Shown here: positions 1-64,000 of the stretch, one piece after another
Layout of the letters: each line of letters starts with the position of its first letter
Position numbering within the stretch: position 1 is the first letter of the stretch
IMG/VR virus record: IMGVR_UViG_3300037502_002629
Length of the DNA stretch: 64,000 bases
Strand: one strand, 5' to 3'
Source of the DNA: an uncultured virus (IMG/VR IMGVR_UViG_3300037502_002629)
Taxonomy: Duplodnaviria > Heunggongvirae > Uroviricota > Caudoviricetes
Position numbers and translations under genes: made by a program
The notes under the pieces: generated by a model
What the model was told of the DNA's origin: nothing
Seen by the model: the letters and a program-made list of their open reading frames with translations, nothing else
Databases searched by the model: none

Positions 1-1
1 C

Positions 2-3000
2 TTAGGTGTTTTAGGTATTCTTCCTAAGATATCAAGTGACTTTACAAAAAAACAAGCGTTATGGGAGTTTGGTAAAAGTACTTTAAGAGGGGTAACGCGT
101 ATTGAAGTAGCAGAAGGTATACAGGAAAATTTACAGGAAGGCACTAACGAAGGTCTTATTGACTATTATTATAGTATCTATAAGAATGACGTAGCAGACT
201 GGGGGCAAAGTTTTAATGAAGCGCTTGCTTCACAAACTACAAAGCAGGGTGCAAAGACCTTTTTGATGGGTGCTCTTACTGGTATTTTTTCAAGACCAGG
301 AATGATGGCTATTGAGAAAATACAAGAATCAAAGTATCTTAATCCTTCATATGCTGCTCATAAAGAATCAGTGGCAGAAAGCTTAGAGTTTTTAAATAAA
401 TTCTATGATCCTAAAAATATGGAAAATACCATGAAGGAAGCTGTTAAACAGATTAAACTTCAAAGTACTTTTTCAGAAGCGATGGTTAGTTCAATATCAC
501 TTAATGATAAACTTCAGTATTATAATAATCATGACTCTGCTGTAATTAAAGCAATAATGCACGCTAAACGTACTGGTACACTTGATACGTTAACTGCTAT
601 GTTAGGCGGATATGGTACTAACTTTAATGAAGCGCAGTTTAAAGAAGCCTTTGGATATACACCTAAAGAACTAGGTAAAAGCAGTGTGTCTGATGTAATG
701 AGCAGTATTGCTGACTCTGCTCAAAAATACAGTGACATATACGACAAGTATAGTACTAAATTTAGTCTTTTACTAAGCGCAGGAGATTTGATAAAAGATC
801 CTAATGCAAAAGCTAAGTTCGAAGTAAGAAAAGCTGCGTTATTAGATGCAATATCCACCGTTGCCTTTATAGGATCTAAATCACAAGCTGTCTTAGACAG
901 AGCGGCTAACATAGTACAGCGTCTTGCGAAACACGAATCAATTGGTCAAAGTTTGGCTACTTCATTCCAAACTTTAACAAACAATGACAAACTATCCAAT
1001 AGTATATTTTTACTTGAACAGGAGATACGAACCTTAGAGTCAGCGCAGACTGCTGGGACGCCTGTTGATCCAGCGACTAAAGAATTAATAAATAGTAAAT
1101 CAGAAGAACTGGCATTATTGCAGGAAATCCAAGAAACAATGTTTCAAGCTCTTCCGCAAATAAATCCAGAGACTGGTGGTGTTGAAATGTCATATGTGCC
1201 AGATGCTTTTTCACTTGGGCGTGGAAGACTGGGTTATTTATCTCAGATAATGAGTAGATATTTTACTATCAAAAATGCTCAAAATGGTAATAGTACTGTA
1301 GTTACAAAAACTGATGTAGACGGCGCAATACAGGACATATATGATTATATGATTTTAGGTAGAGACCATCAAGAGTATAGTGATGCTGTCAACATGCTTA
1401 ATGATCCTGAGACTTTTGGCAAGTATCATGAGCGTATTATGGATGCCAGAGTTGCAGCTCATGCCAGATTATTTTACGATGACATTCAAAAACTAGCGGA
1501 GATAAGCGAAGTAGCTAAAAAGTGGGTACAAGATAACCAGGATATTTTGGATAAATTGCTTAAGTTCTCAAAAATGCCCAGTGGTACTTATGCTAATTTA
1601 GCTGAACTAGAAAAAATAAGAAAACTAATCTTAGAGAAAACAAAAGAATTTAGGACTGGGGCAGCTGCAGCAACTGCTAAACCTGCAGAATCAGCTGGTT
1701 CTATGACTGACGAAGAACGAGCTGCGATTATTCAAAAAAACAAACAGGTTAAGCCTGCTGCTGATTTACATGATAATCCAGCTACGCGGGATGAAGCCAA
1801 TGAGTATATGGCGTCTAGATATGATCTAGAAGAGATTGAAAAGAATTTTTCTTTTACCAGTACTGATCCAAAGCTAAGAAGTGTAAAACGTTATTACTTT
1901 AATGAAAAGGGTGAACGTGTGCCTTATGGTACTGTAACTGTTGCTAGTGAATGGAATTTTGGACTAGGTAATGTTCCCGTAGATAATATGGAGTCTTTGC
2001 TTGAATACTTGCGCTTGATTGAACAAGGTATTTGGGAAAACCAGCAGGCAGCAAAGGCAGAAGCGCAAGCAAGCGAAGCATTATCTGCTGAGGTAACGCA
2101 ACAGCTTGACCTGGAAAAAACAGCCCTTGCTAATTATATAGATCAACCTGTGATCTTCAATGGTATGTTGGCTACTTTAAGGAAGTCAGGTGATTTATAT
2201 ATTGTTGAGTTTGAAGACGGTTCAAAAACAGTTTTAGGGAAAGACGAGGTTGATAAGCCTCTAACACTCAATGACATAGTTGAACTATCCTTAGCATATA
2301 GTGAGTTTACACCAGTAGAAAAAGAAGCTGTAGGTCATACTGAATCTACCATTATTGACGTAAATCAGGAAGGAGTTGTTACTATTGAGATAGATGAAAC
2401 TCTTGACCACGCCTGGATTAATGGCATAAAGTGGACCTTTGTTAAAAATGAAGATGGATTGGTAACTGAGTTTACTTCAGTTATAGAAAAGAAAAAAGGC
2501 AAAAGTGTTAAGCGGGTTTTATTAAGACTAGGTCCCAACAATCCTAAAACTATTGAGTACGCTGCAAGGATCAATAGAATTCTATTGTTAAACAAAGAAC
2601 CTATATCTGACAATATTGATGAGTTGCTTGATGAAATAGAGGTTCTTAATAATGCAGAAACTATTATTGATCAGTTAATTGCTGAGGAAACAGATCCAGC
2701 AAAGCGATCTGATTTAATAGTAGCTGAGTATCAAGTAAATAAGATTTTATCTTTAGACAATAATCCTAGAATTCTTGAACTGAAATCTAAGTTTGACAGC
2801 GGTACTCAACTATCAGAAGATGAACTGCTTGAGTTAGCGGTATGGGCTGAAGAAACATATGATAAAATTAAAAAGACTTTTTCTTTGTATATTACTAATC
2901 CCGTACTAAATTCACATCTTCAGATACTGCAAAAACAGTATATTAATCCTATAAGTGACAAACTCTTTAAAAAAGATGTCCCAAGAAAACCAAGAAGTAA

Positions 3001-3385
3001 AAAGTCTACAGCAGCAAGTACTTCAAAAAAGAAACGTGGTGAGCAACAAGCTAAAGCTGCTGAGCGCAGAAAACGCAAACCAAGTGCTGCTGAACCTAAA
3101 GAAGGAGCTAAACCGAAGAAAGACAGAAAGAAAAACATAGTTGATACTGTTAATCAACTAGAGTTAGACTTTACTGAAAAGGCCACTAAAAAAAGAAAGA
3201 CAAAAGTCAATAAGTCTGCAAGCTCTAAACAGATCTTACCTATTGTAGACTCAAAGAAAATAATCAATAAAATGACTAAGAAAGAAGTCAAAGGGATTAG
3301 TGATGCTATTGATACAGCACAAGAAAAACCTGATGACAGTAATCCCTTTGCATCATTGACTTCTAAAAAAACCTGTGAAATATGA
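2..3385 (+). CDS. Giant putative virion cargo/ejection protein, 5'-truncated by the window
   Basis: The frame is open from position 2 (LGVLGILPK...EGIQENLQE...), so the true start lies upstream of the window. The protein is largely helical/coiled with a Lys-rich C-terminal part. It is the first of three giant adjacent genes, as in crAss-like RNAP blocks. Confidence 0.75.
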   Translation, partial: LGVLGILPKISSDFTKKQALWEFGKSTLRGVTRIEVAEGIQENLQEGTNEGLIDYYYSIYKNDVADWGQSFNEALASQTTKQGAKTFLMGALTGIFSRPGMMAIEKIQESKYLNPSYAAHKESVAESLEFLNKFYDPKNMENTMKEAVKQIKLQSTFSEAMVSSISLNDKLQYYNNHDSAVIKAIMHAKRTGTLDTLTAMLGGYGTNFNEAQFKEAFGYTPKELGKSSVSDVMSSIADSAQKYSDIYDKYSTKFSLLLSAGDLIKDPNAKAKFEVRKAALLDAISTVAFIGSKSQAVLDRAANIVQRLAKHESIGQSLATSFQTLTNNDKLSNSIFLLEQEIRTLESAQTAGTPVDPATKELINSKSEELALLQEIQETMFQALPQINPETGGVEMSYVPDAFSLGRGRLGYLSQIMSRYFTIKNAQNGNSTVVTKTDVDGAIQDIYDYMILGRDHQEYSDAVNMLNDPETFGKYHERIMDARVAAHARLFYDDIQKLAEISEVAKKWVQDNQDILDKLLKFSKMPSGTYANLAELEKIRKLILEKTKEFRTGAAAATAKPAESAGSMTDEERAAIIQKNKQVKPAADLHDNPATRDEANEYMASRYDLEEIEKNFSFTSTDPKLRSVKRYYFNEKGERVPYGTVTVASEWNFGLGNVPVDNMESLLEYLRLIEQGIWENQQAAKAEAQASEALSAEVTQQLDLEKTALANYIDQPVIFNGMLATLRKSGDLYIVEFEDGSKTVLGKDEVDKPLTLNDIVELSLAYSEFTPVEKEAVGHTESTIIDVNQEGVVTIEIDETLDHAWINGIKWTFVKNEDGLVTEFTSVIEKKKGKSVKRVLLRLGPNNPKTIEYAARINRILLLNKEPISDNIDELLDEIEVLNNAETIIDQLIAEETDPAKRSDLIVAEYQVNKILSLDNNPRILELKSKFDSGTQLSEDELLELAVWAEETYDKIKKTFSLYITNPVLNSHLQILQKQYINPISDKLFKKDVPRKPRSKKSTAASTSKKKRGEQQAKAAERRKRKPSAAEPKEGAKPKKDRKKNIVDTVNQLELDFTEKATKKRKTKVNKSASSKQILPIVDSKKIINKMTKKEVKGISDAIDTAQEKPDDSNPFASLTSKKTCEI

Positions 3386-6300
3386 GTTGTTATATACCTG
3401 TTGCAGATCTAACTGATTCTCTAAAGGCTGCATACAAACATGATTTTGCTAAATACCGCGATTTATCTGCGGTTATTGAATCTGTAATGAGTTTGGATTT
3501 AGAACCAGAAGCTAAAATACATGCTATATGGTTTTATGCGGGATATGTAAACTCTGCAGCTTTAAAAGAGTCCAGGCTACAAACTGAGGAGTGGAAAAGA
3601 GGTGTTTATCAAAACATACATAATTATTTAGAGCCCTATATTACAGGTAAAGATACATTTGATTACGAAGAACTTTCAAAGAAGATCATAGAGTTTTTCC
3701 CCGACAAGACTATTGAGCCAGAAGAATTAACACTTGAAGATCAAATTAGAAATGCAATAAATGAGTTAGCGGTAATACCCGATGAGTCAGTTGATATTGA
3801 AGCTGCTAAAACATTAAAACTGATTACAGACAATAGAGCCATTATAGATGAAGTTGTACTTGATCCACAAAATACACTTGTTCGCAGTTACCTGTTACAG
3901 TTGCGTAATGTATTGGCTGCGCGCCTTGTGCAACCAATCACAACAATTGTCAAAGTCGATAATGCTATAAAGGACAATGATAGCTATTATTCTCAGGCAG
4001 TTGATTATATAAACATGAGAGAGCAGCCTGGCATAGGTATACATAATGGGCGACCTATGTATGTTTTAAGGCGCAAAGATGGGCAAGTATATGAAGTGTA
4101 TTATGATGATACTGTACAAAACAAATATAGATACTATAGTCCAGGCACTATTTTGCATGATTCAGTGGTTATGTTACAACCTGGAGATCAAGTATTTCAG
4201 TTTTATGATAAAAAAAATGATGCTAAAGTTAGCCCTAAAGATTCAAGAGTAATACGAATTCAGCCAGAAGAATTAGTAACTGGTCTTTCACTAGGTCAAC
4301 GCACAAATGTTGATGATGAAGATAGGGTATCAGTGCATCAAAGAATCGCAGATACCACACCCTCTGACAAAGGTTTTTATGCAGTTATAAAGATAAATGC
4401 AAACAAAAACATGCAAGCGCTTCATCAAAAGCGCAGAATGCGTATTCTAAGTAACTTTCCCAATATTCGCAGAACAATTGAAACAAGCGAGCGACCAAAT
4501 CAGGTACAGCATTTAGAAACCAGATCTGAGCCTATATTGAGTATAGCTCGAACTACTGATGACTTTACAGTTACAGTAACGAATCATGATAACACCTTGT
4601 CTTTTGACTTAGAAGTTTTTTCGAATTATGCCTTAGTCTATCCTGACAATTCAGTAGAAATGATAGACGTAGAACGTCCTGATCATTTAGAAATCCTTCG
4701 AAATCAGGTTGAGATAAAAAAAGGAGACGGATATCAGAAACTTAATGACGATGATATAAAACAGTTTGTAGATGCTGTTAGACGATATAATGAATTTAAA
4801 GCTGAAGTACTTGCTCAGATGGAAGCAGTAGGTTCAGATAATATCGATATACGTGGGATATTTTACAAGTATTATGATTTAACTAATTCACTTACCAAGG
4901 TAGAGCTTAGTGATAAAAATATAAATGATCAACCGCTGTCAGAACATATTGATAGTATGAATGGTCGTTTACCTGTTAAAATCCAAAAGTACGACGACAA
5001 AGGAAATAAGATTGGAGAACCAGAGATTATTAAATTGCCTATTGTACTGCGTAAGACAAGAGACGTTTGGATGGTAGAAAATACGCTACCTGAAAATGCT
5101 AAGTTGGTAGACGAGAATGGTAAAGAGTACAATTCTATTGATATATATTCAAACAGTGTACTGAAAGATGCAGAGGGCAATCCTTTATCGCTTACTGAAT
5201 ATGTTAAAAGTACACCATTTCATACTGCAAGACAGGCATTATATGTAGCTTTTGAAGTTAATCCGCGGAATCCAACTGCCCTTAAACCTATTTTTAAACC
5301 ACTGGTTTATCAACAAGAAGCTACTTCAAATGAAGATTTGATCAACTTGTTTGTAACTATGGTTCAAGCATTTAACAATGCTTCCATGGTTGAGGGTAAT
5401 ACTACAGTAGCTGACTGGAACAATAAGTTTTGGGGATTTAATGTAAACAAGCAAGGTATCAAACCTGATGTTGTTTTAATGAGTGTGAGTGGGCAAAAGA
5501 AAAAGTTTGGTATCAAGTACGTAATGATATCAGATCCCACGAAAAATACACCAGAACAAGTAGAAGCATTTAATAAGTATTTCGGCGCTAAGGAGAGAAT
5601 ACTTCCAATATACCCTGAGCTGGTAGATAATATAAATAAAATTGTAAGTGATCTGTTTGAGTCAGCAAATATGAGTTTGCCAGCAACTGCTTCATTACAG
5701 GAAGCAGCTCTTATGGCTAGACAACTTAGTAAAATTGTAGGTGATAAAAATCCTGCAGTAAGCAGACTTCGATCAGCTTTAAATGATTTAACCAATAGTA
5801 TTAAGAATTCAAACGAAAATCTACTACAGACTTATCATTCAGACATAGCAAATGGTAAGGTTCCTGAAGTAATGAATGAAACATCAGAAAAGTATGCAAT
5901 ATTTGATGGTAACGTATTAAAATTATATAGTCGTGGTCTTAAGCAAAATCCACTGGCTTCGTACTATACACTTAAAACAACTGACGAAAAAAAACTTACA
6001 CTCACTTATCGTAATCCTCTTAAGCCTGTAATTATACCTGGATTAGTCAAACCTAGACCAAGTATACAAATGGGTCCTGTGGCTGTACCTGTGAGTGGAG
6101 AAATCATAAATGATCCTGGTACATTGGCAGAACCTCCTGCAGTTCCAGGAGGAATTATACCGCTATCAAATGATCCTTTTAAACTAGTACAGGCTTTAGA
6201 ATCTTTTATTACACTAAGTCCAGAGGAGTTTGATAAAGAAATTGAAACTATCAAGAGGTTACTACCTACTGCATTTAAGTTTACTACAGAAGGATTTGAA

Positions 6301-9300
6301 GGATTGGATGTAGACGGTGATGCGCTAGGTTATTTGCGTGGATTATTTATCCATCTTAACAACACACTCAGGGGTAAAGGGGTTGCATTTCATGAAGCAT
6401 TCCACGGTGTGTTTCGCAATATACTGTCGCTTAATGACCAGAAATATTATCTCAAACGAGCAGAGCGTGTATTGGGTGATTATAAATCTGATGATAAAGG
6501 AAAGTACATTACAGTTAATGATAAGAAAGTATATGCTAATGAGTTCAGGCAGCAACGCCGCTATCTGCATCTAAACGATGAACAAATTAAGTATCTGATA
6601 TATGAAGAGTATATGGCAGATGCTTTTGCTGATTTTATGGATAGTGGTAAAGCGCCGCAAACCTGGTTGGAAAAGTTATTTGCATACTTACGTATGTTTA
6701 TAAACTTCTTTAAGAAGAATAAAGAAATTGAAAATCTGTTTTATGATATCAGCTTAGGTAAATTTAGAACTGCTACTGTAACAGAACGTCCTTCAAATGT
6801 AGATACAGTTTATAGTATTAAAGACTATAAGGGACTACCATCTATAGTTTCTAACCCTTATAATCAAGATCAGATTGCACGCAATTATCAGGTAGTTGAA
6901 TCAGCTATAGTACAAGAGGTTGCTGATAGACTTGTGGCTGAGATGGCAGCGTTAAAAGTAACTCATCCTTCACTAAAGGAAGCTGATTTATTTGATATAG
7001 CGCGTGTTAATGTTTTAAAAGAATATCAACTAAGTTCTTTGATTGAGCAAGCGCCTACACGCGCGGCTGATATAACAAATGCATATTCAAAGCATTATGA
7101 TACAGCGCAATGGTTACTCGGTGAGTTTCACTTATCACAGCGTGGTTTTAAGTTTTTGAATTATACAAGTAAGAGTGAGTATGATGGTCTAGTGGTAGAT
7201 CGCGGGTCTTATCCTGATATACTTGCTGAAAGTCAAAAAACACACGAATCATTTAAAAAATCTGTAATAAAGGATTATAAAAATGTAGTAGTTGATGAAG
7301 TAGACGTTGATCAGGAGCTGCTGAACGCTACAGAAAATGAAGAAAAAAGCGAAGAGGAATTAGGTGAAAACTTCAGAGAAACAAGTTTCATATCTGCTGC
7401 TCCAGGTGAAGGTAGTGCAGAATTCAGGAAAATGTTTAAGTATGTCACTTATGAATACATTGATCCAAGGTTCGGAATTAGAAGAAAGAGGACTGTTAAC
7501 TCAAGAGCTATATTTAATACGATTCGTAAAATAACTACAAATCTTGATAAGCTAGACGTTGTTCCAAGAATCCTAGAAGAGATAAATCATCTTAATGATA
7601 TCATCGATGATTACAATATAAACATACGTACTGAAATCGGTGCTGATTATGTAATACCCAAAAGCTACTCAGATCTGTTAACATTGCGCGACAGTTTACA
7701 GGCTGTTTATGATACATTAACTAAAGCAGTAGGTCTAGAGGAAGGGTATCCAAGCAAAAATTTGCATGTATTTATACAGTTTGTCAATACGTTTTCTACA
7801 ATTGACGCAAAGCTGATGCAGGTTCAGTTGGCTACTACATTAGAAACACCAGAGGATAAAACAAAACCAGAGGTTGTTGAACAAACGTATAAGTTATCTG
7901 ATATAGTTATTGGTACTGACCTAAATAATATACGTCAGGATATTAAAGGGAGTATATATAGATTTAACTTATCACCTGAGAAAGCCAAAGAACAGCTAGA
8001 TGTGCTTTCTGAGCTTGGGTCAATCTTTGACGATGTAGCCAAGATGCAAGATCTTTTTATTGCAAATGGCAAACTAAATGACGCAGAACTTAAAAAATAC
8101 ATTAACAGGATATATATTGCTATAGCCAAGCTTAATCTGGATATACCTTATACGGTTGTAGATACATTGTTTGCCTATCAGGTATATAGAAAATTTAATG
8201 AGATCTATTTTGATACTTATGGCACTACATTAAAGGCTGATGACTTTTTTGCTCCTAGTAGTTCCTATAGAGTTATATTGAGAAACAATAAAGATTACTT
8301 TAATCAGTTTTCTAACCTTGAGTATAAGTTTTGGTCCAATACTATTAAATCGGCTATTGATGCGCGTTTGGCTGTACCAGCTGGAAGTGGCACTACTGAA
8401 CAATTAGAAAAACAACTTTCCAGATTATCTGAGGGGTATATTAAATCAGCTGGGGAGTTTATACTTAAATATGACCCTAACTTGGCAGCGTCTGTTACGC
8501 GTAATGCTAATGGTGATATGGTTGTCAAGTACGTTAAACCCACACCAGCATATGTAGCATTGATGAAGCTCCAGCGCAACGCGGATATTTCTACAGGACT
8601 ACAAGAGTTCATTGAAGACTATTTTCCAGGATTCCAAGGTTACTTTGCTGATAATCCAATGTTTGATTTAAGCAAAGAAGAAAACAGATTGTTTTTAGAA
8701 AATCTTTCGGTTTCTGCATTTGGAGGGTTTTCACAAACTATAAAAATTGATAATAAGACCCCCGTTAAAAATGATCCCACTACATTTAATGGGATAGATG
8801 ATAAAACATATGCTCTGGCTATGTTTGGTATGTTTGTCAATCGCACACAGCGATTAGTACCAAATCAAAAGGAAAAACTTATTACCTATAAGAGAATAGT
8901 TACGCAGTACGAAGCGACAAGTACATCTATAGTAATTGATGCTAAGTATAAGCGTTATGTTGATGCTGCAGGTAATCCAACAAAACAAAATGATAGAGTA
9001 GCATTTGTTGATGATTTATTGTCAGTTGTTAAACAAGAGTATAATCTTATAAAAAAGAACTTTCAAGAAGAACGCACAAACTCAGCACCAAAGATCTATA
9101 AAGACTATAATGATAGTACCGGTGCTCGACGCGGGTTTACCTTCAATATTTTAAGAGACTTTTTTGTAGTTGGTGATACAAGTGTACAGGAGAATGCAGT
9201 CGACAATAAATCTCAGCGTATTGGACTTAGAAGTAATTTAATAGAAGAAGCCAGTAAAAACACAAGCTGGGAAGAACTTCTAGCGAATAATCCAGATCTA

Positions 9301-12300
9301 CTTTCTTTATTAGAACAGCAACTAAATTTGTTCGGAAGAGAACAACTACAAATATTTAGAGATAAATTGACTCAGTTGGGTATAACTGAACAAGATTATC
9401 CCATATCTGATTTGTACTTGAATGCATCGCGCAACATGGTTGCTGATATGTTTTTTAATAACTGGATTAATGGTATGCAGGTTAATCAACTTTTTGATGG
9501 TGCAATTGCTGTTGGTATTAAGAACTTTGCTGACTTCTTTAAAAGACAAAAAGCTGGTGCAGCTGCTGGTGAAAACATATATAATCCTTTCAGATCCAGT
9601 CTTGGTCGCACTAAAACATATCGTGCTGCAGTGATGCAGGAAATTATCTTTTATATAGACGATAATGATTTAACTAAGCCAGCCAAATTAACACCATATA
9701 ATGGACCAGGTGAAAAAAATAAAGCTGTTAAAATATTTGATGGACAGTCAGTTAATACAATAGAGCGGCGTATCAAAATTGCAGAATCTCAAGGACAAGT
9801 CGATTACGATGCCCTGGAAATTCTTAAGAAGATGCGTTATATGTTAGATAGTTCACCAGAATATTCTAAAGATATCATAGCACTGCGTAATCGAAATATT
9901 TATTTCAATAGCTTAAAAACAGTTGCTGCTGCTGGATTTCAATACATTAAACAATCTGAGCATACGCTTTTACGACGTGACGTAAGTGTAATAAGAACAG
10001 ATATTAATAAAAATGTTGCACAGCAAAGATTAAAAAATCTGTATGAAAATGCAGATATATATGCTGAATTTTTAGACTTGGGTATTACCACTATGCTGGA
10101 GGATCCAAAAACAGGGGAGATGCGTCCTGTTGAAGATCTGTACAAAGAGACTATGTCTGAAATACACAGCTACTTTGTTCCAATGAAGGGTAGGGAAGCA
10201 TTGCATGTTATTCTCAATAGCATGGAAATGGATCGTATTGAGCAGCTCATGGATCCTAATGCAAGCAAGAAAGCTACTGTTAAACCAGTTAGTGTAGACT
10301 ATCAGTCTATCGAAAGTGGTGAAGGCTATCTTGATCTACAGTCAGCATTAGAGAATGTACCCACTGACTTAACATATATTCAGGTTGAAACAGGTGGCAT
10401 TACTACTAAAGTAACACAGGGTATACAGCAGAAATTGCTGATTATGGCCCAGTTAAATCCCAATGATCCTCAGTATGCTGCAATTAAAAAGGATATTCAA
10501 GGATATAGAGATAATTTATCTGCGGCTGTTAAATCAGAAGTTACACGTATACAGCGTATGCTGGATACAAATAATACTGATGTAATAGGTAAAATCTATA
10601 CAGCAATTGCAGATGGTCTAAGAGAACAAGGTGCAGATCCAACTATACTGCAGTGGTTTGAGCTAAATCCAGATGGAACACCCAAGTATAGTCCCGCGAA
10701 TCCTCTAATAACTAATACCATAGTTTACTATTATTTTAGTCTTTTTAATAATGGTATATTCAATAAAAAGATAGCAGGTGACAAGTTTTACCACGTTAGT
10801 CCATATGGATATAAGATTTTGGAAACTAGTCGCGGTGACATTATCACACATCGTGAGTACAAAAAGAACCCAGATTTATATAAGAACGTTAATGCACGAT
10901 ATCCTAGTCTACGCAGGGAAGAGTACGATGAAACTGATCCAGTAACAGGGATAACTGAGAAAAAAGTAAGATACATTGCAGAAGCTATTATACCTGCAAA
11001 GCTCAAGGAGTTAGATCAAACTTTTGTAGAAAGATACCTATCAGAATTTTTTAGCACGCGTATTCCTACTGAGGATAAGCGATCTATGATTGTGGTAAAA
11101 GTGGTAGATTACATTGACGAGGCATATGGTAATAGTATAATTGTTCCTTTCCAGCTTCACATGCTTTCGGGGTCAGATTTTGATATTGACTCCTTATATG
11201 CACATATGAAGTCAAGTTACAAGGCTCCAGATGGTACTCGTGATGGTACTCGTGTTTTGTATGGTAATTATGCTCATTATAAGAGTAAGTACAAAATGAC
11301 GGAGAATGATGCTAAATTTATAGAGTATCTGATCTACATGTCTAAGGATGACATGGTTAAACCTTTTCTTAGTGAAGAAATACGTAAAATAGACGAGCAA
11401 TCAAGTTACAAAGCAGAACAAGCTAGAATATTTGGAGATACCTTTGGTGGACAAATAAAAGACTTTTTCTATGAAAATGCTGCGTTGTTAGAAAAAGAAG
11501 AAACAGAGGATAATGCAGAATTGATTGATGATTTTAAAAAACTGATTGCCACGTTTAATGTACTACAAATCTTCAAAGAGTCTAATCTTCCAACTTCACC
11601 AGCATCTTTACAGTCATACATTCGTACTACTGGAACAAATCCTGTTGTTAATGTTATTCTTAATGACATAGTTCAGAATAAAATAAACATATTGTCTAAC
11701 CCTAAAGTGTTTGATAGATTTTTACAAGCAACAAACAATAGGGCAGATGCAGCTACAGAAATATACGAGGATCTGGTGCGTAGAAGGGGGATGACTGAAA
11801 CTGAAATATACACAAAACAGAATCTTTATACTCCCACTGCTTTAATTGTTGCTCGTTCTATCAATGCAGAATCTAAAGATTCGTTGGGTATAGCTGCTAG
11901 TTTTAACAAAGGCGTGAGTATGCTCAATACTATAATGGCTACTTTAAAGAAGCCAGTAGGTACGGTGTACATAAACGATGGCAAGACTAAAATTAACACA
12001 GATAAGATTGTAGATGATGCTGTTCAGTTAGTAGGAGGTGCAATAGGACTTTTTGCTGATGCTCCTAAAAATCCATATCCAGGACCACTGCATTTAACAG
12101 ATACCACAACACCTGTAATGTTAGGTATGTTTTCATTAGGGTTTCCACATGCTGGGGCTATAATGTTTCAGTCTATACCTGTTATTAAACAAGTATTAGA
12201 TAGGTACATACAGCAGTATGGCAGTTCGTATCGCACAACAAGCGGTTTTGCAATAAGTAAAAAGAACTTTTTATCGGGCATTATTGCAGATGCTATAGAA

Positions 12301-15300
12301 CAGAATACAAAATATCTGGAAGAAAATGGAATACTAGATTATCATCCAACCACTGGAGAACCAATTATTAATAAAGACAGCTACAAATTAATATGGAATG
12401 GTGTCGACACAATAAAGCCTGATACAGAAGATCAGTTAGCTACTGGATTAATTCCTTTAGAGAATTTTGGTTTTAGTATTACAGATAAAAACGGGGCTTC
12501 TTTTCCTGGCGATGTGGAGAATCTCCTGATACTAAATGAGTTTTTAAACTATATGGAATATGCTAATTATGTTAGTTTTAGCATTACCAAACTTACAGAT
12601 ACTCTTAAGGCGTTGCGACCAGATCAAGATGTTTTTGATCGATTACTTAATACATTCAAAGAGCTAAAAGAAAATCCAAACGATAGCAAATATCTATCAG
12701 GAACCAGTATAGCCAATCTGTGGAAAGCCTATCCAGTACTTAATGCAGCATATGATGCCTTAAAGTATATGGATGCTATGTCTAAAAAAGTACTAATAGA
12801 ACGTACTAGTTTCATGAAAGGTCTTTCTGCATTGTTTGCTAATGTAAGAGGATTAGATGCAGATCTTATAAAAAAGAATCTAAAAGCATTTATTATGTTG
12901 CAGTTGCAAAACGAAATGATGCAGGCAGATCCTAAAGGAATATTACCACAACTCTACTTAGAACAACTTGATGCTGAGAAGTTTCTAGATGGCACTACGA
13001 TAAGTGACTATTACTATCTGCGCGGTAAATATCCAAATAATGCTTTTTTACAAGCCGTAAATGCTGTAACTGACAATAACGGCAAACGTGTTTTAGAACT
13101 AACTGCAAAAGGTAATAACGCTACTTTATTTACTGACTTTTTAGCATTATTAACTGATGACATAGATGTAAAAGCTCGAGCTTTCAGAATAGCATATCAT
13201 GGTATGATTAAGTCTGGGGCGCAGCGTGCTAAAGGAAGTTATTATCACTTAATACCTGCTGCTTTATCTAAACCTATGAGTGATGCTATGTTTGCATTAC
13301 AAGATCAGCTTGTCAGTTTAGATGAATATATGCTTGCCAATCATAAGCTAGTTAAAAATGAGGCTGGTTTTTATGAAATGACACCTCTTGCAAAACAAGA
13401 ATATGCAGATCGTCTGAATGAGATTCTTTCTAAAAAGTTTGGTAATAGAAAGATGGACGAGATAATTACAGACGCAGTTTCCAAAATAGTGGCATATAAC
13501 ATTATTAATTCAGCAGAAGGCGTTAAACGTAACACCACTAGTCTTTGGAGAGTCAATAAACAGCTTGGAAATGCAAATTTAGAGTCAGCCGCAATAGAGG
13601 AGCTGGTTAGTTTAATCAAGCAAGTAGCACCTGGTTATAGTGATAATATCATCACAGATCAAGGTAATAGAAAAGAGTTAGGTTTACCTGTTGCTTTTGA
13701 TAATGTGGGTTTAGATCAGGTTGATCTATTTGTTCCAACAGGGAATACCTTGGAGTTAAAGATACCTGGATTAGATAGGAGAAGTAAGGAAATACTTAAA
13801 ACAATGGGTATTTATTCCTGGGGTGATGACTATGCATTTCCACTTTATCGATATAATGTTTATGGTCAGATGATGGTTCTTAAAAAGATAGATAATAAAT
13901 CTTTAGGGGAAGCATTTGTAGAAACTCTGGCTGAAACAGCTTTCAGTGGTTCCAGTAATAAAATAAATCTAATCGGTAGATCAGCTGTATATGAAGTTGT
14001 ACAAAAACAAGGGACAGGAAAAATTAGTCCTCTTGCGTTTGACAATCGTCAAGGTGCAATTCTTAACAACATAGTTAAGGGTTTGCAACAAACCAGTTCA
14101 GTGCGTGCGGATGCAATACCCAACTGGTTAAACATTAATCGTTTACAAAATAAAGCTTATTATTTTTGGCCATTGGCTAATACACAAAAGGGGCCTGTAA
14201 TTACCAATAAAACATATAGTGCTATTGATAATTCCACTGTGACTATAGGTCAGGTAGATGGAAAGTATCAGTTTTATAATGGTAAGCTTTATATGACCAA
14301 TAAAGCTGGGGCAAGCGCTACTGCACAAACACCTGAGCAGACTGCATTATTTGCACAAGCATTGGGGGCACCTTCGTTAGAGGATTTGCAAAACAATCCT
14401 GTGTTTACTGATTTCTTTAAGGGAAGTGCGTATATCTATTTGTACAATCTTAACAATGGAGATATCAACTCACCCACAGCTCAGCCACCAGCAGCACCTA
14501 TAACACCTCAGACACCTGTATCAACTACCCAACCATCTACTCAATCTGCTAAAAGAAAAACATATTCAGGAAAAGTAACAAGTTTACAACCTAATCAAAT
14601 ATTTGTATTTGGTTCTAATGAAGGAAGTTCTAAAGGTGGTAAACCTACACATGGAGCTGGTAGTGCTAAATTAGCTAAAGATAAGTTTGGTGCAATACAA
14701 GGTCAAAGTAGAGGTATACAAGGGCAGTCTTATGCAATTGTTACTAAAAAGTTCTATGATGTAGAAAAGTCAAGTACGCCAGGAGAAATTATTAAAGAGA
14801 TTCAAGGTTTATATGATTATGCTAATAAAAATACTAATAAAGAATTTTTAGTATCTGATTATTCTGAAAGTAATCTTAATGGATATACTGGTCAAGAAAT
14901 GGCTGATATGTTTGTTAAAGCTGGACCTATACCATCTAATATAGTATTTAATGACAACTTTGATAAACTAATTACTACTCAACCATCTACTCAACCTACT
15001 GGAGTTAAAGGATTCCAAGGATACAAAGGTGGATTTGAAGATAAAGGTAAAGGAACTCCTCAAGGTGATGGTAAAGATAAAGCAATGAGACAAGTTGCTG
15101 ATGGAGCAATTGTAGAATTTAAAACTGATAAAGTTGACTCTTCCTCTTTTACTACATTAAACTATTTTGATGGAACTTATAGTTATGAAAAAGACAGATA
15201 TATAGGAGAAGCTTTTACTGGAGATAGTTTTATGGGATACCGTAATAAAGTTATTATGCTAGCAAGAAATGGTAAATTTGCGGGAATTTCTTTAAATGAT

Positions 15301-17766
15301 GAAACAAAAAGGTCTATTAAAAGAGCATTTGACCGAGGAGTTGAATTTGTAGTGGGAGATATGCCAGGAGTAGATAGTCAGTTCATAGACTACTTACAAG
15401 AAATAGGTGCTAAGTTTACTATTTATCATACTGGTTCTACACCGCGAATTCAAGTAAAACAACCTACTACTCAACCATCTACACAACCCACTGAAGTTAA
15501 ACCAGGAGTAGAAATATCATCTAATTCTAAAGGATTAGGAGGTGCACTTACTAATCCCACAGAACTTGCTAAGTCTAAAGGGAACATTAAAAATTCTTAT
15601 CCTATATATTATCAATGGCTCAATAAAGATGGTGAAGCACAAGATCAAAACTTTAAGGATGTAGAAGAAGCATATCAGACATTAAAAGATTCTTCAGAAA
15701 GTAAAACAAAACCTTCTATAGAAAATAGCAATAATTACAAGTTAATGGTTGATTTGCTAAGAACCAAATTACAACAATATCCCGAACTTTCAGATCTAAT
15801 AACTAAACAAGGTGGTTCAGCCTGGATACTTTCTTCGACACACCAACCTACTAGTAATAACACTGTTTGGGAAACTGGCGGAAAGAATTGGTTTATTAAA
15901 GCTTTAAATGATGCTTATACATCAGTTAAAGCAGCTGCTCCTGCTACTGAAACTGTTACAGAAGATAATGGCTACAAATACTATGGTGCTTATTACACTG
16001 TAGTATTGAAAGATGGTGTAGGCGTAGATGTTAAAGGGTATAAAGGAAAAGCTGCAGCCAAGCAAAAATTATTGGATAACTACAATAGTAATCCTAATGT
16101 AGATCCTCAAAATGGAACATATTTTAGGAATCAACCACCAAATGCTGGCGCTATCATTCCATTAGCACCAGCAGAAACACAACCTAAAAAACCTGGTTCT
16201 TATACTTATACATTTCAAAATGGATTTAAGGTAACAACACCATTTGAACTTAATGATGAACAACGTAATGCATTAGCTGGATTAGAAGCTTTCCATAAAG
16301 GAACTAATAAAGTTGTAACAATATCAGGTGCAGCAGGTACAGGAAAAAGTACTATAATGAGCATATTTGATAAGTATTTGAGAAATGAGTATGAAAACGT
16401 ACTATATACCTCGCCAACTCACCGAGCCAACGCTGTTACTAAAATGATGAACCCTAATGCTAAAGTGTATACTTTGCATACATTATTTGGGTTGTCACCA
16501 GATGTTTCACTAGAAGATGGCAATTTTGATGTTAAAGATCTTCAGTTTGCTGAAGTAAATAAACCTAAGATCGGTAGTGGTGATATACTAGTGATTGATG
16601 AATCATCGATGGTTAATGATGCTTTGTATGAATTCATAAATATTGGTATTCAGCAGTTTAATATAAAGGTAATTTATGTCGGGGATGTTGCTCAGCTAAA
16701 GCCTGTCAAACAAAATACAAAGTCAAAAGTATTTGAGGAGGGTCAACAGACAGTTCATAAGCTTGTAAAAGTTGAACGCACAGGTGATAATGCTGTTCTA
16801 GAGGAGTCAGTTCGTATAAGAAACGGTCTAGATTGGAGTTACAGAACTAAACTTAATGACAAAGGTGAAGGTGTTGTTTATCTAACAACTACAAAAGATA
16901 CTATGAAAGTAGTAGCTAGTAAGTTTAGTATACAAAATAATTTAGATAATAAATTGTTTTTCAGAGTTTTATCAGCAACTAACAAAGGTGTTGACAATGT
17001 CAATCAAGCTGTTAGAGAGGTGTTATATCCTAATGATTTCAGTAAGCAAATACTGGAAGGCGAGATTATTATGGGTTATTCCAACTTTGATCGAGACTAT
17101 CGTACAGGACAATATAAGTTATACAATGGCGGAGATTATCAAGTAACAGCTGTTAAGCCAACCACTAAAAAAGTACCAGACCTTAATCTGACATTTGATG
17201 GATATGAGATTACTATCATTAATCTATTAGATAAAAGCATTCAACCTTATACATTGTTTGTTCTTGACAAAAGCGAAAAAATTGAGAAGGTTCAAGAGTA
17301 TGCTGATTATATCCAAGACCTGCAAATAAGAGCGGGTCAAAATATGAAAATGGGCAATAAAAAAGAAGCAGCTGCACTTTATGATAAAGCAAATAAACTA
17401 AAAGCAGAAATAGCAACCATGGTTGACTATACAAAATGGGATCCAAAGAAGCAAAGATATATCACAATTCTTGCTAAGACGTTTGATTATGGATATGCTC
17501 ATACTATTCATAAAGCACAGGGTGGAACATATGATAATGTTCTTATCTTAGCCGATACAGTTGGTTCATTTCCAGATGAAGTAGCGCAACAGGAACTTAA
17601 GTATGTTGCTGTTAGTAGAGCTAAAAGTGTAGCATACATCAGAACATCAAATCCTGAAGCTACTACGCAGGATAATTTGAACATAGATCAACTACAGATG
17701 CAGAGAGAAGCAGAAGAAATTATCAAACAAAAGTCAAACGAATCTAAATCTTGCAATCAAGGATAA
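3382..17766 (+). CDS. Virion-packaged RNA polymerase polyprotein (crAss-like), with zincin motif, accessory modules and C-terminal SF1B (Dda/RecD-like) helicase
   Basis: TRIPT at ~11056 followed by SGSDFDIDSLY (DFDID at 11176-11190) is the double-psi-barrel RNAP catalytic signature. HEAFH lies at 6391-6405 with a downstream EE. Helicase motifs GAAGTGKS (16327-16350), DESSM, GDVAQLKPV, YAHTIHKAQG and YVAVSRAK are present. Confidence 0.9.
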   Translation: MSCYIPVADLTDSLKAAYKHDFAKYRDLSAVIESVMSLDLEPEAKIHAIWFYAGYVNSAALKESRLQTEEWKRGVYQNIHNYLEPYITGKDTFDYEELSKKIIEFFPDKTIEPEELTLEDQIRNAINELAVIPDESVDIEAAKTLKLITDNRAIIDEVVLDPQNTLVRSYLLQLRNVLAARLVQPITTIVKVDNAIKDNDSYYSQAVDYINMREQPGIGIHNGRPMYVLRRKDGQVYEVYYDDTVQNKYRYYSPGTILHDSVVMLQPGDQVFQFYDKKNDAKVSPKDSRVIRIQPEELVTGLSLGQRTNVDDEDRVSVHQRIADTTPSDKGFYAVIKINANKNMQALHQKRRMRILSNFPNIRRTIETSERPNQVQHLETRSEPILSIARTTDDFTVTVTNHDNTLSFDLEVFSNYALVYPDNSVEMIDVERPDHLEILRNQVEIKKGDGYQKLNDDDIKQFVDAVRRYNEFKAEVLAQMEAVGSDNIDIRGIFYKYYDLTNSLTKVELSDKNINDQPLSEHIDSMNGRLPVKIQKYDDKGNKIGEPEIIKLPIVLRKTRDVWMVENTLPENAKLVDENGKEYNSIDIYSNSVLKDAEGNPLSLTEYVKSTPFHTARQALYVAFEVNPRNPTALKPIFKPLVYQQEATSNEDLINLFVTMVQAFNNASMVEGNTTVADWNNKFWGFNVNKQGIKPDVVLMSVSGQKKKFGIKYVMISDPTKNTPEQVEAFNKYFGAKERILPIYPELVDNINKIVSDLFESANMSLPATASLQEAALMARQLSKIVGDKNPAVSRLRSALNDLTNSIKNSNENLLQTYHSDIANGKVPEVMNETSEKYAIFDGNVLKLYSRGLKQNPLASYYTLKTTDEKKLTLTYRNPLKPVIIPGLVKPRPSIQMGPVAVPVSGEIINDPGTLAEPPAVPGGIIPLSNDPFKLVQALESFITLSPEEFDKEIETIKRLLPTAFKFTTEGFEGLDVDGDALGYLRGLFIHLNNTLRGKGVAFHEAFHGVFRNILSLNDQKYYLKRAERVLGDYKSDDKGKYITVNDKKVYANEFRQQRRYLHLNDEQIKYLIYEEYMADAFADFMDSGKAPQTWLEKLFAYLRMFINFFKKNKEIENLFYDISLGKFRTATVTERPSNVDTVYSIKDYKGLPSIVSNPYNQDQIARNYQVVESAIVQEVADRLVAEMAALKVTHPSLKEADLFDIARVNVLKEYQLSSLIEQAPTRAADITNAYSKHYDTAQWLLGEFHLSQRGFKFLNYTSKSEYDGLVVDRGSYPDILAESQKTHESFKKSVIKDYKNVVVDEVDVDQELLNATENEEKSEEELGENFRETSFISAAPGEGSAEFRKMFKYVTYEYIDPRFGIRRKRTVNSRAIFNTIRKITTNLDKLDVVPRILEEINHLNDIIDDYNINIRTEIGADYVIPKSYSDLLTLRDSLQAVYDTLTKAVGLEEGYPSKNLHVFIQFVNTFSTIDAKLMQVQLATTLETPEDKTKPEVVEQTYKLSDIVIGTDLNNIRQDIKGSIYRFNLSPEKAKEQLDVLSELGSIFDDVAKMQDLFIANGKLNDAELKKYINRIYIAIAKLNLDIPYTVVDTLFAYQVYRKFNEIYFDTYGTTLKADDFFAPSSSYRVILRNNKDYFNQFSNLEYKFWSNTIKSAIDARLAVPAGSGTTEQLEKQLSRLSEGYIKSAGEFILKYDPNLAASVTRNANGDMVVKYVKPTPAYVALMKLQRNADISTGLQEFIEDYFPGFQGYFADNPMFDLSKEENRLFLENLSVSAFGGFSQTIKIDNKTPVKNDPTTFNGIDDKTYALAMFGMFVNRTQRLVPNQKEKLITYKRIVTQYEATSTSIVIDAKYKRYVDAAGNPTKQNDRVAFVDDLLSVVKQEYNLIKKNFQEERTNSAPKIYKDYNDSTGARRGFTFNILRDFFVVGDTSVQENAVDNKSQRIGLRSNLIEEASKNTSWEELLANNPDLLSLLEQQLNLFGREQLQIFRDKLTQLGITEQDYPISDLYLNASRNMVADMFFNNWINGMQVNQLFDGAIAVGIKNFADFFKRQKAGAAAGENIYNPFRSSLGRTKTYRAAVMQEIIFYIDDNDLTKPAKLTPYNGPGEKNKAVKIFDGQSVNTIERRIKIAESQGQVDYDALEILKKMRYMLDSSPEYSKDIIALRNRNIYFNSLKTVAAAGFQYIKQSEHTLLRRDVSVIRTDINKNVAQQRLKNLYENADIYAEFLDLGITTMLEDPKTGEMRPVEDLYKETMSEIHSYFVPMKGREALHVILNSMEMDRIEQLMDPNASKKATVKPVSVDYQSIESGEGYLDLQSALENVPTDLTYIQVETGGITTKVTQGIQQKLLIMAQLNPNDPQYAAIKKDIQGYRDNLSAAVKSEVTRIQRMLDTNNTDVIGKIYTAIADGLREQGADPTILQWFELNPDGTPKYSPANPLITNTIVYYYFSLFNNGIFNKKIAGDKFYHVSPYGYKILETSRGDIITHREYKKNPDLYKNVNARYPSLRREEYDETDPVTGITEKKVRYIAEAIIPAKLKELDQTFVERYLSEFFSTRIPTEDKRSMIVVKVVDYIDEAYGNSIIVPFQLHMLSGSDFDIDSLYAHMKSSYKAPDGTRDGTRVLYGNYAHYKSKYKMTENDAKFIEYLIYMSKDDMVKPFLSEEIRKIDEQSSYKAEQARIFGDTFGGQIKDFFYENAALLEKEETEDNAELIDDFKKLIATFNVLQIFKESNLPTSPASLQSYIRTTGTNPVVNVILNDIVQNKINILSNPKVFDRFLQATNNRADAATEIYEDLVRRRGMTETEIYTKQNLYTPTALIVARSINAESKDSLGIAASFNKGVSMLNTIMATLKKPVGTVYINDGKTKINTDKIVDDAVQLVGGAIGLFADAPKNPYPGPLHLTDTTTPVMLGMFSLGFPHAGAIMFQSIPVIKQVLDRYIQQYGSSYRTTSGFAISKKNFLSGIIADAIEQNTKYLEENGILDYHPTTGEPIINKDSYKLIWNGVDTIKPDTEDQLATGLIPLENFGFSITDKNGASFPGDVENLLILNEFLNYMEYANYVSFSITKLTDTLKALRPDQDVFDRLLNTFKELKENPNDSKYLSGTSIANLWKAYPVLNAAYDALKYMDAMSKKVLIERTSFMKGLSALFANVRGLDADLIKKNLKAFIMLQLQNEMMQADPKGILPQLYLEQLDAEKFLDGTTISDYYYLRGKYPNNAFLQAVNAVTDNNGKRVLELTAKGNNATLFTDFLALLTDDIDVKARAFRIAYHGMIKSGAQRAKGSYYHLIPAALSKPMSDAMFALQDQLVSLDEYMLANHKLVKNEAGFYEMTPLAKQEYADRLNEILSKKFGNRKMDEIITDAVSKIVAYNIINSAEGVKRNTTSLWRVNKQLGNANLESAAIEELVSLIKQVAPGYSDNIITDQGNRKELGLPVAFDNVGLDQVDLFVPTGNTLELKIPGLDRRSKEILKTMGIYSWGDDYAFPLYRYNVYGQMMVLKKIDNKSLGEAFVETLAETAFSGSSNKINLIGRSAVYEVVQKQGTGKISPLAFDNRQGAILNNIVKGLQQTSSVRADAIPNWLNINRLQNKAYYFWPLANTQKGPVITNKTYSAIDNSTVTIGQVDGKYQFYNGKLYMTNKAGASATAQTPEQTALFAQALGAPSLEDLQNNPVFTDFFKGSAYIYLYNLNNGDINSPTAQPPAAPITPQTPVSTTQPSTQSAKRKTYSGKVTSLQPNQIFVFGSNEGSSKGGKPTHGAGSAKLAKDKFGAIQGQSRGIQGQSYAIVTKKFYDVEKSSTPGEIIKEIQGLYDYANKNTNKEFLVSDYSESNLNGYTGQEMADMFVKAGPIPSNIVFNDNFDKLITTQPSTQPTGVKGFQGYKGGFEDKGKGTPQGDGKDKAMRQVADGAIVEFKTDKVDSSSFTTLNYFDGTYSYEKDRYIGEAFTGDSFMGYRNKVIMLARNGKFAGISLNDETKRSIKRAFDRGVEFVVGDMPGVDSQFIDYLQEIGAKFTIYHTGSTPRIQVKQPTTQPSTQPTEVKPGVEISSNSKGLGGALTNPTELAKSKGNIKNSYPIYYQWLNKDGEAQDQNFKDVEEAYQTLKDSSESKTKPSIENSNNYKLMVDLLRTKLQQYPELSDLITKQGGSAWILSSTHQPTSNNTVWETGGKNWFIKALNDAYTSVKAAAPATETVTEDNGYKYYGAYYTVVLKDGVGVDVKGYKGKAAAKQKLLDNYNSNPNVDPQNGTYFRNQPPNAGAIIPLAPAETQPKKPGSYTYTFQNGFKVTTPFELNDEQRNALAGLEAFHKGTNKVVTISGAAGTGKSTIMSIFDKYLRNEYENVLYTSPTHRANAVTKMMNPNAKVYTLHTLFGLSPDVSLEDGNFDVKDLQFAEVNKPKIGSGDILVIDESSMVNDALYEFINIGIQQFNIKVIYVGDVAQLKPVKQNTKSKVFEEGQQTVHKLVKVERTGDNAVLEESVRIRNGLDWSYRTKLNDKGEGVVYLTTTKDTMKVVASKFSIQNNLDNKLFFRVLSATNKGVDNVNQAVREVLYPNDFSKQILEGEIIMGYSNFDRDYRTGQYKLYNGGDYQVTAVKPTTKKVPDLNLTFDGYEITIINLLDKSIQPYTLFVLDKSEKIEKVQEYADYIQDLQIRAGQNMKMGNKKEAAALYDKANKLKAEIATMVDYTKWDPKKQRYITILAKTFDYGYAHTIHKAQGGTYDNVLILADTVGSFPDEVAQQELKYVAVSRAKSVAYIRTSNPEATTQDNLNIDQLQMQREAEEIIKQKSNESKSCNQG
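14524..15486 (+). repeat. Three ~21-bp direct repeats ACTACYCAACCATCTACWCAA (TTQPSTQ) at 14524-14544, 14974-14994 and 15466-15486
   Basis: Read directly from the sequence. Each copy sits at a boundary between distinct globular modules of the RNAP ORF. Confidence 0.9.
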
Positions 17767-17767
17767 A

Positions 17768-20700
17768 ATGGCGTGTAGTATCATAAGAGATCCCAGAGAT
17801 GGGGAAGTTGTTCAGATTCTTGCTCCAAATGGACAACCATCTATGTTATTTAGTAATGCTTATCAAGTTACAGGTAACTCTGAAAAAGCACTTAGAATCT
17901 GGGCTGCGGCTTATACTCCCAGGTTTAAAATGAAATATGGAGACTGGGAAAATGGTGAAACATTTTTAACATTAGATATGAACGGTGAACCCACCGTTGA
18001 TACTGTAATGTACACCAACAGGCAGATCAATGACATTCTCAAAACATATTTTGCAAACTGGACAAACTTTCAACCTGGTAATAGAGGATTTGTAAAAGAA
18101 TCAGAGGCGCGTAGGTTTTTAGCAGCACTGAAAAAGAAGTTTCCTGATATTAAAGCTGAATTACAATATAGCTCAGGTGAGCCTGGCTATGCTAAAGTAG
18201 TTTTTATACCTGATGAAAAACAAATACCTTTCACAACTAATCGTAAAGAAATACGTCAACAGAAAGAAGTGGTTAATCCACTTATGGATAAACTGATGAG
18301 TAAGTTTCCAGGTCTAACTTATGAATGGATAAAGCCTGGTGAATTAAATCAGAGTGATCACTATGAAAAAGTTGATGGTATTCGTGCTTTTGTTCGCAAT
18401 AACAAAATTTATTTAGTAGAAGGTCGCGTACTACCAGAGGATGGTATAGAAGAAGTAATGCACGTTTTTGTTGAAATGCTCAGACAATCTAGACCTACTT
18501 TATTTAAAGGTCTGTTAGATGCAGCATCCAAAGACCCCAAGTATCAAGCGACATTTATTGCTATTTACAATCATTATAGTGATAAGATTCGTAACAAAGA
18601 ACGTGCTGAGATAATTATTCAAAGTGAGTTTCTGGGAAAATCGCTGGCAGCTGCCATGAGAAATGAGTTAGAAACTAATCCAGATGGAAGACCTGCTACT
18701 ACATTTGGTAAGTTAATACAGCGGTTTTTAGATTGGCTGGCTAATCTCTTAGATATTGGTGCTATGTCAGGCAGAGAAACTCTCAATGAAATAGTAGCGT
18801 ATATTAACACCGAAGATGTAGCTATTCCATTACCAGAAGACAACTACACTTATTATAGTGCAGCACCTACATCAGACCCAGATAATCTTTACGATCCTGA
18901 TGACAGAGATGATGCAGAAGAGTATAATAAAAAGAAAAAAAGACCAACACAACGCGAAAAACTTATTGAGCGTGGTAAGTTAGAACTTGAAAAACTCAGG
19001 TTGGTTCGAGAGTTTGTAACTCGTAATGCATTAAGTACTGCTGGCGCTGAGGCAGAGGAAGCAAAAAGACTTAGCATAGTTGATTTGCTGATTGCCAATG
19101 TCCAACAAAAGATACAAGATCTTGAAGATGGTGCAGAGACAATAAGTGTAAGTAAGTATGGTGGTTCTGAAAAAACAGAGATTGCTCGTACTAAAACAGC
19201 TGACATAGGTGCATCATTTGGTGAATTCTATCATATGTTCTTAGAAGAGTTGCAGTTTGAATATATGAAATCCAATAGATCACCAAGTACTGTATTTAGT
19301 GATCCAAGCTGGTTTGATGAGTTTTATGAAAAACACAAAGATCTTATCAAGTTTGACAAGTTTGACAAACAAGTTGTTCGACAAATTGCAGGTCAGCTTG
19401 CTGCTAAATTAGATGCACTTACAAGTGAAGGAAAAATAATTTTACCTGAAATTGAGATTGCAGTAAAGGATCAATCTGGTAAAATAGTTATTGGTCGTCT
19501 TGATATTTTGACTGTTGATAAACGTGGTAAAACTAGTGTAATAGATTTAAAAACAAAGAAAGTAAATTATATCCCTGGTAAGCCTAATTACTATAATGAA
19601 AGGGTATTTACTATGGAACCTAGTTCACGACAGGATACTTTGTTCAAAGATGGTGTTGATCCTGTATTTGCTCAATTTCGTTTACGGAATCCACTTAAAA
19701 AATATCATATACAGCTTGCTATATATGGTGAAATGATAAGTGCGCTGGGTATTAATCCTAATGATATTCAAGATCGTAAAATATGGGCAGTGGCTTATAA
19801 TGTGCAGCAAATACCAAATACAGAAATTTATAATCTAGAAGGTTACGGAATTGGTGAGTTTAATAATGCTGATTGGAAATCGATTGATCCTAATGGAGTT
19901 ATAGACGCAGCTGCACAATCACGTTTTCGACCAGCAGAAGAAAGACAAGATACAGATACCACTGCGGAGGAAATTAAAAAGAATCCATTTGCTCAAGTAG
20001 ACAAAGATTCTTTAACTCAAATGGTAGAGCGTATTCTCAAATTAGCACAAAACACACTCTCAGCCTTAGAAAAAGAAAAAAATGCTATTAAAAACAATGA
20101 AAACATATCTGTAGAGGATGCTAATAAACTAGTTGGCGAGATTAACAAACGAGTCGCAAGTATACTCAGCATAAAAGAAAAAATAGAGCAGGAAGGATTA
20201 GACAATCCTACAGATGAGTCTATTAGATTAAGCAAGGCTGCTATCATTAAGATGGCAATTGATGTGTTTTCTTATGAAATTGAAAACATCAGCAACAAGG
20301 TAGATGAAGTAGATATACCATCGACATATTCTTTGAATAATGTTCAAAACCAGAATATGTTAAAAACACTACAAGAATACAACTCTACTTTGGAGAATAT
20401 TGCAAGTTACATCAGAGACTTCAAGAATACGATTACAAGTATGGAGAACCTTCCTAAAGATACAAAGGAAGCTATCCAGGAGTATTTTGATGAAATGCTG
20501 CGTAAGTCCAGTAATGCTAGTGCAGTATATGTAAATGTTGGTAAGAAAATTGTCAAAACTGTTATTCTTAACACAATAGGCCCTGCTAATCTTAACACAA
20601 CAGGTCCTGCTAAGTTTGAAAAAGTGTTTGGAGAAATGCGCGCCATGCTTGGTCCAAAACTAGCAGCTATTGAAAAAACCATTGCTGATATTGAGTCTAA

Positions 20701-23700
20701 TAGAGCTACTGCTTCATCTGTTACCAGCAACTTTTCAAATGTAATTAAGAATATTTTTAGACAAAGCAAGAAAACTAATCTCGAAGCTTTAAAAGAAGAA
20801 GCAGCTAAGATTAGAAAGATAATGCAGATTAATAAACTTGATGAAAATACGCTTGATGATTACCTTGAAGGTATTTTTGGCAATCAAGATTCAGTGTGGT
20901 ATATGGGATCTACCATATCAGGTAGTAATAGTATGATAGTTAACATGGATCAGCTTATTGGTCAAAATGCTAACTCCGAAGCTGTTATATCTGCTGTTTG
21001 GCAATACCTGCGTAATGTTACAGAGTCAGCTAGGATAGAGGCTGTCAACTGGATGCAAGAAACTGATGTAAATAAAGCCACAGACGAAATCATTAAAGCA
21101 CATGGTGGGGACTTGTATAAAGCAAATGAATCATTTACTGAAGTAGTCGATGTCAATACACAATATGACAAAGACGGTAATGTAACTGAAACCAAACAGT
21201 TTTTACAGGCATTAGATCCTGCAAATATTGAATTTTACAATACTTATAATAGGTATAAAGCCCAGCTAAAACTGCTTAAAAACTTAATCATCACTACATC
21301 GCAAGCCAAGAAAACTGCACCTGAAAGTGAACAAGATACCATACAAGCTGAGATTGATAGACTCCGCGATTTAGAAAATGCTTTGGGTCTAGAGTTTATC
21401 GAGTGGCAGATAGAAGAAACAAATACAGAATTTAAACCTGAAGTATTGCGTTTATTTAGAGCAAGTGGAACAGCCAATACTGAAATATCTGACCTATATA
21501 GACAAATACAAGCTATTGAAAACAGTGCTCATGGGGTCCAAAACTTAACAGAAGAACAACAAGAAGCTATTGATAGTCTAGAAGCTCAGATATCAAAAAT
21601 ACGCGAGCGACTTAAACAAGAAGATCCAGCACTACAGGAAAAGTTGGATAAGATGTTGGAATACTTTGAGTATGATTTGAACTATAGTCTATGGGTTAAG
21701 AAGAAAGCTGAAATTGAAGCAAGAGGAAATCCTTTGGAGCTAGAACGTTGGCATCGCAACAATAGTGTCATGGCTCCTACACAAGAGTGGCAGGAACAGA
21801 TTGAGCGTATTTACGAGCAAATAGCAGCTGTGCGGGAAGAAGATCCAGTGATGCAAGATCTTATTAAAAAACGCAACAGCATTAAAAACCGCAACAAGGT
21901 GAGGGGTAAGTTTAATCTTCTATATATGAGTGAACAAGATGTGGAAGAGTTTGTGAAGTTAGATGAGCAGATACGCGAGCGAGGAATGATGGCAGCTGAA
22001 ACTACTGACATGATTACCAAGCAATATCTCGCTGAGCGATTTAATCTTTTAGCCAGTATGCGCAAAGAAGTACTGAGTGATAGTTATACTAAGAAAAGAG
22101 ATGCACTAAAAAGCGCAGTTGAACTTTCCTATAAGACATACAAGCAATTATCAGAACAGCACGATAAGGAGGCAAGTCCTTCATTAGCATTGCGTCAACG
22201 TATGGTTGAGGCATATAACCAGTATCAACGTGACGAAAACATATTTGCTGAGTTTTTTAATAAATACAATTACACAAAGTATGAAGTAGGAAACGATGTT
22301 ATTGCTTTACGTAAAGATATAAACGAACAACCCAAGCGTTTTGTATATGTGTCTATGCCTGCTGATCCTAATGATATAGAGCAGATTCCTAATAATAAAT
22401 ACAAAATCAAACGTCTGAAACAAGAAGCTTATAATCCAGATTATCAGCAATCTTTTGTACCTCAACGAGAAGGCGCAGGTTTTTATCCTTATCCCAAGGC
22501 TATACGATTTAACAAAGACACTAGTGAGTTTGAAATCAATCCAAGAGCTAGTCAGCGATATGTTAGCAGTAAGTTTAAACAAATGCAGGCTGATCCTGTA
22601 AAACACAAATTTTATACTGAGTGGTTTATCAAAAACTTTGTTCTCAAACAAAAATCAGCCAGTGGCCGCCCTCTTGGATTTTTTGCACCTTACGTACAAC
22701 AACGCGGCTTAGAAAACATAATAAGCAAAGGAGTTGAAGGCGTAGGTAGAGAAATTAAAGAGAAGATGCAGGAACTTCAATATGCTAATAGCAAAATGGA
22801 AGAAGCCACTAACCAGTCTGGAGTTACAGGTAAACAAAAAATATACTTTCCTGAAAACCAGCGTGTCACTGCAGATCTTACTTCTACTGACATGATTGGC
22901 TCTATAGTGAATTGGAATACAGGATATTACTTAAATAAAAACTTAGCTGTATCAGCACTAGAAGTGGAAGGTATACTGGCATATCTGAATGATATCAGAG
23001 CACGTCTATCTGCTGATTCCAGAGATTTAACAGGTACTAGAGACGCTGACCGAGTTGCTGCAGCTCGAAAAATAGACGTCATCATTAAAGAGATCGAGTA
23101 TAGTCATATGAAGTTCAATTATGGACAAATGTATGAGAAAGGCGCATCTCAACATCCATTGCTTAACAGAAAGACATTGCGTGTTATTATGCAGTTGGCA
23201 GCTTTTGGGCGTATGGCTTTTGATATACCAATGCAGTTTGGTAACTTACTCTCTGGTAATGTGCAAGCATTTTTATCTACACAAGAAGCAAGATTTGCTA
23301 CACCACAGGATTACATAGAAGCAAAGAAAGTTTTATACAGTAAGTTTTTTCCAAAGTTACTTGCAGACTATGGTAAACAAAGCGGTTTATCATTAGAAAC
23401 TTTGATTTATTACTACATGAATCCCTCACTTAAAGACCTGAGCAATTTTGCAGATATGAATACTGTAAAAAAAATGCGCAGGTTAGCAAATAAAGTGTGG
23501 GCTTTTCAAGATATCAGTATGGCTCTGCAGGATAAAGGCGAGGTTGAAATAGGCATGACAACTATGCTTATGATAATGATCAACAGAAAATTCGAGCAGT
23601 TTGAAATTAATCCTGATGGTAGTGTTGTAATAGAAAATGGTGTTAAGAAAGTAAAGCGCGATAGCGAAGGTAATGTAGTCTATGTCAATGCTACTGAAGT

Positions 23701-24592
23701 ATTTAAGCAAGTTAATGGAGCTATTCAGTTACGCAATGATGTAAACGTTACTGAACAGGAAATGCAACATTTGAAAGGTACTATTATGACTGAAATCTAT
23801 CGGTTTCAGGGAAACTATGCTAAAGCTACAAAGTCAAGCTTTAGCGGTACAATGATAGGTACTCTTTATAACTTTTATAGAAATTATCTCATACCAGCAG
23901 TATCTAACCGCTTTAGCATGGGCGGCTACGAAGGTGTAGGTAGCGCATATAGTTGGGATGCACCAGAAGCATACACTGGATACTATGTAGCTTTAATGAA
24001 GATGTTCAAGTATTATGGTTTAGGTAAAGCTGGAAAGGCGTTGTTATATGATACGTTCCTACCAGGCTTCGCTAAAAAACAGATTAAGTTTGACTCAGAT
24101 GAGGGGATGGACTATTATCGATATCGTGCAGTTATGGCCTCCAGAGAAGTATTAGTAGGTCTTTTATTTTACATGCTATATCAAGCCCTTCGTAATATGA
24201 TTATGGACGATGATTCTGAAGAACTAACTTTTGTTGAACTATCCTTGGCAAGGTCGTTGGTAAAAGTATCAAATGAGTCACGTTCTATGATTCCTTTGCC
24301 AATCATTGGTAAACCAGGCGATTATATTGATAATTTTGCTCAGCTAACCAGTGCACTTAAAGAAGGTAAAACTCTATGGAATCTCTCAGAAGATGCATTC
24401 TGGTCAATAATGTATACTACAACTGGATCAGAACATGCGTATGAGCGCGCGTTTTACCAGCGTGATACTGATAGATGGCAAGAAGGCGATCCTAGATTAT
24501 ATAAAAGTGTAGCGGATTTGTTGGCGTGGTCTAATATAGTAGATGCAGTACAGCCGCGTGAAGCAGCTGAAAGAGCAGTAAAAATGAAATAA
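17768..24592 (+). CDS. Giant putative cargo protein with degenerate zincin-like motif and PD-(D/E)XK nuclease domain
   Basis: N-terminal LAPNGQPSML...LDMNGEP motif. EEVMH at 18449-18463 sits in a zincin-like context. PEIEI...GRLDIL...IDLKTK...YHIQLAIY (~19440-19730) matches the RecB/PD-(D/E)XK layout. Long coiled-coil middle region. Confidence 0.75.
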   Translation: MACSIIRDPRDGEVVQILAPNGQPSMLFSNAYQVTGNSEKALRIWAAAYTPRFKMKYGDWENGETFLTLDMNGEPTVDTVMYTNRQINDILKTYFANWTNFQPGNRGFVKESEARRFLAALKKKFPDIKAELQYSSGEPGYAKVVFIPDEKQIPFTTNRKEIRQQKEVVNPLMDKLMSKFPGLTYEWIKPGELNQSDHYEKVDGIRAFVRNNKIYLVEGRVLPEDGIEEVMHVFVEMLRQSRPTLFKGLLDAASKDPKYQATFIAIYNHYSDKIRNKERAEIIIQSEFLGKSLAAAMRNELETNPDGRPATTFGKLIQRFLDWLANLLDIGAMSGRETLNEIVAYINTEDVAIPLPEDNYTYYSAAPTSDPDNLYDPDDRDDAEEYNKKKKRPTQREKLIERGKLELEKLRLVREFVTRNALSTAGAEAEEAKRLSIVDLLIANVQQKIQDLEDGAETISVSKYGGSEKTEIARTKTADIGASFGEFYHMFLEELQFEYMKSNRSPSTVFSDPSWFDEFYEKHKDLIKFDKFDKQVVRQIAGQLAAKLDALTSEGKIILPEIEIAVKDQSGKIVIGRLDILTVDKRGKTSVIDLKTKKVNYIPGKPNYYNERVFTMEPSSRQDTLFKDGVDPVFAQFRLRNPLKKYHIQLAIYGEMISALGINPNDIQDRKIWAVAYNVQQIPNTEIYNLEGYGIGEFNNADWKSIDPNGVIDAAAQSRFRPAEERQDTDTTAEEIKKNPFAQVDKDSLTQMVERILKLAQNTLSALEKEKNAIKNNENISVEDANKLVGEINKRVASILSIKEKIEQEGLDNPTDESIRLSKAAIIKMAIDVFSYEIENISNKVDEVDIPSTYSLNNVQNQNMLKTLQEYNSTLENIASYIRDFKNTITSMENLPKDTKEAIQEYFDEMLRKSSNASAVYVNVGKKIVKTVILNTIGPANLNTTGPAKFEKVFGEMRAMLGPKLAAIEKTIADIESNRATASSVTSNFSNVIKNIFRQSKKTNLEALKEEAAKIRKIMQINKLDENTLDDYLEGIFGNQDSVWYMGSTISGSNSMIVNMDQLIGQNANSEAVISAVWQYLRNVTESARIEAVNWMQETDVNKATDEIIKAHGGDLYKANESFTEVVDVNTQYDKDGNVTETKQFLQALDPANIEFYNTYNRYKAQLKLLKNLIITTSQAKKTAPESEQDTIQAEIDRLRDLENALGLEFIEWQIEETNTEFKPEVLRLFRASGTANTEISDLYRQIQAIENSAHGVQNLTEEQQEAIDSLEAQISKIRERLKQEDPALQEKLDKMLEYFEYDLNYSLWVKKKAEIEARGNPLELERWHRNNSVMAPTQEWQEQIERIYEQIAAVREEDPVMQDLIKKRNSIKNRNKVRGKFNLLYMSEQDVEEFVKLDEQIRERGMMAAETTDMITKQYLAERFNLLASMRKEVLSDSYTKKRDALKSAVELSYKTYKQLSEQHDKEASPSLALRQRMVEAYNQYQRDENIFAEFFNKYNYTKYEVGNDVIALRKDINEQPKRFVYVSMPADPNDIEQIPNNKYKIKRLKQEAYNPDYQQSFVPQREGAGFYPYPKAIRFNKDTSEFEINPRASQRYVSSKFKQMQADPVKHKFYTEWFIKNFVLKQKSASGRPLGFFAPYVQQRGLENIISKGVEGVGREIKEKMQELQYANSKMEEATNQSGVTGKQKIYFPENQRVTADLTSTDMIGSIVNWNTGYYLNKNLAVSALEVEGILAYLNDIRARLSADSRDLTGTRDADRVAAARKIDVIIKEIEYSHMKFNYGQMYEKGASQHPLLNRKTLRVIMQLAAFGRMAFDIPMQFGNLLSGNVQAFLSTQEARFATPQDYIEAKKVLYSKFFPKLLADYGKQSGLSLETLIYYYMNPSLKDLSNFADMNTVKKMRRLANKVWAFQDISMALQDKGEVEIGMTTMLMIMINRKFEQFEINPDGSVVIENGVKKVKRDSEGNVVYVNATEVFKQVNGAIQLRNDVNVTEQEMQHLKGTIMTEIYRFQGNYAKATKSSFSGTMIGTLYNFYRNYLIPAVSNRFSMGGYEGVGSAYSWDAPEAYTGYYVALMKMFKYYGLGKAGKALLYDTFLPGFAKKQIKFDSDEGMDYYRYRAVMASREVLVGLLFYMLYQALRNMIMDDDSEELTFVELSLARSLVKVSNESRSMIPLPIIGKPGDYIDNFAQLTSALKEGKTLWNLSEDAFWSIMYTTTGSEHAYERAFYQRDTDRWQEGDPRLYKSVADLLAWSNIVDAVQPREAAERAVKMK

Positions 24593-24609
24593 CCTATAAA
24601 TTCAAAATC

Positions 24610-24732
24610 ATGGAAACAATCAAAGACATTATCGCTAAAGTCAATGCTACCATTGACACTTACTTCCCTACTGTACCTAACTGGTGCATTTGGACCATCG
24701 GAGCATTAGTAATTTACTTGATTTTGAAGTAA
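24610..24732 (+). CDS. Small membrane protein (40 aa, not in ORF track)
   Basis: METIKDIIAKVNATIDTYFPTVPNWCIWTIGALVIYLILK has a hydrophobic C-terminus and fills the intergenic gap. Confidence 0.6.
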   Translation: METIKDIIAKVNATIDTYFPTVPNWCIWTIGALVIYLILK

Positions 24733-24751
24733 TTTATTAGTATATTAGATT

Positions 24752-24892
24752 ATGGCTAAACCTAAAATGACTGCTGGGGCGGTATTCCATGCTCGTCCTA
24801 AAGTAAAAAGAGCAGGAGTACACGCTAAAACCAAACATAGCGGTTTAAAATCCAGCAAATTATACAAGAAGAAGTATAGAGGCCAAGGCTAA
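24752..24892 (+). CDS. Small basic protein ending KKYRGQG (46 aa, not in ORF track)
   Basis: MAKPKMTAGAVFHARPKVKRAGVHAKTKHSGLKSSKLYKKKYRGQG. Its stop overlaps the next ATG (TAATG). Confidence 0.75.
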   Translation: MAKPKMTAGAVFHARPKVKRAGVHAKTKHSGLKSSKLYKKKYRGQG

Positions 24893-25785
24893 TGACAAAT
24901 CAAGAAAAACGTCAGCTCTGGGAGGTATTGTACAAGTGCACCAGGAATGGATATCCTGGTGCCACTTATCAGCAATATGATTCCCCTAAGGATCCTAGAA
25001 TCCGCGGGGGTAGATATCCATGGACATATCACCAGCTACGGGATTTATATGAGATGCTTGTAGTGTACGGTGATGCGAATGAACCAATAGCAGCCTGGCG
25101 CGAGCTGGAAAAATACAAGAATAAAATTGCACCTGCTTGTCTGCGTACAATTTACCAAACTATGGTGTTTACTCCCCCTGTGCCATCTGGGCTAAGGTTG
25201 GTATTTCCAGACATATCTGACGCACCAGTAGGAAATCCAACAGATGTAAATGACTGGAATACACTTTTTGATTTGCCAAACAATGGAACGCCGTTTACAT
25301 CAGTTTATGTTTTAGGAACAACAACTTTAATATTAGTAGGGAGCACTAATATTACCTTTACTGCTGCAGATTTTAGCGGATATCAAGTAGAAATTATAGA
25401 TGATGAGGTAGGTTGTATTAGGGATACAACAATTAAATGTATGAATTGTCCAGCTTTGCAATCTATTAGTTTCCCGCGTGCAGTTGGAGTAGGTAAAAAT
25501 GCATATGAATCTTCAACACTACAAACAGCTAATTTACCTTTAGTTCAAGCAATTGGAACTCAGGCTTTTGCTGATTTAGCAGCATTAGAAACATTGTACA
25601 TACCAGTATGCACTAATCTTGGTGGAAGTGTATTAGATGATCTTGTTTTTCTCGGTACAGTTGGTGATTCAAATTTAGTGGTTACAATTGATTCATCCAG
25701 AGCAACTTGCAATGCAGGTGGTCCAGATGGAGACCTCGGATATTTAATAGGAAATATTCCTACCGCAACAATTACATACGTATAG
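24892..25785 (+). CDS. Hypothetical protein with C-terminal BspA/LRR_5-like repeats
   Basis: LQSISFPRAVGVGKNAY / LQTANLPLVQAIGTQAF / LETLYIPVCTNLG repeats. Confidence 0.55.
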   Translation: MTNQEKRQLWEVLYKCTRNGYPGATYQQYDSPKDPRIRGGRYPWTYHQLRDLYEMLVVYGDANEPIAAWRELEKYKNKIAPACLRTIYQTMVFTPPVPSGLRLVFPDISDAPVGNPTDVNDWNTLFDLPNNGTPFTSVYVLGTTTLILVGSTNITFTAADFSGYQVEIIDDEVGCIRDTTIKCMNCPALQSISFPRAVGVGKNAYESSTLQTANLPLVQAIGTQAFADLAALETLYIPVCTNLGGSVLDDLVFLGTVGDSNLVVTIDSSRATCNAGGPDGDLGYLIGNIPTATITYV

Positions 25786-25787
25786 AT

Positions 25788-26315
25788 ATGGCAAAACCTG
25801 GACTTTACGCAAACAAAGCTTGTTATAAATGTAAACTAGAAAAACCAATTGAACTTTATTATAAAGGTTCTAATACTAAAGATGGTTTGCATTCTTGGTG
25901 TAAAGATTGTTGCAATATTGGTAATAAAAAATCTATTATAAAAAAGTATTCTACATTTGAAGGTAGAATACCTACTTTTCTTTATACATGTAAAACAAGT
26001 GCTATTAAAAGAAAACAAGAATTTAGTTTAACAGCTGATGATTTAAGAGCCATGTGGAAAGAACAAGATGGTGTATGTTGTTATTCAGGCATACCTATGA
26101 AATTAGAACCAAATACTTTATTTTCAGTTTCTGTTGAACGTATAGATAATAATATAGGGTATCTTGCTGGTAATACTGTTTTAGTATGTAAAGGTATTAA
26201 TAGTATGAAATCTTCAATGACAGGTGAAGAATTTTATCAATTTTGTTCATCTGTCACTAATTGGTTATCAGATAGTAAAGGAAATCTAAATGTAACATTT
26301 CAAAAATATGACTAA
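25788..26315 (+). CDS. Free-standing HNH-family endonuclease (DRID-type) starting with captured MAKPGLYAN
   Basis: The likely start is ATG 25788, right after the upstream stop. It has CxxC zinc motifs, CCYSG and SVERIDNNIGY..GN.VLVC...NSMK. Confidence 0.85.
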   Translation: MAKPGLYANKACYKCKLEKPIELYYKGSNTKDGLHSWCKDCCNIGNKKSIIKKYSTFEGRIPTFLYTCKTSAIKRKQEFSLTADDLRAMWKEQDGVCCYSGIPMKLEPNTLFSVSVERIDNNIGYLAGNTVLVCKGINSMKSSMTGEEFYQFCSSVTNWLSDSKGNLNVTFQKYD

Positions 26316-26463
26316 ACAATCAAAAGGATTGTATGCTGCAATCCACGCTAAACGTAAGCGCATAGCTTCTGGCAGTGGAGAAAAAATGAGGAAACCTGGG
26401 GCTAAGGGTGCACCCTCTAAACAAGACTTTATCAAATCAGCTAAAACAGCTAAGAAGAAATAA
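26308..26463 (+). CDS. Small basic protein GLYAAIHAKRKRIASGSGEKMRKPG (51 aa, not in ORF track)
   Basis: MTKQSKGLYAAIHAKRKRIASGSGEKMRKPGAKGAPSKQDFIKSAKTAKKK. The start overlaps the HNH 3' end. Confidence 0.85.
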   Translation: MTKQSKGLYAAIHAKRKRIASGSGEKMRKPGAKGAPSKQDFIKSAKTAKKK

Positions 26464-26465
26464 CT

Positions 26466-26963
26466 ATGGCAAAGTCACCAGCCTGGCAAACTTGTATTTC
26501 CTGCAATAAAGAAGGAGATAAATCTTTATTTGCTAAAGGTGGAAAAGGAATGTGCAATAGATGTTATAAAATAAACTGGGAAGAAAAAAATCCTGATAAA
26601 GTAAGAGCTCAAAGACTTTGGGGAAATGCTTATAAAAGAGCTAAATCATTAGGTTGGCCTGAACCTGATTTTGATACAGAATGGATATACAATAAAATAA
26701 TAGAAGGTTATTGTGAAGCTACAGGAATAATGTTTGATTTAACAAGTGTTACTAGGCTTTCAAACCATGCTAAAAATCCCTGGGTTCCATCTATAGATAG
26801 AATAGATAGTTCTAAACCATATTTAAAAAATAATGTCCAAATTGTGGTGTATATGTATAATGTTTGTAAAGCTGAATTTAGCCACCAAGATGTAATAACT
26901 TTCTGTAAAGCTGTAAAATTAAAAGAAGATGGCAAAATACAAAAGTCCAAGTTGGCAGCGTAA
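26466..26963 (+). CDS. Free-standing HNH-family endonuclease (DRID-type) starting with captured MAKSPAWQ
   Basis: CxxC pairs, YCEATG and PSIDRIDSSKPYLKNNVQIV...NVCK. Confidence 0.85.
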   Translation: MAKSPAWQTCISCNKEGDKSLFAKGGKGMCNRCYKINWEEKNPDKVRAQRLWGNAYKRAKSLGWPEPDFDTEWIYNKIIEGYCEATGIMFDLTSVTRLSNHAKNPWVPSIDRIDSSKPYLKNNVQIVVYMYNVCKAEFSHQDVITFCKAVKLKEDGKIQKSKLAA

Positions 26964-27216
26964 AGAAGGTAAATCTAAATCAGGTGGACTCAATAAGAAG
27001 GGTGTAGCTTCTTATAGACGAGCTAACCCTGGGTCTAAGCTTCAGACTGCTGTGACCACTAAACCCAGTAAGCTTAAACCTGGTAGTAAAGACGCTAAAC
27101 GTCGCAAGTCATTCTGTTCCAGGATGAAAGGGATGAAAGCTAAACTTACATCAGCTAAGACTGCCAATGATCCCAACAGCAGGATCAATAAGTCACTTAA
27201 AAAATGGAATTGTTAA
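26929..27216 (+). CDS. Small basic phage protein (SPSWQRKEGK...GGLN...RRKSFCSRM...KKWNC)
   Basis: ORF track. Lys/Arg-rich with a recognisable phage motif. The start lies inside the HNH 3' end. Confidence 0.85.
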   Translation: MAKYKSPSWQRKEGKSKSGGLNKKGVASYRRANPGSKLQTAVTTKPSKLKPGSKDAKRRKSFCSRMKGMKAKLTSAKTANDPNSRINKSLKKWNC

Positions 27217-27237
27217 AAATAATTAACTTTACATAAA

Positions 27238-28497
27238 ATGCAATACAGTCTTGACCAAGCAAGGTTATGGTTTAGAGATGCCTTACCTGCAACACGTCCT
27301 AACGGGTTTATTGTTAGTCGTGATATTATGATTCTTGACAATGGAGAATCGTACATTTTTACTACAGCATGGGAGAAGGTGACACTGCCTATCAAGGGTG
27401 AGAAAGGAGATAAAGGCGACACTGGTCCACAGGGTCCTCCAGGTTCAAGCACAGGTGGTGGTGCTAACATAGGTTTTGTAAGGTGGGTTACTACTGATGC
27501 TGAACTTCAGTCTGCGTGGGCGGGAGTGGTAAGTGGCACTGTAAGAAGTATTCATCTTGCTGCTGACATTACATTAAGTAAGACTCTTGAGTTACCTGCT
27601 AATTACAATAAAATTCTTGAGATAGAAGGACATGGCTCACGCCTGTTTATCCCTTCAGGAATGACAGGTATCAGGCGTTCTTATAACAGTCTGAGCGAGG
27701 CTAAGGCAGGTATTGACTGTCAGTTAAGGATTACTAACCTAAGCTTTGAAAGTTCAGGTCGTACAGCTACTGCGATTGATATGCAGGCTAACTACGGATC
27801 ACGCATTGAGGGTTGCAGGTTCTACAACTTTGCAACTGCATACAAGGGTGGATGGACGATGGGAACTATCATTGATCAGTGCTACTTCTGGGAGAATAAC
27901 ATATCTATTGATTTGGACTATGCGAGGTTCACAGGTGGATCAAACAGTGAATCTCAGTGCAACCATTCGATTGTAAGGGACTGTAAGTTCAGACACAGCG
28001 CAGGTCAGTTTGCAGCAATCAAAGCAACTGCTGTTAGTGGTTTACATGTGTGGCATAATATTTTTGAAGGAGTAGAAGCGGGCCCAGATTACGAAGTTTT
28101 CTTTGATGATAACAGCAGTAATGTGGTGAAGGAAGTGTTGATCTACGGTAACCACGTCGAGCAGAAACCACGTATTGCAGCGTTTCATGTGCGGTTGAAG
28201 GACGGGTATGCTTACGTTGGCGGTATCTATTCTCAGTACGATTGTACATTGATTTCGTTTGATTCTTCAGCGTATGCAAAGATGTTTGTCGAAGCCATTC
28301 CGTTCCTAACATCGGGTACTACGTTTAATCACGTTAATAACGCTGGACGCTGGTATTGGATAAATCCACCTGCAACATTTGACCCTGCTACACCTTCTCG
28401 TTGGGTTAATGGAAACGTACCTATTAACATGGGAGTTGAAAGCTGGAATACAAATGGACAGACGCCATTTATCAGATTAGCAGGAAGAACCTTATAA
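27238..28497 (+). CDS. Putative spike/fibre protein: short collagen-like repeat plus parallel beta-helix
   Basis: GEKGDKGDTGPQGPPG followed by pectin-lyase-like strands (IEGCRFYN, IDQCYFWEN, VRDCKFRH). Confidence 0.7.
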   Translation: MQYSLDQARLWFRDALPATRPNGFIVSRDIMILDNGESYIFTTAWEKVTLPIKGEKGDKGDTGPQGPPGSSTGGGANIGFVRWVTTDAELQSAWAGVVSGTVRSIHLAADITLSKTLELPANYNKILEIEGHGSRLFIPSGMTGIRRSYNSLSEAKAGIDCQLRITNLSFESSGRTATAIDMQANYGSRIEGCRFYNFATAYKGGWTMGTIIDQCYFWENNISIDLDYARFTGGSNSESQCNHSIVRDCKFRHSAGQFAAIKATAVSGLHVWHNIFEGVEAGPDYEVFFDDNSSNVVKEVLIYGNHVEQKPRIAAFHVRLKDGYAYVGGIYSQYDCTLISFDSSAYAKMFVEAIPFLTSGTTFNHVNNAGRWYWINPPATFDPATPSRWVNGNVPINMGVESWNTNGQTPFIRLAGRTL

Positions 28498-28499
28498 AT

Positions 28500-28691
28500 A
28501 TGACCAAGAAAAACTGGATTCAAGGTGCTATAAAAAAACCTGGAGCATTCACTAAGAAAGCAAAAGCTGCTGGTAAATCTGTGAGTGCCTATGCTACTTC
28601 TGTATTAAAAGAAGGTAGTAAAGCTAGTACTCGTACGAAGCGTCAAGCCGCGCTTGCAAAAACATTATCTAAAATGCGTAAAAAGAAATAA
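28500..28691 (+). CDS. Small basic protein (KNWIQGAIKKPGA...LAKTLSKM)
   Basis: ORF track. Lys-rich and tightly packed in the operon. Confidence 0.8.
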   Translation: MTKKNWIQGAIKKPGAFTKKAKAAGKSVSAYATSVLKEGSKASTRTKRQAALAKTLSKMRKKK

Positions 28692-28693
28692 TC

Positions 28694-28975
28694 ATGTCAA
28701 TGAATAAAGGAAAAGCAAAAGCCAAACCTGCTCGTAAATCAGGTAAAAGCAAGGGTAAAACCACAGCAGCTACTGCTGGTATCCCTAAACGCGCGGTGAT
28801 GAATCGTCGTAAATACAATGAAGCTATCTCTGGTGATACTATGAGTAACTACGCTATGTACAAACGCGGTGGTACTACTAAGGCTAAGAAGTTTGCAGCA
28901 CTAGCTCCACCATATGATAAAGTAACTTATGCAGATAAAATTGTAGGAGCTAAAAAGCGTGGCAAGAAAAAATAA
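28694..28975 (+). CDS. Small basic protein
   Basis: ORF track. Lys-rich, contains MYKRGG. Confidence 0.75.
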   Translation: MSMNKGKAKAKPARKSGKSKGKTTAATAGIPKRAVMNRRKYNEAISGDTMSNYAMYKRGGTTKAKKFAALAPPYDKVTYADKIVGAKKRGKKK

Positions 28976-29000
28976 TTCTAACCCTTAAAAACTAAAAACA

Positions 29001-29165
29001 ATGAAAATGCCAAAAGGAACTGACCGCGGTAATGCAGGTATGACTGGTACAAATCAATACCTCAAAAAAGGCGGTAAAGTTGGTAAAAAGAAAATGATGT
29101 ATGGCGGCAAACCAACAATGAAAAAAGGTGGTGCTAGCATGGGCAAAATGAAAAAAGGAATGTAA
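29001..29165 (+). CDS. Small basic Met/Lys/Gly-rich protein (54 aa, not in ORF track)
   Basis: MKMPKGTDRGNAGMTGTNQYLKKGGKVGKKKMMYGGKPTMKKGGASMGKMKKGM, preceded by an A-rich leader. Confidence 0.75.
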   Translation: MKMPKGTDRGNAGMTGTNQYLKKGGKVGKKKMMYGGKPTMKKGGASMGKMKKGM

Positions 29166-29167
29166 TC

Positions 29168-29353
29168 ATGGGAAAGCTAGGAAGAATGTCAAATCCTAAT
29201 GCAAAGGTATCTGCTCAGAAAGTACCTGGTAGCAAAGGTGTAGGATCCACTAAAAGTCAAAAAATATCTGGTGCTCAAAAGAAACCAAGTGGTAGAGTAG
29301 GAGGAGGTAATGCAAAAGCAACTGTATCTCCTAAAAAAATGAAAGGTTGCTGA
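29168..29353 (+). CDS. Small basic protein
   Basis: ORF track. Lys/Gly/Ser-rich. Confidence 0.7.
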   Translation: MGKLGRMSNPNAKVSAQKVPGSKGVGSTKSQKISGAQKKPSGRVGGGNAKATVSPKKMKGC

Positions 29354-29364
29354 CTTAAATTATC

Positions 29365-29394
29365 GTGAAGGCTGCTAGAAATGGTAGCCTTCAT
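29365..29394. terminator. Hairpin between convergent gene blocks
   Basis: GTGAAGGCTGCTA-GAAA-TGGTAGCCTTCAT followed by T-rich sequence. Confidence 0.7.
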
Positions 29395-29404
29395 TATTTA
29401 TAGT

Positions 29405-29617
29405 TTACTCCTTATAGGTAGTATACCACATTTCTTCAGATCCATGCCAGGTACTGTTGGTGTTATAAGTGTTTTCATTATTAACATTAACACTCACATT
29501 TAATGATCCTTTGTAATCTGGCATTACAGGCAAATCATCATCTACATTAGTGACTTCTACACTTAATGTATCGTTTTCAATAGTAACAAGTAATTTAAAC
29601 TCTAATGTTTTTTTCAT
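29405..29617 (-). CDS. Hypothetical protein
   Basis: ORF track. Starts immediately after the tmRNA 3' end. Confidence 0.6.
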   Translation of the reverse strand: MKKTLEFKLLVTIENDTLSVEVTNVDDDLPVMPDYKGSLNVSVNVNNENTYNTNSTWHGSEEMWYTTYKE

Positions 29618-29621
29618 GTTG

Positions 29622-29942
29622 TGGATCTGGTGGGATTCGAACCCACGTCTTGCTATGTGTTAATAATCAATGAATTACAGGTTTTAGGAATCTCTCAGCA
29701 GTTTTGCAACTGCTTACAGGATTGCTCCACCACCTTATTTTTAAGGAACAAGGAAACCGCACTTGGTTCAGTCGTGTAGATACTACGCTTCTACAAGCTC
29801 ATCACAAGATACAAATGCAATTGCATCTTCGAAAGTAAAGGTTGACTTGCCATTTAAGAGTGTGTTAGGATATTTAACTGCTTCCAACTAGCAGTACCTG
29901 CATTAATTAATAATCGCCATCCAATCGATACCTTTCAGACCC
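29622..29942 (-). ncRNA. ssrA: tmRNA
   Basis: The 5' GGGTCTG pairs with the 3' CAGATCC, giving the G3-U alanine wobble. T-arm is GTGGG-TTCGAAT-CCCAC with discriminator A. An internal tag frame follows TAAAT: GKSTFTFEDAIAFVSCDELVEA* (29851-29783). Length is ~321 nt. Confidence 0.92.
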
Positions 29943-29946
29943 TTAT

Positions 29947-29973
29947 GCGGGTGATACAATCTGTATCACCCGC
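29947..29973. other. Perfect 12-bp hairpin just upstream of the tmRNA
   Basis: GCGGGTGATACA-ATC-TGTATCACCCGC. Confidence 0.85.
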
Positions 29974-29975
29974 TA

Positions 29976-30006
29976 CAAATATATTACACTAATTTATTAA
30001 ATCCAA
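29976..30006 (-). promoter_or_regulatory. Bacteroidetes-type primary sigma promoter for tmRNA
   Basis: Minus strand TTG-N20-TATATTTG matches the -33/-7 consensus (TTG...TAnnTTTG). Confidence 0.6.
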
Positions 30007-30571
30007 TTACAGGTTTCGCGGGCTCTTTTTCCTCATCTAATTCAGCCTCGCACCAATCTGCCAATAGAGATATTGTATTTTTGTTTTTATCTTCTTTCTT
30101 AATAAAATACCCCGATGTCTTACAGTAAGTAAGATCTGTGCCAAATGAATTTATATAGTTCTGGGTAGCATTCAGTACATGATCCCAGGTATATTGGGGA
30201 TAGTTTTTAAAGAACCATAGCATCCTATTAGTTAGTTCTATTGTCCCATTACGCAGAGCTTTGCCATTTACCACTCCTTTAGGGAACAATTCTCTGTACT
30301 TGGTCACATTATCTGCAAATTCACTATCAATCAACTTACTCTTTTGAACTTTGTCATCACCCATACCAGCATCTATATCCATTAGGACTTTTAATGCTGT
30401 ACTTGTAAGATTATGATTTTCATCTACATAGCCTAGCAAACCTAATTTATGTAACTCGGTAGCATATGGTATTTTAAGGCTAAGATTTTCATTTTTGGCC
30501 AGACAGTACATTAGGTAGTACCCGTTTGGTGTTAGATTTGCTTTCTGTAGCAATTGGAATAATTTTTTCAT
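29984..30571 (-). CDS. Hypothetical protein (possible winged-helix N-terminus)
   Basis: ORF track, 195 aa. Confidence 0.6.
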   Translation of the reverse strand: MKKLFQLLQKANLTPNGYYLMYCLAKNENLSLKIPYATELHKLGLLGYVDENHNLTSTALKVLMDIDAGMGDDKVQKSKLIDSEFADNVTKYRELFPKGVVNGKALRNGTIELTNRMLWFFKNYPQYTWDHVLNATQNYINSFGTDLTYCKTSGYFIKKEDKNKNTISLLADWCEAELDEEKEPAKPVIGFNKLV

Positions 30572-31007
30572 CTTGCAAATGTTTTATTAGTCTTAAGTAT
30601 TTGATCCTGTTTTCTTTATCGCTTTCATTAAAACCAGCCTGCTTCTTGCAGTGGTGTAGAATAGTCGCATGATTCATGTTTAGCAGCTTACCTAATTTAG
30701 TTGTCCCAATCTTATAGTAACTTCTAATTACATAAAAGGCTACACTCATCATGTCCGATTTGTATTTGTTTAACTTCTTGTTTTTGTTTCTGTAATCTAT
30801 TAACCTAGGATTGCCATTATAGATCAAATTTACACTAAAGAGGATGTCTTCAAATAAAGTCACTATTTTGGAGTCATCGCCTTTAATTTCTGCCTTAATC
30901 ATATCATACCTGGTGCTAGGAAATAATTGATTGGCAATTGATAAGTACCAATCTTCAAATCGCGTTTTGTTAATTAATGCGTGTTCTGGTATAATAATTG
31001 GTTTCAT
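30489..31007 (-). CDS. DnaA C-terminal (domain IV)-like helix-turn-helix protein
   Basis: TTKLGKLLNMNHATILHHCKK resembles the IG..FG.RDHTTVLHA motif of DnaA domain IV. Confidence 0.6.
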   Translation of the reverse strand: MKPIIIPEHALINKTRFEDWYLSIANQLFPSTRYDMIKAEIKGDDSKIVTLFEDILFSVNLIYNGNPRLIDYRNKNKKLNKYKSDMMSVAFYVIRSYYKIGTTKLGKLLNMNHATILHHCKKQAGFNESDKENRIKYLRLIKHLQDEKIIPIATESKSNTKRVLPNVLSGQK

Positions 31008-31067
31008 ATTTTGTTTTTCTGCTATTTTTTATTAAATTATATTATATTGTACATATATAAATCCAGT

Positions 31068-31379
31068 ATGGCCCACGTTAAAAACGATGACATATTAAAT
31101 ACTATAAAGGCGTATATAACACCAGTATTAATCAGCATATTAGGAATAATGCTATGGAGTCAGTTAACCGAGCTACGCGAAGATGTTAAAAAGCTATTGG
31201 CATATCAAGCGGCTAACGATGTAAAGGTATCAATGTTAGAGAAAGAACTTGATATTTTACGAGAAAAATATGACACCCAATCCAGATACTCAACAGAATC
31301 AATCAGATTACCCGAAAGAGCAACTGCTAAAAAAGAAGAAGGACCAAAAGTCCCTTCTCCTGAAGAAACCAATCTGTAA
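31068..31379 (+). CDS. Single-TM coiled-coil membrane protein (lysis-region candidate)
   Basis: The likely start is ATG 31068 (MAHVKN). One hydrophobic segment, then coiled coil. Confidence 0.65.
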   Translation: MAHVKNDDILNTIKAYITPVLISILGIMLWSQLTELREDVKKLLAYQAANDVKVSMLEKELDILREKYDTQSRYSTESIRLPERATAKKEEGPKVPSPEETNL

Positions 31380-31557
31380 TATATGGAAATCGTTAATAAC
31401 AACCACTTTAGGAATTGTAATTATACTGGGTTCGTTATTCTCTGCTATTGTCATGAATAATAATTGGTCAGATGCAGTGTGGGGTATAGCTATGGGTTTG
31501 GGATTATTATTTGCCCCAGACGAAATGCTCACTAAACTTAAAAACTTTATACGATGA
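31249..31557 (+). CDS. Two-TM membrane protein, holin candidate (start uncertain)
   Basis: Two hydrophobic segments and a basic C-terminus; it sits next to a spanin-like gene. Confidence 0.5.
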   Translation: MIFYEKNMTPNPDTQQNQSDYPKEQLLKKKKDQKSLLLKKPICNIWKSLITTTLGIVIILGSLFSAIVMNNNWSDAVWGIAMGLGLLFAPDEMLTKLKNFIR

Positions 31558-32111
31558 GATACATAGCTATATTTTTAATAACCTTCGCCGTACTGTATTC
31601 GTGTAATCCAGTTAAAAGAGTTTTAAAAGATCCTGTTAAAGTAAACGAAGTAGCAACTGAACTTATTCGCAGAGGATACTGCGCCAATGATACCACCATT
31701 ATTACATCTGTAACTGACACTGTCTTTATTAATGACAAAGAAGACTTGGACACATTAATATTTGATCAGGGAATATGTAACTTTGATACCATATTAAAAT
31801 CAGGTACAAGGCTTAGGTTCCAGGATGGAGTCTTACTAATACGTGAAAAGAAACAAGTAAAAACCAGGGTTATCACAAAAAATGTAGATAACTTTATACG
31901 TGATACTAAGTATGAAAACTTGCTTAAACAGGATATTGCTGTTTATCAAGATTCAGTAATAGAATTCAAAGCAATTATTACCAGCAAAAATGAACATATT
32001 CTCATGCTCGATGATAAATTAGATACTACCAGATGGTATTTAATAATCGTCATCGGTGCAGTAATAGGTACAGTTGTTTGGAGAGTTTATAAGAAAATAA
32101 AGCCCATATAA
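31554..32111 (+). CDS. Lipoprotein with C-terminal TM helix (unimolecular spanin-like)
   Basis: N-terminal signal ending LYSC (lipobox), plus C-terminal WYLIIVIGAVIGTVVW followed by basic residues. Confidence 0.65.
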   Translation: MRYIAIFLITFAVLYSCNPVKRVLKDPVKVNEVATELIRRGYCANDTTIITSVTDTVFINDKEDLDTLIFDQGICNFDTILKSGTRLRFQDGVLLIREKKQVKTRVITKNVDNFIRDTKYENLLKQDIAVYQDSVIEFKAIITSKNEHILMLDDKLDTTRWYLIIVIGAVIGTVVWRVYKKIKPI

Positions 32112-32112
32112 T

Positions 32113-33273
32113 ATGTCAGCTAATAAAAAAGTAGTTACTACTGTAGCAGCATTTATAGCAGAAGTTCTTGCATCTGCTACTTCTAACTATACCTGTATTG
32201 AGATTGAATCTGCATCAGGGGATGATTTTGTACTGTCATCCACTCTTAATATACCTCCTAATTTTTCAGGCACTAGTTCTAAAAGATTAATCATAGAAGG
32301 TAATGGGATAACCATTAAATGTGCTCCTGGTGGTTTTGGAAACGATACAGCGTTGATTAGCAGAAAATCAGTGTCTGATATAAAAAGTTGTTCACTTATT
32401 TTTAGAAATATCAACTTTGACTGTCTCGGTAATCAGATGACAGGACTGGAGCTATACAATGCCACTGATGTTGTTATTGAAAATTGCAGGTTTAATAATT
32501 GCAAGACGGGTCTTATGCTTAAGTGTATAGATACAGCTGCAATCAACAACTGCACTGCAACTAACATTACAGCTTTTGGTTTTTATGTAGGCGTATCTGA
32601 GTTAGTTACAAATCCTGATCCTAATTTAAGGATATCAGCTGCCCGTTGTAATAACATCATATTTAATAACTGCAAAGTACTGGGTAGTAATGCATCATCT
32701 GCAATTGGATATAGTTTAATTGATGCTGTTGCATGTGAATTGTCTAACTGTCAAGCTAGGAATCTTTTGTTGACAGGAATTGAGTTTATTGAATCTATTA
32801 TCACACCCAATGGTATTAAGATCAATAACTTTACAATATTTGCCAATACACCAGGGACCACAGGAGTTAAATTAGTCATGGGTACTGGATATGCAGTAAT
32901 TGATGGATATTTTGCTTATGCGCTTGGAGCTGCTGGAATTGTAGTAGATGGCTCAGCTCTTTCAAACTCAGGAGTTAATTTCCCCTTGCCTCATATATAC
33001 GTTAACAGACTACCGTTTTTACAACCAAGTTATAAGTTTAGTACTGTTGGTGGTATTCCTGCTAATTCACCTTGCAACATTCCTCAACCTACTGGTGTTG
33101 CTGTATGGGAATTCAACGAGGTTTTTGATGGAGATAATATATTCAGTGCTGCACGTTGGCTAGGCTTGCCACAGAATCTAGGATTTATCCCTTATTACAG
33201 ATATGCTGAGTTTTTCAGTGAATCTAAAACAATATTAACTAATGCAATGACAATTAATTCTAAACCAATATAA
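32113..33273 (+). CDS. Parallel beta-helix protein (spike-like)
   Basis: Repeating Asn/Cys-ladder strands (IENCRFNNC, INNCTATN, FNNCKV). Confidence 0.7.
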   Translation: MSANKKVVTTVAAFIAEVLASATSNYTCIEIESASGDDFVLSSTLNIPPNFSGTSSKRLIIEGNGITIKCAPGGFGNDTALISRKSVSDIKSCSLIFRNINFDCLGNQMTGLELYNATDVVIENCRFNNCKTGLMLKCIDTAAINNCTATNITAFGFYVGVSELVTNPDPNLRISAARCNNIIFNNCKVLGSNASSAIGYSLIDAVACELSNCQARNLLLTGIEFIESIITPNGIKINNFTIFANTPGTTGVKLVMGTGYAVIDGYFAYALGAAGIVVDGSALSNSGVNFPLPHIYVNRLPFLQPSYKFSTVGGIPANSPCNIPQPTGVAVWEFNEVFDGDNIFSAARWLGLPQNLGFIPYYRYAEFFSESKTILTNAMTINSKPI

Positions 33274-33275
33274 AG

Positions 33276-35306
33276 ATGGCATTCGTAAAAACCTTCTGGG
33301 ACTTAAAAAATAATACCACCTACTCTTCACATGTTGTAGGTAGTTTTGATAATAATACAACCACAGGCGGAGGTGAGTTCAGATGGATTCCCAATGTAAA
33401 TAATTCAACTATTACAGATATCGCGGGCATGCGTATAAAGCCAGCTGGATCCACCACTGGTTATTGGGAGCGTGTATGGAATGGTCCCCTTAATGTATCA
33501 TGGTTTGGTTGTCAAAATACAACGTCTACACCGTATACCTTTTTACAATTAGGGGTATCACAATCTCAACTTAATGCTCGATATGGTGCAGGATTTGCCA
33601 GTGTAAATGATAACTATGATACAACTGCTATCCGTTATGCGTTTAGCATTATGGGTCAAAATGGTTACAGCAACAGTTTAATCTTTGAACCTAAAGTTTA
33701 TCATTTAACCAGGACCTGCGAACTTCCTGTTGAGTTTACAACGTATTTACCCACTACAATAGGCACATTTATTATAGATGGAAACGGAGCAACTATTGTA
33801 AAAACGGGAACAACCCAGTTTGATTTCTTTACAAGAGTGCCTGCAGATCAGGCAGAGGCAGCTACGTATATTAACTATGGATTTACCTTTAAAAACTTTA
33901 ATGCAAGTGGGTCAGGAGGTGTGTGGCAAAATAGCGGCTACAGCTTCTTATATCTGGGAGCTACCACTAACTCTATTATTGAGAACATTAATGTTCAACA
34001 GTTTGATGTAGGTCTTCGTTTAGAGTATTGTGTAAACGCTACTATACAGACAATTAATACTAGCCAAATTACTTCTTATTCTATCTACGCTAAAAGTGGT
34101 GGGTGGTCAGGTGCTGGCTTAACTAATTCTAACAGCAATATTGCTGAGATGACCCATGTGTACATCAATGATTCACTTAGTCAAAATGCAGGTATAGCAT
34201 TAGTGGGGGCAGACGCTGGTAAAATTAGTCAAGCTGTTATTTATGGTAGTGGTACACCTGATCATGGTATTTATATAGACAGTTTAACCGCGTCTACCAT
34301 GAGTACTGTGCGTATACAAGATGTTACATTAAACGCCGCTACAGCAGTGGCAGGTATCTACCTTAAAGTAAATACACTAGGCAGATACATTGTAGATGGA
34401 GTGAAAAACACACAGGTTCAGACAGTAGTGGCAGGTGAAGCATATTCTGGTTCCCCAAGTATATACCTGGGAAACATTGGTAATTGGCCCGCAGGATCAC
34501 AACTCTCTAATATTGGAGCATGTGACTGGGAGTTTGATAACGTATATCTTGGTGTTGGTATTAATACTCCTGCTGACATTGTAAATCCAGCAAACAATCT
34601 CTGGGTGACAGCTGGAACCCCCACGATTCCTTCAGTATCGAATGTTCAATATGTACCATTAGGTAGTGTATTCATTCCTACTCTTCAACAAGTTCTGGAT
34701 AACAACAATGACATTGCTAGCGGTTTACTTTTTATAGGCACTGATGCTGGACAAGGTAATACAGCATTAGTGGATGTATATGCTTTAGGCACAGACGCTG
34801 CTAAGAATAATGTTAGTGCTCAGGTGATAGCTATTGGTAATGGTGCTGGAGAGAATAATGCAGGTTCTGATTCTGTTTTTATGTGTATTAATGCAGGACA
34901 AGGTAATACTGGTCAATCTGTATATGCTATAGGTCAAACATCATGTCAAGGAAATACAGGATTTAGAGTTGTTGCAATCGGCACTAGTAGTGCTGAGTCT
35001 AATACAGGTGATGATGTAATAGGACTAGGTGACCAAGCTGGAGCTTTCAATACAGGTGATAATGTTACTGCTTTAGGCAATGATGCCGCAAATAGTAATA
35101 CAGGTAATGATGTAATTGCTCTTGGAGAAGGAGCAGGTCAAAGCAATGGAATTAATCAATCAGTGATTATATCTAATACTTGTTTACCATCCTATGCTAA
35201 CTATGCAGCTGCAACAGCTGTTATTACAGGTCCAGGAGCTACTACTGGTACATATCTATACCACGATCAGGCTACTAATTCAATTGGTGCGGTAAGAATA
35301 CCTTAA
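33276..35306 (+). CDS. Tail spike/receptor-binding protein: beta-helix plus C-terminal NTGxxVxALG repeats
   Basis: GGGEFRW and LNVSWFG...DTTAIRYA tail-spike N-terminal motifs. About 17-aa Gly/Asn repeats at ~34730-35170. Confidence 0.75.
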   Translation: MAFVKTFWDLKNNTTYSSHVVGSFDNNTTTGGGEFRWIPNVNNSTITDIAGMRIKPAGSTTGYWERVWNGPLNVSWFGCQNTTSTPYTFLQLGVSQSQLNARYGAGFASVNDNYDTTAIRYAFSIMGQNGYSNSLIFEPKVYHLTRTCELPVEFTTYLPTTIGTFIIDGNGATIVKTGTTQFDFFTRVPADQAEAATYINYGFTFKNFNASGSGGVWQNSGYSFLYLGATTNSIIENINVQQFDVGLRLEYCVNATIQTINTSQITSYSIYAKSGGWSGAGLTNSNSNIAEMTHVYINDSLSQNAGIALVGADAGKISQAVIYGSGTPDHGIYIDSLTASTMSTVRIQDVTLNAATAVAGIYLKVNTLGRYIVDGVKNTQVQTVVAGEAYSGSPSIYLGNIGNWPAGSQLSNIGACDWEFDNVYLGVGINTPADIVNPANNLWVTAGTPTIPSVSNVQYVPLGSVFIPTLQQVLDNNNDIASGLLFIGTDAGQGNTALVDVYALGTDAAKNNVSAQVIAIGNGAGENNAGSDSVFMCINAGQGNTGQSVYAIGQTSCQGNTGFRVVAIGTSSAESNTGDDVIGLGDQAGAFNTGDNVTALGNDAANSNTGNDVIALGEGAGQSNGINQSVIISNTCLPSYANYAAATAVITGPGATTGTYLYHDQATNSIGAVRIP

Positions 35307-35347
35307 AATCTTAGTTGCTTTGTTGTTGTTATAATAATGTTGTTAGA

Positions 35348-35375
35348 GAAAAACCCCCATCACTGGGGGTTTTTC
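35348..35375. terminator. Bidirectional terminator between convergent blocks
   Basis: GAAAAACCCCCA-TCAC-TGGGGGTTTTTC. Confidence 0.75.
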
Positions 35376-35650
35376 ATTCTTACTAACGCTATTCTTAAGT
35401 GAACCAAATAGCCAATCAGATCAGATATACTATCTTCTGTAAGGTCACTTATTCCCTTATTTTGTATTCGTCTTAGCTTATCGTTTATCCTTGCCTGAAT
35501 ACCTGTGACAGGATCAACATTAAACAATGGTCCTGTTTGGTGCACAGCATCTCCATACGCTGCATTTTTATCTAACAGCATATTCTTTAATGCTTCACAT
35601 TCAAATATGATCAGCTCTTCTGTGGTGCAATCTTTAATACGCTTTTCCAT
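35360..35650 (-). CDS. Nucleotide-modification-associated domain 1 (DUF1599-like)
   Basis: LLDKNAAYGD...RINDKLRRI...EDSISDLIGYL. Confidence 0.7.
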   Translation of the reverse strand: MEKRIKDCTTEELIIFECEALKNMLLDKNAAYGDAVHQTGPLFNVDPVTGIQARINDKLRRIQNKGISDLTEDSISDLIGYLVHLRIALVRMKNPQ

Positions 35651-36023
35651 GTAGTCTGCTTCTTGTGGCGTTATATCTCATTTTCGCATTGATATGCCAA
35701 TCAATATCAATACCAAGACCGCCACATAGATCAAGAATTCTAATAATTGAATCAGCCATTTCATCTTGGAACGAATCTTTGACCATGAGGGCAAAATGTT
35801 CTTTAAATTCTTCATCATTCATTTCTGACATTGCTTTTTTAACCATATCATCTACCAGTTTAATTTTACCACTAGCGCGATGTGTTTCTAATCCTTCAGC
35901 TAATTCAGTTACAATTAGCATCAAGGCTTCGCCGATGTTACGCTCTTGATCCCAGAATCCTTTTTGTACAGCGTTATTATGGATTTTATCCTTTAATTCA
36001 TTCAGATTCATCATAGTTTTCAT
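35634..36023 (-). CDS. MazG-like NTP pyrophosphohydrolase
   Basis: LIVTELAEGLE...DEMADSIIRILDLCG...KMRYN..R..LHGK. Confidence 0.8.
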   Translation of the reverse strand: MKTMMNLNELKDKIHNNAVQKGFWDQERNIGEALMLIVTELAEGLETHRASGKIKLVDDMVKKAMSEMNDEEFKEHFALMVKDSFQDEMADSIIRILDLCGGLGIDIDWHINAKMRYNATRSRLHGKAY

Positions 36024-36180
36024 AATTTTCCCAGATGTCTTCTGGTAAGTAGGTTAGAAATATTTCGTGAGTTTTTTTAGAATACAGAAGCTTTAGCATT
36101 TCCTCTAAAGCTTCTGTTTCATTATATCGCAAATCTTCTTTGATTTGTCGAATTACAGCATCTATAATTGTGTCTTGCAT
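35998..36180 (-). CDS. Hypothetical protein
   Basis: ORF track. Abuts its neighbours. Confidence 0.6.
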   Translation of the reverse strand: MQDTIIDAVIRQIKEDLRYNETEALEEMLKLLYSKKTHEIFLTYLPEDIWENYENYDESE

Positions 36181-38102
36181 TAGAACAATGTTGTTTGATA
36201 TCTAGATTCTTTAGAACCTTCAATATTAGCAATTTCTTGGTTAATTTGTTCAAGATAATAACGTTTATCCACTTGATAATCATCAAATGGACAATCGTAA
36301 AATTTATTGAAGACACGCTGCAGCCATTTGCCTGATTCCAACTGAATATCACGACCATCGGGGTGGCTTTTTACAAGTTTTACACCTGAAGTAGCCACAT
36401 AATACCTGACTAACTTCTGAAGCTTGTCTTTATAATACACCCCGTCTTTTATGTACTCAGCCGTAAAGAACCAATCACCTTTAATCTTAGCACCACCGCA
36501 GTAATCAAAGATATTTTTGTTTGTATCCAGATAATCCTGCGGCTTTACACCATTGACAAAGTACTCATATAACGCTTTGGGAACTACAAGAAAGCTTTTG
36601 TTTTTGTGCAGTGGCAAATCTTTAAACTCAAATGCGCCCTTACACTTAACACCACCAGATTCATAAACAGCAATATAGTTATTTACATCCCTGATAATCA
36701 TTTTCCTGTAAGTATCAGTTTCTAACTGTAGACTTGTCAACGATTCCCATTCTTTACAGACCTGATTAAACAATTCAACTTTATCACGCGGTATTTTAAA
36801 CTCTAAGCCATCTGTATTTTGCATCAGGGCAATCCCTTCTGGTATACGTAAGCTTATCATCTCATAGAGCATACTCAGTAGTAATTGACCGTTTACAGTA
36901 ATACGAAAGGTCAACTCTGGATCATACAGGAAGCTATGTTTGCTCTTGCTCAGACCATAGGTACTATTGAGAATAATCTTGAAGAGATAATTCAGCGGGT
37001 TTTTCTTATCGTATTTCTTACGTTCTTCAAAGAACCATTCATACAGCTCACAGAATGCATCATTAGGAATATGCGCAGGACTCCATTTGTTTCTGATAGC
37101 AAGGTTTGGATAGAATGAGGTAACATCTGCAGTAACTATAACGCAATCTTTATCAGATTCATATATTCCAGACTTTATACAACCATGAATACCGCCTAAC
37201 GCATAAACTGTATCTACACCTTTGTAAGTCATGATATGTTGTGGACCTTTGATTTTACCATCAGTTATTACTATGTTTAATTTCTTAAACCATGATAACA
37301 TGTTGTTAAATTCAGGAGTCCTGAACTCGACATACGGTAAGATCAGGGGGTCAACAGGTACGCAATCACGAATTGTTCTTAGTTCTTTAATTACTTTAGC
37401 TGGGTACTTTAGCTTTTTAGATAGAAAGTGTATGAATATCTCCTTACTAATTCTCGGCTCACTGGCAGAATATAGATTGATATCATATTCTTTACTCAGC
37501 TTACCGCGTAAATTAATCTGTTTCTTCATGTTCTCATCTACAAATATCGCCTTAGTACTTTCAACGTCATTAATACAATATTTAACGATGGTGCTTAATG
37601 TTTCAAGACCTATTACTGGTTTATAGTGTGGATGAGGCATTTCTTCTACATTATGCCAGTCAATACCATACTGAACCCACTTTAAACTTGTACGTTTTGC
37701 ATCATTATCCCAGTGATTTAACTTAAATATGTCAACTTGCCGTATACTAAGTTTCCACTCTGGGTAATCCTGCCATTCACCTCGATTACTTTTTTCAATC
37801 ACAGTTTGCGCATAGGAATATATCTCTTTGGTAAACTCATCAGCATCTATCGTAATATACCGATCAGCATTTTTTAAAATATGTTCGATAATTTGGGCAT
37901 CGAACGATATGTTATTGTAACCAAAAAACCAAGACTTTTCCTTTTTGCAAGCTTGCAGAAATCTAATTAAATCAGGCAAATCATTTTTAAGGGGATGAAC
38001 TATGAATACACGTCTGTTTGACCCCTTATAACACAAGAAAACACCGACAAAACAGTTTGTCAGTGTTTCCAAGTCATATACCCAGTAATCCTTAGTCATC
38101 AC
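36180..38102 (-). CDS. polB: Family B DNA polymerase (crAss-like type)
   Basis: Exonuclease motifs YDLE, GYNNISFD and YCINDV. Polymerase motifs DVTSFYPN, KIILNSTYG and NTDG. Confidence 0.93.
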   Translation of the reverse strand: MMTKDYWVYDLETLTNCFVGVFLCYKGSNRRVFIVHPLKNDLPDLIRFLQACKKEKSWFFGYNNISFDAQIIEHILKNADRYITIDADEFTKEIYSYAQTVIEKSNRGEWQDYPEWKLSIRQVDIFKLNHWDNDAKRTSLKWVQYGIDWHNVEEMPHPHYKPVIGLETLSTIVKYCINDVESTKAIFVDENMKKQINLRGKLSKEYDINLYSASEPRISKEIFIHFLSKKLKYPAKVIKELRTIRDCVPVDPLILPYVEFRTPEFNNMLSWFKKLNIVITDGKIKGPQHIMTYKGVDTVYALGGIHGCIKSGIYESDKDCVIVTADVTSFYPNLAIRNKWSPAHIPNDAFCELYEWFFEERKKYDKKNPLNYLFKIILNSTYGLSKSKHSFLYDPELTFRITVNGQLLLSMLYEMISLRIPEGIALMQNTDGLEFKIPRDKVELFNQVCKEWESLTSLQLETDTYRKMIIRDVNNYIAVYESGGVKCKGAFEFKDLPLHKNKSFLVVPKALYEYFVNGVKPQDYLDTNKNIFDYCGGAKIKGDWFFTAEYIKDGVYYKDKLQKLVRYYVATSGVKLVKSHPDGRDIQLESGKWLQRVFNKFYDCPFDDYQVDKRYYLEQINQEIANIEGSKESRYQTTLF

Positions 38103-38509
38103 AAGCTTTTTACACCATCATACATAACGGGATTTTCTATCTGAACTTGTTTTTCAAAGTATTTTTCCGCGATTGTTCTCGCAGAAGGGCCCACAAATAA
38201 TTCTACAAATGCAAGGATATCATCTTTGTCTTCAATGTAGTATTCGTAGTATGTATCAACAAGTCTTCGTTCTTCTGCATAACCTTTACCATTTTCACGC
38301 GGCGACTTAAGATACATTACATCACCTTTTTCAGTGAACTTAGGGAGCATTTGATAAGTTTCTTTACATTCCTTACTTATAACAGCAAGAACTTTCTGAT
38401 CCACATCAAAAATTGCTTCATTGTATGGGCAGTCTACGCTGATGGGAATTAATTTAAATGTTTTGCTTTGGTTCCACGTTGATTTTATCAACATCATTGA
38501 GTTTAACAT
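38099..38509 (-). CDS. Hypothetical protein
   Basis: The likely start is MLNSMMLIK at 38509. Confidence 0.65.
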   Translation of the reverse strand: MLNSMMLIKSTWNQSKTFKLIPISVDCPYNEAIFDVDQKVLAVISKECKETYQMLPKFTEKGDVMYLKSPRENGKGYAEERRLVDTYYEYYIEDKDDILAFVELFVGPSARTIAEKYFEKQVQIENPVMYDGVKSL

Positions 38510-39050
38510 ATAGTTTGATTTTAAGTGTTTCTTTCTCCATGTCTGGTTTATCGCATAACTCACCAGTATGTAATATATGAACTGGATCAACATCCAGCAA
38601 TTTACTATATACTCCTATAAACTTTTCAGGATACAGAAATGATTCAAGGTACGCGTATTCTGGAGTTTCATATCCATAATACGTTCTTATTTTACCTTTA
38701 GTAAGTTTACTCAATTTACTGTATCTGCCGAATATTACATGTTCATAATCATCTTTGACAGAGTGTAGATCAAATGATATAACGATATGATCATCATCAC
38801 TTTCATGATACTCATCAAACATGGGATTACTCATAAGTATATTCAGCAGATATTTGTTCCATTTATCATCATCCGCTTTATCATAGGTAAGAATTAATTT
38901 ATAATCGGATAATGAATATACACCTGTCCAGCATAAATATGAATTTATACAAGGATACGCAGTATCTTTCTTTATACCCAGGATAGGCAAAAGAAAACTA
39001 CGCGACTTTTGAAAGTATCTGGCATATAGCTTTTTAATAAGTTTTGTCAT
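38454..39050 (-). CDS. Hypothetical protein
   Basis: ORF track, 198 aa, inside the replication operon. Confidence 0.7.
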   Translation of the reverse strand: MTKLIKKLYARYFQKSRSFLLPILGIKKDTAYPCINSYLCWTGVYSLSDYKLILTYDKADDDKWNKYLLNILMSNPMFDEYHESDDDHIVISFDLHSVKDDYEHVIFGRYSKLSKLTKGKIRTYYGYETPEYAYLESFLYPEKFIGVYSKLLDVDPVHILHTGELCDKPDMEKETLKIKLYVKLNDVDKINVEPKQNI

Positions 39051-40102
39051 ATAGTAATTTCGTTAGCTGTACTGATTAACACACCAAAAGGTGCGCTAAA
39101 GTTTTTGTGGATGAAGTGATAGTTGGCAATATGTAATGAATCTCTTGTCATTTCTGTAAACCTACTCATCGTTACTTGACTCACCAGAAACGGTACTACA
39201 TGGAGATAAGGGTCTACTACAATAAACCTAAACTCTACAGGGTAATCTACATTAAAGGATGATTGTTTTATATTATCGATAATCATAGTATAAATGGCGG
39301 CTTGTAACCAGTATTGATAATATTCAATAGACTCCTGAAATGCGCTGGCTGCCTTTGAAGTTTTCTTCAGATCATTTACTCTGATTACTTTAGCTTCGTG
39401 GTCAATAACCAGGTTATCAATTATACCTTTAAGACCAAACTGATAATCATCAGAAAATGCAGCTACCTCTAATTCATTGTAGCAGTTTTGCGTACTCTTG
39501 TCATTGAATCCCATTAGCTCTCTAATAGTATCCTTTGACATGATTTCTTCTCTGATTTTCTGAGCAAACTCTACCATACCGCGCTCTACTACCATCTTGT
39601 TTTTACACTGTAACAGGAACTGTAGATACTCCATATTTTTTTGAGTGAGTATCTTATCCAGTCTCTGTGCATCAGTCTTTAGACTTTGATATAGATTTTC
39701 ATCCTGGAGAATGTCGATTATAGCATTTTGTATGCTCTCCAAATATGGTAAAATACTTTCTTTAGTATCCACCACTTCTGGATACGCTTCCTGTATGTGA
39801 TCCCTCAAGCGTTCTATTACTTTTTTAGGGTTATCGCTTGGAAAAGTATCGGGTAACACAACAAACTGATCATCAAATTTCTCAGGAGTAAGCAACATAC
39901 AATGTATCAAACTACCTTCAGCCATGGCTTTGTCTACTACATCATCACGTTGCTTGAGAACATAATGAAGATAGAACGCACCTGGACTATAGTTTAGTTT
40001 ACTTAATCCTGAATAAGACATCAGGAATTGTTTAGAGAAGAATTCATCTTCTAGTTTTAATCTTTCTGCAAGATCTAAATCAGTGATTTTAACTTGTTTC
40101 AT
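39047..40102 (-). CDS. PD-(D/E)XK exonuclease (RecE/Cas4-like)
   Basis: SYSGL, GSLIHC, KGIIDNL...NDLKKT and YWLQAAIY. Confidence 0.85.
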   Translation of the reverse strand: MKQVKITDLDLAERLKLEDEFFSKQFLMSYSGLSKLNYSPGAFYLHYVLKQRDDVVDKAMAEGSLIHCMLLTPEKFDDQFVVLPDTFPSDNPKKVIERLRDHIQEAYPEVVDTKESILPYLESIQNAIIDILQDENLYQSLKTDAQRLDKILTQKNMEYLQFLLQCKNKMVVERGMVEFAQKIREEIMSKDTIRELMGFNDKSTQNCYNELEVAAFSDDYQFGLKGIIDNLVIDHEAKVIRVNDLKKTSKAASAFQESIEYYQYWLQAAIYTMIIDNIKQSSFNVDYPVEFRFIVVDPYLHVVPFLVSQVTMSRFTEMTRDSLHIANYHFIHKNFSAPFGVLISTANEITI

Positions 40103-40526
40103 TTAATTGTAGTTGGTCAAATCCTTCACAAAAGGAGCTTAATACTGCAATATAAACTCCAGCATTGCTTTTGTTATAACTCCAGTATTTACCATCAATG
40201 AACAAAGGCACAGGTAATAACTCATCCACATTATCATCGTCAATCCATCCGTTCTTAGTCATTTCATCTTGTATAGTCTGAGCAGGATTTATAAAATCCC
40301 ATTTGTGTCTACTAGCTCTGACAAAATGCATTCCTATGATAATAGGTTTAGATTCAGATACAATTAGTTGCCTAAACTGATCTCTGTATTTATCCCAATA
40401 TATTTTAGATGATTTACGATATTTTTGTGTGGCTTTGCTTCCTATAAAGAAGCCAGCTCTAGTCATTACTCTGCTGTTTTTACTTGAAGGTACAGCTCCT
40501 GGTATGAAGAATATGGTTGATTTCAT
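40089..40526 (-). CDS. RusA-like Holliday junction resolvase
   Basis: VPSSKNSR...WDFINPAQTIQDEM...WIDDDN. The likely start is MKSTIFF at 40526. Confidence 0.7.
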   Translation of the reverse strand: MKSTIFFIPGAVPSSKNSRVMTRAGFFIGSKATQKYRKSSKIYWDKYRDQFRQLIVSESKPIIIGMHFVRASRHKWDFINPAQTIQDEMTKNGWIDDDNVDELLPVPLFIDGKYWSYNKSNAGVYIAVLSSFCEGFDQLQLNETS

Positions 40527-40527
40527 T

Positions 40528-41457
40528 TTATAGCATTGATGTAAGTACGATTTTGACTTTTCTAGCACCATGATCCTTTACCGAATCACTTATATCTTTG
40601 CTAAGTGGAAGCAATATATAAGGTATTCCATATGTTGTTTCATATGTATGCATGGCATTAATACCAGCAGGATCATTATCAAATATAGTATATTTATGTT
40701 TGTGCAGATCTACCCAATCTTTTACTACATCAATTTTGGCATTTTCACTAGGTGGAGCTATAATATTACCTTTGATATTTAAGGAATACAAAGACATTAT
40801 ATCCTTTAGACTACTGCAGATGAATAATCGGCTTGTGTCTGAAGATATCTGATCCCACCCCTGGATAACATTTTTAATATTGATAAACCGATGTTCTGAC
40901 TCAGGATTATAAATTTTATATAACTCTCCAGCCGCGGTAAAATAACCATAGATTCTAGCTTTACTTACTGTAAATGAACTTTCATCTTTAATCATTGAAT
41001 ATGATCTAAGAGGTCGTACATTAAAGTGTTCAAGTATTTTAGATCCTATATTATATTCACGCCAGTATAGTGCATCCAGCTTATCCCACTTGTCTTTTAC
41101 TGCATAATTACTCAAAGTCCATCTTGACTCTGGAACTATTTTATCAAGTGCGCCTTGTATACCATTGTTTATATAATCATTTTTAGCAATGTTGAACGCA
41201 GTTGGAAAATCACATTTGTACAAAAACTGCAGTAAATCAAAACCATTACCCTCTTTACCAGTACTAAAACATTTAAAACGATACTCGCCATTTTTTAAGT
41301 ATATGAACATACTTGGATTTGCATCACGAGGATTAAATATACTATTCAATCTGTGATTTTGACCCGTAAGTTTTGTACCTAAACGTAAATAATGTTCAAA
41401 TAGCCACGCACTTGGTATATCAGTACTATCGCATATTGCTTTTCTACTTGAGAACAT
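40528..41457 (-). CDS. DNA primase (TOPRIM)
   Basis: SIFNPRDANPS...FKCFSTG N-terminal domain; ICSSLKD...IAPPSE...FDNDPAG...KDISD. Confidence 0.8.
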   Translation of the reverse strand: MFSSRKAICDSTDIPSAWLFEHYLRLGTKLTGQNHRLNSIFNPRDANPSMFIYLKNGEYRFKCFSTGKEGNGFDLLQFLYKCDFPTAFNIAKNDYINNGIQGALDKIVPESRWTLSNYAVKDKWDKLDALYWREYNIGSKILEHFNVRPLRSYSMIKDESSFTVSKARIYGYFTAAGELYKIYNPESEHRFINIKNVIQGWDQISSDTSRLFICSSLKDIMSLYSLNIKGNIIAPPSENAKIDVVKDWVDLHKHKYTIFDNDPAGINAMHTYETTYGIPYILLPLSKDISDSVKDHGARKVKIVLTSML

Positions 41458-41478
41458 ATCAATACATATTAAGACAGC

Positions 41479-41504
41479 TAGAGGGGATTTTTAGTCCCCT
41501 CCTA
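41479..41504. terminator. Hairpin downstream of SSB-like gene
   Basis: TAGAGGGGAT-TTTTA-GTCCCCTCCTA. Confidence 0.5.
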
Positions 41505-41524
41505 ACTGCACAGCTAAACAATAA

Positions 41525-42208
41525 TTAATCTAGATCTAAATCAGAACCAGCGTCTTTGCCTTCAAACGAATCAACTGAATCTGATGGCTTTTTCTTCTTA
41601 ATGTGAACACTCTCGTTAAAGTCTACTAATTTAGTAGGCTTTTCACCAGGTACATCAAGTTGGTAGCCAATTTTATTTTTCTCGGACTTTACAATGAACA
41701 AACGATATTGTGTGTAACCAGCTTTGTTCTCATATTCAGAACCGCCAATAACCCAGTGTATCCATCGTTCTGTACTAATGAGATATTTTTTAGCATTTTC
41801 TAAATACTCTTCAATGCTAGAACCTTCGATGTTATTGGCTATTAAGTCTTTATTGGCACCAATTTCTTTTGCAAATGTCCAAATCCATCTAAAGATCATA
41901 TCTTCTTTAAGAGTGGTTTTCCCTTCTTTATTCGTATAGTCACTGTACGAATATTGCTGGGTTTGTACACGTGCAACTTGTCCCTGATAATTACCCATTT
42001 CTGGGATGTCTTTGTTGATCGCTAATCCTTCAAAGCCATCTCCCAATGGTGTTGTTTCTAATGTCAATACCAGATTAAATGCTTTCGAGTCATACGGAGG
42101 TACCTCTAAGGTAATGTCCAATAATCTTGCACACACAGTACCTGGTTGAATTACTTTAGGGATACTGCTACCCCCTACTTTTTTGTCTGCTTCTTTACTG
42201 CTAAACAT
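41525..42208 (-). CDS. Putative single-stranded DNA-binding protein
   Basis: Lies next to the Sak4-like ATPase and has an acidic C-terminal tail (DAGSDLDLD). Confidence 0.55.
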   Translation of the reverse strand: MFSSKEADKKVGGSSIPKVIQPGTVCARLLDITLEVPPYDSKAFNLVLTLETTPLGDGFEGLAINKDIPEMGNYQGQVARVQTQQYSYSDYTNKEGKTTLKEDMIFRWIWTFAKEIGANKDLIANNIEGSSIEEYLENAKKYLISTERWIHWVIGGSEYENKAGYTQYRLFIVKSEKNKIGYQLDVPGEKPTKLVDFNESVHIKKKKPSDSVDSFEGKDAGSDLDLD

Positions 42209-42227
42209 AGTTTCTAATTTTTAATAG

Positions 42228-42992
42228 TTAATCAATATATATTTTATTCCAGTGAGTAGTGACGGTACTACCATTTTCTGTTTCAACAATTTCAGACAAC
42301 ACAATTTCCTTATTGCGTAAATGTTCTGGGCGAGCACCGCAGGATATCTCGTCAGTTGTCTTAAAACTAAGAATATTTTGGTTACCTTTTCGATAAAGAT
42401 AGCCAATTGCATCAGAATTACTAGCTGTTATCCGCTTTATTTTTCCAGTGAGATCTAAATCAAGTGAATTAAAATCATTGCCTTGTTTTTCAAGAATTGT
42501 ATCTTTTACGTGACCCACTAATATAATACGCGGAGCCAACGTACGGATATAATCCAATGTTTTATTATAGGCAGTTCTAAGCCATTGATAACCCGCACCT
42601 TGAGGCATATTAATGATTGTGCCGTATTTAGGCTTACCTTCACTAAACCAGTTTTTACCCATAGAAGACTTCGAGTAAAGTAATTCAGCATATCCAATAC
42701 AAAATTCCTCTAATGCAGTAACTGTATCTACAGCAATACATTTATATGGATAATTTGCATCTTTAATTGCTTTCCCTATTTCTCTAAGCTGGTCAATGCT
42801 ATCTACTTTTAATTTAATAGCATCTATATAATCACTACCATCTTCAAAATCCAAGATCAGGCAGTTCTCTAATCCAGCTAGTAATGTTGTCTTACCTACT
42901 TTCGGTTTACTGAATATAATTAATTCTTTAGGTGATTTAATAGTAGCCTTTACAGGTGTTAAAGGCAGTTGTATACCAGTTGATTCTGTCAT
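42228..42992 (-). CDS. AAA_24/Sak4-like P-loop ATPase
   Basis: SKPKVGKTT, ILDFEDGS, IAVDTVT, ILVGH and SDAIGY. Confidence 0.85.
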   Translation of the reverse strand: MTESTGIQLPLTPVKATIKSPKELIIFSKPKVGKTTLLAGLENCLILDFEDGSDYIDAIKLKVDSIDQLREIGKAIKDANYPYKCIAVDTVTALEEFCIGYAELLYSKSSMGKNWFSEGKPKYGTIINMPQGAGYQWLRTAYNKTLDYIRTLAPRIILVGHVKDTILEKQGNDFNSLDLDLTGKIKRITASNSDAIGYLYRKGNQNILSFKTTDEISCGARPEHLRNKEIVLSEIVETENGSTVTTHWNKIYID

Positions 42993-43528
42993 TTGTCTTT
43001 CTTAATAAGATTATTTAACCAGGATTTATTGCTTACGGGCTTATTTTGAACGATTGCATAAAAATCACGCAATGTCATCGCAGAAATATTTTCATCTACA
43101 TCATCATCAATCTGCAACTCAAGTGAAAGTTGATAATCTTCCTCTTTCTCTGTAATTTCTGCAATCTGCGGAATTAATTTTTCAAGATGTTCAACGGGTA
43201 CAGACCAACTTTTATCTGAACCATGTGCCACCTTTTCATAATTAAAACCAACTACCTTGTCTTTATTTAAACGATAGTAAATTGGTTTTTCTACAGTATT
43301 GCCACGTTCATCACAAAAAGTTTTATAGTCTTTCTTGTACATTACATAATACGTATTACCTTTAAATTCTTCTGTAAAGAATAATACATGATCGGGTGAA
43401 TCACGATGTGCTTTTGGTGCAATTTGCGATGCCGTTGCTTTAATACCATAATTTTTGTCCAGATCATTAATTGCATAATCAACAATCAGATCTTTTGCAT
43501 TTTGCCATGCTGTTTTTTTTGAAGCCAT
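42989..43528 (-). CDS. Hypothetical protein
   Basis: ORF track. C-terminal MTLRDFYAI...PVSNKSWLN. Confidence 0.7.
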   Translation of the reverse strand: MASKKTAWQNAKDLIVDYAINDLDKNYGIKATASQIAPKAHRDSPDHVLFFTEEFKGNTYYVMYKKDYKTFCDERGNTVEKPIYYRLNKDKVVGFNYEKVAHGSDKSWSVPVEHLEKLIPQIAEITEKEEDYQLSLELQIDDDVDENISAMTLRDFYAIVQNKPVSNKSWLNNLIKKDK

Positions 43529-43529
43529 A

Positions 43530-44462
43530 TTAGAATATTTGATATATTTTACTTTTAGCGAAGTCAGCTTTGAATAATGTCAGACAAGGTTCACCATTAC
43601 GCACTTTTAAGAAATGGATAGCTAATGTATCTAAGTCTACATTTATTTTATCTGGTCCATAAAATGGCAATCCATACTTAGCAGGTCTATTTATACCAAT
43701 AAGAATATCAGTGAATTGCAACAATGCATCTGCACCAAATACATCGCTGTCTTTTACAAAGTTGCCAATGCTTCCTGGTTTTAAGCGTTCAGTTGATTCA
43801 ATATCACGATTTAACTGACTTAATACTATAAAGCATACTGGTAATTGCCTGCGTGTTTCTGCAAGCATGTTGCCTAAGTTGTACAGGGTCTCAATCCTGT
43901 CTTTTTCACTCGCACTCTTTTTCAACAATAAACTGTGATCAATTGTGATAATCGTTGGTTTTTTCTTTGTTTCAATAAACTCAAAGATTTTATCCTTCAT
44001 TTTATCTACTGTAAGAGGGCGTTCGTATGTATAGACCTCACGGGATTTATTTGCTTCACAATAACGAATTGCCGCGTCGATATCAGAAGTATCTGCAGGT
44101 GATCCTACGGAAGATAATTTACGAACATTAATACCAGTGTTACCACTAATTTCTCTCAGTGCAATACTACGAGCAAGCATTTCAAACTGAAAATCCAATA
44201 CACAGAAATCCTGATCTGGATTTAATCTGAAAGCTTCTCTCGCAATCATACTACCAATGAGTGTTTTACCACTACCTGGTCTTCCTGCAATAACTGTAAG
44301 GCTATTCCATTCTAAACCATCCATGCTAATCTCATTGAACTTTGCCCAAGGCGTTCTTACACTTTTAATCTCACCAGATCTGCGTTTTTTAACATATTCA
44401 ATTGCCTGATGATATGCATCAGAAACATGAATAAAACCTAACTCCTTTAGAGATTTTGTCAT
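43530..44462 (-). CDS. dnaB: DnaB-like replicative helicase (ATPase domain only)
   Basis: AGRPGSGKT, FQFEM, TIDH, LSQLNR and LKVRNG. Confidence 0.9.
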   Translation of the reverse strand: MTKSLKELGFIHVSDAYHQAIEYVKKRRSGEIKSVRTPWAKFNEISMDGLEWNSLTVIAGRPGSGKTLIGSMIAREAFRLNPDQDFCVLDFQFEMLARSIALREISGNTGINVRKLSSVGSPADTSDIDAAIRYCEANKSREVYTYERPLTVDKMKDKIFEFIETKKKPTIITIDHSLLLKKSASEKDRIETLYNLGNMLAETRRQLPVCFIVLSQLNRDIESTERLKPGSIGNFVKDSDVFGADALLQFTDILIGINRPAKYGLPFYGPDKINVDLDTLAIHFLKVRNGEPCLTLFKADFAKSKIYQIF

Positions 44463-44499
44463 ACTGCTAAGATAATATTATAATTTAAACTTTAGAAGT

Positions 44500-45234
44500 T
44501 TACCATCTTATTTTTTCTTTATTATAATCAACAAGTTGTGAATTGATCTTATTAAACACGTTATTACAATCCCATTCTTTTGCTTTCATATAAGCAGCAT
44601 ATGCAGGATGTGTGCAGGTTAACACTTTGTGATGATCTCCTATAAGAGATTGATATTCTTGAGCTTGTTTACCCATTAGAACCCATATAAGACCTGATTG
44701 ATTAAAGTTTATCATGTCTATTAGATATTCCATAAATGATACCCAGATTCCAGTATGTTTTCCAGCTTTAGTTAATTCAGTGGTTAAGGCTGTATTAATG
44801 GAAAGGATACCTTGTCTGGACCACCGACTTAAATCATATCTTGTATCAGCGTCTGTAGCATCTTGATCTGCAAATGGCACATCTTTTTCTATAGCCCCTA
44901 ATATATATCTCAAGGAGGCTTCAGGTTTTTTTGTATTGCCACAACTAAAGGCGATGCCATCAGCCACAAAAGGCTGTGGGTAAGGATCTTGACCAAGCAT
45001 AATTACCTTTAGTTTGTCTACAGGACATAGTTCAAAAGCTGTAAACAATTGCTTTAATGAAGGCGTAAACCGCTTTCCTTCAGCGTTTTGACTAATGAGA
45101 AACTCTATGATTTTTTGGAAATCATCAGATTGCAGATATCCTTTAAGTAGATTCGCCCATCCGCTAGGCCTTAGTTTGTCAATTAATTTTACTTTTATTT
45201 GTTCTGGAGTTAGTTTTTCTTTAATTTCGCTCAT
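44500..45234 (-). CDS. ung: Uracil-DNA glycosylase (family 1)
   Basis: LGQDPYP, GIAFS, LSINTALT, LMGKQA and HPA. Confidence 0.92.
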   Translation of the reverse strand: MSEIKEKLTPEQIKVKLIDKLRPSGWANLLKGYLQSDDFQKIIEFLISQNAEGKRFTPSLKQLFTAFELCPVDKLKVIMLGQDPYPQPFVADGIAFSCGNTKKPEASLRYILGAIEKDVPFADQDATDADTRYDLSRWSRQGILSINTALTTELTKAGKHTGIWVSFMEYLIDMINFNQSGLIWVLMGKQAQEYQSLIGDHHKVLTCTHPAYAAYMKAKEWDCNNVFNKINSQLVDYNKEKIRW

Positions 45235-45254
45235 AAATCTAATAAATTTAAATT

Positions 45255-45476
45255 ATGCTTAATACTTATGTTGATGTAATCAAGACAAATGCGGTAGTCA
45301 ATGTTCCTTTTACAACTAAGGATGTTGCAGCATTGCAATTAATTTTGTTAAAGAATCTAGACCATCGGATTAACCTGGATGATACTTCCTGGAGCATTAT
45401 CGAGGGTTTATGCACACGCATCGATGATTGTGCTAAAGAACAGAATTTAATTGAATCTAAAGAAATTTCATTCTAA
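45255..45476 (+). CDS. Hypothetical protein (paralog of next gene)
   Basis: ORF track. Opposite strand to its surroundings; its stop overlaps the next ATG. Confidence 0.65.
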   Translation: MLNTYVDVIKTNAVVNVPFTTKDVAALQLILLKNLDHRINLDDTSWSIIEGLCTRIDDCAKEQNLIESKEISF

Positions 45477-45781
45477 TGGATCAAAACAAAATTGAAATCA
45501 TCAAAGAAGACGCTGTTATAAACGTTAAATTTAAGCGAGACTTCTATCAGAGATTAGTAATGCTCCTTCAAAGCTTATACAAGGATAAAACTGAAGGAGA
45601 AATGCAGGAAGCAACATCCCAAATTGAAAATAAAAACGTCAAAGATGAATGGGTGTTTCACTATGAAACTATGATTTACCTTATCAAGGCTGCCGAAGAA
45701 TATGCTCAACACAATCAGTTAACTGAATCAATTGATTTAGAGACATATCGCAAACGATTGGAGAATACTGAGAATTCTTAA
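45476..45781 (+). CDS. Hypothetical protein
   Basis: ORF track. N- and C-terminal motifs resemble those of 45255..45476. Confidence 0.7.
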   Translation: MDQNKIEIIKEDAVINVKFKRDFYQRLVMLLQSLYKDKTEGEMQEATSQIENKNVKDEWVFHYETMIYLIKAAEEYAQHNQLTESIDLETYRKRLENTENS

Positions 45782-46173
45782 TATAGAATACATCCAAATT
45801 CATTGCCTAGTTCTATACAGGACTGGATAGCCATACTAATCTGGTCTTTGCTACAATCTGCAAAACTTTTTACCAGTTCAATATTTTTACCCTCTGAGTC
45901 TTTGCTTTTAACAGTTAGGCCAGCTTTTCTTTTTACCTCTAATTTAACATCCTCAAATTCATTACCTGTGCAATGTGCAAGCTCTCTGATGAGAGCGTGC
46001 ACTTTTGCCAATTGAACCAGGCTATGATCATCTTTAATTATCTCAAACATAGCACTCACTCTGTTTCCGGGTTTTAGAGAGTGCAGCATTCGTATAAATT
46101 TTTGTTCTTCTTTTGGAGAAGAAGGAGACATAACCCCCTTTTCATCTACTGTGTAATCAATGATTGTATACAT
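45778..46173 (-). CDS. NinB-like protein
   Basis: SLVQLAKVHALIRELA..TG...K..VK...KSFADCSKDQIS..I layout. Confidence 0.5.
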   Translation of the reverse strand: MYTIIDYTVDEKGVMSPSSPKEEQKFIRMLHSLKPGNRVSAMFEIIKDDHSLVQLAKVHALIRELAHCTGNEFEDVKLEVKRKAGLTVKSKDSEGKNIELVKSFADCSKDQISMAIQSCIELGNEFGCILY

Positions 46174-47284
46174 TGGCTAGTTTGTATTTGATTTTACGCT
46201 GATCAAAGTCTACAAGGGCACTCTGTACCCATCTTTTGTCTACAGTTTCGTGGTACATTAAGATATGTACATCCGCTACTTCATCTGGATTAAGGCGTAA
46301 TACGCGTCCAATACGCTGGGCTGATTTGCGCTCATTTCCATAAGAATGCAGAATAATTGCATGTTTTAAATCAGGGATATTAACACCTTCGTTTAGCTGA
46401 AGTACGCAGGCTAGCTGATCAATTTGTCCTTTTTTAAACATATCCAGATTATCTTCTGAGAATGGATGACCGCTGTAGTAAACATAATTACACATTCTGT
46501 CTGCCTGATCTTGGGTATTACAGAATATAATACACTTACCTTCTATAGTAGTCAATAGCTTTTTAGCGTATTCTTCTTTACTTCTGTAATCCATAATTGC
46601 TCTCATCCGTCCAATTCTGTTAAATTGTTCTTGTGAAGCGGATGTACTTTCGTTAAGACGTTTGCACCAATATGCGTAGTTATCACTTTCGCTTGTATTC
46701 CAGGACTTTCCTTTTACATTTACTTCATACGTTTTAAGCCTTGATAAATTAACTGGGTGCACTGTAATCCTATAATCATTTAGGATTTTATCATCCACAG
46801 CATCATCAGTAAAGTAAGTAAACATAATAGGGCAAAACCTAGCCACCATCTCGCCCTTTTCGCTATAGTAATTTCGCGGTGGTGTACCTGTGAGACCAAC
46901 GATGATATTATCATAAGCAGTAAGCCATAACTGATGAGAATGTAGAAGACTGTGGCACTCATCGAGATAGACAACATCATAGTTTAAAGATTGCTTATGC
47001 AAACTTAAATAAGTAGTGACAACAACTCTATCCTTTAGATGAGTCATTCCAAACTTATCCATGTCATCAAACCAGCTACTAAATATAGTTTTTTTAGGAG
47101 CTACAACAAGAAATTTAGCATCTGAATTGACTTTTTTAAGATACCAATCCATGTGTTTAAGACCTATATATGTCTTACCAACTCCCATGCTGATAGCCAA
47201 TCCCACTCTTTTGTAGGATTTTGCTATATCTAATGCCTTTTCCTGTATTTCTTCGCGCTTAGAATTTGATTGAAGGAGGCTCAT
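46157..47284 (-). CDS. SF2 DExH helicase
   Basis: MGVGKT, DECH, LTGT, LNEGVNIP and QRIGRVLR. Confidence 0.9.
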   Translation of the reverse strand: MSLLQSNSKREEIQEKALDIAKSYKRVGLAISMGVGKTYIGLKHMDWYLKKVNSDAKFLVVAPKKTIFSSWFDDMDKFGMTHLKDRVVVTTYLSLHKQSLNYDVVYLDECHSLLHSHQLWLTAYDNIIVGLTGTPPRNYYSEKGEMVARFCPIMFTYFTDDAVDDKILNDYRITVHPVNLSRLKTYEVNVKGKSWNTSESDNYAYWCKRLNESTSASQEQFNRIGRMRAIMDYRSKEEYAKKLLTTIEGKCIIFCNTQDQADRMCNYVYYSGHPFSEDNLDMFKKGQIDQLACVLQLNEGVNIPDLKHAIILHSYGNERKSAQRIGRVLRLNPDEVADVHILMYHETVDKRWVQSALVDFDQRKIKYKLANVYNH

Positions 47285-47477
47285 CTGCTCTGTCTATGTT
47301 TAATACTTCTTCGTCAATTGTACCAATGATATAATATGCATCTTCTAGTGCACTACGAAAGTGCTTTGACCTAAACTCTGAAGGGCAATCCTCATCGGCG
47401 TTATTTGTAATATTGATTAACGCTCTGTACACGTTATCAAAATGTTTTAATTTAATAGAATCAGGTGTTTTTATCAT
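47259..47477 (-). CDS. Hypothetical protein
   Basis: ORF track. Confidence 0.55.
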   Translation of the reverse strand: MIKTPDSIKLKHFDNVYRALINITNNADEDCPSEFRSKHFRSALEDAYYIIGTIDEEVLNIDRADEPPSIKF

Positions 47478-47716
47478 AATTCAATTGTTAGCATTGATTC
47501 ACTATTCCAGCGTTTTACCAAATCTGGCCAATAATCATTATCATAATTATATTTATTGACTACTTCAACAAGTTCTGGATAGCCTTTTGCCAGCTTTGCT
47601 CTGTTAGTTTTGTCTAGTGCAAAAATTGCATTGATCAAGCTAGTCATACCGCTACCAGCTAATCCTAATTTATACATGCAGAAAGTATTCTCTGCTTCAG
47701 TCACTGTCGATATCAT
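47474..47716 (-). CDS. Hypothetical protein
   Basis: ORF track. Confidence 0.6.
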   Translation of the reverse strand: MISTVTEAENTFCMYKLGLAGSGMTSLINAIFALDKTNRAKLAKGYPELVEVVNKYNYDNDYWPDLVKRWNSESMLTIEL

Positions 47717-48113
47717 TTATTCTCGAGTTACTAAATCCCAGTTCTTTTGCTTCTATAGGATGCTGTTCAATATATTGATGACAGCTTCTGCAAACGGGCA
47801 ACCAGGTTACTTGATTTAAATATTGTTTTGATCTTCCAGATTTATGGTGAATATCTGTTGCATGGGCTGTGCAACTATCCAACCTCGCCAGGCAATAAGG
47901 GTGCGTGCCAAGAAACTGCTTCCTTAATGTAGAGTATATCTGATCTAAGACTGCTCTTTTTTTAGATCTTACTGGAAGTACTTTAGATTGTTGTGGGAAT
48001 TTGGGCGGCATTTTTTTAGACCAGCATGATTTACAGTATTTCTCGCCTTCATCATTTTTCCAAATTACCTTCATTTCACCACAACCAGAACACTGTTTTA
48101 ATTTAACATTCAT
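47697..48113 (-). CDS. HNH-type nuclease with zinc ribbon
   Basis: CSGC/CKSC plus C...C...ATDIHHKSGR...VCRSCHQYIE. Confidence 0.75.
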   Translation of the reverse strand: MNVKLKQCSGCGEMKVIWKNDEGEKYCKSCWSKKMPPKFPQQSKVLPVRSKKRAVLDQIYSTLRKQFLGTHPYCLARLDSCTAHATDIHHKSGRSKQYLNQVTWLPVCRSCHQYIEQHPIEAKELGFSNSRINDIDSD

Positions 48114-48352
48114 TCATCATAGTTTTCAACGTCAAGGTCTGAAAGTGTATCTAAGTCTGACTCATCAGATTCATCTTCTTCATCTTCAACTAACTTTGAC
48201 TCTCCATGTACTAAAACACTGGCGACAAAGGGATTATACACCTCATCACCGTAATTTAAGCACATTAAATATTCAAAATCATCATCTGTCATCCTTAAAT
48301 ACACCTCCAAAGAAACCTCAACAGATTTTCCATTTGGTAGGTTGATAATCAT
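48110..48352 (-). CDS. Small acidic hypothetical protein
   Basis: ORF track. TAAATTTG (-7-like) lies upstream at 48411-48418. Confidence 0.65.
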   Translation of the reverse strand: MIINLPNGKSVEVSLEVYLRMTDDDFEYLMCLNYGDEVYNPFVASVLVHGESKLVEDEEDESDESDLDTLSDLDVENYDE

Positions 48353-48440
48353 TGTGTTATAATGTATACAATATGACTACCAAGCTACCAATATTTAATC
48401 TTAAACTTTTCAAATTTACAAAAAACATGGGATTATAACA

Positions 48441-48836
48441 CTATAACTCCACATCCCTTATATCTAAATCACCATTAAGATCTACATCTATTTTGGTGCC
48501 TACTTTAGCTTGCCAGGGTGCTATCTTCATCCCTTTCACATAATCTTTCGCATTTGGGATAAACCCACAATCTTCTTTGACGTGCTGTTCGCCTAATACT
48601 CGTACAGGTACTTCTTTGGTAACACCTCCAGCAAGAGTGATTTTAATACTCACTCCAAATTTCTGTTCGCACTCAAAGATACCTTCAGCATGATGCCTGA
48701 ATGCCCGATGTCTTACATCAGGCACCCAAGCTTTTGTCTCATCGAACCAGTTATGAATATGGACATATTGTTCCCACGTACCACCATGTTTCTTGGCGGA
48801 GCTCATCGCGTGGTGTAAAGGCGTCGCCATAATCAA
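48441..48836 (-). CDS. DUF6915-like His-rich protein
   Basis: PLHHAMSSAKKHGG...IHNWFDETK...RHRAFRHHAEGIF...EQHVKEDCG. Confidence 0.7.
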   Translation of the reverse strand: MIMATPLHHAMSSAKKHGGTWEQYVHIHNWFDETKAWVPDVRHRAFRHHAEGIFECEQKFGVSIKITLAGGVTKEVPVRVLGEQHVKEDCGFIPNAKDYVKGMKIAPWQAKVGTKIDVDLNGDLDIRDVEL

Positions 48837-49858
48837 TCTTCTAAGAAATGTCTAAGGTCATCTGCTTTCATCTCATCAAAGTGTTCTTCGTCCTCATCTT
48901 CTGTTTCTTCTTCTTCGACTACTATTTCCTCTTCTTCTTCATCTTCATAATCATCTTCGGTTATTTCATCAAAGAATTCATCGTCATCTGGAATCTTATC
49001 AACATTAGCAGTCATACTTACACTGTGGTCTTCTTCTGTAATATAGTTATAATGATCCCAGCTAAATGAATTTGTAGTAAGGGTCATGTCCCCGCGACCA
49101 CCTTCATTGTTGTAGAATCCACATTCTTTACTATCAATAAGGCGCCATATAAGTGAATCTAGTTCCCCAGATATTCTAATAGAATGGCGGTCACCGCTTT
49201 CTGTTTTTACGTAAACATCATCAGTACCACCAGAATCACCACTGCCACTATAGCTAATTTCAACACTTTTTATACCACTTGGTATTTCCTCAGCATAATG
49301 ACTCTCCTCGAAAAAATGTTTCCACAGATTAAATACCACTTCATCTAATTTTTCACTCATTTTTTCTGTATAAGGATTGTGATATACAGGTTTTGGCGGT
49401 GTAATTGGTACTTCAACAGTTACAGCGTCAAGTGCTTCTTTAATTATAGAATCCACAGCATCAAAATAAAATAACCCTATCCAATTGCTATATATTAGAT
49501 CAAATGACATAGTACCTCGTTCTTCCTGATTATCTATTCTGAACAAAGTGAAACAGCCTTTCTCCATATCAATTTCGAAGTGTTGGTCACCCTTCTGCTC
49601 TGCAATAGGAATTTCAATAAACTTGCGCGCATTTGCGATAGAGTGAAACACATCACCTATCGTATCATAAGTTCTTTTCTTAGATCCTATTGAAAGATCT
49701 GGATTGCGCTCTTTAAATCTGGCAAATGCATCTTTATAACGTACAATTTCATTAATAAATTCCTGAGCAGAAGCTATTTCGTTAACTTCTCTTGATGGTA
49801 ATGAACCCAGCACAGTTAATCCATTTGGTAGTATAATATTCAGAGTTCTTGATAACAT
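48833..49858 (-). CDS. Protein with DUF6878-like domain and acidic tail
   Basis: YSGSGDSG...GFYNNEGGRG; adjacent to the DUF6915-like gene. Confidence 0.6.
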   Translation of the reverse strand: MLSRTLNIILPNGLTVLGSLPSREVNEIASAQEFINEIVRYKDAFARFKERNPDLSIGSKKRTYDTIGDVFHSIANARKFIEIPIAEQKGDQHFEIDMEKGCFTLFRIDNQEERGTMSFDLIYSNWIGLFYFDAVDSIIKEALDAVTVEVPITPPKPVYHNPYTEKMSEKLDEVVFNLWKHFFEESHYAEEIPSGIKSVEISYSGSGDSGGTDDVYVKTESGDRHSIRISGELDSLIWRLIDSKECGFYNNEGGRGDMTLTTNSFSWDHYNYITEEDHSVSMTANVDKIPDDDEFFDEITEDDYEDEEEEEIVVEEEETEDEDEEHFDEMKADDLRHFLED

Positions 49859-50232
49859 TATTCTGCTAGTTTAATTGTTTGTAATTCTCCTGTTCTGATT
49901 GCTGCTTCCAGCTCCATCCAATAATTGACAATATTACCTCCTGCCAATACCAATATAGTTTTATAACCTCGTTTTTTTGTGCCCATTTGTCTAATAGACC
50001 TGATCCTCATTTTATAATCAGACCAACCTGATGGTAACTTAATTGATTCAACTATACCTGGTGCTGTGTAAATGTACACGTAACTGCCATTAATACCTGA
50101 ACCAAGTCCTAATACAACATCATCACCTACTTTATAGGTAACGCCGTTACTTGCCACAATACTATCTTTCTTTTCACCCTGCGCTAATGCGCTGGTAGAG
50201 ATAATCATTAAAATAAACAGTAATTTCTTCAT
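49858..50232 (-). CDS. Secreted hypothetical protein
   Basis: MKKLLFILMIISTSALAQ signal peptide. Confidence 0.7.
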   Translation of the reverse strand: MKKLLFILMIISTSALAQGEKKDSIVASNGVTYKVGDDVVLGLGSGINGSYVYIYTAPGIVESIKLPSGWSDYKMRIRSIRQMGTKKRGYKTILVLAGGNIVNYWMELEAAIRTGELQTIKLAE

Positions 50233-50244
50233 ATTTGTTAAATT

Positions 50245-50269
50245 AAAAGCCCCCAGTTTCCCAGGGGTT
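50245..50269 (-). terminator. Intrinsic terminator after VWA gene
   Basis: Minus strand CCCCTGG-GAAA-CTGGGGG followed by CTTTT. Confidence 0.55.
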
Positions 50270-50274
50270 TGTTC

Positions 50275-52113
50275 TTACAGTGTCACTTTTTCAGTAATCA
50301 ACGTATTGATTTTAGTACGCAGAAATTCTACAAATTGAGCAGGAAACTTTGACATATCATTCATGTGTATAACATTCTTAAACATGTCTTTGCTTCTATA
50401 ACCATCAATTGCAATTTGTATTACTTGAAAACCCATTTTTTCTACTTCATTCACCATCCTTCGTGTATGATCTATAGCATATACACCAGTATATTTATTC
50501 GCACAGGGAGAACCATCGCTAATGACAATAAATAAACCATTATTTTGTGTTTTACTACGCACACGCTTTGCTGCTGCTATAATAGCGGAACCATCTCGGT
50601 TTTCATATTTAGCGCTGATATCTGCAAGTGCAGTTTTCTGAGGGCTTCCTGGTTCTTTATATATTTGAATTTGTGTCGAACCTGTTCCACCTGTATCATA
50701 CTTCTTCATATAATCAACTTCACCATCCCAATCAGCAGTATGACCATAGATAAATAATTCTACATCTTTGACCTTTTTGAGACATTCATTAAGATAAATA
50801 GCTGCTTTGCGTGCCTGTTCAATTTTATATCCATGCATGCTACCAGATTCATCCACTAAAATAGTTACAGACAATTTATCAGTTTTTACTTGACCAATGC
50901 GTTCATAAATAGTAGATACATGTTGTTTAGCCTCGGCTAACTTATTAGTATCTAATCTACCGCTTCGCATTGACTTTAGAATAAATTGATAATCTCTGTT
51001 TTTGCGATGTAATAAATTTGCTATAACATTTGCTTTAGTAAGATCTATTTCATTAAGCAGACTGTTATACTTATCAGCACTGTGTTTACTGTCAGCAACA
51101 TTTAAATAATCAATTTTACTACCGCTTACTTTAATATCAATCTCTTCTTTTTCATCGAGTTCTTTCATGAAACTAGCAAAAGAGCCATCCTCTTTTTTGT
51201 CAGATTCTTCCATTTGTTCCATTAGCTTTTTAGCAAAATCGCTCAAGGAATCTTTTACAGATTTGCTCAATGATGTTTTTTTCTCAGATGTATCCTCGTC
51301 GGTTTTAGACTCATCACCAGAGCTTTCATCACCGTCTCCATCACCATCTTTATCACTATCTGAATCAGCACTACCACTTTTTTCTGACTTGCTTTTTTCT
51401 TGTTCTGTTACAAATTCAGAAATAATGTTACTGATTTTTTTACTTAGCTTATCACAATCTTCTATATCATCAGGTATACCATTATACTTTAATATTTGCG
51501 ATTTGATTTTATCAATTGGAATTTGAAACTTGCTAAGTTCTTCTTCTGTAATTTGGTCTGGATATCTAATAATGCGATCAAAGAGATCAAGCAGATGCTC
51601 ATAGTCATTACTTGCTACTGGTCGCGTCTCGTATTTATGATCTTTGTATTTTTTTATAAACTTCAAATACCCTGGAGTATGCTGAGCCATTCTTGTATTT
51701 ATCCGTTCTTGGTTCAGAGCATTAAATACAAATGATTTTAACGAAGACCGAACTTTGCTATTTTTTATTCTTAGGCGTTCATCTTTATCTAAATGCACAA
51801 GACTCGCAATATTTTGTAAAGACGCGCCTATAAAAACGTCAATATTGGTATCATTCAGCAATTTAGTTGGAATAAATGCTTTATCTACACTATTAGCATT
51901 ACCTGCAAATTCTTTACGACTAACGCCCATTACTTTTGACATCACCGATAATAAACTTGCAGCTTCTTCCATGTTTATTTTTTTACTTCCACCAAGAAAG
52001 AAATCGCTGTAATTTGCATAACCTTTATCCCAACTATAAGCTCGTTTGCTGGGATCATAATGAGTATAGCCATAATCGGCATCTCTGCTAAACCAATCTC
52101 TAAAATATGTCAT
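50275..52113 (-). CDS. CobT-like VWA domain protein (MoxR partner)
   Basis: RSGRLD, LVDESGSM (MIDAS), ENRDG and ISDGSP, with an acidic linker. Confidence 0.88.
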   Translation of the reverse strand: MTYFRDWFSRDADYGYTHYDPSKRAYSWDKGYANYSDFFLGGSKKINMEEAASLLSVMSKVMGVSRKEFAGNANSVDKAFIPTKLLNDTNIDVFIGASLQNIASLVHLDKDERLRIKNSKVRSSLKSFVFNALNQERINTRMAQHTPGYLKFIKKYKDHKYETRPVASNDYEHLLDLFDRIIRYPDQITEEELSKFQIPIDKIKSQILKYNGIPDDIEDCDKLSKKISNIISEFVTEQEKSKSEKSGSADSDSDKDGDGDGDESSGDESKTDEDTSEKKTSLSKSVKDSLSDFAKKLMEQMEESDKKEDGSFASFMKELDEKEEIDIKVSGSKIDYLNVADSKHSADKYNSLLNEIDLTKANVIANLLHRKNRDYQFILKSMRSGRLDTNKLAEAKQHVSTIYERIGQVKTDKLSVTILVDESGSMHGYKIEQARKAAIYLNECLKKVKDVELFIYGHTADWDGEVDYMKKYDTGGTGSTQIQIYKEPGSPQKTALADISAKYENRDGSAIIAAAKRVRSKTQNNGLFIVISDGSPCANKYTGVYAIDHTRRMVNEVEKMGFQVIQIAIDGYRSKDMFKNVIHMNDMSKFPAQFVEFLRTKINTLITEKVTL

Positions 52114-52117
52114 TTTG

Positions 52118-52303
52118 TTATTTTTTAAATGGTTTATCTAATTCTTTCCTATATTCATCTATATCAGTGAAAACAGGAGGAACTTTCCCGCACATAGCAC
52201 ACCCCATCTCTCCATGAGAGACAGGGTATACTACTGGTGAATACTGTTCGTTTTTGCAATAAATGCATTTAGTTTGCATTATTACTTTTGCCGTTTCAGT
52301 CAT
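52118..52303 (-). CDS. Small zinc-ribbon protein
   Basis: CIYC...CAMC. Confidence 0.6.
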   Translation of the reverse strand: MTETAKVIMQTKCIYCKNEQYSPVVYPVSHGEMGCAMCGKVPPVFTDIDEYRKELDKPFKK

Positions 52304-52797
52304 TAGTTCGCCGCAATAATTGATTTTACTTTACTACGTTCTGATACACCAGAGGCATCATCAAATAGGGGCAGTATAACTTTCATTAATGCACCTACAG
52401 TATCAAAGCCATCTTTAATCAAACTCGCAGCAAGCAGGGTGTGACGTACTGATATTACATTACTCAGTTCCTGCTCTTTGAATTGATTACGAATTGTAGA
52501 AGATACTTTAACAATCGCCTTAGCTGTTTTAGTGTCAATACCAGTGCGAATTGTTAAGATGTTTTCTTCTGCTTGCTCAGAGGGATAGCTCAATTCCACA
52601 GGGAAGAAACGATCTAACAAAGCGCGGTCAATCTGAGTAGTACCACTATACTCCGCACCTAAGTTAGCAGTGGCAAAGAATACACATTTCTCATTGACGG
52701 GGATACTACGCAGTGCATCACCGCCTGCAATGTCTACAGGAAGATATCTACGTTTGTCAAGACATGGGAACAATATGTTTGCGGCTGAAATCGGGGC
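52303..52797 (-). CDS. MoxR/CobS-like AAA+ ATPase, exon 2
   Basis: APISAANILF...FATAN.G.EYSGT..IDRALLDRF. It joins in frame to exon 1 as DELNR|APIS. Confidence 0.88.
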   Translation of the reverse strand, partial: APISAANILFPCLDKRRYLPVDIAGGDALRSIPVNEKCVFFATANLGAEYSGTTQIDRALLDRFFPVELSYPSEQAEENILTIRTGIDTKTAKAIVKVSSTIRNQFKEQELSNVISVRHTLLAASLIKDGFDTVGALMKVILPLFDDASGVSERSKVKSIIAAN

Positions 52798-52853
52798 CAA
52801 ATATGTTATCATAGAAGCTCTTTATCTTCTATTTCTGTATATTACTATACAGT

Positions 52854-53777
52854 TCAGACTATATCATCATCATGATTATTAATCATGAGCAGGGCACTCG
52901 TGTTAGCATTACTGTCCTCAACATTACTTGGTAGGACTCGGCTATTAGTCGTTGAACCTTCAAGAGCATTACTGCTCAAGCTTGGCTGCTGATTGTCCTC
53001 TGAGCCATCAGTAGGAGTTTCCAGCAATTCACCCTGTTTTACAATCGCTATCCCCTTCTTAAATCTGTATTTACCTTTAACTTTCTTACCTATACCTCTA
53101 CAAACACTTGAAATACATGCACACAAACTATCAAAATTATCTCCTTCTTCATAAATGCTTCTAGCTGCAGTAGCTATATTTTTAAATTCTGAAATATTAC
53201 CTTCAGAATCAATCATAGTTACTCCAACCCATTTCCACTTAGATCTTTGTAAATCATAAGTGACTTCAGCATTTTTGTTGTAGCTCCACAAATAACCACC
53301 CGCAGATTTAAGTTTACCATTACAAACTTGTATAATGGAACTTGCTGCTATGTGAGTCTGTCGTTGAGCTTCTTTTGTAGAAGGATAATTACTTACTAGT
53401 TTACCATCAAGTCCAAACTGGTATACAGTTTTACTGTTAGGTATAGAATTATTTTGTGTTACAGGATCCAGTTTATTATTCAATACTGGCCCTAACAACT
53501 CAATCCAATTTTTTTCTAGTTCAAGTAATTTTTCTCTTGATATGTCTTTTTCAAGATGCAGTACAGAATAATGACACTTTTCTGAACCGTGTTTGTTGAA
53601 TGTGTGCTGCATCCTAGAATTTTCATGACTATTCTTTATCAATTTGTTTTTATGTTCCCTAAGTCTGTTTTGAATATTTACAGAACTTCCTACATAATTT
53701 AATTCATTGATTTTGAGATAGTAGATTCCAGGATACTTACTTATTACATCAAGTGATGTTTGAAATAGAGGTGTCAT
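52854..53777 (-). CDS. Intron-encoded GIY-YIG homing endonuclease with NUMOD1-like repeats
   Basis: GIYYL...YVGSS...RLREH; VYQFGLDGKLV..YPS..EA...I...C.GK.KSAGGYLW. Confidence 0.9.
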   Translation of the reverse strand: MTPLFQTSLDVISKYPGIYYLKINELNYVGSSVNIQNRLREHKNKLIKNSHENSRMQHTFNKHGSEKCHYSVLHLEKDISREKLLELEKNWIELLGPVLNNKLDPVTQNNSIPNSKTVYQFGLDGKLVSNYPSTKEAQRQTHIAASSIIQVCNGKLKSAGGYLWSYNKNAEVTYDLQRSKWKWVGVTMIDSEGNISEFKNIATAARSIYEEGDNFDSLCACISSVCRGIGKKVKGKYRFKKGIAIVKQGELLETPTDGSEDNQQPSLSSNALEGSTTNSRVLPSNVEDSNANTSALLMINNHDDDIV

Positions 53778-53804
53778 TGTAATTAGTATTAGATGATTTT
53801 AATA

Positions 53805-53836
53805 CAAATATACAATTATTTGTTAAGATAAACAAA
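53805..53836 (-). promoter_or_regulatory. Bacteroidetes-type promoter inside the intron, upstream of the endonuclease ORF
   Basis: Minus strand TTTG-N20-TATATTTG, 27 nt before ATG 53777. Confidence 0.7.
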
Positions 53837-53857
53837 TACTTAAGATTTTATTTATTA

Positions 53858-54625
53858 ACGATTCAACTCGTCAAGAAGTACGATACCATCTTGTTGCACA
53901 TGGCCTACAAATGGAGCATAATCGAACTCTGAATGACCGTCTTTATTCAACCTGTGCACACCTAACAATGCAGATTGAGCATCTTGCACAGTACCCATAT
54001 CCTGTATACTCAAGGGTTTTTCCATGGCACGCGCAATGTGTGATACCAGCTCTGTCTTGCCTGAGCCTGTAGGTCCTACCAACAACGTATTTTCACCACG
54101 CATGATGTTACGTATTAACAAATACCATACATCTGCATCAATGTGAAAACCTGTGCTTTGCTCATCTGGACAAGGGTACAATCGCATAATACGATCTCTT
54201 AGTGTACCTGTTTCATCTTCGGCATAAGCTTTACATTTAGCTTCCACATCTAACAAGTAACCCATCTCGACCCACTTAGCTGCATATTCGAGGGCTTTTT
54301 CGCGCTTAATCTCATTAGACATAAGCATCCACTCAAACGTGTAGTTAACATCTTCGTGTGTGCAGGATATTTCACCTACAGTATTCCCATATACAGTTTC
54401 TTCGTAAATGACAGGACGCGGTGCCCCTATAATCTTAGAAACTACTTCACCCCAAAGGATTTCACTAACAATAAACACTGTCCCTATCGGGAATTTTGTC
54501 AATATTTTAGAGTCACCTGTAAACGTGGTGCTGGATAAATCAATTGCCTTTGGTTTATTAGGCTGGTTGTCAACAAATTCAATGTTAAATTGTGTACCTC
54601 TGAGGGCGGTTTTAATTAAATACAT
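53858..54625 (-). CDS. MoxR/CobS-like AAA+ ATPase, exon 1 (spliced product 420 aa)
   Basis: GPTGSGKT and LLDELNR. The TAA that follows is the first three nucleotides of the intron. Confidence 0.88.
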
Positions 54626-54627
54626 GT

Positions 54628-54873
54628 TTAATTTTTAAATTTTGATTGTAGATATTCAATAAGATACTTTGCGTAACTAACCAGTAACACATGTTTGTCA
54701 AATACAAATTGTTCTTTGCCTTCAGCTAACGCCTTTGCATATTCTTTTTTTAATCTTGCAAAGTCTTCTCTGTCAAAAGATCTGTAATCAGTCATAACTT
54801 TACGATTGGACGTTTGACCATAATAAATAATACACAGAACCATCAGGCCTGCTAACACCAGTACTATAAGCAT
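54628..54873 (-). CDS. Hypothetical protein
   Basis: ORF track. N-terminal hydrophobic segment; start uncertain. Confidence 0.55.
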   Translation of the reverse strand: MLIVLVLAGLMVLCIIYYGQTSNRKVMTDYRSFDREDFARLKKEYAKALAEGKEQFVFDKHVLLVSYAKYLIEYLQSKFKN

Positions 54874-55060
54874 TCATAATAATATTACTGAATTCATCTT
54901 CTGAAAACATATAATTACTTTTAGGTCCAAAAACTAAATTGCAGATATATGTTTCCGCTTGGTTTATTATCTCCTCACTAAACTGTTCCTCTAAAATAGG
55001 AAATGCCTCAATAATCTGAGGCATTTCTTTAATGATTGCTAATACATTTAATACTCTCAT
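54800..55060 (-). CDS. Hypothetical protein
   Basis: ORF track. Confidence 0.55.
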   Translation of the reverse strand: MRVLNVLAIIKEMPQIIEAFPILEEQFSEEIINQAETYICNLVFGPKSNYMFSEDEFSNIIMNAYSTGVSRPDGSVYYLLWSNVQS

Positions 55061-55275
55061 GCAAGATCTAGTTCTTCAAACAGTAAACCATATCCAATAA
55101 TACCAGCCACCCAATTCTGAATAGTTTGTTTGGCTTTACGCTTAGACTTATAGCCCTCGCTTGTGAGAATAATTTGTCCATTTACAGTACTGATAATATG
55201 CCAGTACCATTGTTTGTCAATGCCTCTCCACAACTGAAGAGCATACATTGGTTTGTTTTTACGTGTTTTTTTCAT
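55057..55275 (-). CDS. DUF1508/YegP-like protein
   Basis: QWYWHIISTVNGQIILTSEGYKSKRKA. Confidence 0.7.
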   Translation of the reverse strand: MKKTRKNKPMYALQLWRGIDKQWYWHIISTVNGQIILTSEGYKSKRKAKQTIQNWVAGIIGYGLLFEELDLA

Positions 55276-55346
55276 ATTATGTCCATGTTAGATTTAACTA
55301 TTTCAATCAACTTTTTTAATCATTTTGTCAAGTTATAGGACGGCAG

Positions 55347-55580
55347 TTAACTTCTCTCGTTCCAGTAGTCATCAAAATCGCACATTGACCGGGCATAGAC
55401 ATGACCTCTGGCATCATGTGCATGGATTGCAGCGTCCCAAGTTTGACCGTGTTGGTGTCGTTCAAGCTCCAGAAGTTCCTCAGCCTTGTCAATCGCTTGG
55501 GCGAATGAGAGTATCTTACTTGGATTATCCTTGAGCATCTGCTCACCCCATTCAATCAGTTGTTGGAGTGCGGTCTTCAT
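55347..55580 (-). CDS. Small protein of the 'KTAV/LxW...EKEQI...YYNE' family
   Basis: MKTALQQLIEW...LELERHQHGQTW...DDYWNE. Confidence 0.65.
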   Translation of the reverse strand: MKTALQQLIEWGEQMLKDNPSKILSFAQAIDKAEELLELERHQHGQTWDAAIHAHDARGHVYARSMCDFDDYWNERS

Positions 55581-55807
55581 CCTAACAGTTGCCTCCATTT
55601 TTGCTGGATGTCATACGGATTCTTGACATACTCGTTGAGTTCATTCACAGCCTCTTCTACACTTTCAAATGGGATTTGCTTGCAGCCTACTTTAATGACA
55701 CATCCTCGTGCCATAAATTCAATCTCAATCTTATACTCCTGAAGGAAGTATTGATTTGAAGGTCTTTGAATTGAAGGTTCGGTTGGTGTTAATGTGTTGT
55801 GGTTCAT
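55577..55807 (-). CDS. Hypothetical protein
   Basis: ORF track. ATGA overlaps on both sides. Confidence 0.65.
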   Translation of the reverse strand: MNHNTLTPTEPSIQRPSNQYFLQEYKIEIEFMARGCVIKVGCKQIPFESVEEAVNELNEYVKNPYDIQQKWRQLLG

Positions 55808-56052
55808 TGTTTAGGTTGTTTATAGTTTTCATTATAGTAATTCTCAGCATATACTTGGTCTGTCCAAGGTTCTGATAGGTAGTCTCGACCATTCCTAAAA
55901 CTTTCTTTTGCTACCTTGACAATCATTTCTGCTTCCTTTTGTTTAGCAATGGCATATGTCATACAAGCTGTTTCATATAAATCTCCATCGTGTTCAAAAT
56001 GACTTTTAATTTTATCAAAGTACCAATCTACTGCGGTTTGTTTATTTTCCAT
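55804..56052 (-). CDS. Small protein of the 'QTAVDW...YYNE' family
   Basis: MENKQTAVDW...AKQKEAEMI...AENYYNENY. Confidence 0.7.
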   Translation of the reverse strand: MENKQTAVDWYFDKIKSHFEHDGDLYETACMTYAIAKQKEAEMIVKVAKESFRNGRDYLSEPWTDQVYAENYYNENYKQPKQ

Positions 56053-56248
56053 ATGTTTCATTGTAGTATTGTTCTGCATTATTTAAAGTAATATCTTCTG
56101 GGAATGAAGAACCTTCATCAAATCCTCTGTCAAGCGCTTTCATTATCTGCTCCTTCTCTATTGCGAGTGCTTGGTCAAAGTCTGATGCTTGAAGTTCTTT
56201 TGTCTGGCTTAGATTCCAAAGCCATTCGACTGCTGTCTGTTGTTTCAT
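56042..56248 (-). CDS. Small protein of the 'QTAVEW...YYNE' family
   Basis: MKQQTAVEWL...ALAIEKEQIMKA...AEQYYNETY. Confidence 0.7.
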   Translation of the reverse strand: MKQQTAVEWLWNLSQTKELQASDFDQALAIEKEQIMKALDRGFDEGSSFPEDITLNNAEQYYNETYGK

Positions 56249-56249
56249 A

Positions 56250-56639
56250 TTAATACTCTCTTTTAGGTATAAATTTTTCCATTCCAATGATGTACTCTTC
56301 AGCTATCCAAGAAGTGGATGTGGTGTAATACTTTTCTCCCATCTTAAATGCTCTATGCGTTTCTTCTACATCATTGTAGTTTGTCTTTACCATGTACTGA
56401 TTGTCGGGGTTGAACCTTGCATGAAATACTTGAGTGTCTTCTTTCTTAGCCAAGCTTTCTTCATACTGCCAATCCTTTTGTAGCCATTCAAAGAGGTGTA
56501 TCCTTTCACCTTCTGTCATTTGACTCCAATATTTGTCTGTTAAGTTTTGCCAAAACATTGTCCGTGCAATTGGTCTTGGCGGTATACAAGCCTCTGCTAA
56601 GAAGGCTAATTCAAAGAAATCTATTGTGAATGTAGTCAT
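56250..56639 (-). CDS. Hypothetical protein
   Basis: The likely start is MTTFTIDFFEL at 56639. The longer ORF-track call overlaps the cassette gene. Confidence 0.65.
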   Translation of the reverse strand: MTTFTIDFFELAFLAEACIPPRPIARTMFWQNLTDKYWSQMTEGERIHLFEWLQKDWQYEESLAKKEDTQVFHARFNPDNQYMVKTNYNDVEETHRAFKMGEKYYTTSTSWIAEEYIIGMEKFIPKREY

Positions 56640-56727
56640 ACTATGGTTGTGTTTTGTTTCATCTATCCCATCCCCTCCTGCTGGATTGGCGAAATAATAT
56701 ATCGGTAATAATAAGTTAGCGGTAATA

Positions 56728-57102
56728 TTACTTACCGTACACAAACCAAATCGGCTTAACTGAACAAAACATTCCCCAATCTTGACTGCCAACACCACTT
56801 CTTTCAGTTGACAACTCAAATGCAACTTTTGTGCTTCCATCTGTATCGGGTTCATTTGCTGTTGGTTTTTTATTGGCTTGATACCATCCCCAAGCGAAAT
56901 CAATAGTTTGTTGTAAATTGTATTCGTAAGGGAATTTTTCGCACTTGTCCGAATACCTTGAAAGAAATAATTCGTTTTCAATTATTTTATATCCGTTGCA
57001 TCTAAATTCCTTATTGAAAGGAACTTCATCCAATGCAATAAGTTTTAAGCCTAATTCAAAGGCTTCTTTTGTGGTGTTTCTAACTAATACTTCTACATTC
57101 AT
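56728..57102 (-). CDS. Hypothetical protein (cassette 1)
   Basis: ORF track. Contains EPDTDGS and is bounded by GTTAGCGGTAGTA and TATTACCGCTAAC. Confidence 0.75.
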   Translation of the reverse strand: MNVEVLVRNTTKEAFELGLKLIALDEVPFNKEFRCNGYKIIENELFLSRYSDKCEKFPYEYNLQQTIDFAWGWYQANKKPTANEPDTDGSTKVAFELSTERSGVGSQDWGMFCSVKPIWFVYGK

Positions 57103-57151
57103 TTTATTATCGTTTTTAATTGAAAATCACTCGTAAACTAAACCGTACTAC

Positions 57152-57282
57152 CGCTAACAAGGGTTTGTAGCAATAGGGGCAGAAGTGCTTTAATTAAGCT
57201 GTGTACTTCTAATCAGCTTTAGTAGGTAATTGAACAGTAGTGCATCTAATCCCCTACTGCTACAAGCCCCGAAACGTTAGCT
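57152..57282. repeat. attC-like site A
   Basis: CGCTAAC...GTTAGCT ends. Inner arms GGGTTTGTAGCAATAGGGG / CCCCTACTGCTACAAGCCC are 17/19 complementary. Confidence 0.82.
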
Positions 57283-57903
57283 GCAACCGTAAGAAAGCAC
57301 CTCGATAGCCTTGTTCGCTTGTTCGATAGTTAATCCTTCCATTGAATCACAGCAGATAAAATATTTTGATTGTTCGTAAAGCATATCGGAATCATCATCT
57401 AAAATCACATAGGTAAAATCAGTTCCCAGCTTATTTGAACGCATCATTTTAAAACTACCATCTTCATTTAAAATTTGGTATCGCTCATTTTGTTCAGGGT
57501 AAGCATACCAAGGGTAAATTACGTGTGTATCTAACCATTGTTTAATTTCAACACCCCTCGGAATTGATAAATGAACACCTTTTTGTAAATATTGATAAGC
57601 TCTAATTGTTATACCTATAATTTCATCACAAAATTTAAAGCCGTGTTCTTTCATGTGTTCAATAGTATCTTCAATAGTATGTTTTCTCCAACTGCTACTA
57701 AGAACTATTTTTGCACCTGTTTTTTCTATTATCATTCCAAGTAATTCTTGTTTTTCGGGTGTTAAAGCCCACATTCCATGCTCAACTGTTTTTGGTGTAG
57801 CAATTACCCCATCAATATCGAGAAAAATAAAACGGCAGCAGCTAACCGCACCTATACGCAAAATGGGGTTGTCGTTCTCGTTGGATAAATTTTCAGTATT
57901 CAT
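57277..57903 (-). CDS. HAD-family protein (Swiss-army-knife RNA-repair-like HAD), cassette 2
   Basis: FLDIDGV, IVLSSSWR, RGVEIKQWL and YVILDDDSDM. The stop TAA lies in the GCTAAC box of site A. Confidence 0.8.
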   Translation of the reverse strand: MNTENLSNENDNPILRIGAVSCCRFIFLDIDGVIATPKTVEHGMWALTPEKQELLGMIIEKTGAKIVLSSSWRKHTIEDTIEHMKEHGFKFCDEIIGITIRAYQYLQKGVHLSIPRGVEIKQWLDTHVIYPWYAYPEQNERYQILNEDGSFKMMRSNKLGTDFTYVILDDDSDMLYEQSKYFICCDSMEGLTIEQANKAIEVLSYGCS

Positions 57904-57972
57904 AAGTTTCGTTTTTGTTGTTAATTTTGTGGGTACAATCCCCATTCAGCGCATAGCTGCAACTCGTTAGTG
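57840..57972. repeat. attC-like site B
   Basis: AGCTAAC...GTTAGTG ends. Arms GCACCTATACGCAAAATGGGGTTGT / ACAATCCCCATTCAGCGCATAGCTGC. Confidence 0.8.
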
Positions 57973-57979
57973 GCAAGTG

Positions 57980-58297
57980 CTACTGACCGTTCCATAACAA
58001 ACGATGTTCGTCTAACTTGTCATAATATTGTTTCATATTTTCATCGCCTACAATTTGTTTTAATTCCTGCTTCCAAAAGTCTTTTTCTAAATTGTGAAGT
58101 TCATTAGCTCTTATAAGCCTTGCAGTTTCGTTAGGGTTCTCAAGTTTATTATAGTTCAGTGTTGCAAGCCTTAATCTGAATCCACTTATAATTGCTCTTA
58201 CTTTAGGAATTAAAACATCTTTCCTAAAATATGGCTCATCGTTTATAGCTTGTACTAATATTTCTGATAATTCTTTTGTACTCGTTTCTTTTGACAT
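57980..58297 (-). CDS. Hypothetical protein (cassette 3)
   Basis: ORF track. Lies between sites B and C. Confidence 0.75.
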   Translation of the reverse strand: MSKETSTKELSEILVQAINDEPYFRKDVLIPKVRAIISGFRLRLATLNYNKLENPNETARLIRANELHNLEKDFWKQELKQIVGDENMKQYYDKLDEHRLLWNGQ

Positions 58298-58321
58298 TTT
58301 CGTTTAATTTACCGCACCAGC

Positions 58322-58424
58322 CGCTAACAGCGGTTTGGTGCTATTATTTTGCCTATAAATTTTATCTAAGGCTTGAAGTATCTGCAAGGCAAAATAACAG
58401 ACACCAAGCCACCAAACGTTATGT
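58322..58424. repeat. attC-like site C
   Basis: CGCTAAC...GTTATGT ends. Arms GCGGTTTGGTGCTATTATTTTGCCT / AGGCAAAATAACAGACACCAAGCCAC have one extrahelical base. Confidence 0.82.
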
Positions 58425-58730
58425 GCAAGGCTGCGGGACGTTTTCAATATAAGTTTCCAGTTTTATAAACCTATACCCTTTTTGAAAGCTAAACATTGTA
58501 TGTCCGCAAGTTTTATGATGCAATCCAAATAACATAGTATCAAATGTTTTATTTGTGAGTGAAGTTATAAATGTTTCAACTGAAAAAGGAAATGTTATTT
58601 TCTTTTTTGCTATACCTAAAACACTTCCGCAACATCCGCAATAAAACTTGCTGCCTTTTAGAATATCGTTACCATCTGATTTCTCAACAATGATTGTATC
58701 TCTCATTTTATCAATTAGAACTTTTTCCAT
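58419..58730 (-). CDS. Cys-rich hypothetical protein (cassette 4)
   Basis: YCGCCG...HKTCGH. The stop TAA lies in the ACATAAC box of site C. Confidence 0.7.
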   Translation of the reverse strand: MEKVLIDKMRDTIIVEKSDGNDILKGSKFYCGCCGSVLGIAKKKITFPFSVETFITSLTNKTFDTMLFGLHHKTCGHTMFSFQKGYRFIKLETYIENVPQPCT

Positions 58731-58759
58731 TGCGTTTACAAATTAAATTTAGTGCTGAA

Positions 58760-58785
58760 CACATCACCCCACCGTGAAGTAGACT
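58760..58785. repeat. 26-bp exact direct repeat, copy 1 (copy 2 at 61077-61102)
   Basis: CACATCACCCCACCGTGAAGTAGACT at both positions. Confidence 0.9.
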
Positions 58786-59052
58786 CCATCTCGGCTTGTT
58801 TGCTTGGTTACGTTGCGATTCATAAACTTGAAGGTCTCGACAATCCACTGCATTATGGTCCGGTGCATCGTCTTCTGATGCTCTTGGAATGCTGTCCTGA
58901 TCTGATCGACAATATCAGTGAGCTTGTATTCGACTCCGATGATGATGAATTCCTTGATCCACAGCATGACTTCTTCCGGGACTGTGTTGATGAGCTTCTT
59001 GTAGCGGAGGGTGTTTGTTGTTTCATATTGGGAAGCGGAGAGTTATAGGTAA

Positions 59053-59226
59053 TTAAAAAATTGACTTCAATCGTTTCCACCACGATTTCCATCTAAACCT
59101 AATTATTGTATCACATATCATACATTTATCCATTGTGTAATGCTCCGTATTTGTGTAAACGATATGACGGAAATCATTGCAGTCGTGCTTTACATAAGTT
59201 ACTGCTTTATCTTGTTCTTTATTCAT
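59053..59226 (-). CDS. Small Cys/His protein (cassette 5)
   Basis: MNKEQDKAV...CMICD...WWKRLKSIF. Bounded by GTTATAGGTATG and ATTACCTATAAC. Confidence 0.65.
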   Translation of the reverse strand: MNKEQDKAVTYVKHDCNDFRHIVYTNTEHYTMDKCMICDTIIRFRWKSWWKRLKSIF

Positions 59227-59357
59227 AATCAATTTTTTAACATACCTATAACAAAGTGTATAAGTAATGTGGCTAAATAAGTTTATCTGTAAGTTGAAAG
59301 TATGTGCAAATATTGCGGTTAAGTGTCTATCCATTTTATCGGAATAGAAACATTCAC

Positions 59358-59558
59358 CTACTTTACCGTATTTGTGGTTGCATTTTGAAGAAGTTCAAGC
59401 CTTGATCGAATTAAATCTCGCATTTGCTTTGCTCCTTGAATCCTGTCGTTTCGTATTTTACGATACCTTCCATCAGTGTGGGAATAATGTTCAGTTGTGA
59501 ATATCTCTTTTATTTCCTCATCAGTAGGAAACAAAAGTGCTAATTTTAATATATCCAT
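59358..59558 (-). CDS. Hypothetical protein
   Basis: ORF track. PTDEEI...QGAKQMRD. Confidence 0.6.
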   Translation of the reverse strand: MDILKLALLFPTDEEIKEIFTTEHYSHTDGRYRKIRNDRIQGAKQMRDLIRSRLELLQNATTNTVK

Positions 59559-59645
59559 ATTCCTGTTTTATATAGATAATCGTATGTGAATGTCCATGTA
59601 CAATGTGTCATATTGTTATTTGAGTTGCATGGTTAGTGGTTGGTG

Positions 59646-60026
59646 TTATTTATGGCTATCTGAATCGCAGTTATCACCTCCGCATATTCTGCATAATCCT
59701 TTTTCGGATGAAGATAATTCAGTCAATCTTTCTGCTTTTAATGCACGGTCACGCCAATCATTAATTTGATCTAATGCACTTGCCGCATCTTCAAACCTAA
59801 ACCTTTTTTCTGTTGCAAGTTGTTGTTTCAGCCTTTTCATCTCCTCCTCCATCTCCAACAACGCCTTCCGCATCTCAGGGGCAAGGGGGAAGAGTTCGCA
59901 ATCATCTCCATTACTAACATCAGCAATGTGTATTTGTCCACTGTATATTGATCCGTATTGAGTATTATCCCACTCCCCCTCAGTCGGATTGAGTGCTTTG
60001 AGTTTTTCGATTAGGTCGGTGTTCAT
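59646..60026 (-). CDS. Hypothetical protein
   Basis: The likely start is MNTDLIEK at 60026, overlapping the upstream TGA. Confidence 0.65.
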   Translation of the reverse strand: MNTDLIEKLKALNPTEGEWDNTQYGSIYSGQIHIADVSNGDDCELFPLAPEMRKALLEMEEEMKRLKQQLATEKRFRFEDAASALDQINDWRDRALKAERLTELSSSEKGLCRICGGDNCDSDSHK

Positions 60027-60448
60027 GATATGATTTTCCCGTGTTTTATAACAAAATATAGTTTGTTTGGCTCTGCTCCCCATTGAGGGTTTCCTGTTCT
60101 GATTTCAATTCCTTTATGCTCTATCCTTAAAATCCGTTACGTATCCTTTGACTTTGGATAGCCTAAAGTCATTACATTGTAATCGAATTGAGCAAATGGA
60201 CTTCCAGCAAATTGCCTCCATTCAGCAAAATCGTATTTGCCTTTTACAAAATCTGACATTGCAGAAAAATATCCTCCATGTGGTGTATGGACTTTCTTTA
60301 GCAGTCTTTTAGCCCAATATTCATTTATCTCTCTGTAATCTTCGGTTTTTACGCCCGCTTTGGTCATTTCAAACCATTGTCTTTTAAGAGATAGTCGCAA
60401 GTTTGTAATGGTAGGTCTGTTCATTGTTTTTTCGATTAGGTATGTCAT
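60023..60448 (-). pseudogene. ASCH/PUA-like gene interrupted by an in-frame TAA at 60137-60139
   Basis: LSLKRQWFEMTKAGVKTEDYRE...LGYPKSKDT*RILRIEHKGIEIRTGNPQWGAEPNKLYFVIKHGKIIS. The frame continues 37 codons to a TGA that overlaps the next ATG. Confidence 0.75.
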
Positions 60449-60624
60449 GATTTTTGAAAGTCTTTACAAGTGTTTTTATGAGATACTGATTGTTTATGCT
60501 TCGTGCAATAGTGTTTAATCCAAACCTTCTGCCCCCAATCACCTGCGGTCTTGCTGGTTGCTATCTTGCAGAATTTGCACTTAGTGCAATTCTCTGTTTT
60601 CATGTCGTGGATTTGGTCGGTCAT
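60445..60624 (-). CDS. Small Cys-rich protein
   Basis: CTKCKFC...YCTKH...TCKDF; start uncertain. Confidence 0.55.
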   Translation of the reverse strand: MTDQIHDMKTENCTKCKFCKIATSKTAGDWGQKVWIKHYCTKHKQSVSHKNTCKDFQKS

Positions 60625-60628
60625 GGGG

Positions 60629-61003
60629 TTAGGGGTTAGATATACTTGATCCGCCACAAGGAAATATTGTTTTCTTGCCTGCCCAGAAATCTATAATCTT
60701 TAAAAATATTTCTGTCCTGCTGTTTCCATAGAAGACAAACTCTCGCATTCTTGCTTCGATAGCGTGTTTATGTTTTACCTGAAACCAATTACCATTAACA
60801 TCCTCAAAACTCTCAACGTGTTCTATTGGCTCCTCTTTTGCATAGTGCCAACGTATTTTGTTTTTACCTGACAGCATTCTTGCTATTGCCTCAAGATGAT
60901 ATTCTGTTTTTTCTTTGATTGCTTCGTCAATCATTAATCTTGCTTCGTACTCTTTTTCATGCTCAGGCATAAAAGAGTTAATCATTCCTGTTAGACTTCT
61001 CAT
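60629..61003 (-). CDS. Hypothetical protein
   Basis: ORF track. Confidence 0.6.
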   Translation of the reverse strand: MRSLTGMINSFMPEHEKEYEARLMIDEAIKEKTEYHLEAIARMLSGKNKIRWHYAKEEPIEHVESFEDVNGNWFQVKHKHAIEARMREFVFYGNSRTEIFLKIIDFWAGKKTIFPCGGSSISNP

Positions 61004-61115
61004 ATTTCCTTTTTTCTCTCACACCGTCATCGCCCGGTGTTGTGGCGGTTGTATTATCGGGAAGCGGGGCGTTACGCACATCACCCCACCGTGAAGTAGA
61101 CTGCTGTTTGTTGTG

Positions 61116-61203
61116 TAGTCAGTGTGGGATTTGAACCCACATCTCCCATCTGCGATGGGGCGTTACCCTAGACAGTATTCATTCCTGTTTACGCCAACCG
61201 ACT
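61116..61203 (-). ncRNA. tRNA-like cloverleaf with abnormal loops
   Basis: Acceptor AGTCGGT/ACTGACT. D-stem GCGT/ACGC with a 27-nt loop. Anticodon stem CCCAT/ATGGG with a 5-nt loop CGCAG. T-arm GTGGG-TTCAAAT-CCCAC. Confidence 0.7.
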
Positions 61204-61340
61204 GCCTTTATTCTCCTGAAAATCTTTCTGTGTGTGTATTTCTGATTTGCTTTGCTTTTTTAGCAATATCAGGTCTTGTAGGATCTGACAGCTGCGGGTT
61301 ACACGCCCACATTGTACTTATTATGCAAATGATAACAGTT

Positions 61341-61769
61341 TTAATTACCTTTTCCATATTTCCAATGATAATGTACAACAACAGCCGATAAAACACCTGC
61401 TATAGCAGTAGCAACCCACCAGTTTCTACCTTTGCGAATAGATGCATATTGTTTATTGCAACTCACTAATAAATTAGTGTTTTCAATAGATAAGCTATCA
61501 TTATAGTTTTGCAATCGTAACAGTTCTCCCCGCAGACTTGCAATATTTCTATCTTTTGCATCTAGAGATTCAGTTTGATTCTTAAGATCGGCGCGTAAAG
61601 TAATCACTTCAGTTCTTACAATATCGCACCTTTCTAAATCCTCAAGCATAAACTGCATAAGATACTTAGGTGTGTAAATTAAGGAGTCTTTACTCTTGCT
61701 TATATCGTTTTGTGAGTACGTCAATGAAGTATTCAGAACTACTATGAGAAACAGGAATAACTTTTTCAT
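61341..61769 (-). CDS. Exported coiled-coil protein with C-terminal TM
   Basis: Signal peptide, coiled coil and WWVATAIAGVLSAVVV. Confidence 0.7.
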   Translation of the reverse strand: MKKLFLFLIVVLNTSLTYSQNDISKSKDSLIYTPKYLMQFMLEDLERCDIVRTEVITLRADLKNQTESLDAKDRNIASLRGELLRLQNYNDSLSIENTNLLVSCNKQYASIRKGRNWWVATAIAGVLSAVVVHYHWKYGKGN

Positions 61770-62034
61770 TTTTCTTTATGATTTTAGTTATGATTATTGG
61801 TTTGTTTTTGATTGAGGCATTTTCAGATTGTAATAGTTTAACAGTATCGTTTAACTGATCTATTAAATTTTCCATTAGCGCAATTTCTTCATTCTGCTCG
61901 TCATAATCAAGTTTTAACTTACTTAACTCATAATTCATGTTTTTTAACACATTTGCCGAGTCACGCTGCTGAGTGTAAGAATAAATCAATCCTGCTAATA
62001 ATACCGCAATTATGCTGTACAATACTTTATTCAT
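61690..62034 (-). CDS. N-terminal TM coiled-coil protein
   Basis: MNKVLYSIIAVLLAGLIYSY followed by heptads; overlaps the next gene. Confidence 0.7.
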   Translation of the reverse strand: MNKVLYSIIAVLLAGLIYSYTQQRDSANVLKNMNYELSKLKLDYDEQNEEIALMENLIDQLNDTVKLLQSENASIKNKPIIITKIIKKNEKVIPVSHSSSEYFIDVLTKRYKQE

Positions 62035-62329
62035 GTAGTTGATGTTTTTTATAACTTATAATTTGTTCGATAAATGAGCGTAATAGAAAGCGATCAGTAA
62101 ATTCAAAATCAGGTGTCTCAAAAAGCTGTACTTTCCATTCGTCATTTGTTACTTTTTCTGAATCCATGCTAATCAGACAAAAATCGCTATTCATGTCTGA
62201 TAATGCATATTCATAGTAATAATAACCAGTGGCATCTCCAGATTCCTCTGGAGACACCACGATTTTTGTAAAGCCTAAACGCTCTAAGTCCATTTCATTA
62301 ATTCTCATAATATCCTGAACCCTCCGCAT
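62027..62329 (-). CDS. Hypothetical protein
   Basis: ORF track. Confidence 0.65.
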   Translation of the reverse strand: MRRVQDIMRINEMDLERLGFTKIVVSPEESGDATGYYYYEYALSDMNSDFCLISMDSEKVTNDEWKVQLFETPDFEFTDRFLLRSFIEQIISYKKHQLHE

Positions 62330-62895
62330 TCACGTAAAAAGTTAATGAAGTCTTTAACATCATCGACCCTACAATTGTGAGATGTTCTGTATGTAAAGCC
62401 ATCCACTTCAAATTCGCCACCGTTTATGAAAAGTTTTGGACCCAGATACAATTCAAGTTTTGTTTCCTTTTCATCTGATACAGTTACATTACTGATACTA
62501 CCTTTTTCATCAACTACCTTTTGAAAATACCATCCTGTGTTCAAACCTATGATATTCCAATCCTTGAAATTTTCATTGATGTATGTTTCCAAATGGTTAG
62601 CCAGAATATCACATTCCTCCTGCGTCTCTAACCCAGCGCCTGAATTTGTATGAATGTTTGTGATAAAACCTTCAGCAAAACCCAATTTATATTTTGTATT
62701 ACAAGCCAGTGTGATTTCTGCAATTGGTCGCCAGCACCATACATTCGCTCTGAAATAATAACCAGGGTTTTCCTTTTCAAACTGATTTATTTGCTCAATA
62801 TAATCATGTTTTTCCTGTTCAGTGCTTTGTTCCCAGTTGATTTCAGGTTTTTCACTTTTTAGTGTGGGATTTAAACCATAAATATCCATTCCCAT
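62305..62895 (-). CDS. Hypothetical protein
   Basis: MGMDIYG...YFRANVWCWRP...FINFLRECGGFRI. Confidence 0.7.
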   Translation of the reverse strand: MGMDIYGLNPTLKSEKPEINWEQSTEQEKHDYIEQINQFEKENPGYYFRANVWCWRPIAEITLACNTKYKLGFAEGFITNIHTNSGAGLETQEECDILANHLETYINENFKDWNIIGLNTGWYFQKVVDEKGSISNVTVSDEKETKLELYLGPKLFINGGEFEVDGFTYRTSHNCRVDDVKDFINFLRECGGFRIL

Positions 62896-63278
62896 TATTT
62901 ACCAAATTGATCTTTTAATTTCTTTAGTAATTCTTTTATGTTCTGACCTTCTGATGAAGTATTAAGATAATCCATGAATTGTGGGTCGTCTATTCCTGAA
63001 AATCCCATTTTTTGAATTAACTCATCTACTTTAGAGGAAAGATTTGCAACCTTGTCCAAACCACTCATTATACCATCCATTTGCTCATCAATCATATGTT
63101 GAATGATATGTAAGCCAGCAATAGACGCACTTGGACTAGCCATAACTTTACAGCTTTGAGCTGTTGGATATCCGTTTTTGTCAAATTCAACTGCAAGTAA
63201 TACAATTTGCGTATCTGAATCCTTCATGTTTTCAGATAAAGCTTCAAATATTGATTTTAGCACTGATTCTTTACTCAT
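62895..63278 (-). CDS. Hypothetical protein
   Basis: ORF track. Confidence 0.65.
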   Translation of the reverse strand: MSKESVLKSIFEALSENMKDSDTQIVLLAVEFDKNGYPTAQSCKVMASPSASIAGLHIIQHMIDEQMDGIMSGLDKVANLSSKVDELIQKMGFSGIDDPQFMDYLNTSSEGQNIKELLKKLKDQFGK

Positions 63279-63571
63279 TGTTCTAAGTTTGTTTTGATTT
63301 GTGGTTCTGCTTCTTCTATTAGTTCAACTATTGGACTAAGTTTGTCAACTATGCTTTTTATAGTCTGATAGTAGTGGCTGCTTTTTACGGCAGCCACTTC
63401 CTGATCAGATATTTCAATTAAAAATATACTCTTGGCCTGCATCCCTTCAGCTTCAATATCATGCTGCTCAGTACGATAGCCTTTGTTTAACGTATTAGTT
63501 AGTTCATCAAAGTGCTTCTTAAACTGATAATACACACAACTGATTTCACTGTTATTTAGATTTTCGATCAT
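63275..63571 (-). CDS. Hypothetical protein
   Basis: ORF track. Confidence 0.65.
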   Translation of the reverse strand: MIENLNNSEISCVYYQFKKHFDELTNTLNKGYRTEQHDIEAEGMQAKSIFLIEISDQEVAAVKSSHYYQTIKSIVDKLSPIVELIEEAEPQIKTNLEQ

Positions 63572-63927
63572 AATTTTATAGTTTCTTCATTTAAACAATA
63601 GAAGTTTAAAGGTAACAATTTATTATTAATCCAAGCATTTACGATATCAGAAGTAGTTATTTTCAATTCACGGAGTGTAGGCATTTCAGCGTACTTACCA
63701 TCTTTACGATAATCCAGTTCCACATGGGGGAAAATCACCGCAAGAAGTTTATTGTATGCTCCATAATACTTTGTGTATTTGAGTTCATTCACTACGTCAG
63801 TGGCGCGGATGTGTTCGTTTTTGATCTTAAAGAGAGTGGGTTGATCTAAAGAAGAAATTTCTTCAGAAGTAAAACTTGCTAATCCATACATTAAACGTCG
63901 ATACATGTTACGTTGAATTTCATTCAT
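63568..63927 (-). CDS. Hypothetical protein
   Basis: ORF track. Confidence 0.65.
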   Translation of the reverse strand: MNEIQRNMYRRLMYGLASFTSEEISSLDQPTLFKIKNEHIRATDVVNELKYTKYYGAYNKLLAVIFPHVELDYRKDGKYAEMPTLRELKITTSDIVNAWINNKLLPLNFYCLNEETIKL

Positions 63928-64000
63928 TTGAAAATAACGTTTTGTGTTGCTCGAGTTATGAACTTCTTCCTTATTGTAAGGTATGAAGTTTGATTTACCG

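Follow-up and report, generated by a model that had tools for sequence, protein, structure and literature searches.

A phage-borne integron-type cassette in inverse orientation whose own attC-like hairpin probably supplies the start of a HAD phosphatase gene

Introduction

Integron cassettes are usually described as a promoterless ORF followed by an attC site, and they are expressed from the integron platform. The bottom strand of a canonical attC site has extrahelical bases and an unpaired central spacer.

Clusters of attC sites that have no integrase (CALINs) were described in virulent phages by Qi et al. 2023 (PMC9892861), in which P12002L_attC1, a site of the same hairpin type as those studied here, was called by HattCI and gave no recombinants with IntI1, in the single published assay of such a hairpin. 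Term searches of that paper (PMC9892861) and of Nilsson et al. 2020 found no mention of Flavobacterium phage arrays. Translation signals in integron sites, as presented in excerpts of PMC8876359, include ORF-11, ORF-17 and ORF-18 in attI1, short ORFs in attC sites and aac(6')-Ib fusions. In T4-type phages, gene shuffling mediated by the PeSL stem-loops is documented (PMC2839356, PMC4122927).

In this study, we analysed a 64,000-nt stretch of viral DNA, hereafter the window. An initial annotation had proposed that a HAD gene in it takes its start codon from the attC-like hairpin of the neighbouring cassette. We found that the hairpin normally travels with the HAD gene itself.

Results

The window codes for a PolB-type DNA polymerase (PHROGs phrog_1252, E 8.5e-141; the match to Pfam DNA_pol_B is weak), a helicase, a homing endonuclease and giant ORFs, and is phage DNA. 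It carries an integrase-less integron-type array of three cassettes, which is bounded by hairpins C, B and A and ends at 56715 (Table 1).

Table 1. Features of the cassette array (positions in the window)
Feature	Position	Strand	Remarks
Cassette 1	57967-58418	(-)	hairpin C, then ORF Y
Hairpin C, attC-like	58325..58421	(-)	97 nt; scan score 20.4; coding-strand fold z = -2.9
ORF Y	57980..58297	(-)	105 aa; no family match; ATG 31 nt past the G of hairpin C's GTTA
HAD cassette	57277-57966	(-)	hairpin B and HAD_SAK_2 ORF
Hairpin B, attC-like	57843..57969	(-)	127 nt; scan score 18.4; the HAD cassette's own site
Hairpin B, TAAC	57966-57969	(-)
Hairpin B, 4-nt bulge	57962-57965	(-)	GAGT
Hairpin B, 5' arm	57935-57961	(-)
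Hairpin B, loop	57873-57934	(-)	62 nt
Hairpin B, 3' arm	57847-57872	(-)
Hairpin B, GTTA	57843-57846	(-)
Upstream in-frame ATG	57943..57945	(-)	probably unused; 5' arm of hairpin B
Putative start ATG of HAD	57901..57903	(-)	mid-loop of hairpin B; preceded by aaaaacgaaactt
HAD_SAK_2 ORF	57277..57903	(-)	208 aa and stop; residues 1-19 hairpin-encoded; Val20 = GTT; nucleophile Asp29
GTTAGCTGC	57838..57846	(-)	complement of inverse core and flank; in frame V-S-C; read from the sequence
GCAGCTAAC	57276..57284	(-)	3' end of HAD cassette (C-S-stop) and first base of next cassette; homology among contexts stops here
Cassette 3	56716-57276	(-)	hairpin A, then orf124
Hairpin A, attC-like	57155..57279	(-)	125 nt; scan score 15.9; fold z = -3.0
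orf124	56728..57102	(-)	124 aa; no match to a known family; cassette 3 gene
Array end, ATTACCGCTAAC	56715..56726	(-)	11/12 complementary to GTTAGCGGTAGT just past hairpin A

The hairpin scan of the 64 kb returned exactly three sites, all on the minus strand and within 1.3 kb, while each of twelve context-preserving shuffles gave 0-4 matches with a top score of 15.4. Some curated sites at other loci score only 12-13, which is inside the shuffle range. Hairpin B folds on the coding strand at -20.5 kcal/mol (z = -3.1), and 1 of 200 shuffles folded equally well. Of 34 sites, 29 fold better on the coding strand (p = 6.6e-6). Among 43 distinct sites from the window and related loci, arms paired with their own partners scored 14.6 on average, against 4.2 for swapped arms (99th percentile 11.1); this gapped comparison was used instead of ungapped covariation, whose signal was weak (0.58 at paired positions versus 0.43 in controls). 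Unrelated hairpins are about 0.60 identical, so that structure is kept while sequence varies. The three hairpins have the size and ends of attC sites, namely 97, 127 and 125 nt with (C/A)TAAC...GTTAG, and the outer consensus positions fit partly. The extrahelical bases and unpaired central spacer of canonical attC sites, for which the aadA7 bottom strand in the supplement of PMC9892861 served as the pattern, are absent, and there is instead a 4-nt bulge after TAAC together with 1x1 mismatches. The TAAC of hairpin C (58421-58418) includes the stop codon of the upstream gene X, and intergenic sites of Flavobacterium phages share about 76% identity with this hairpin. An Rfam search of 56500-58900 gave only a chance snoRNA match (E = 0.11).

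The cassette ends are complementary to each other. GTTAGCTGC pairs at 9 of 9 positions with GCAGCTAAC (57276-57284). When the 8-nt flank after one site was compared with the flank before the next, at least 7 of 8 positions were complementary in 13 of 28 pairs and at least 6 of 8 in 20 of 28, whereas complementarity of at least 7/8 did not occur in any of the 40 within-site or 1430 unrelated pairs. A cassette thus begins with bases that complement its own inverse core, and this is the mark of a circular intermediate. The array end at 56715..56726 represents the attI-side junction, because hairpin-free backbone follows it. Outside contigs agree with these borders; joints with short sides (23-28 nt) were left out. 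One contig (X7) matches the window over 57965-58332 and is unlike it before 57965, a second (X2) has hairpin A and orf124 pieces that are 100% identical and differs past 57281, and a third (X3) shares the backbone 56610-56718 and diverges afterwards. The X14 run is labelled RNA-Seq, is probably DNA, and was read as contigs.

The same hairpin type adjoins IntI-like genes in three Flavobacterium loci. In Flavobacterium fragile (L032), an IntI-like recombinase gene is followed by the junction ATTACCGCCAAC, a first cassette that is lnu(H)-like and eight hairpins, one of which is a roughly 93% copy of hairpin C. The intI-proximal junction has the same topology as the array end of the window. ORF Y and the DUF3850 ORF behind the near-identical L032 hairpin were compared and are not homologous. 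The recombinase passed the NF040815 cut-off (223 vs 220), fell below that of TIGR02249 (204.9 vs 265) and skips positions 179-238 of the latter model. In all eight L032 hairpins the strand with the TAAC bulge is opposite to the strand of the recombinase, and the relative orientation is as in L032 in the two other loci (L033 and L034). The L032 ORFs with family support (lnu(H)-like, DUF7660, HNH, CoiA_N) are mostly on the top strand. Because the same hairpin type stands beside an IntI-like recombinase in Flavobacterium fragile, the polarity of the phage arrays is fixed. Every array ORF of the window and of the annotated phages is on the TAAC-bulge (bottom) strand; therefore each attC lies 5' of its own ORF. 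The canonical arrangement, with the ORF upstream of its attC and on the top strand, was not found in the window or in these phages.

Since both the array ends and the Flavobacterium array beside the IntI-like gene place it there, the crossover core (R') is TAAC 57966-57969. The initial annotation had taken the GTT codon of the HAD gene as the crossover; GTT is indeed an in-frame valine codon, but the GTTAGC to which it belongs complements the inverse core (R'').

The hairpins might instead be RNA-level or regulatory stem-loops, such as terminators or PeSL-like 5'-UTR elements, with genes shuffled by homologous recombination between conserved hairpin ends. The better folding of the coding strand, which has the mRNA sense, would suit this idea, and so would the PD-(D/E)XK nuclease and AAA_24 protein of the phage. 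A search of the window and of four array-bearing virus records gave no tyrosine recombinase, which points the same way, as do the documented PeSL shuffling and one break in phage mumin that falls inside a loop and leaves half a hairpin. However, complementarity of ends across a gene fits a circular one-hairpin cassette and not homologous exchange, the same hairpins form the arrays beside the Flavobacterium IntI-like genes, and breaks fall exactly at TAAC, including the ends of 100%-identical blocks between two Flavobacterium phages. We regard the regulatory stem-loop explanation as unlikely.

The gene of the second cassette matches HAD_SAK_2 (PF18143; 77.6 bits against a cut-off of 27.5, 1.6e-21; PHROGs phrog_1818) and has the SSSWR and DDD motifs in common with HAD_SAK_2 phage proteins. 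Its stop codon TAA sits inside the next TAAC. The stop-bounded minus-strand frame is 57945..57277, and position 2 of the PF18143 profile corresponds to residue 40 of this 222-aa frame. In alignment A2, D29, D31 and G32 are invariant and S69-S71, K152 and D169-D171 are invariant or nearly so; we read the latter three as putative HAD motifs II-IV. AlphaFold2 gave a mean pLDDT of 81 with alternating strands and helices, beta-1 comprising residues 23-28. Residues 1-20 have pLDDT below 50, so the leader of about 20 residues is predicted to be disordered and outside the fold. A PDB sequence search with profile A2 found no match and no solved relative, and the DNA pattern of the cassette-type HAD gene had no match in 185,579 bacterial species genomes.

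Reading of the minus strand from GTT (57846-57844) gives V-S-C-C-R-F-I-F-L-D-I-D-G. As had been noted initially, no ATG occurs between this GTT and the FLDIDG motif, and GTG and TTG are absent as well. The frame has two ATG codons upstream, 33 codons (57945) and 19 codons (57903) 5' of GTT, and both lie in hairpin B as first annotated. The upstream one is not conserved, because its equivalent in a related locus (L003) is followed by an in-frame TAA; therefore ATG 57903 is the candidate start. An in-frame loop ATG is present in all nine HAD contexts compared, 19, 17 or 14 codons from GTT in the three hairpin types. Hairpin B thus supplies the only conserved start codon of the gene and about 19 leader codons, in agreement with the initial proposal. 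The context upstream of ATG 57903 resembles that of the two other cassette starts in the window (A-rich, AAACGA-type), which is supportive of these three putative starts. As a general start signal the AAACGA-type motif was rejected; it was found at 6 of 31 cassette starts versus 3.3% of background windows. Five other cassettes have ORFs that open into the hairpin loop. In Flavobacterium phage mumin, the GenBank start of the DNA methyltransferase gp006 is a loop ATG, and the next possible start would cut the Pfam domain.

Comparison with homologs shows what the leader replaces. Among 116 motif-bearing homologs, 75 have Met and four residues followed by the two hydrophobic residues of FLDxDG, so that Met is 7 residues before the nucleophile Asp, with 6 residues between them. 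The SCC form with leaders of 17-30 residues occurs in 14 of the 116. The homologs differ in sequence upstream of 'VS', and these N-termini correspond to the arms of hairpins, so that the check suggested in the initial annotation gave the predicted outcome. The starts of the homologs are the picks of gene callers and do not independently support the start codon. From the sequence evidence, we infer that HAD translation starts at ATG 57903.

Alternatively, the leader may be untranslated, with a start at the ATT six codons past GTT, which is the only such codon between GTT and the DxD motif, or at a TTG 5 codons 5' of GTT in the 3' arm of hairpin B, or no protein may be made at all. The position of the leader outside the AlphaFold2 fold and the presence of an in-frame ATT, ATA or ATC six codons past GTT are compatible with this. 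That codon is, however, ATA in L003 and ATC in L007 and L008, a start there would leave 2 residues before Asp against 6 in 75 of the 116 homologs, and the TTG is missing from the L007 and L008 types. Furthermore, the leaders, 60, 51 and 42 nt long, are in frame and stop-free across the nine contexts, and the HAD body is well conserved in alignment A2. An untranslated leader thus appears quite improbable, and a start in the loop of hairpin B is preferred.

The nine HAD contexts comprise the B-type (window, L003, L004 and L020), the L007-type (L007, L021, L023 and L024) and the L008-type, found once. In all eight B-type and L007-type contexts the hairpin and the HAD ORF stay together, with within-type identities of 0.91-0.93 for the hairpin and 0.92-0.93 for the ORF, while the upstream flank changes at the 5' TAAC of the hairpin. 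Downstream, the sequence differs right after GCAGCTAAC in all seven available contexts, six of them of the B- or L007-type. These comparisons contradict the idea that hairpin B belongs to the neighbour and, with it, the proposed dependence of expression on the neighbouring upstream site, because the hairpin belongs to the HAD cassette itself. Hairpin, start codon and gene normally move together, as judged from these contexts.

The link between hairpin and ORF is not absolute, because at deeper divergence similarity breaks exactly at G(T/A)TAGC between the types. Hairpins of the B-, L007- and L008-types are 0.61-0.68 identical, against a background of 0.60 (sd 0.04), whereas the adjoining 240 nt of the HAD ORF are 84-93% identical. 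Because the hairpins are unlike and the adjoining ORF is alike, hairpin and leader have probably been exchanged at least twice. Leader swapping at G(T/A)TAGC has thus probably happened, but rarely. Since hairpin and ORF are co-inherited and R' is TAAC, ordinary cassette shuffling leaves the leader unchanged. The rare exchanges leave some support for the N-terminal fusions first expected from shuffling.

The reading that assigns hairpin B, as attC, to the upstream cassette and its gene Y in canonical order, with GTT as the crossover and a start borrowed from the neighbour in routine N-terminal fusions, was dropped after the context comparison and is contradicted as the usual mode. It would account for one ORF body that is attached, precisely at G(T/A)TAGC, to at least three hairpins whose mutual similarity does not exceed that of unrelated members, and for the roughly eight leader versions seen in SCC-type proteins and loci; class 1 integrons also have site-encoded translation signals and N-terminal fusions, according to excerpts of PMC8876359. 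Against it, none of the seven downstream hairpins is shared among HAD contexts while the upstream hairpins are shared in two groups of four, orf124 has the terminal repeat and abuts the backbone yet has no downstream hairpin, and the polarity of the integrase-linked array puts R' at the other end of the hairpin. We consider a borrowed start very unlikely.

Discussion

The HAD locus is probably best explained as a whole by an inverse-orientation integron-type cassette with its own 5' attC, which supplies the start of the HAD gene. Against this explanation count the search for a tyrosine recombinase, which found none in the window or four array-bearing virus records, the TIGR02249 score of the Flavobacterium recombinase, the negative IntI1 assay of P12002L_attC1, the non-canonical 4-nt bulge, the similarity break at G(T/A)TAGC and the shuffle-range scores of some curated sites. 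What the data show directly is how the cassettes are built and bordered, their polarity, the joint inheritance of hairpin and ORF, and the conserved in-frame loop ATG. Each phage cassette consists of an imperfect attC-like hairpin and then one ORF, ending at the TAA of the next TAAC. The attC bottom strand reads 5'-TAAC, 4-nt bulge and arm, so that attC precedes its own gene, and recombination may proceed via single-stranded hairpins by an IntI-like enzyme of the host. The HAD ORF fills the entire cassette (57277-57966), whose terminal inverted repeat encodes V-S-C in one copy (GTTAGCTGC) and C-S-stop in the other (GCAGCTAAC). This repeat covers the usual Met position of the family, 7 residues before the nucleophile Asp. 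Translation would begin at ATG 57903, within the 62-nt loop, which is A-rich and unpaired. It would go on across the 3' arm and the inverse-core complement and so add a disordered leader of about 20 residues to an ordinary HAD phosphatase fold. The hairpin may, if at all, also affect the regulation of translation.

A wider hypothesis is tentative, and we hold it as a possibility that is less likely true than false. Phages of Flavobacteriia may keep integron cassettes inverted, so that the attC bottom strand has the mRNA sense and its loop is co-opted as a 5' leader and initiation region, and in about a fifth of cassettes also as the N-terminus. With their 4-nt bulge, and serviced by a host Xer-like 'IntI' devoid of the usual integron-integrase insert, these cassettes might form a distinct class common to Flavobacterium chromosomes and virulent phages.

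In this phage-borne reversed form, attC precedes the gene and can hold the start codon and the first approximately 20 codons. One sequence would then be constrained in three ways, as a recombination hairpin, as an initiation region and as a coding sequence. A near-identical attC ties the phage 'CALINs' to the array beside the integrase-like gene in Flavobacterium, which suggests that cassettes pass directly between the integrons of hosts and their virulent phages. The cassette cargo of known phages includes DNA methyltransferases, which are relevant to restriction evasion. For annotation, the upstream hairpin is the place to look for ORF starts in such arrays, and gene direction should not be used to deduce attC polarity.

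The window resembles the integron cassettes and phage CALINs of Qi et al. 2023 (PMC9892861) in its single-gene units parted by imperfect YTAAC...GTTAG hairpins, in variable sequence with kept structure, in complementary unit ends and in stop codons inside the core. It differs from them in that attC lies 5' of the gene, in the 4-nt bulge at the core and in having no integrase in cis. Polaribacter phage P12002L, which is listed in PMC9892861, carries the same hairpin type, and its P12002L_attC1 precedes a methyltransferase gene on the coding strand.

In the attI1 and attC signals, as far as covered by the excerpts of PMC8876359, the recombination site likewise gives a start codon and ribosome loading to a cassette that has no initiation region of its own, and frames cross the core. 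Most of those signals work through translational coupling, with the attI or the preceding attC next to the gene as the source, or through rare fusions. In the HAD cassette, by contrast, the start appears to lie in the loop of its own attC and the leader would be a permanent in-frame part of the protein. Coupling of the attI1 ORF-11 type is not seen, as the leader frame runs stop-free into the HAD domain.

The PeSL cassettes of T4-type phages (PMC2839356, PMC4122927) also lie in hyperplastic regions, with a travelling stem-loop 5' of small genes. PeSLs are described there as promoter-terminator motifs shuffled by homologous recombination, whereas the sites of the window have variable sequence, cassette-end complementarity and integrase-linked relatives.

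Finally, the HAD protein resembles the HAD_SAK_2 phage proteins (PF18143, phrog_1818) in its DxDG nucleophile motif, its Pfam score and its predicted fold. The cassette form differs from these relatives in adding the hairpin-encoded leader of about 20 residues and the SCC and GCS ends.

Hairpins and gene content of the window

A scan for the pattern xTAAC, a 4-nt bulge, two complementary arms and GTTA returned three sites in 64 kb, all on the minus strand and within a span of 1.3 kb. Twelve context-preserving shuffles gave 0-4 matches each, with a top score of 15.4, and the coding strands of the three sites folded as DNA with z of -2.9 to -3.1. Hairpins A, B and C are real. Sequences like hairpins A and C (window 57112-57303 and 58264-58455) reach summed contig depths in the thousands in the wastewater sequencing runs X7 and X14, far exceeding those of the flanking genes; because of this very high depth, attC types like these may be reused in many contexts.

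Coordinates of hairpins and selected genes of the window
Feature	Position	Strand	Remark
Hairpin C	58421-58325	minus	scan score 20.4
Hairpin B	57969-57843	minus	scan score 18.4
Hairpin A	57279-57155	minus	scan score 15.9
Giant ORF	3382-17766		4794 aa; SF1 helicase domains, C-terminus only
Giant ORF	17768-24592		2274 aa; without family match
ORF ending in first half of AAA_5 domain	53855-54625	minus	
GIY-YIG/NUMOD1 homing-endonuclease gene	52854-53777	minus	between the AAA+ halves
ORF with CbbQ_C	52303-52812	minus	

The window is phage DNA of 35.8% G+C. It encodes a PolB-type polymerase (phrog_1252, E 8.5e-141), DnaB-like and SF2 helicases, a PD-(D/E)XK nuclease, an AAA_24 protein, UDG and a GIY-YIG endonuclease. 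Scanning of 56 window ORFs, nearly all of at least 90 aa, detected no tyrosine recombinase, and PF00589 was found in none of four array-bearing virus records. A MoxR/CbbQ-like AAA+ gene is apparently split at 52303-54625 on the minus strand; the interruption may be an intron or the insertion of a free-standing endonuclease. At 58740-59050, directly upstream of gene X and at the distal array end, a short stretch has a G+C content visibly above its surroundings, and ORFs of the two strands overlap there (98 aa on plus; 79 and 67 aa on minus).

Start codon of the HAD gene

Direct reading of the sequence places the HAD gene and the surrounding genes on the minus strand. Its frame, open between 57945 and the stop codon 57279-57277, contains two ATGs, one at 57945 in the 5' arm of hairpin B and the other at 57903, mid-way in the 62-nt loop, from which the frame continues across the 26-nt 3' arm. 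From 57846 the codons read GTT AGC TGC TGC CGT TTT ATT TTT CTC GAT ATT GAT GGG (V-S-C-C-R-F-I-F-L-D-I-D-G), and ATG, GTG and TTG are all absent between GTT and the DxDG motif. Thus the initial annotation was correct that no ATG lies between GTT and FLDIDG and that both ATGs lie inside hairpin B. HAD_SAK_2 (PF18143) matches with 77.6 bits (cut-off 27.5), profile position 2 falling at residue 40 of the 222-aa frame.

In nine of nine HAD contexts, the loop ATG is kept in frame, 19, 17 or 14 codons 5' of GTT and without an intervening stop. ATG 57945 was ruled out as the start since a stop comes after the equivalent ATG in the contig L003, and the TTG of the 3' arm is limited to the B-type hairpin. 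Initiation at another codon within the cassette, which the annotation named as evidence against its idea, is unlikely: the codon that reads ATT downstream of GTT in the window is replaced by ATA or ATC elsewhere. Among 116 motif-bearing database homologs, 75 begin with Met-x-x-x-x followed by FLDxDG, and the SCC form, with a leader of 17-30 residues, is found in 14. The Cys codons of the HAD terminal repeat occupy the usual Met position of homologs; the ancestral start seems to have been overwritten by this repeat. aaaaacgaaactt, which precedes ATG 57903, resembles the sequence ahead of the other two cassette starts in the window. In an AlphaFold2 model based on the HAD protein alignment A2, residues 1-20 have pLDDT <50 and strand beta-1 comprises residues 23-28. 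We infer that the HAD gene starts in the loop of its own attC; inversion of the cassette would account for the upstream position of this attC.

At columns 143-160 of A2 the HAD genes have a mosaic structure: the contig L004 has a window-like B-type hairpin and N-terminal half, and its central segment is the shorter one of the L007- and L008-type genes, which suggests recombination inside the HAD ORF as well. In the contig L006 (2749-3618) and in protein P0020, a hairpin-less HAD homolog forms an in-frame fusion with a membrane-protein-like ORF upstream, with a product of 279-289 aa.

Linkage between hairpin and gene

The 8 nt past GTTA of one site are complementary to the 8 nt preceding TAAC of the next site: of 28 adjacent pairs, 13 reach at least 7/8 and 20 at least 6/8, and the 7/8 level was seen in 0/40 within-site and 0/1430 unrelated pairs. 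Such a pattern would be expected if the gene-plus-hairpin unit can circularise, as integron cassettes do. The terminal repeats of the HAD cassette, GTTAGCTGC (57846-57838) and GCAGCTAAC (57284-57276), pair at 9/9 positions, and orf124 is followed by ATTACCGCTAAC (56726-56715), complementary to GTTAGCGGTAGT after hairpin A, and then by the backbone.

Since the flank rule is symmetric, contexts were used to assign hairpins to genes, namely nine distinct cassette-type HAD contexts from viral and metagenome contigs. The window, L003, L004 and L020 have the B-type hairpin in common (identity 0.88-0.93; 0.92-0.93 at the ORF start in the pairs compared), L007, L021, L023 and L024 share a second hairpin (0.92-0.94), and L008 has a third kind. 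Within each group the upstream sequence diverges from the base before TAAC, and the upstream flank complements the start of whichever cassette comes before. Downstream, the sequence right after GCAGCTAAC differs in all seven contexts in which it is available. These changes at both borders argue that the hairpin travels together with the gene 3' of it. Hairpin B, which the initial annotation called a neighbouring attC-like hairpin, would then be the HAD gene's own site.

Matches of the window to contigs of other metagenomes break off at cassette borders: the shared sequence is the backbone as far as 56718 in one contig, hairpin A as far as 57281 in a second, with orf124 in the same run, and cassette Y from 57965 in a third. 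Phages hattifnatt and mumin show the same linkage: they have in common a 100% identical block that extends from the hairpin TAAC through a methyltransferase gene to the next TAAC, and after the last cassette of both arrays the same backbone adjoins xxxxTAAC without a hairpin. At about 4600-4750, mumin6-1 retains just the 5' arm of a hairpin that hattifnatt has in full; the identity stops in the loop, so the TAAC core is not used in all rearrangements.

Leader variants

B-, L007- and L008-type hairpins are 0.61-0.68 identical to one another, which equals the background for unrelated family members (0.60, sd 0.04; 95th percentile 0.67), and the first 240 nt of the HAD ORF are 0.84-0.93 identical across types. 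The break in similarity lies exactly at G(T/A)TAGC. N-termini upstream of 'VS' vary, as the initial annotation had proposed to check, in about eight arm-encoded versions (NPILRIGAV, NPVLRIGAV, TPPCFIHGV, NPALHIASV, QPPLVIAGV, KPQCFIHGV, AAACFLPHV and NPTLPIHGD), some of which are alike in length and scattered residues. Either hairpins were exchanged at the HAD junction at least two times, each with an in-frame ATG, or they diverged in bursts by compensatory change. The predicted creation of N-terminal fusions by shuffling agrees with the break and the leader versions, but not with a hairpin that travels with the HAD gene. The initial observation is confirmed and the mechanism revised, the start probably lying in the HAD gene's own upstream attC, not in a neighbour's.

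Polarity of the sites

A pattern derived from hairpin C matched five bacterial contigs, four of them labelled Flavobacterium or Flavobacteriaceae. The scaffold L032, from Flavobacterium fragile HXWNR69, encodes a tyrosine recombinase of 367 aa next to the junction ATTACCGCCAAC. The bit score of this protein is 223 against NF040815 (cut-off 220) and 204.9 against TIGR02249 (cut-off 265), the latter in two matched stretches that skip model positions 179-238. The junction is followed by a first cassette that is lnu(H)-like and by eight family hairpins. The array lies in the region 5335-14070; its first cassette encodes a lincosamide nucleotidyltransferase-like protein (E 9e-134, below the model cut-off), and the last hairpin is closely followed by a group II intron reverse transcriptase/maturase (5335-6630). 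The TAAC-bulge strand is opposite the recombinase strand in 8/8 hairpins, and the family-supported ORFs (lnu(H)-like, DUF7660, HNH, CoiA_N) are on the top strand, opposite the TAAC-bulge strand. For these ORFs the order in L032 is canonical, ORF then attC, and the same relative orientation was repeated in two more loci with an IntI-like gene. One L032 hairpin is about 93% identical to hairpin C over 97 nt by our count in alignment A3, and precedes an inverted DUF3850 ORF with the 5' leader and 3' end (TAGcacttgccacTAAC) of window cassette Y.

From the L032 array, the two further loci and the near-identical hairpin C, we conclude that the window hairpins are probably attC sites of a Flavobacterium integron class, that the crossover core R' is probably the TAAC next to the bulge, and that the phage ORFs would lie on the attC bottom strand, each attC being 5' of its own ORF. 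Recombination of the window hairpins as attC sites would then proceed by crossover at the TAAC beside the bulge. GTT had been read as an in-frame crossover Val codon; it is in frame as Val, but by this polarity GTTAGC would be the complement of the inverse core and not the crossover.

The hairpin family in phages of Flavobacteriia

In 20 Flavobacterium phage records, an intergenic site matches hairpin C at about 76% identity. Eight family hairpins were counted in the complete phage hattifnatt9-1, on the strand that carries its leftward gene cluster, three in mumin6-1 and 2-6 in related viral contigs. Over 43 distinct scanned sites, pairing between the 5' and 3' arms of one site scores 14.6 on average, versus 4.2 when arms are swapped between sites (0.6% reach 12), and the coding strand is the better-folding one in 29 of 34 sites. 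Loop-internal starts occur in five further cassettes among 31 surveyed entries of the family. In mumin gp006, one of the five, the loop ATG is the GenBank start, and the next possible start would fall after residue 37, where the N6_N4_Mtase domain begins. The PAPS_reduct-like ORF in L003 has a downstream Met at residue 54 that may serve as the start instead.

Full-text literature searches on phage attC/integrons and attC translation did not find in print a phage cassette gene starting inside its own attC. The text of Nilsson et al. 2020 contains none of the terms hairpin, stem-loop, palindrome, inverted repeat and integron, and the accessible text of Qi et al. (PMC9892861) mentions neither Flavobacterium nor start codon; strand calls may be in their Supplementary File 1 (Dryad). 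According to that text, Polaribacter phage P12002L carries an attC cluster without an integrase. Its hairpins are of the same type as those of the window and lie 5' of methyltransferase and Mom-like genes. P12002L_attC1, of the window hairpin type, is reported there as the sole one of six phage sites without recombination by IntI1 (PMC9892861). P12002L_attC2 is an array-end sequence with two copies in P12002L (29175-29201 and 37201-37227), each at the downstream end of a hairpin array and resembling an attI-side landing site, and is reported in the same text to be recombined by IntI1 (PMC9892861).
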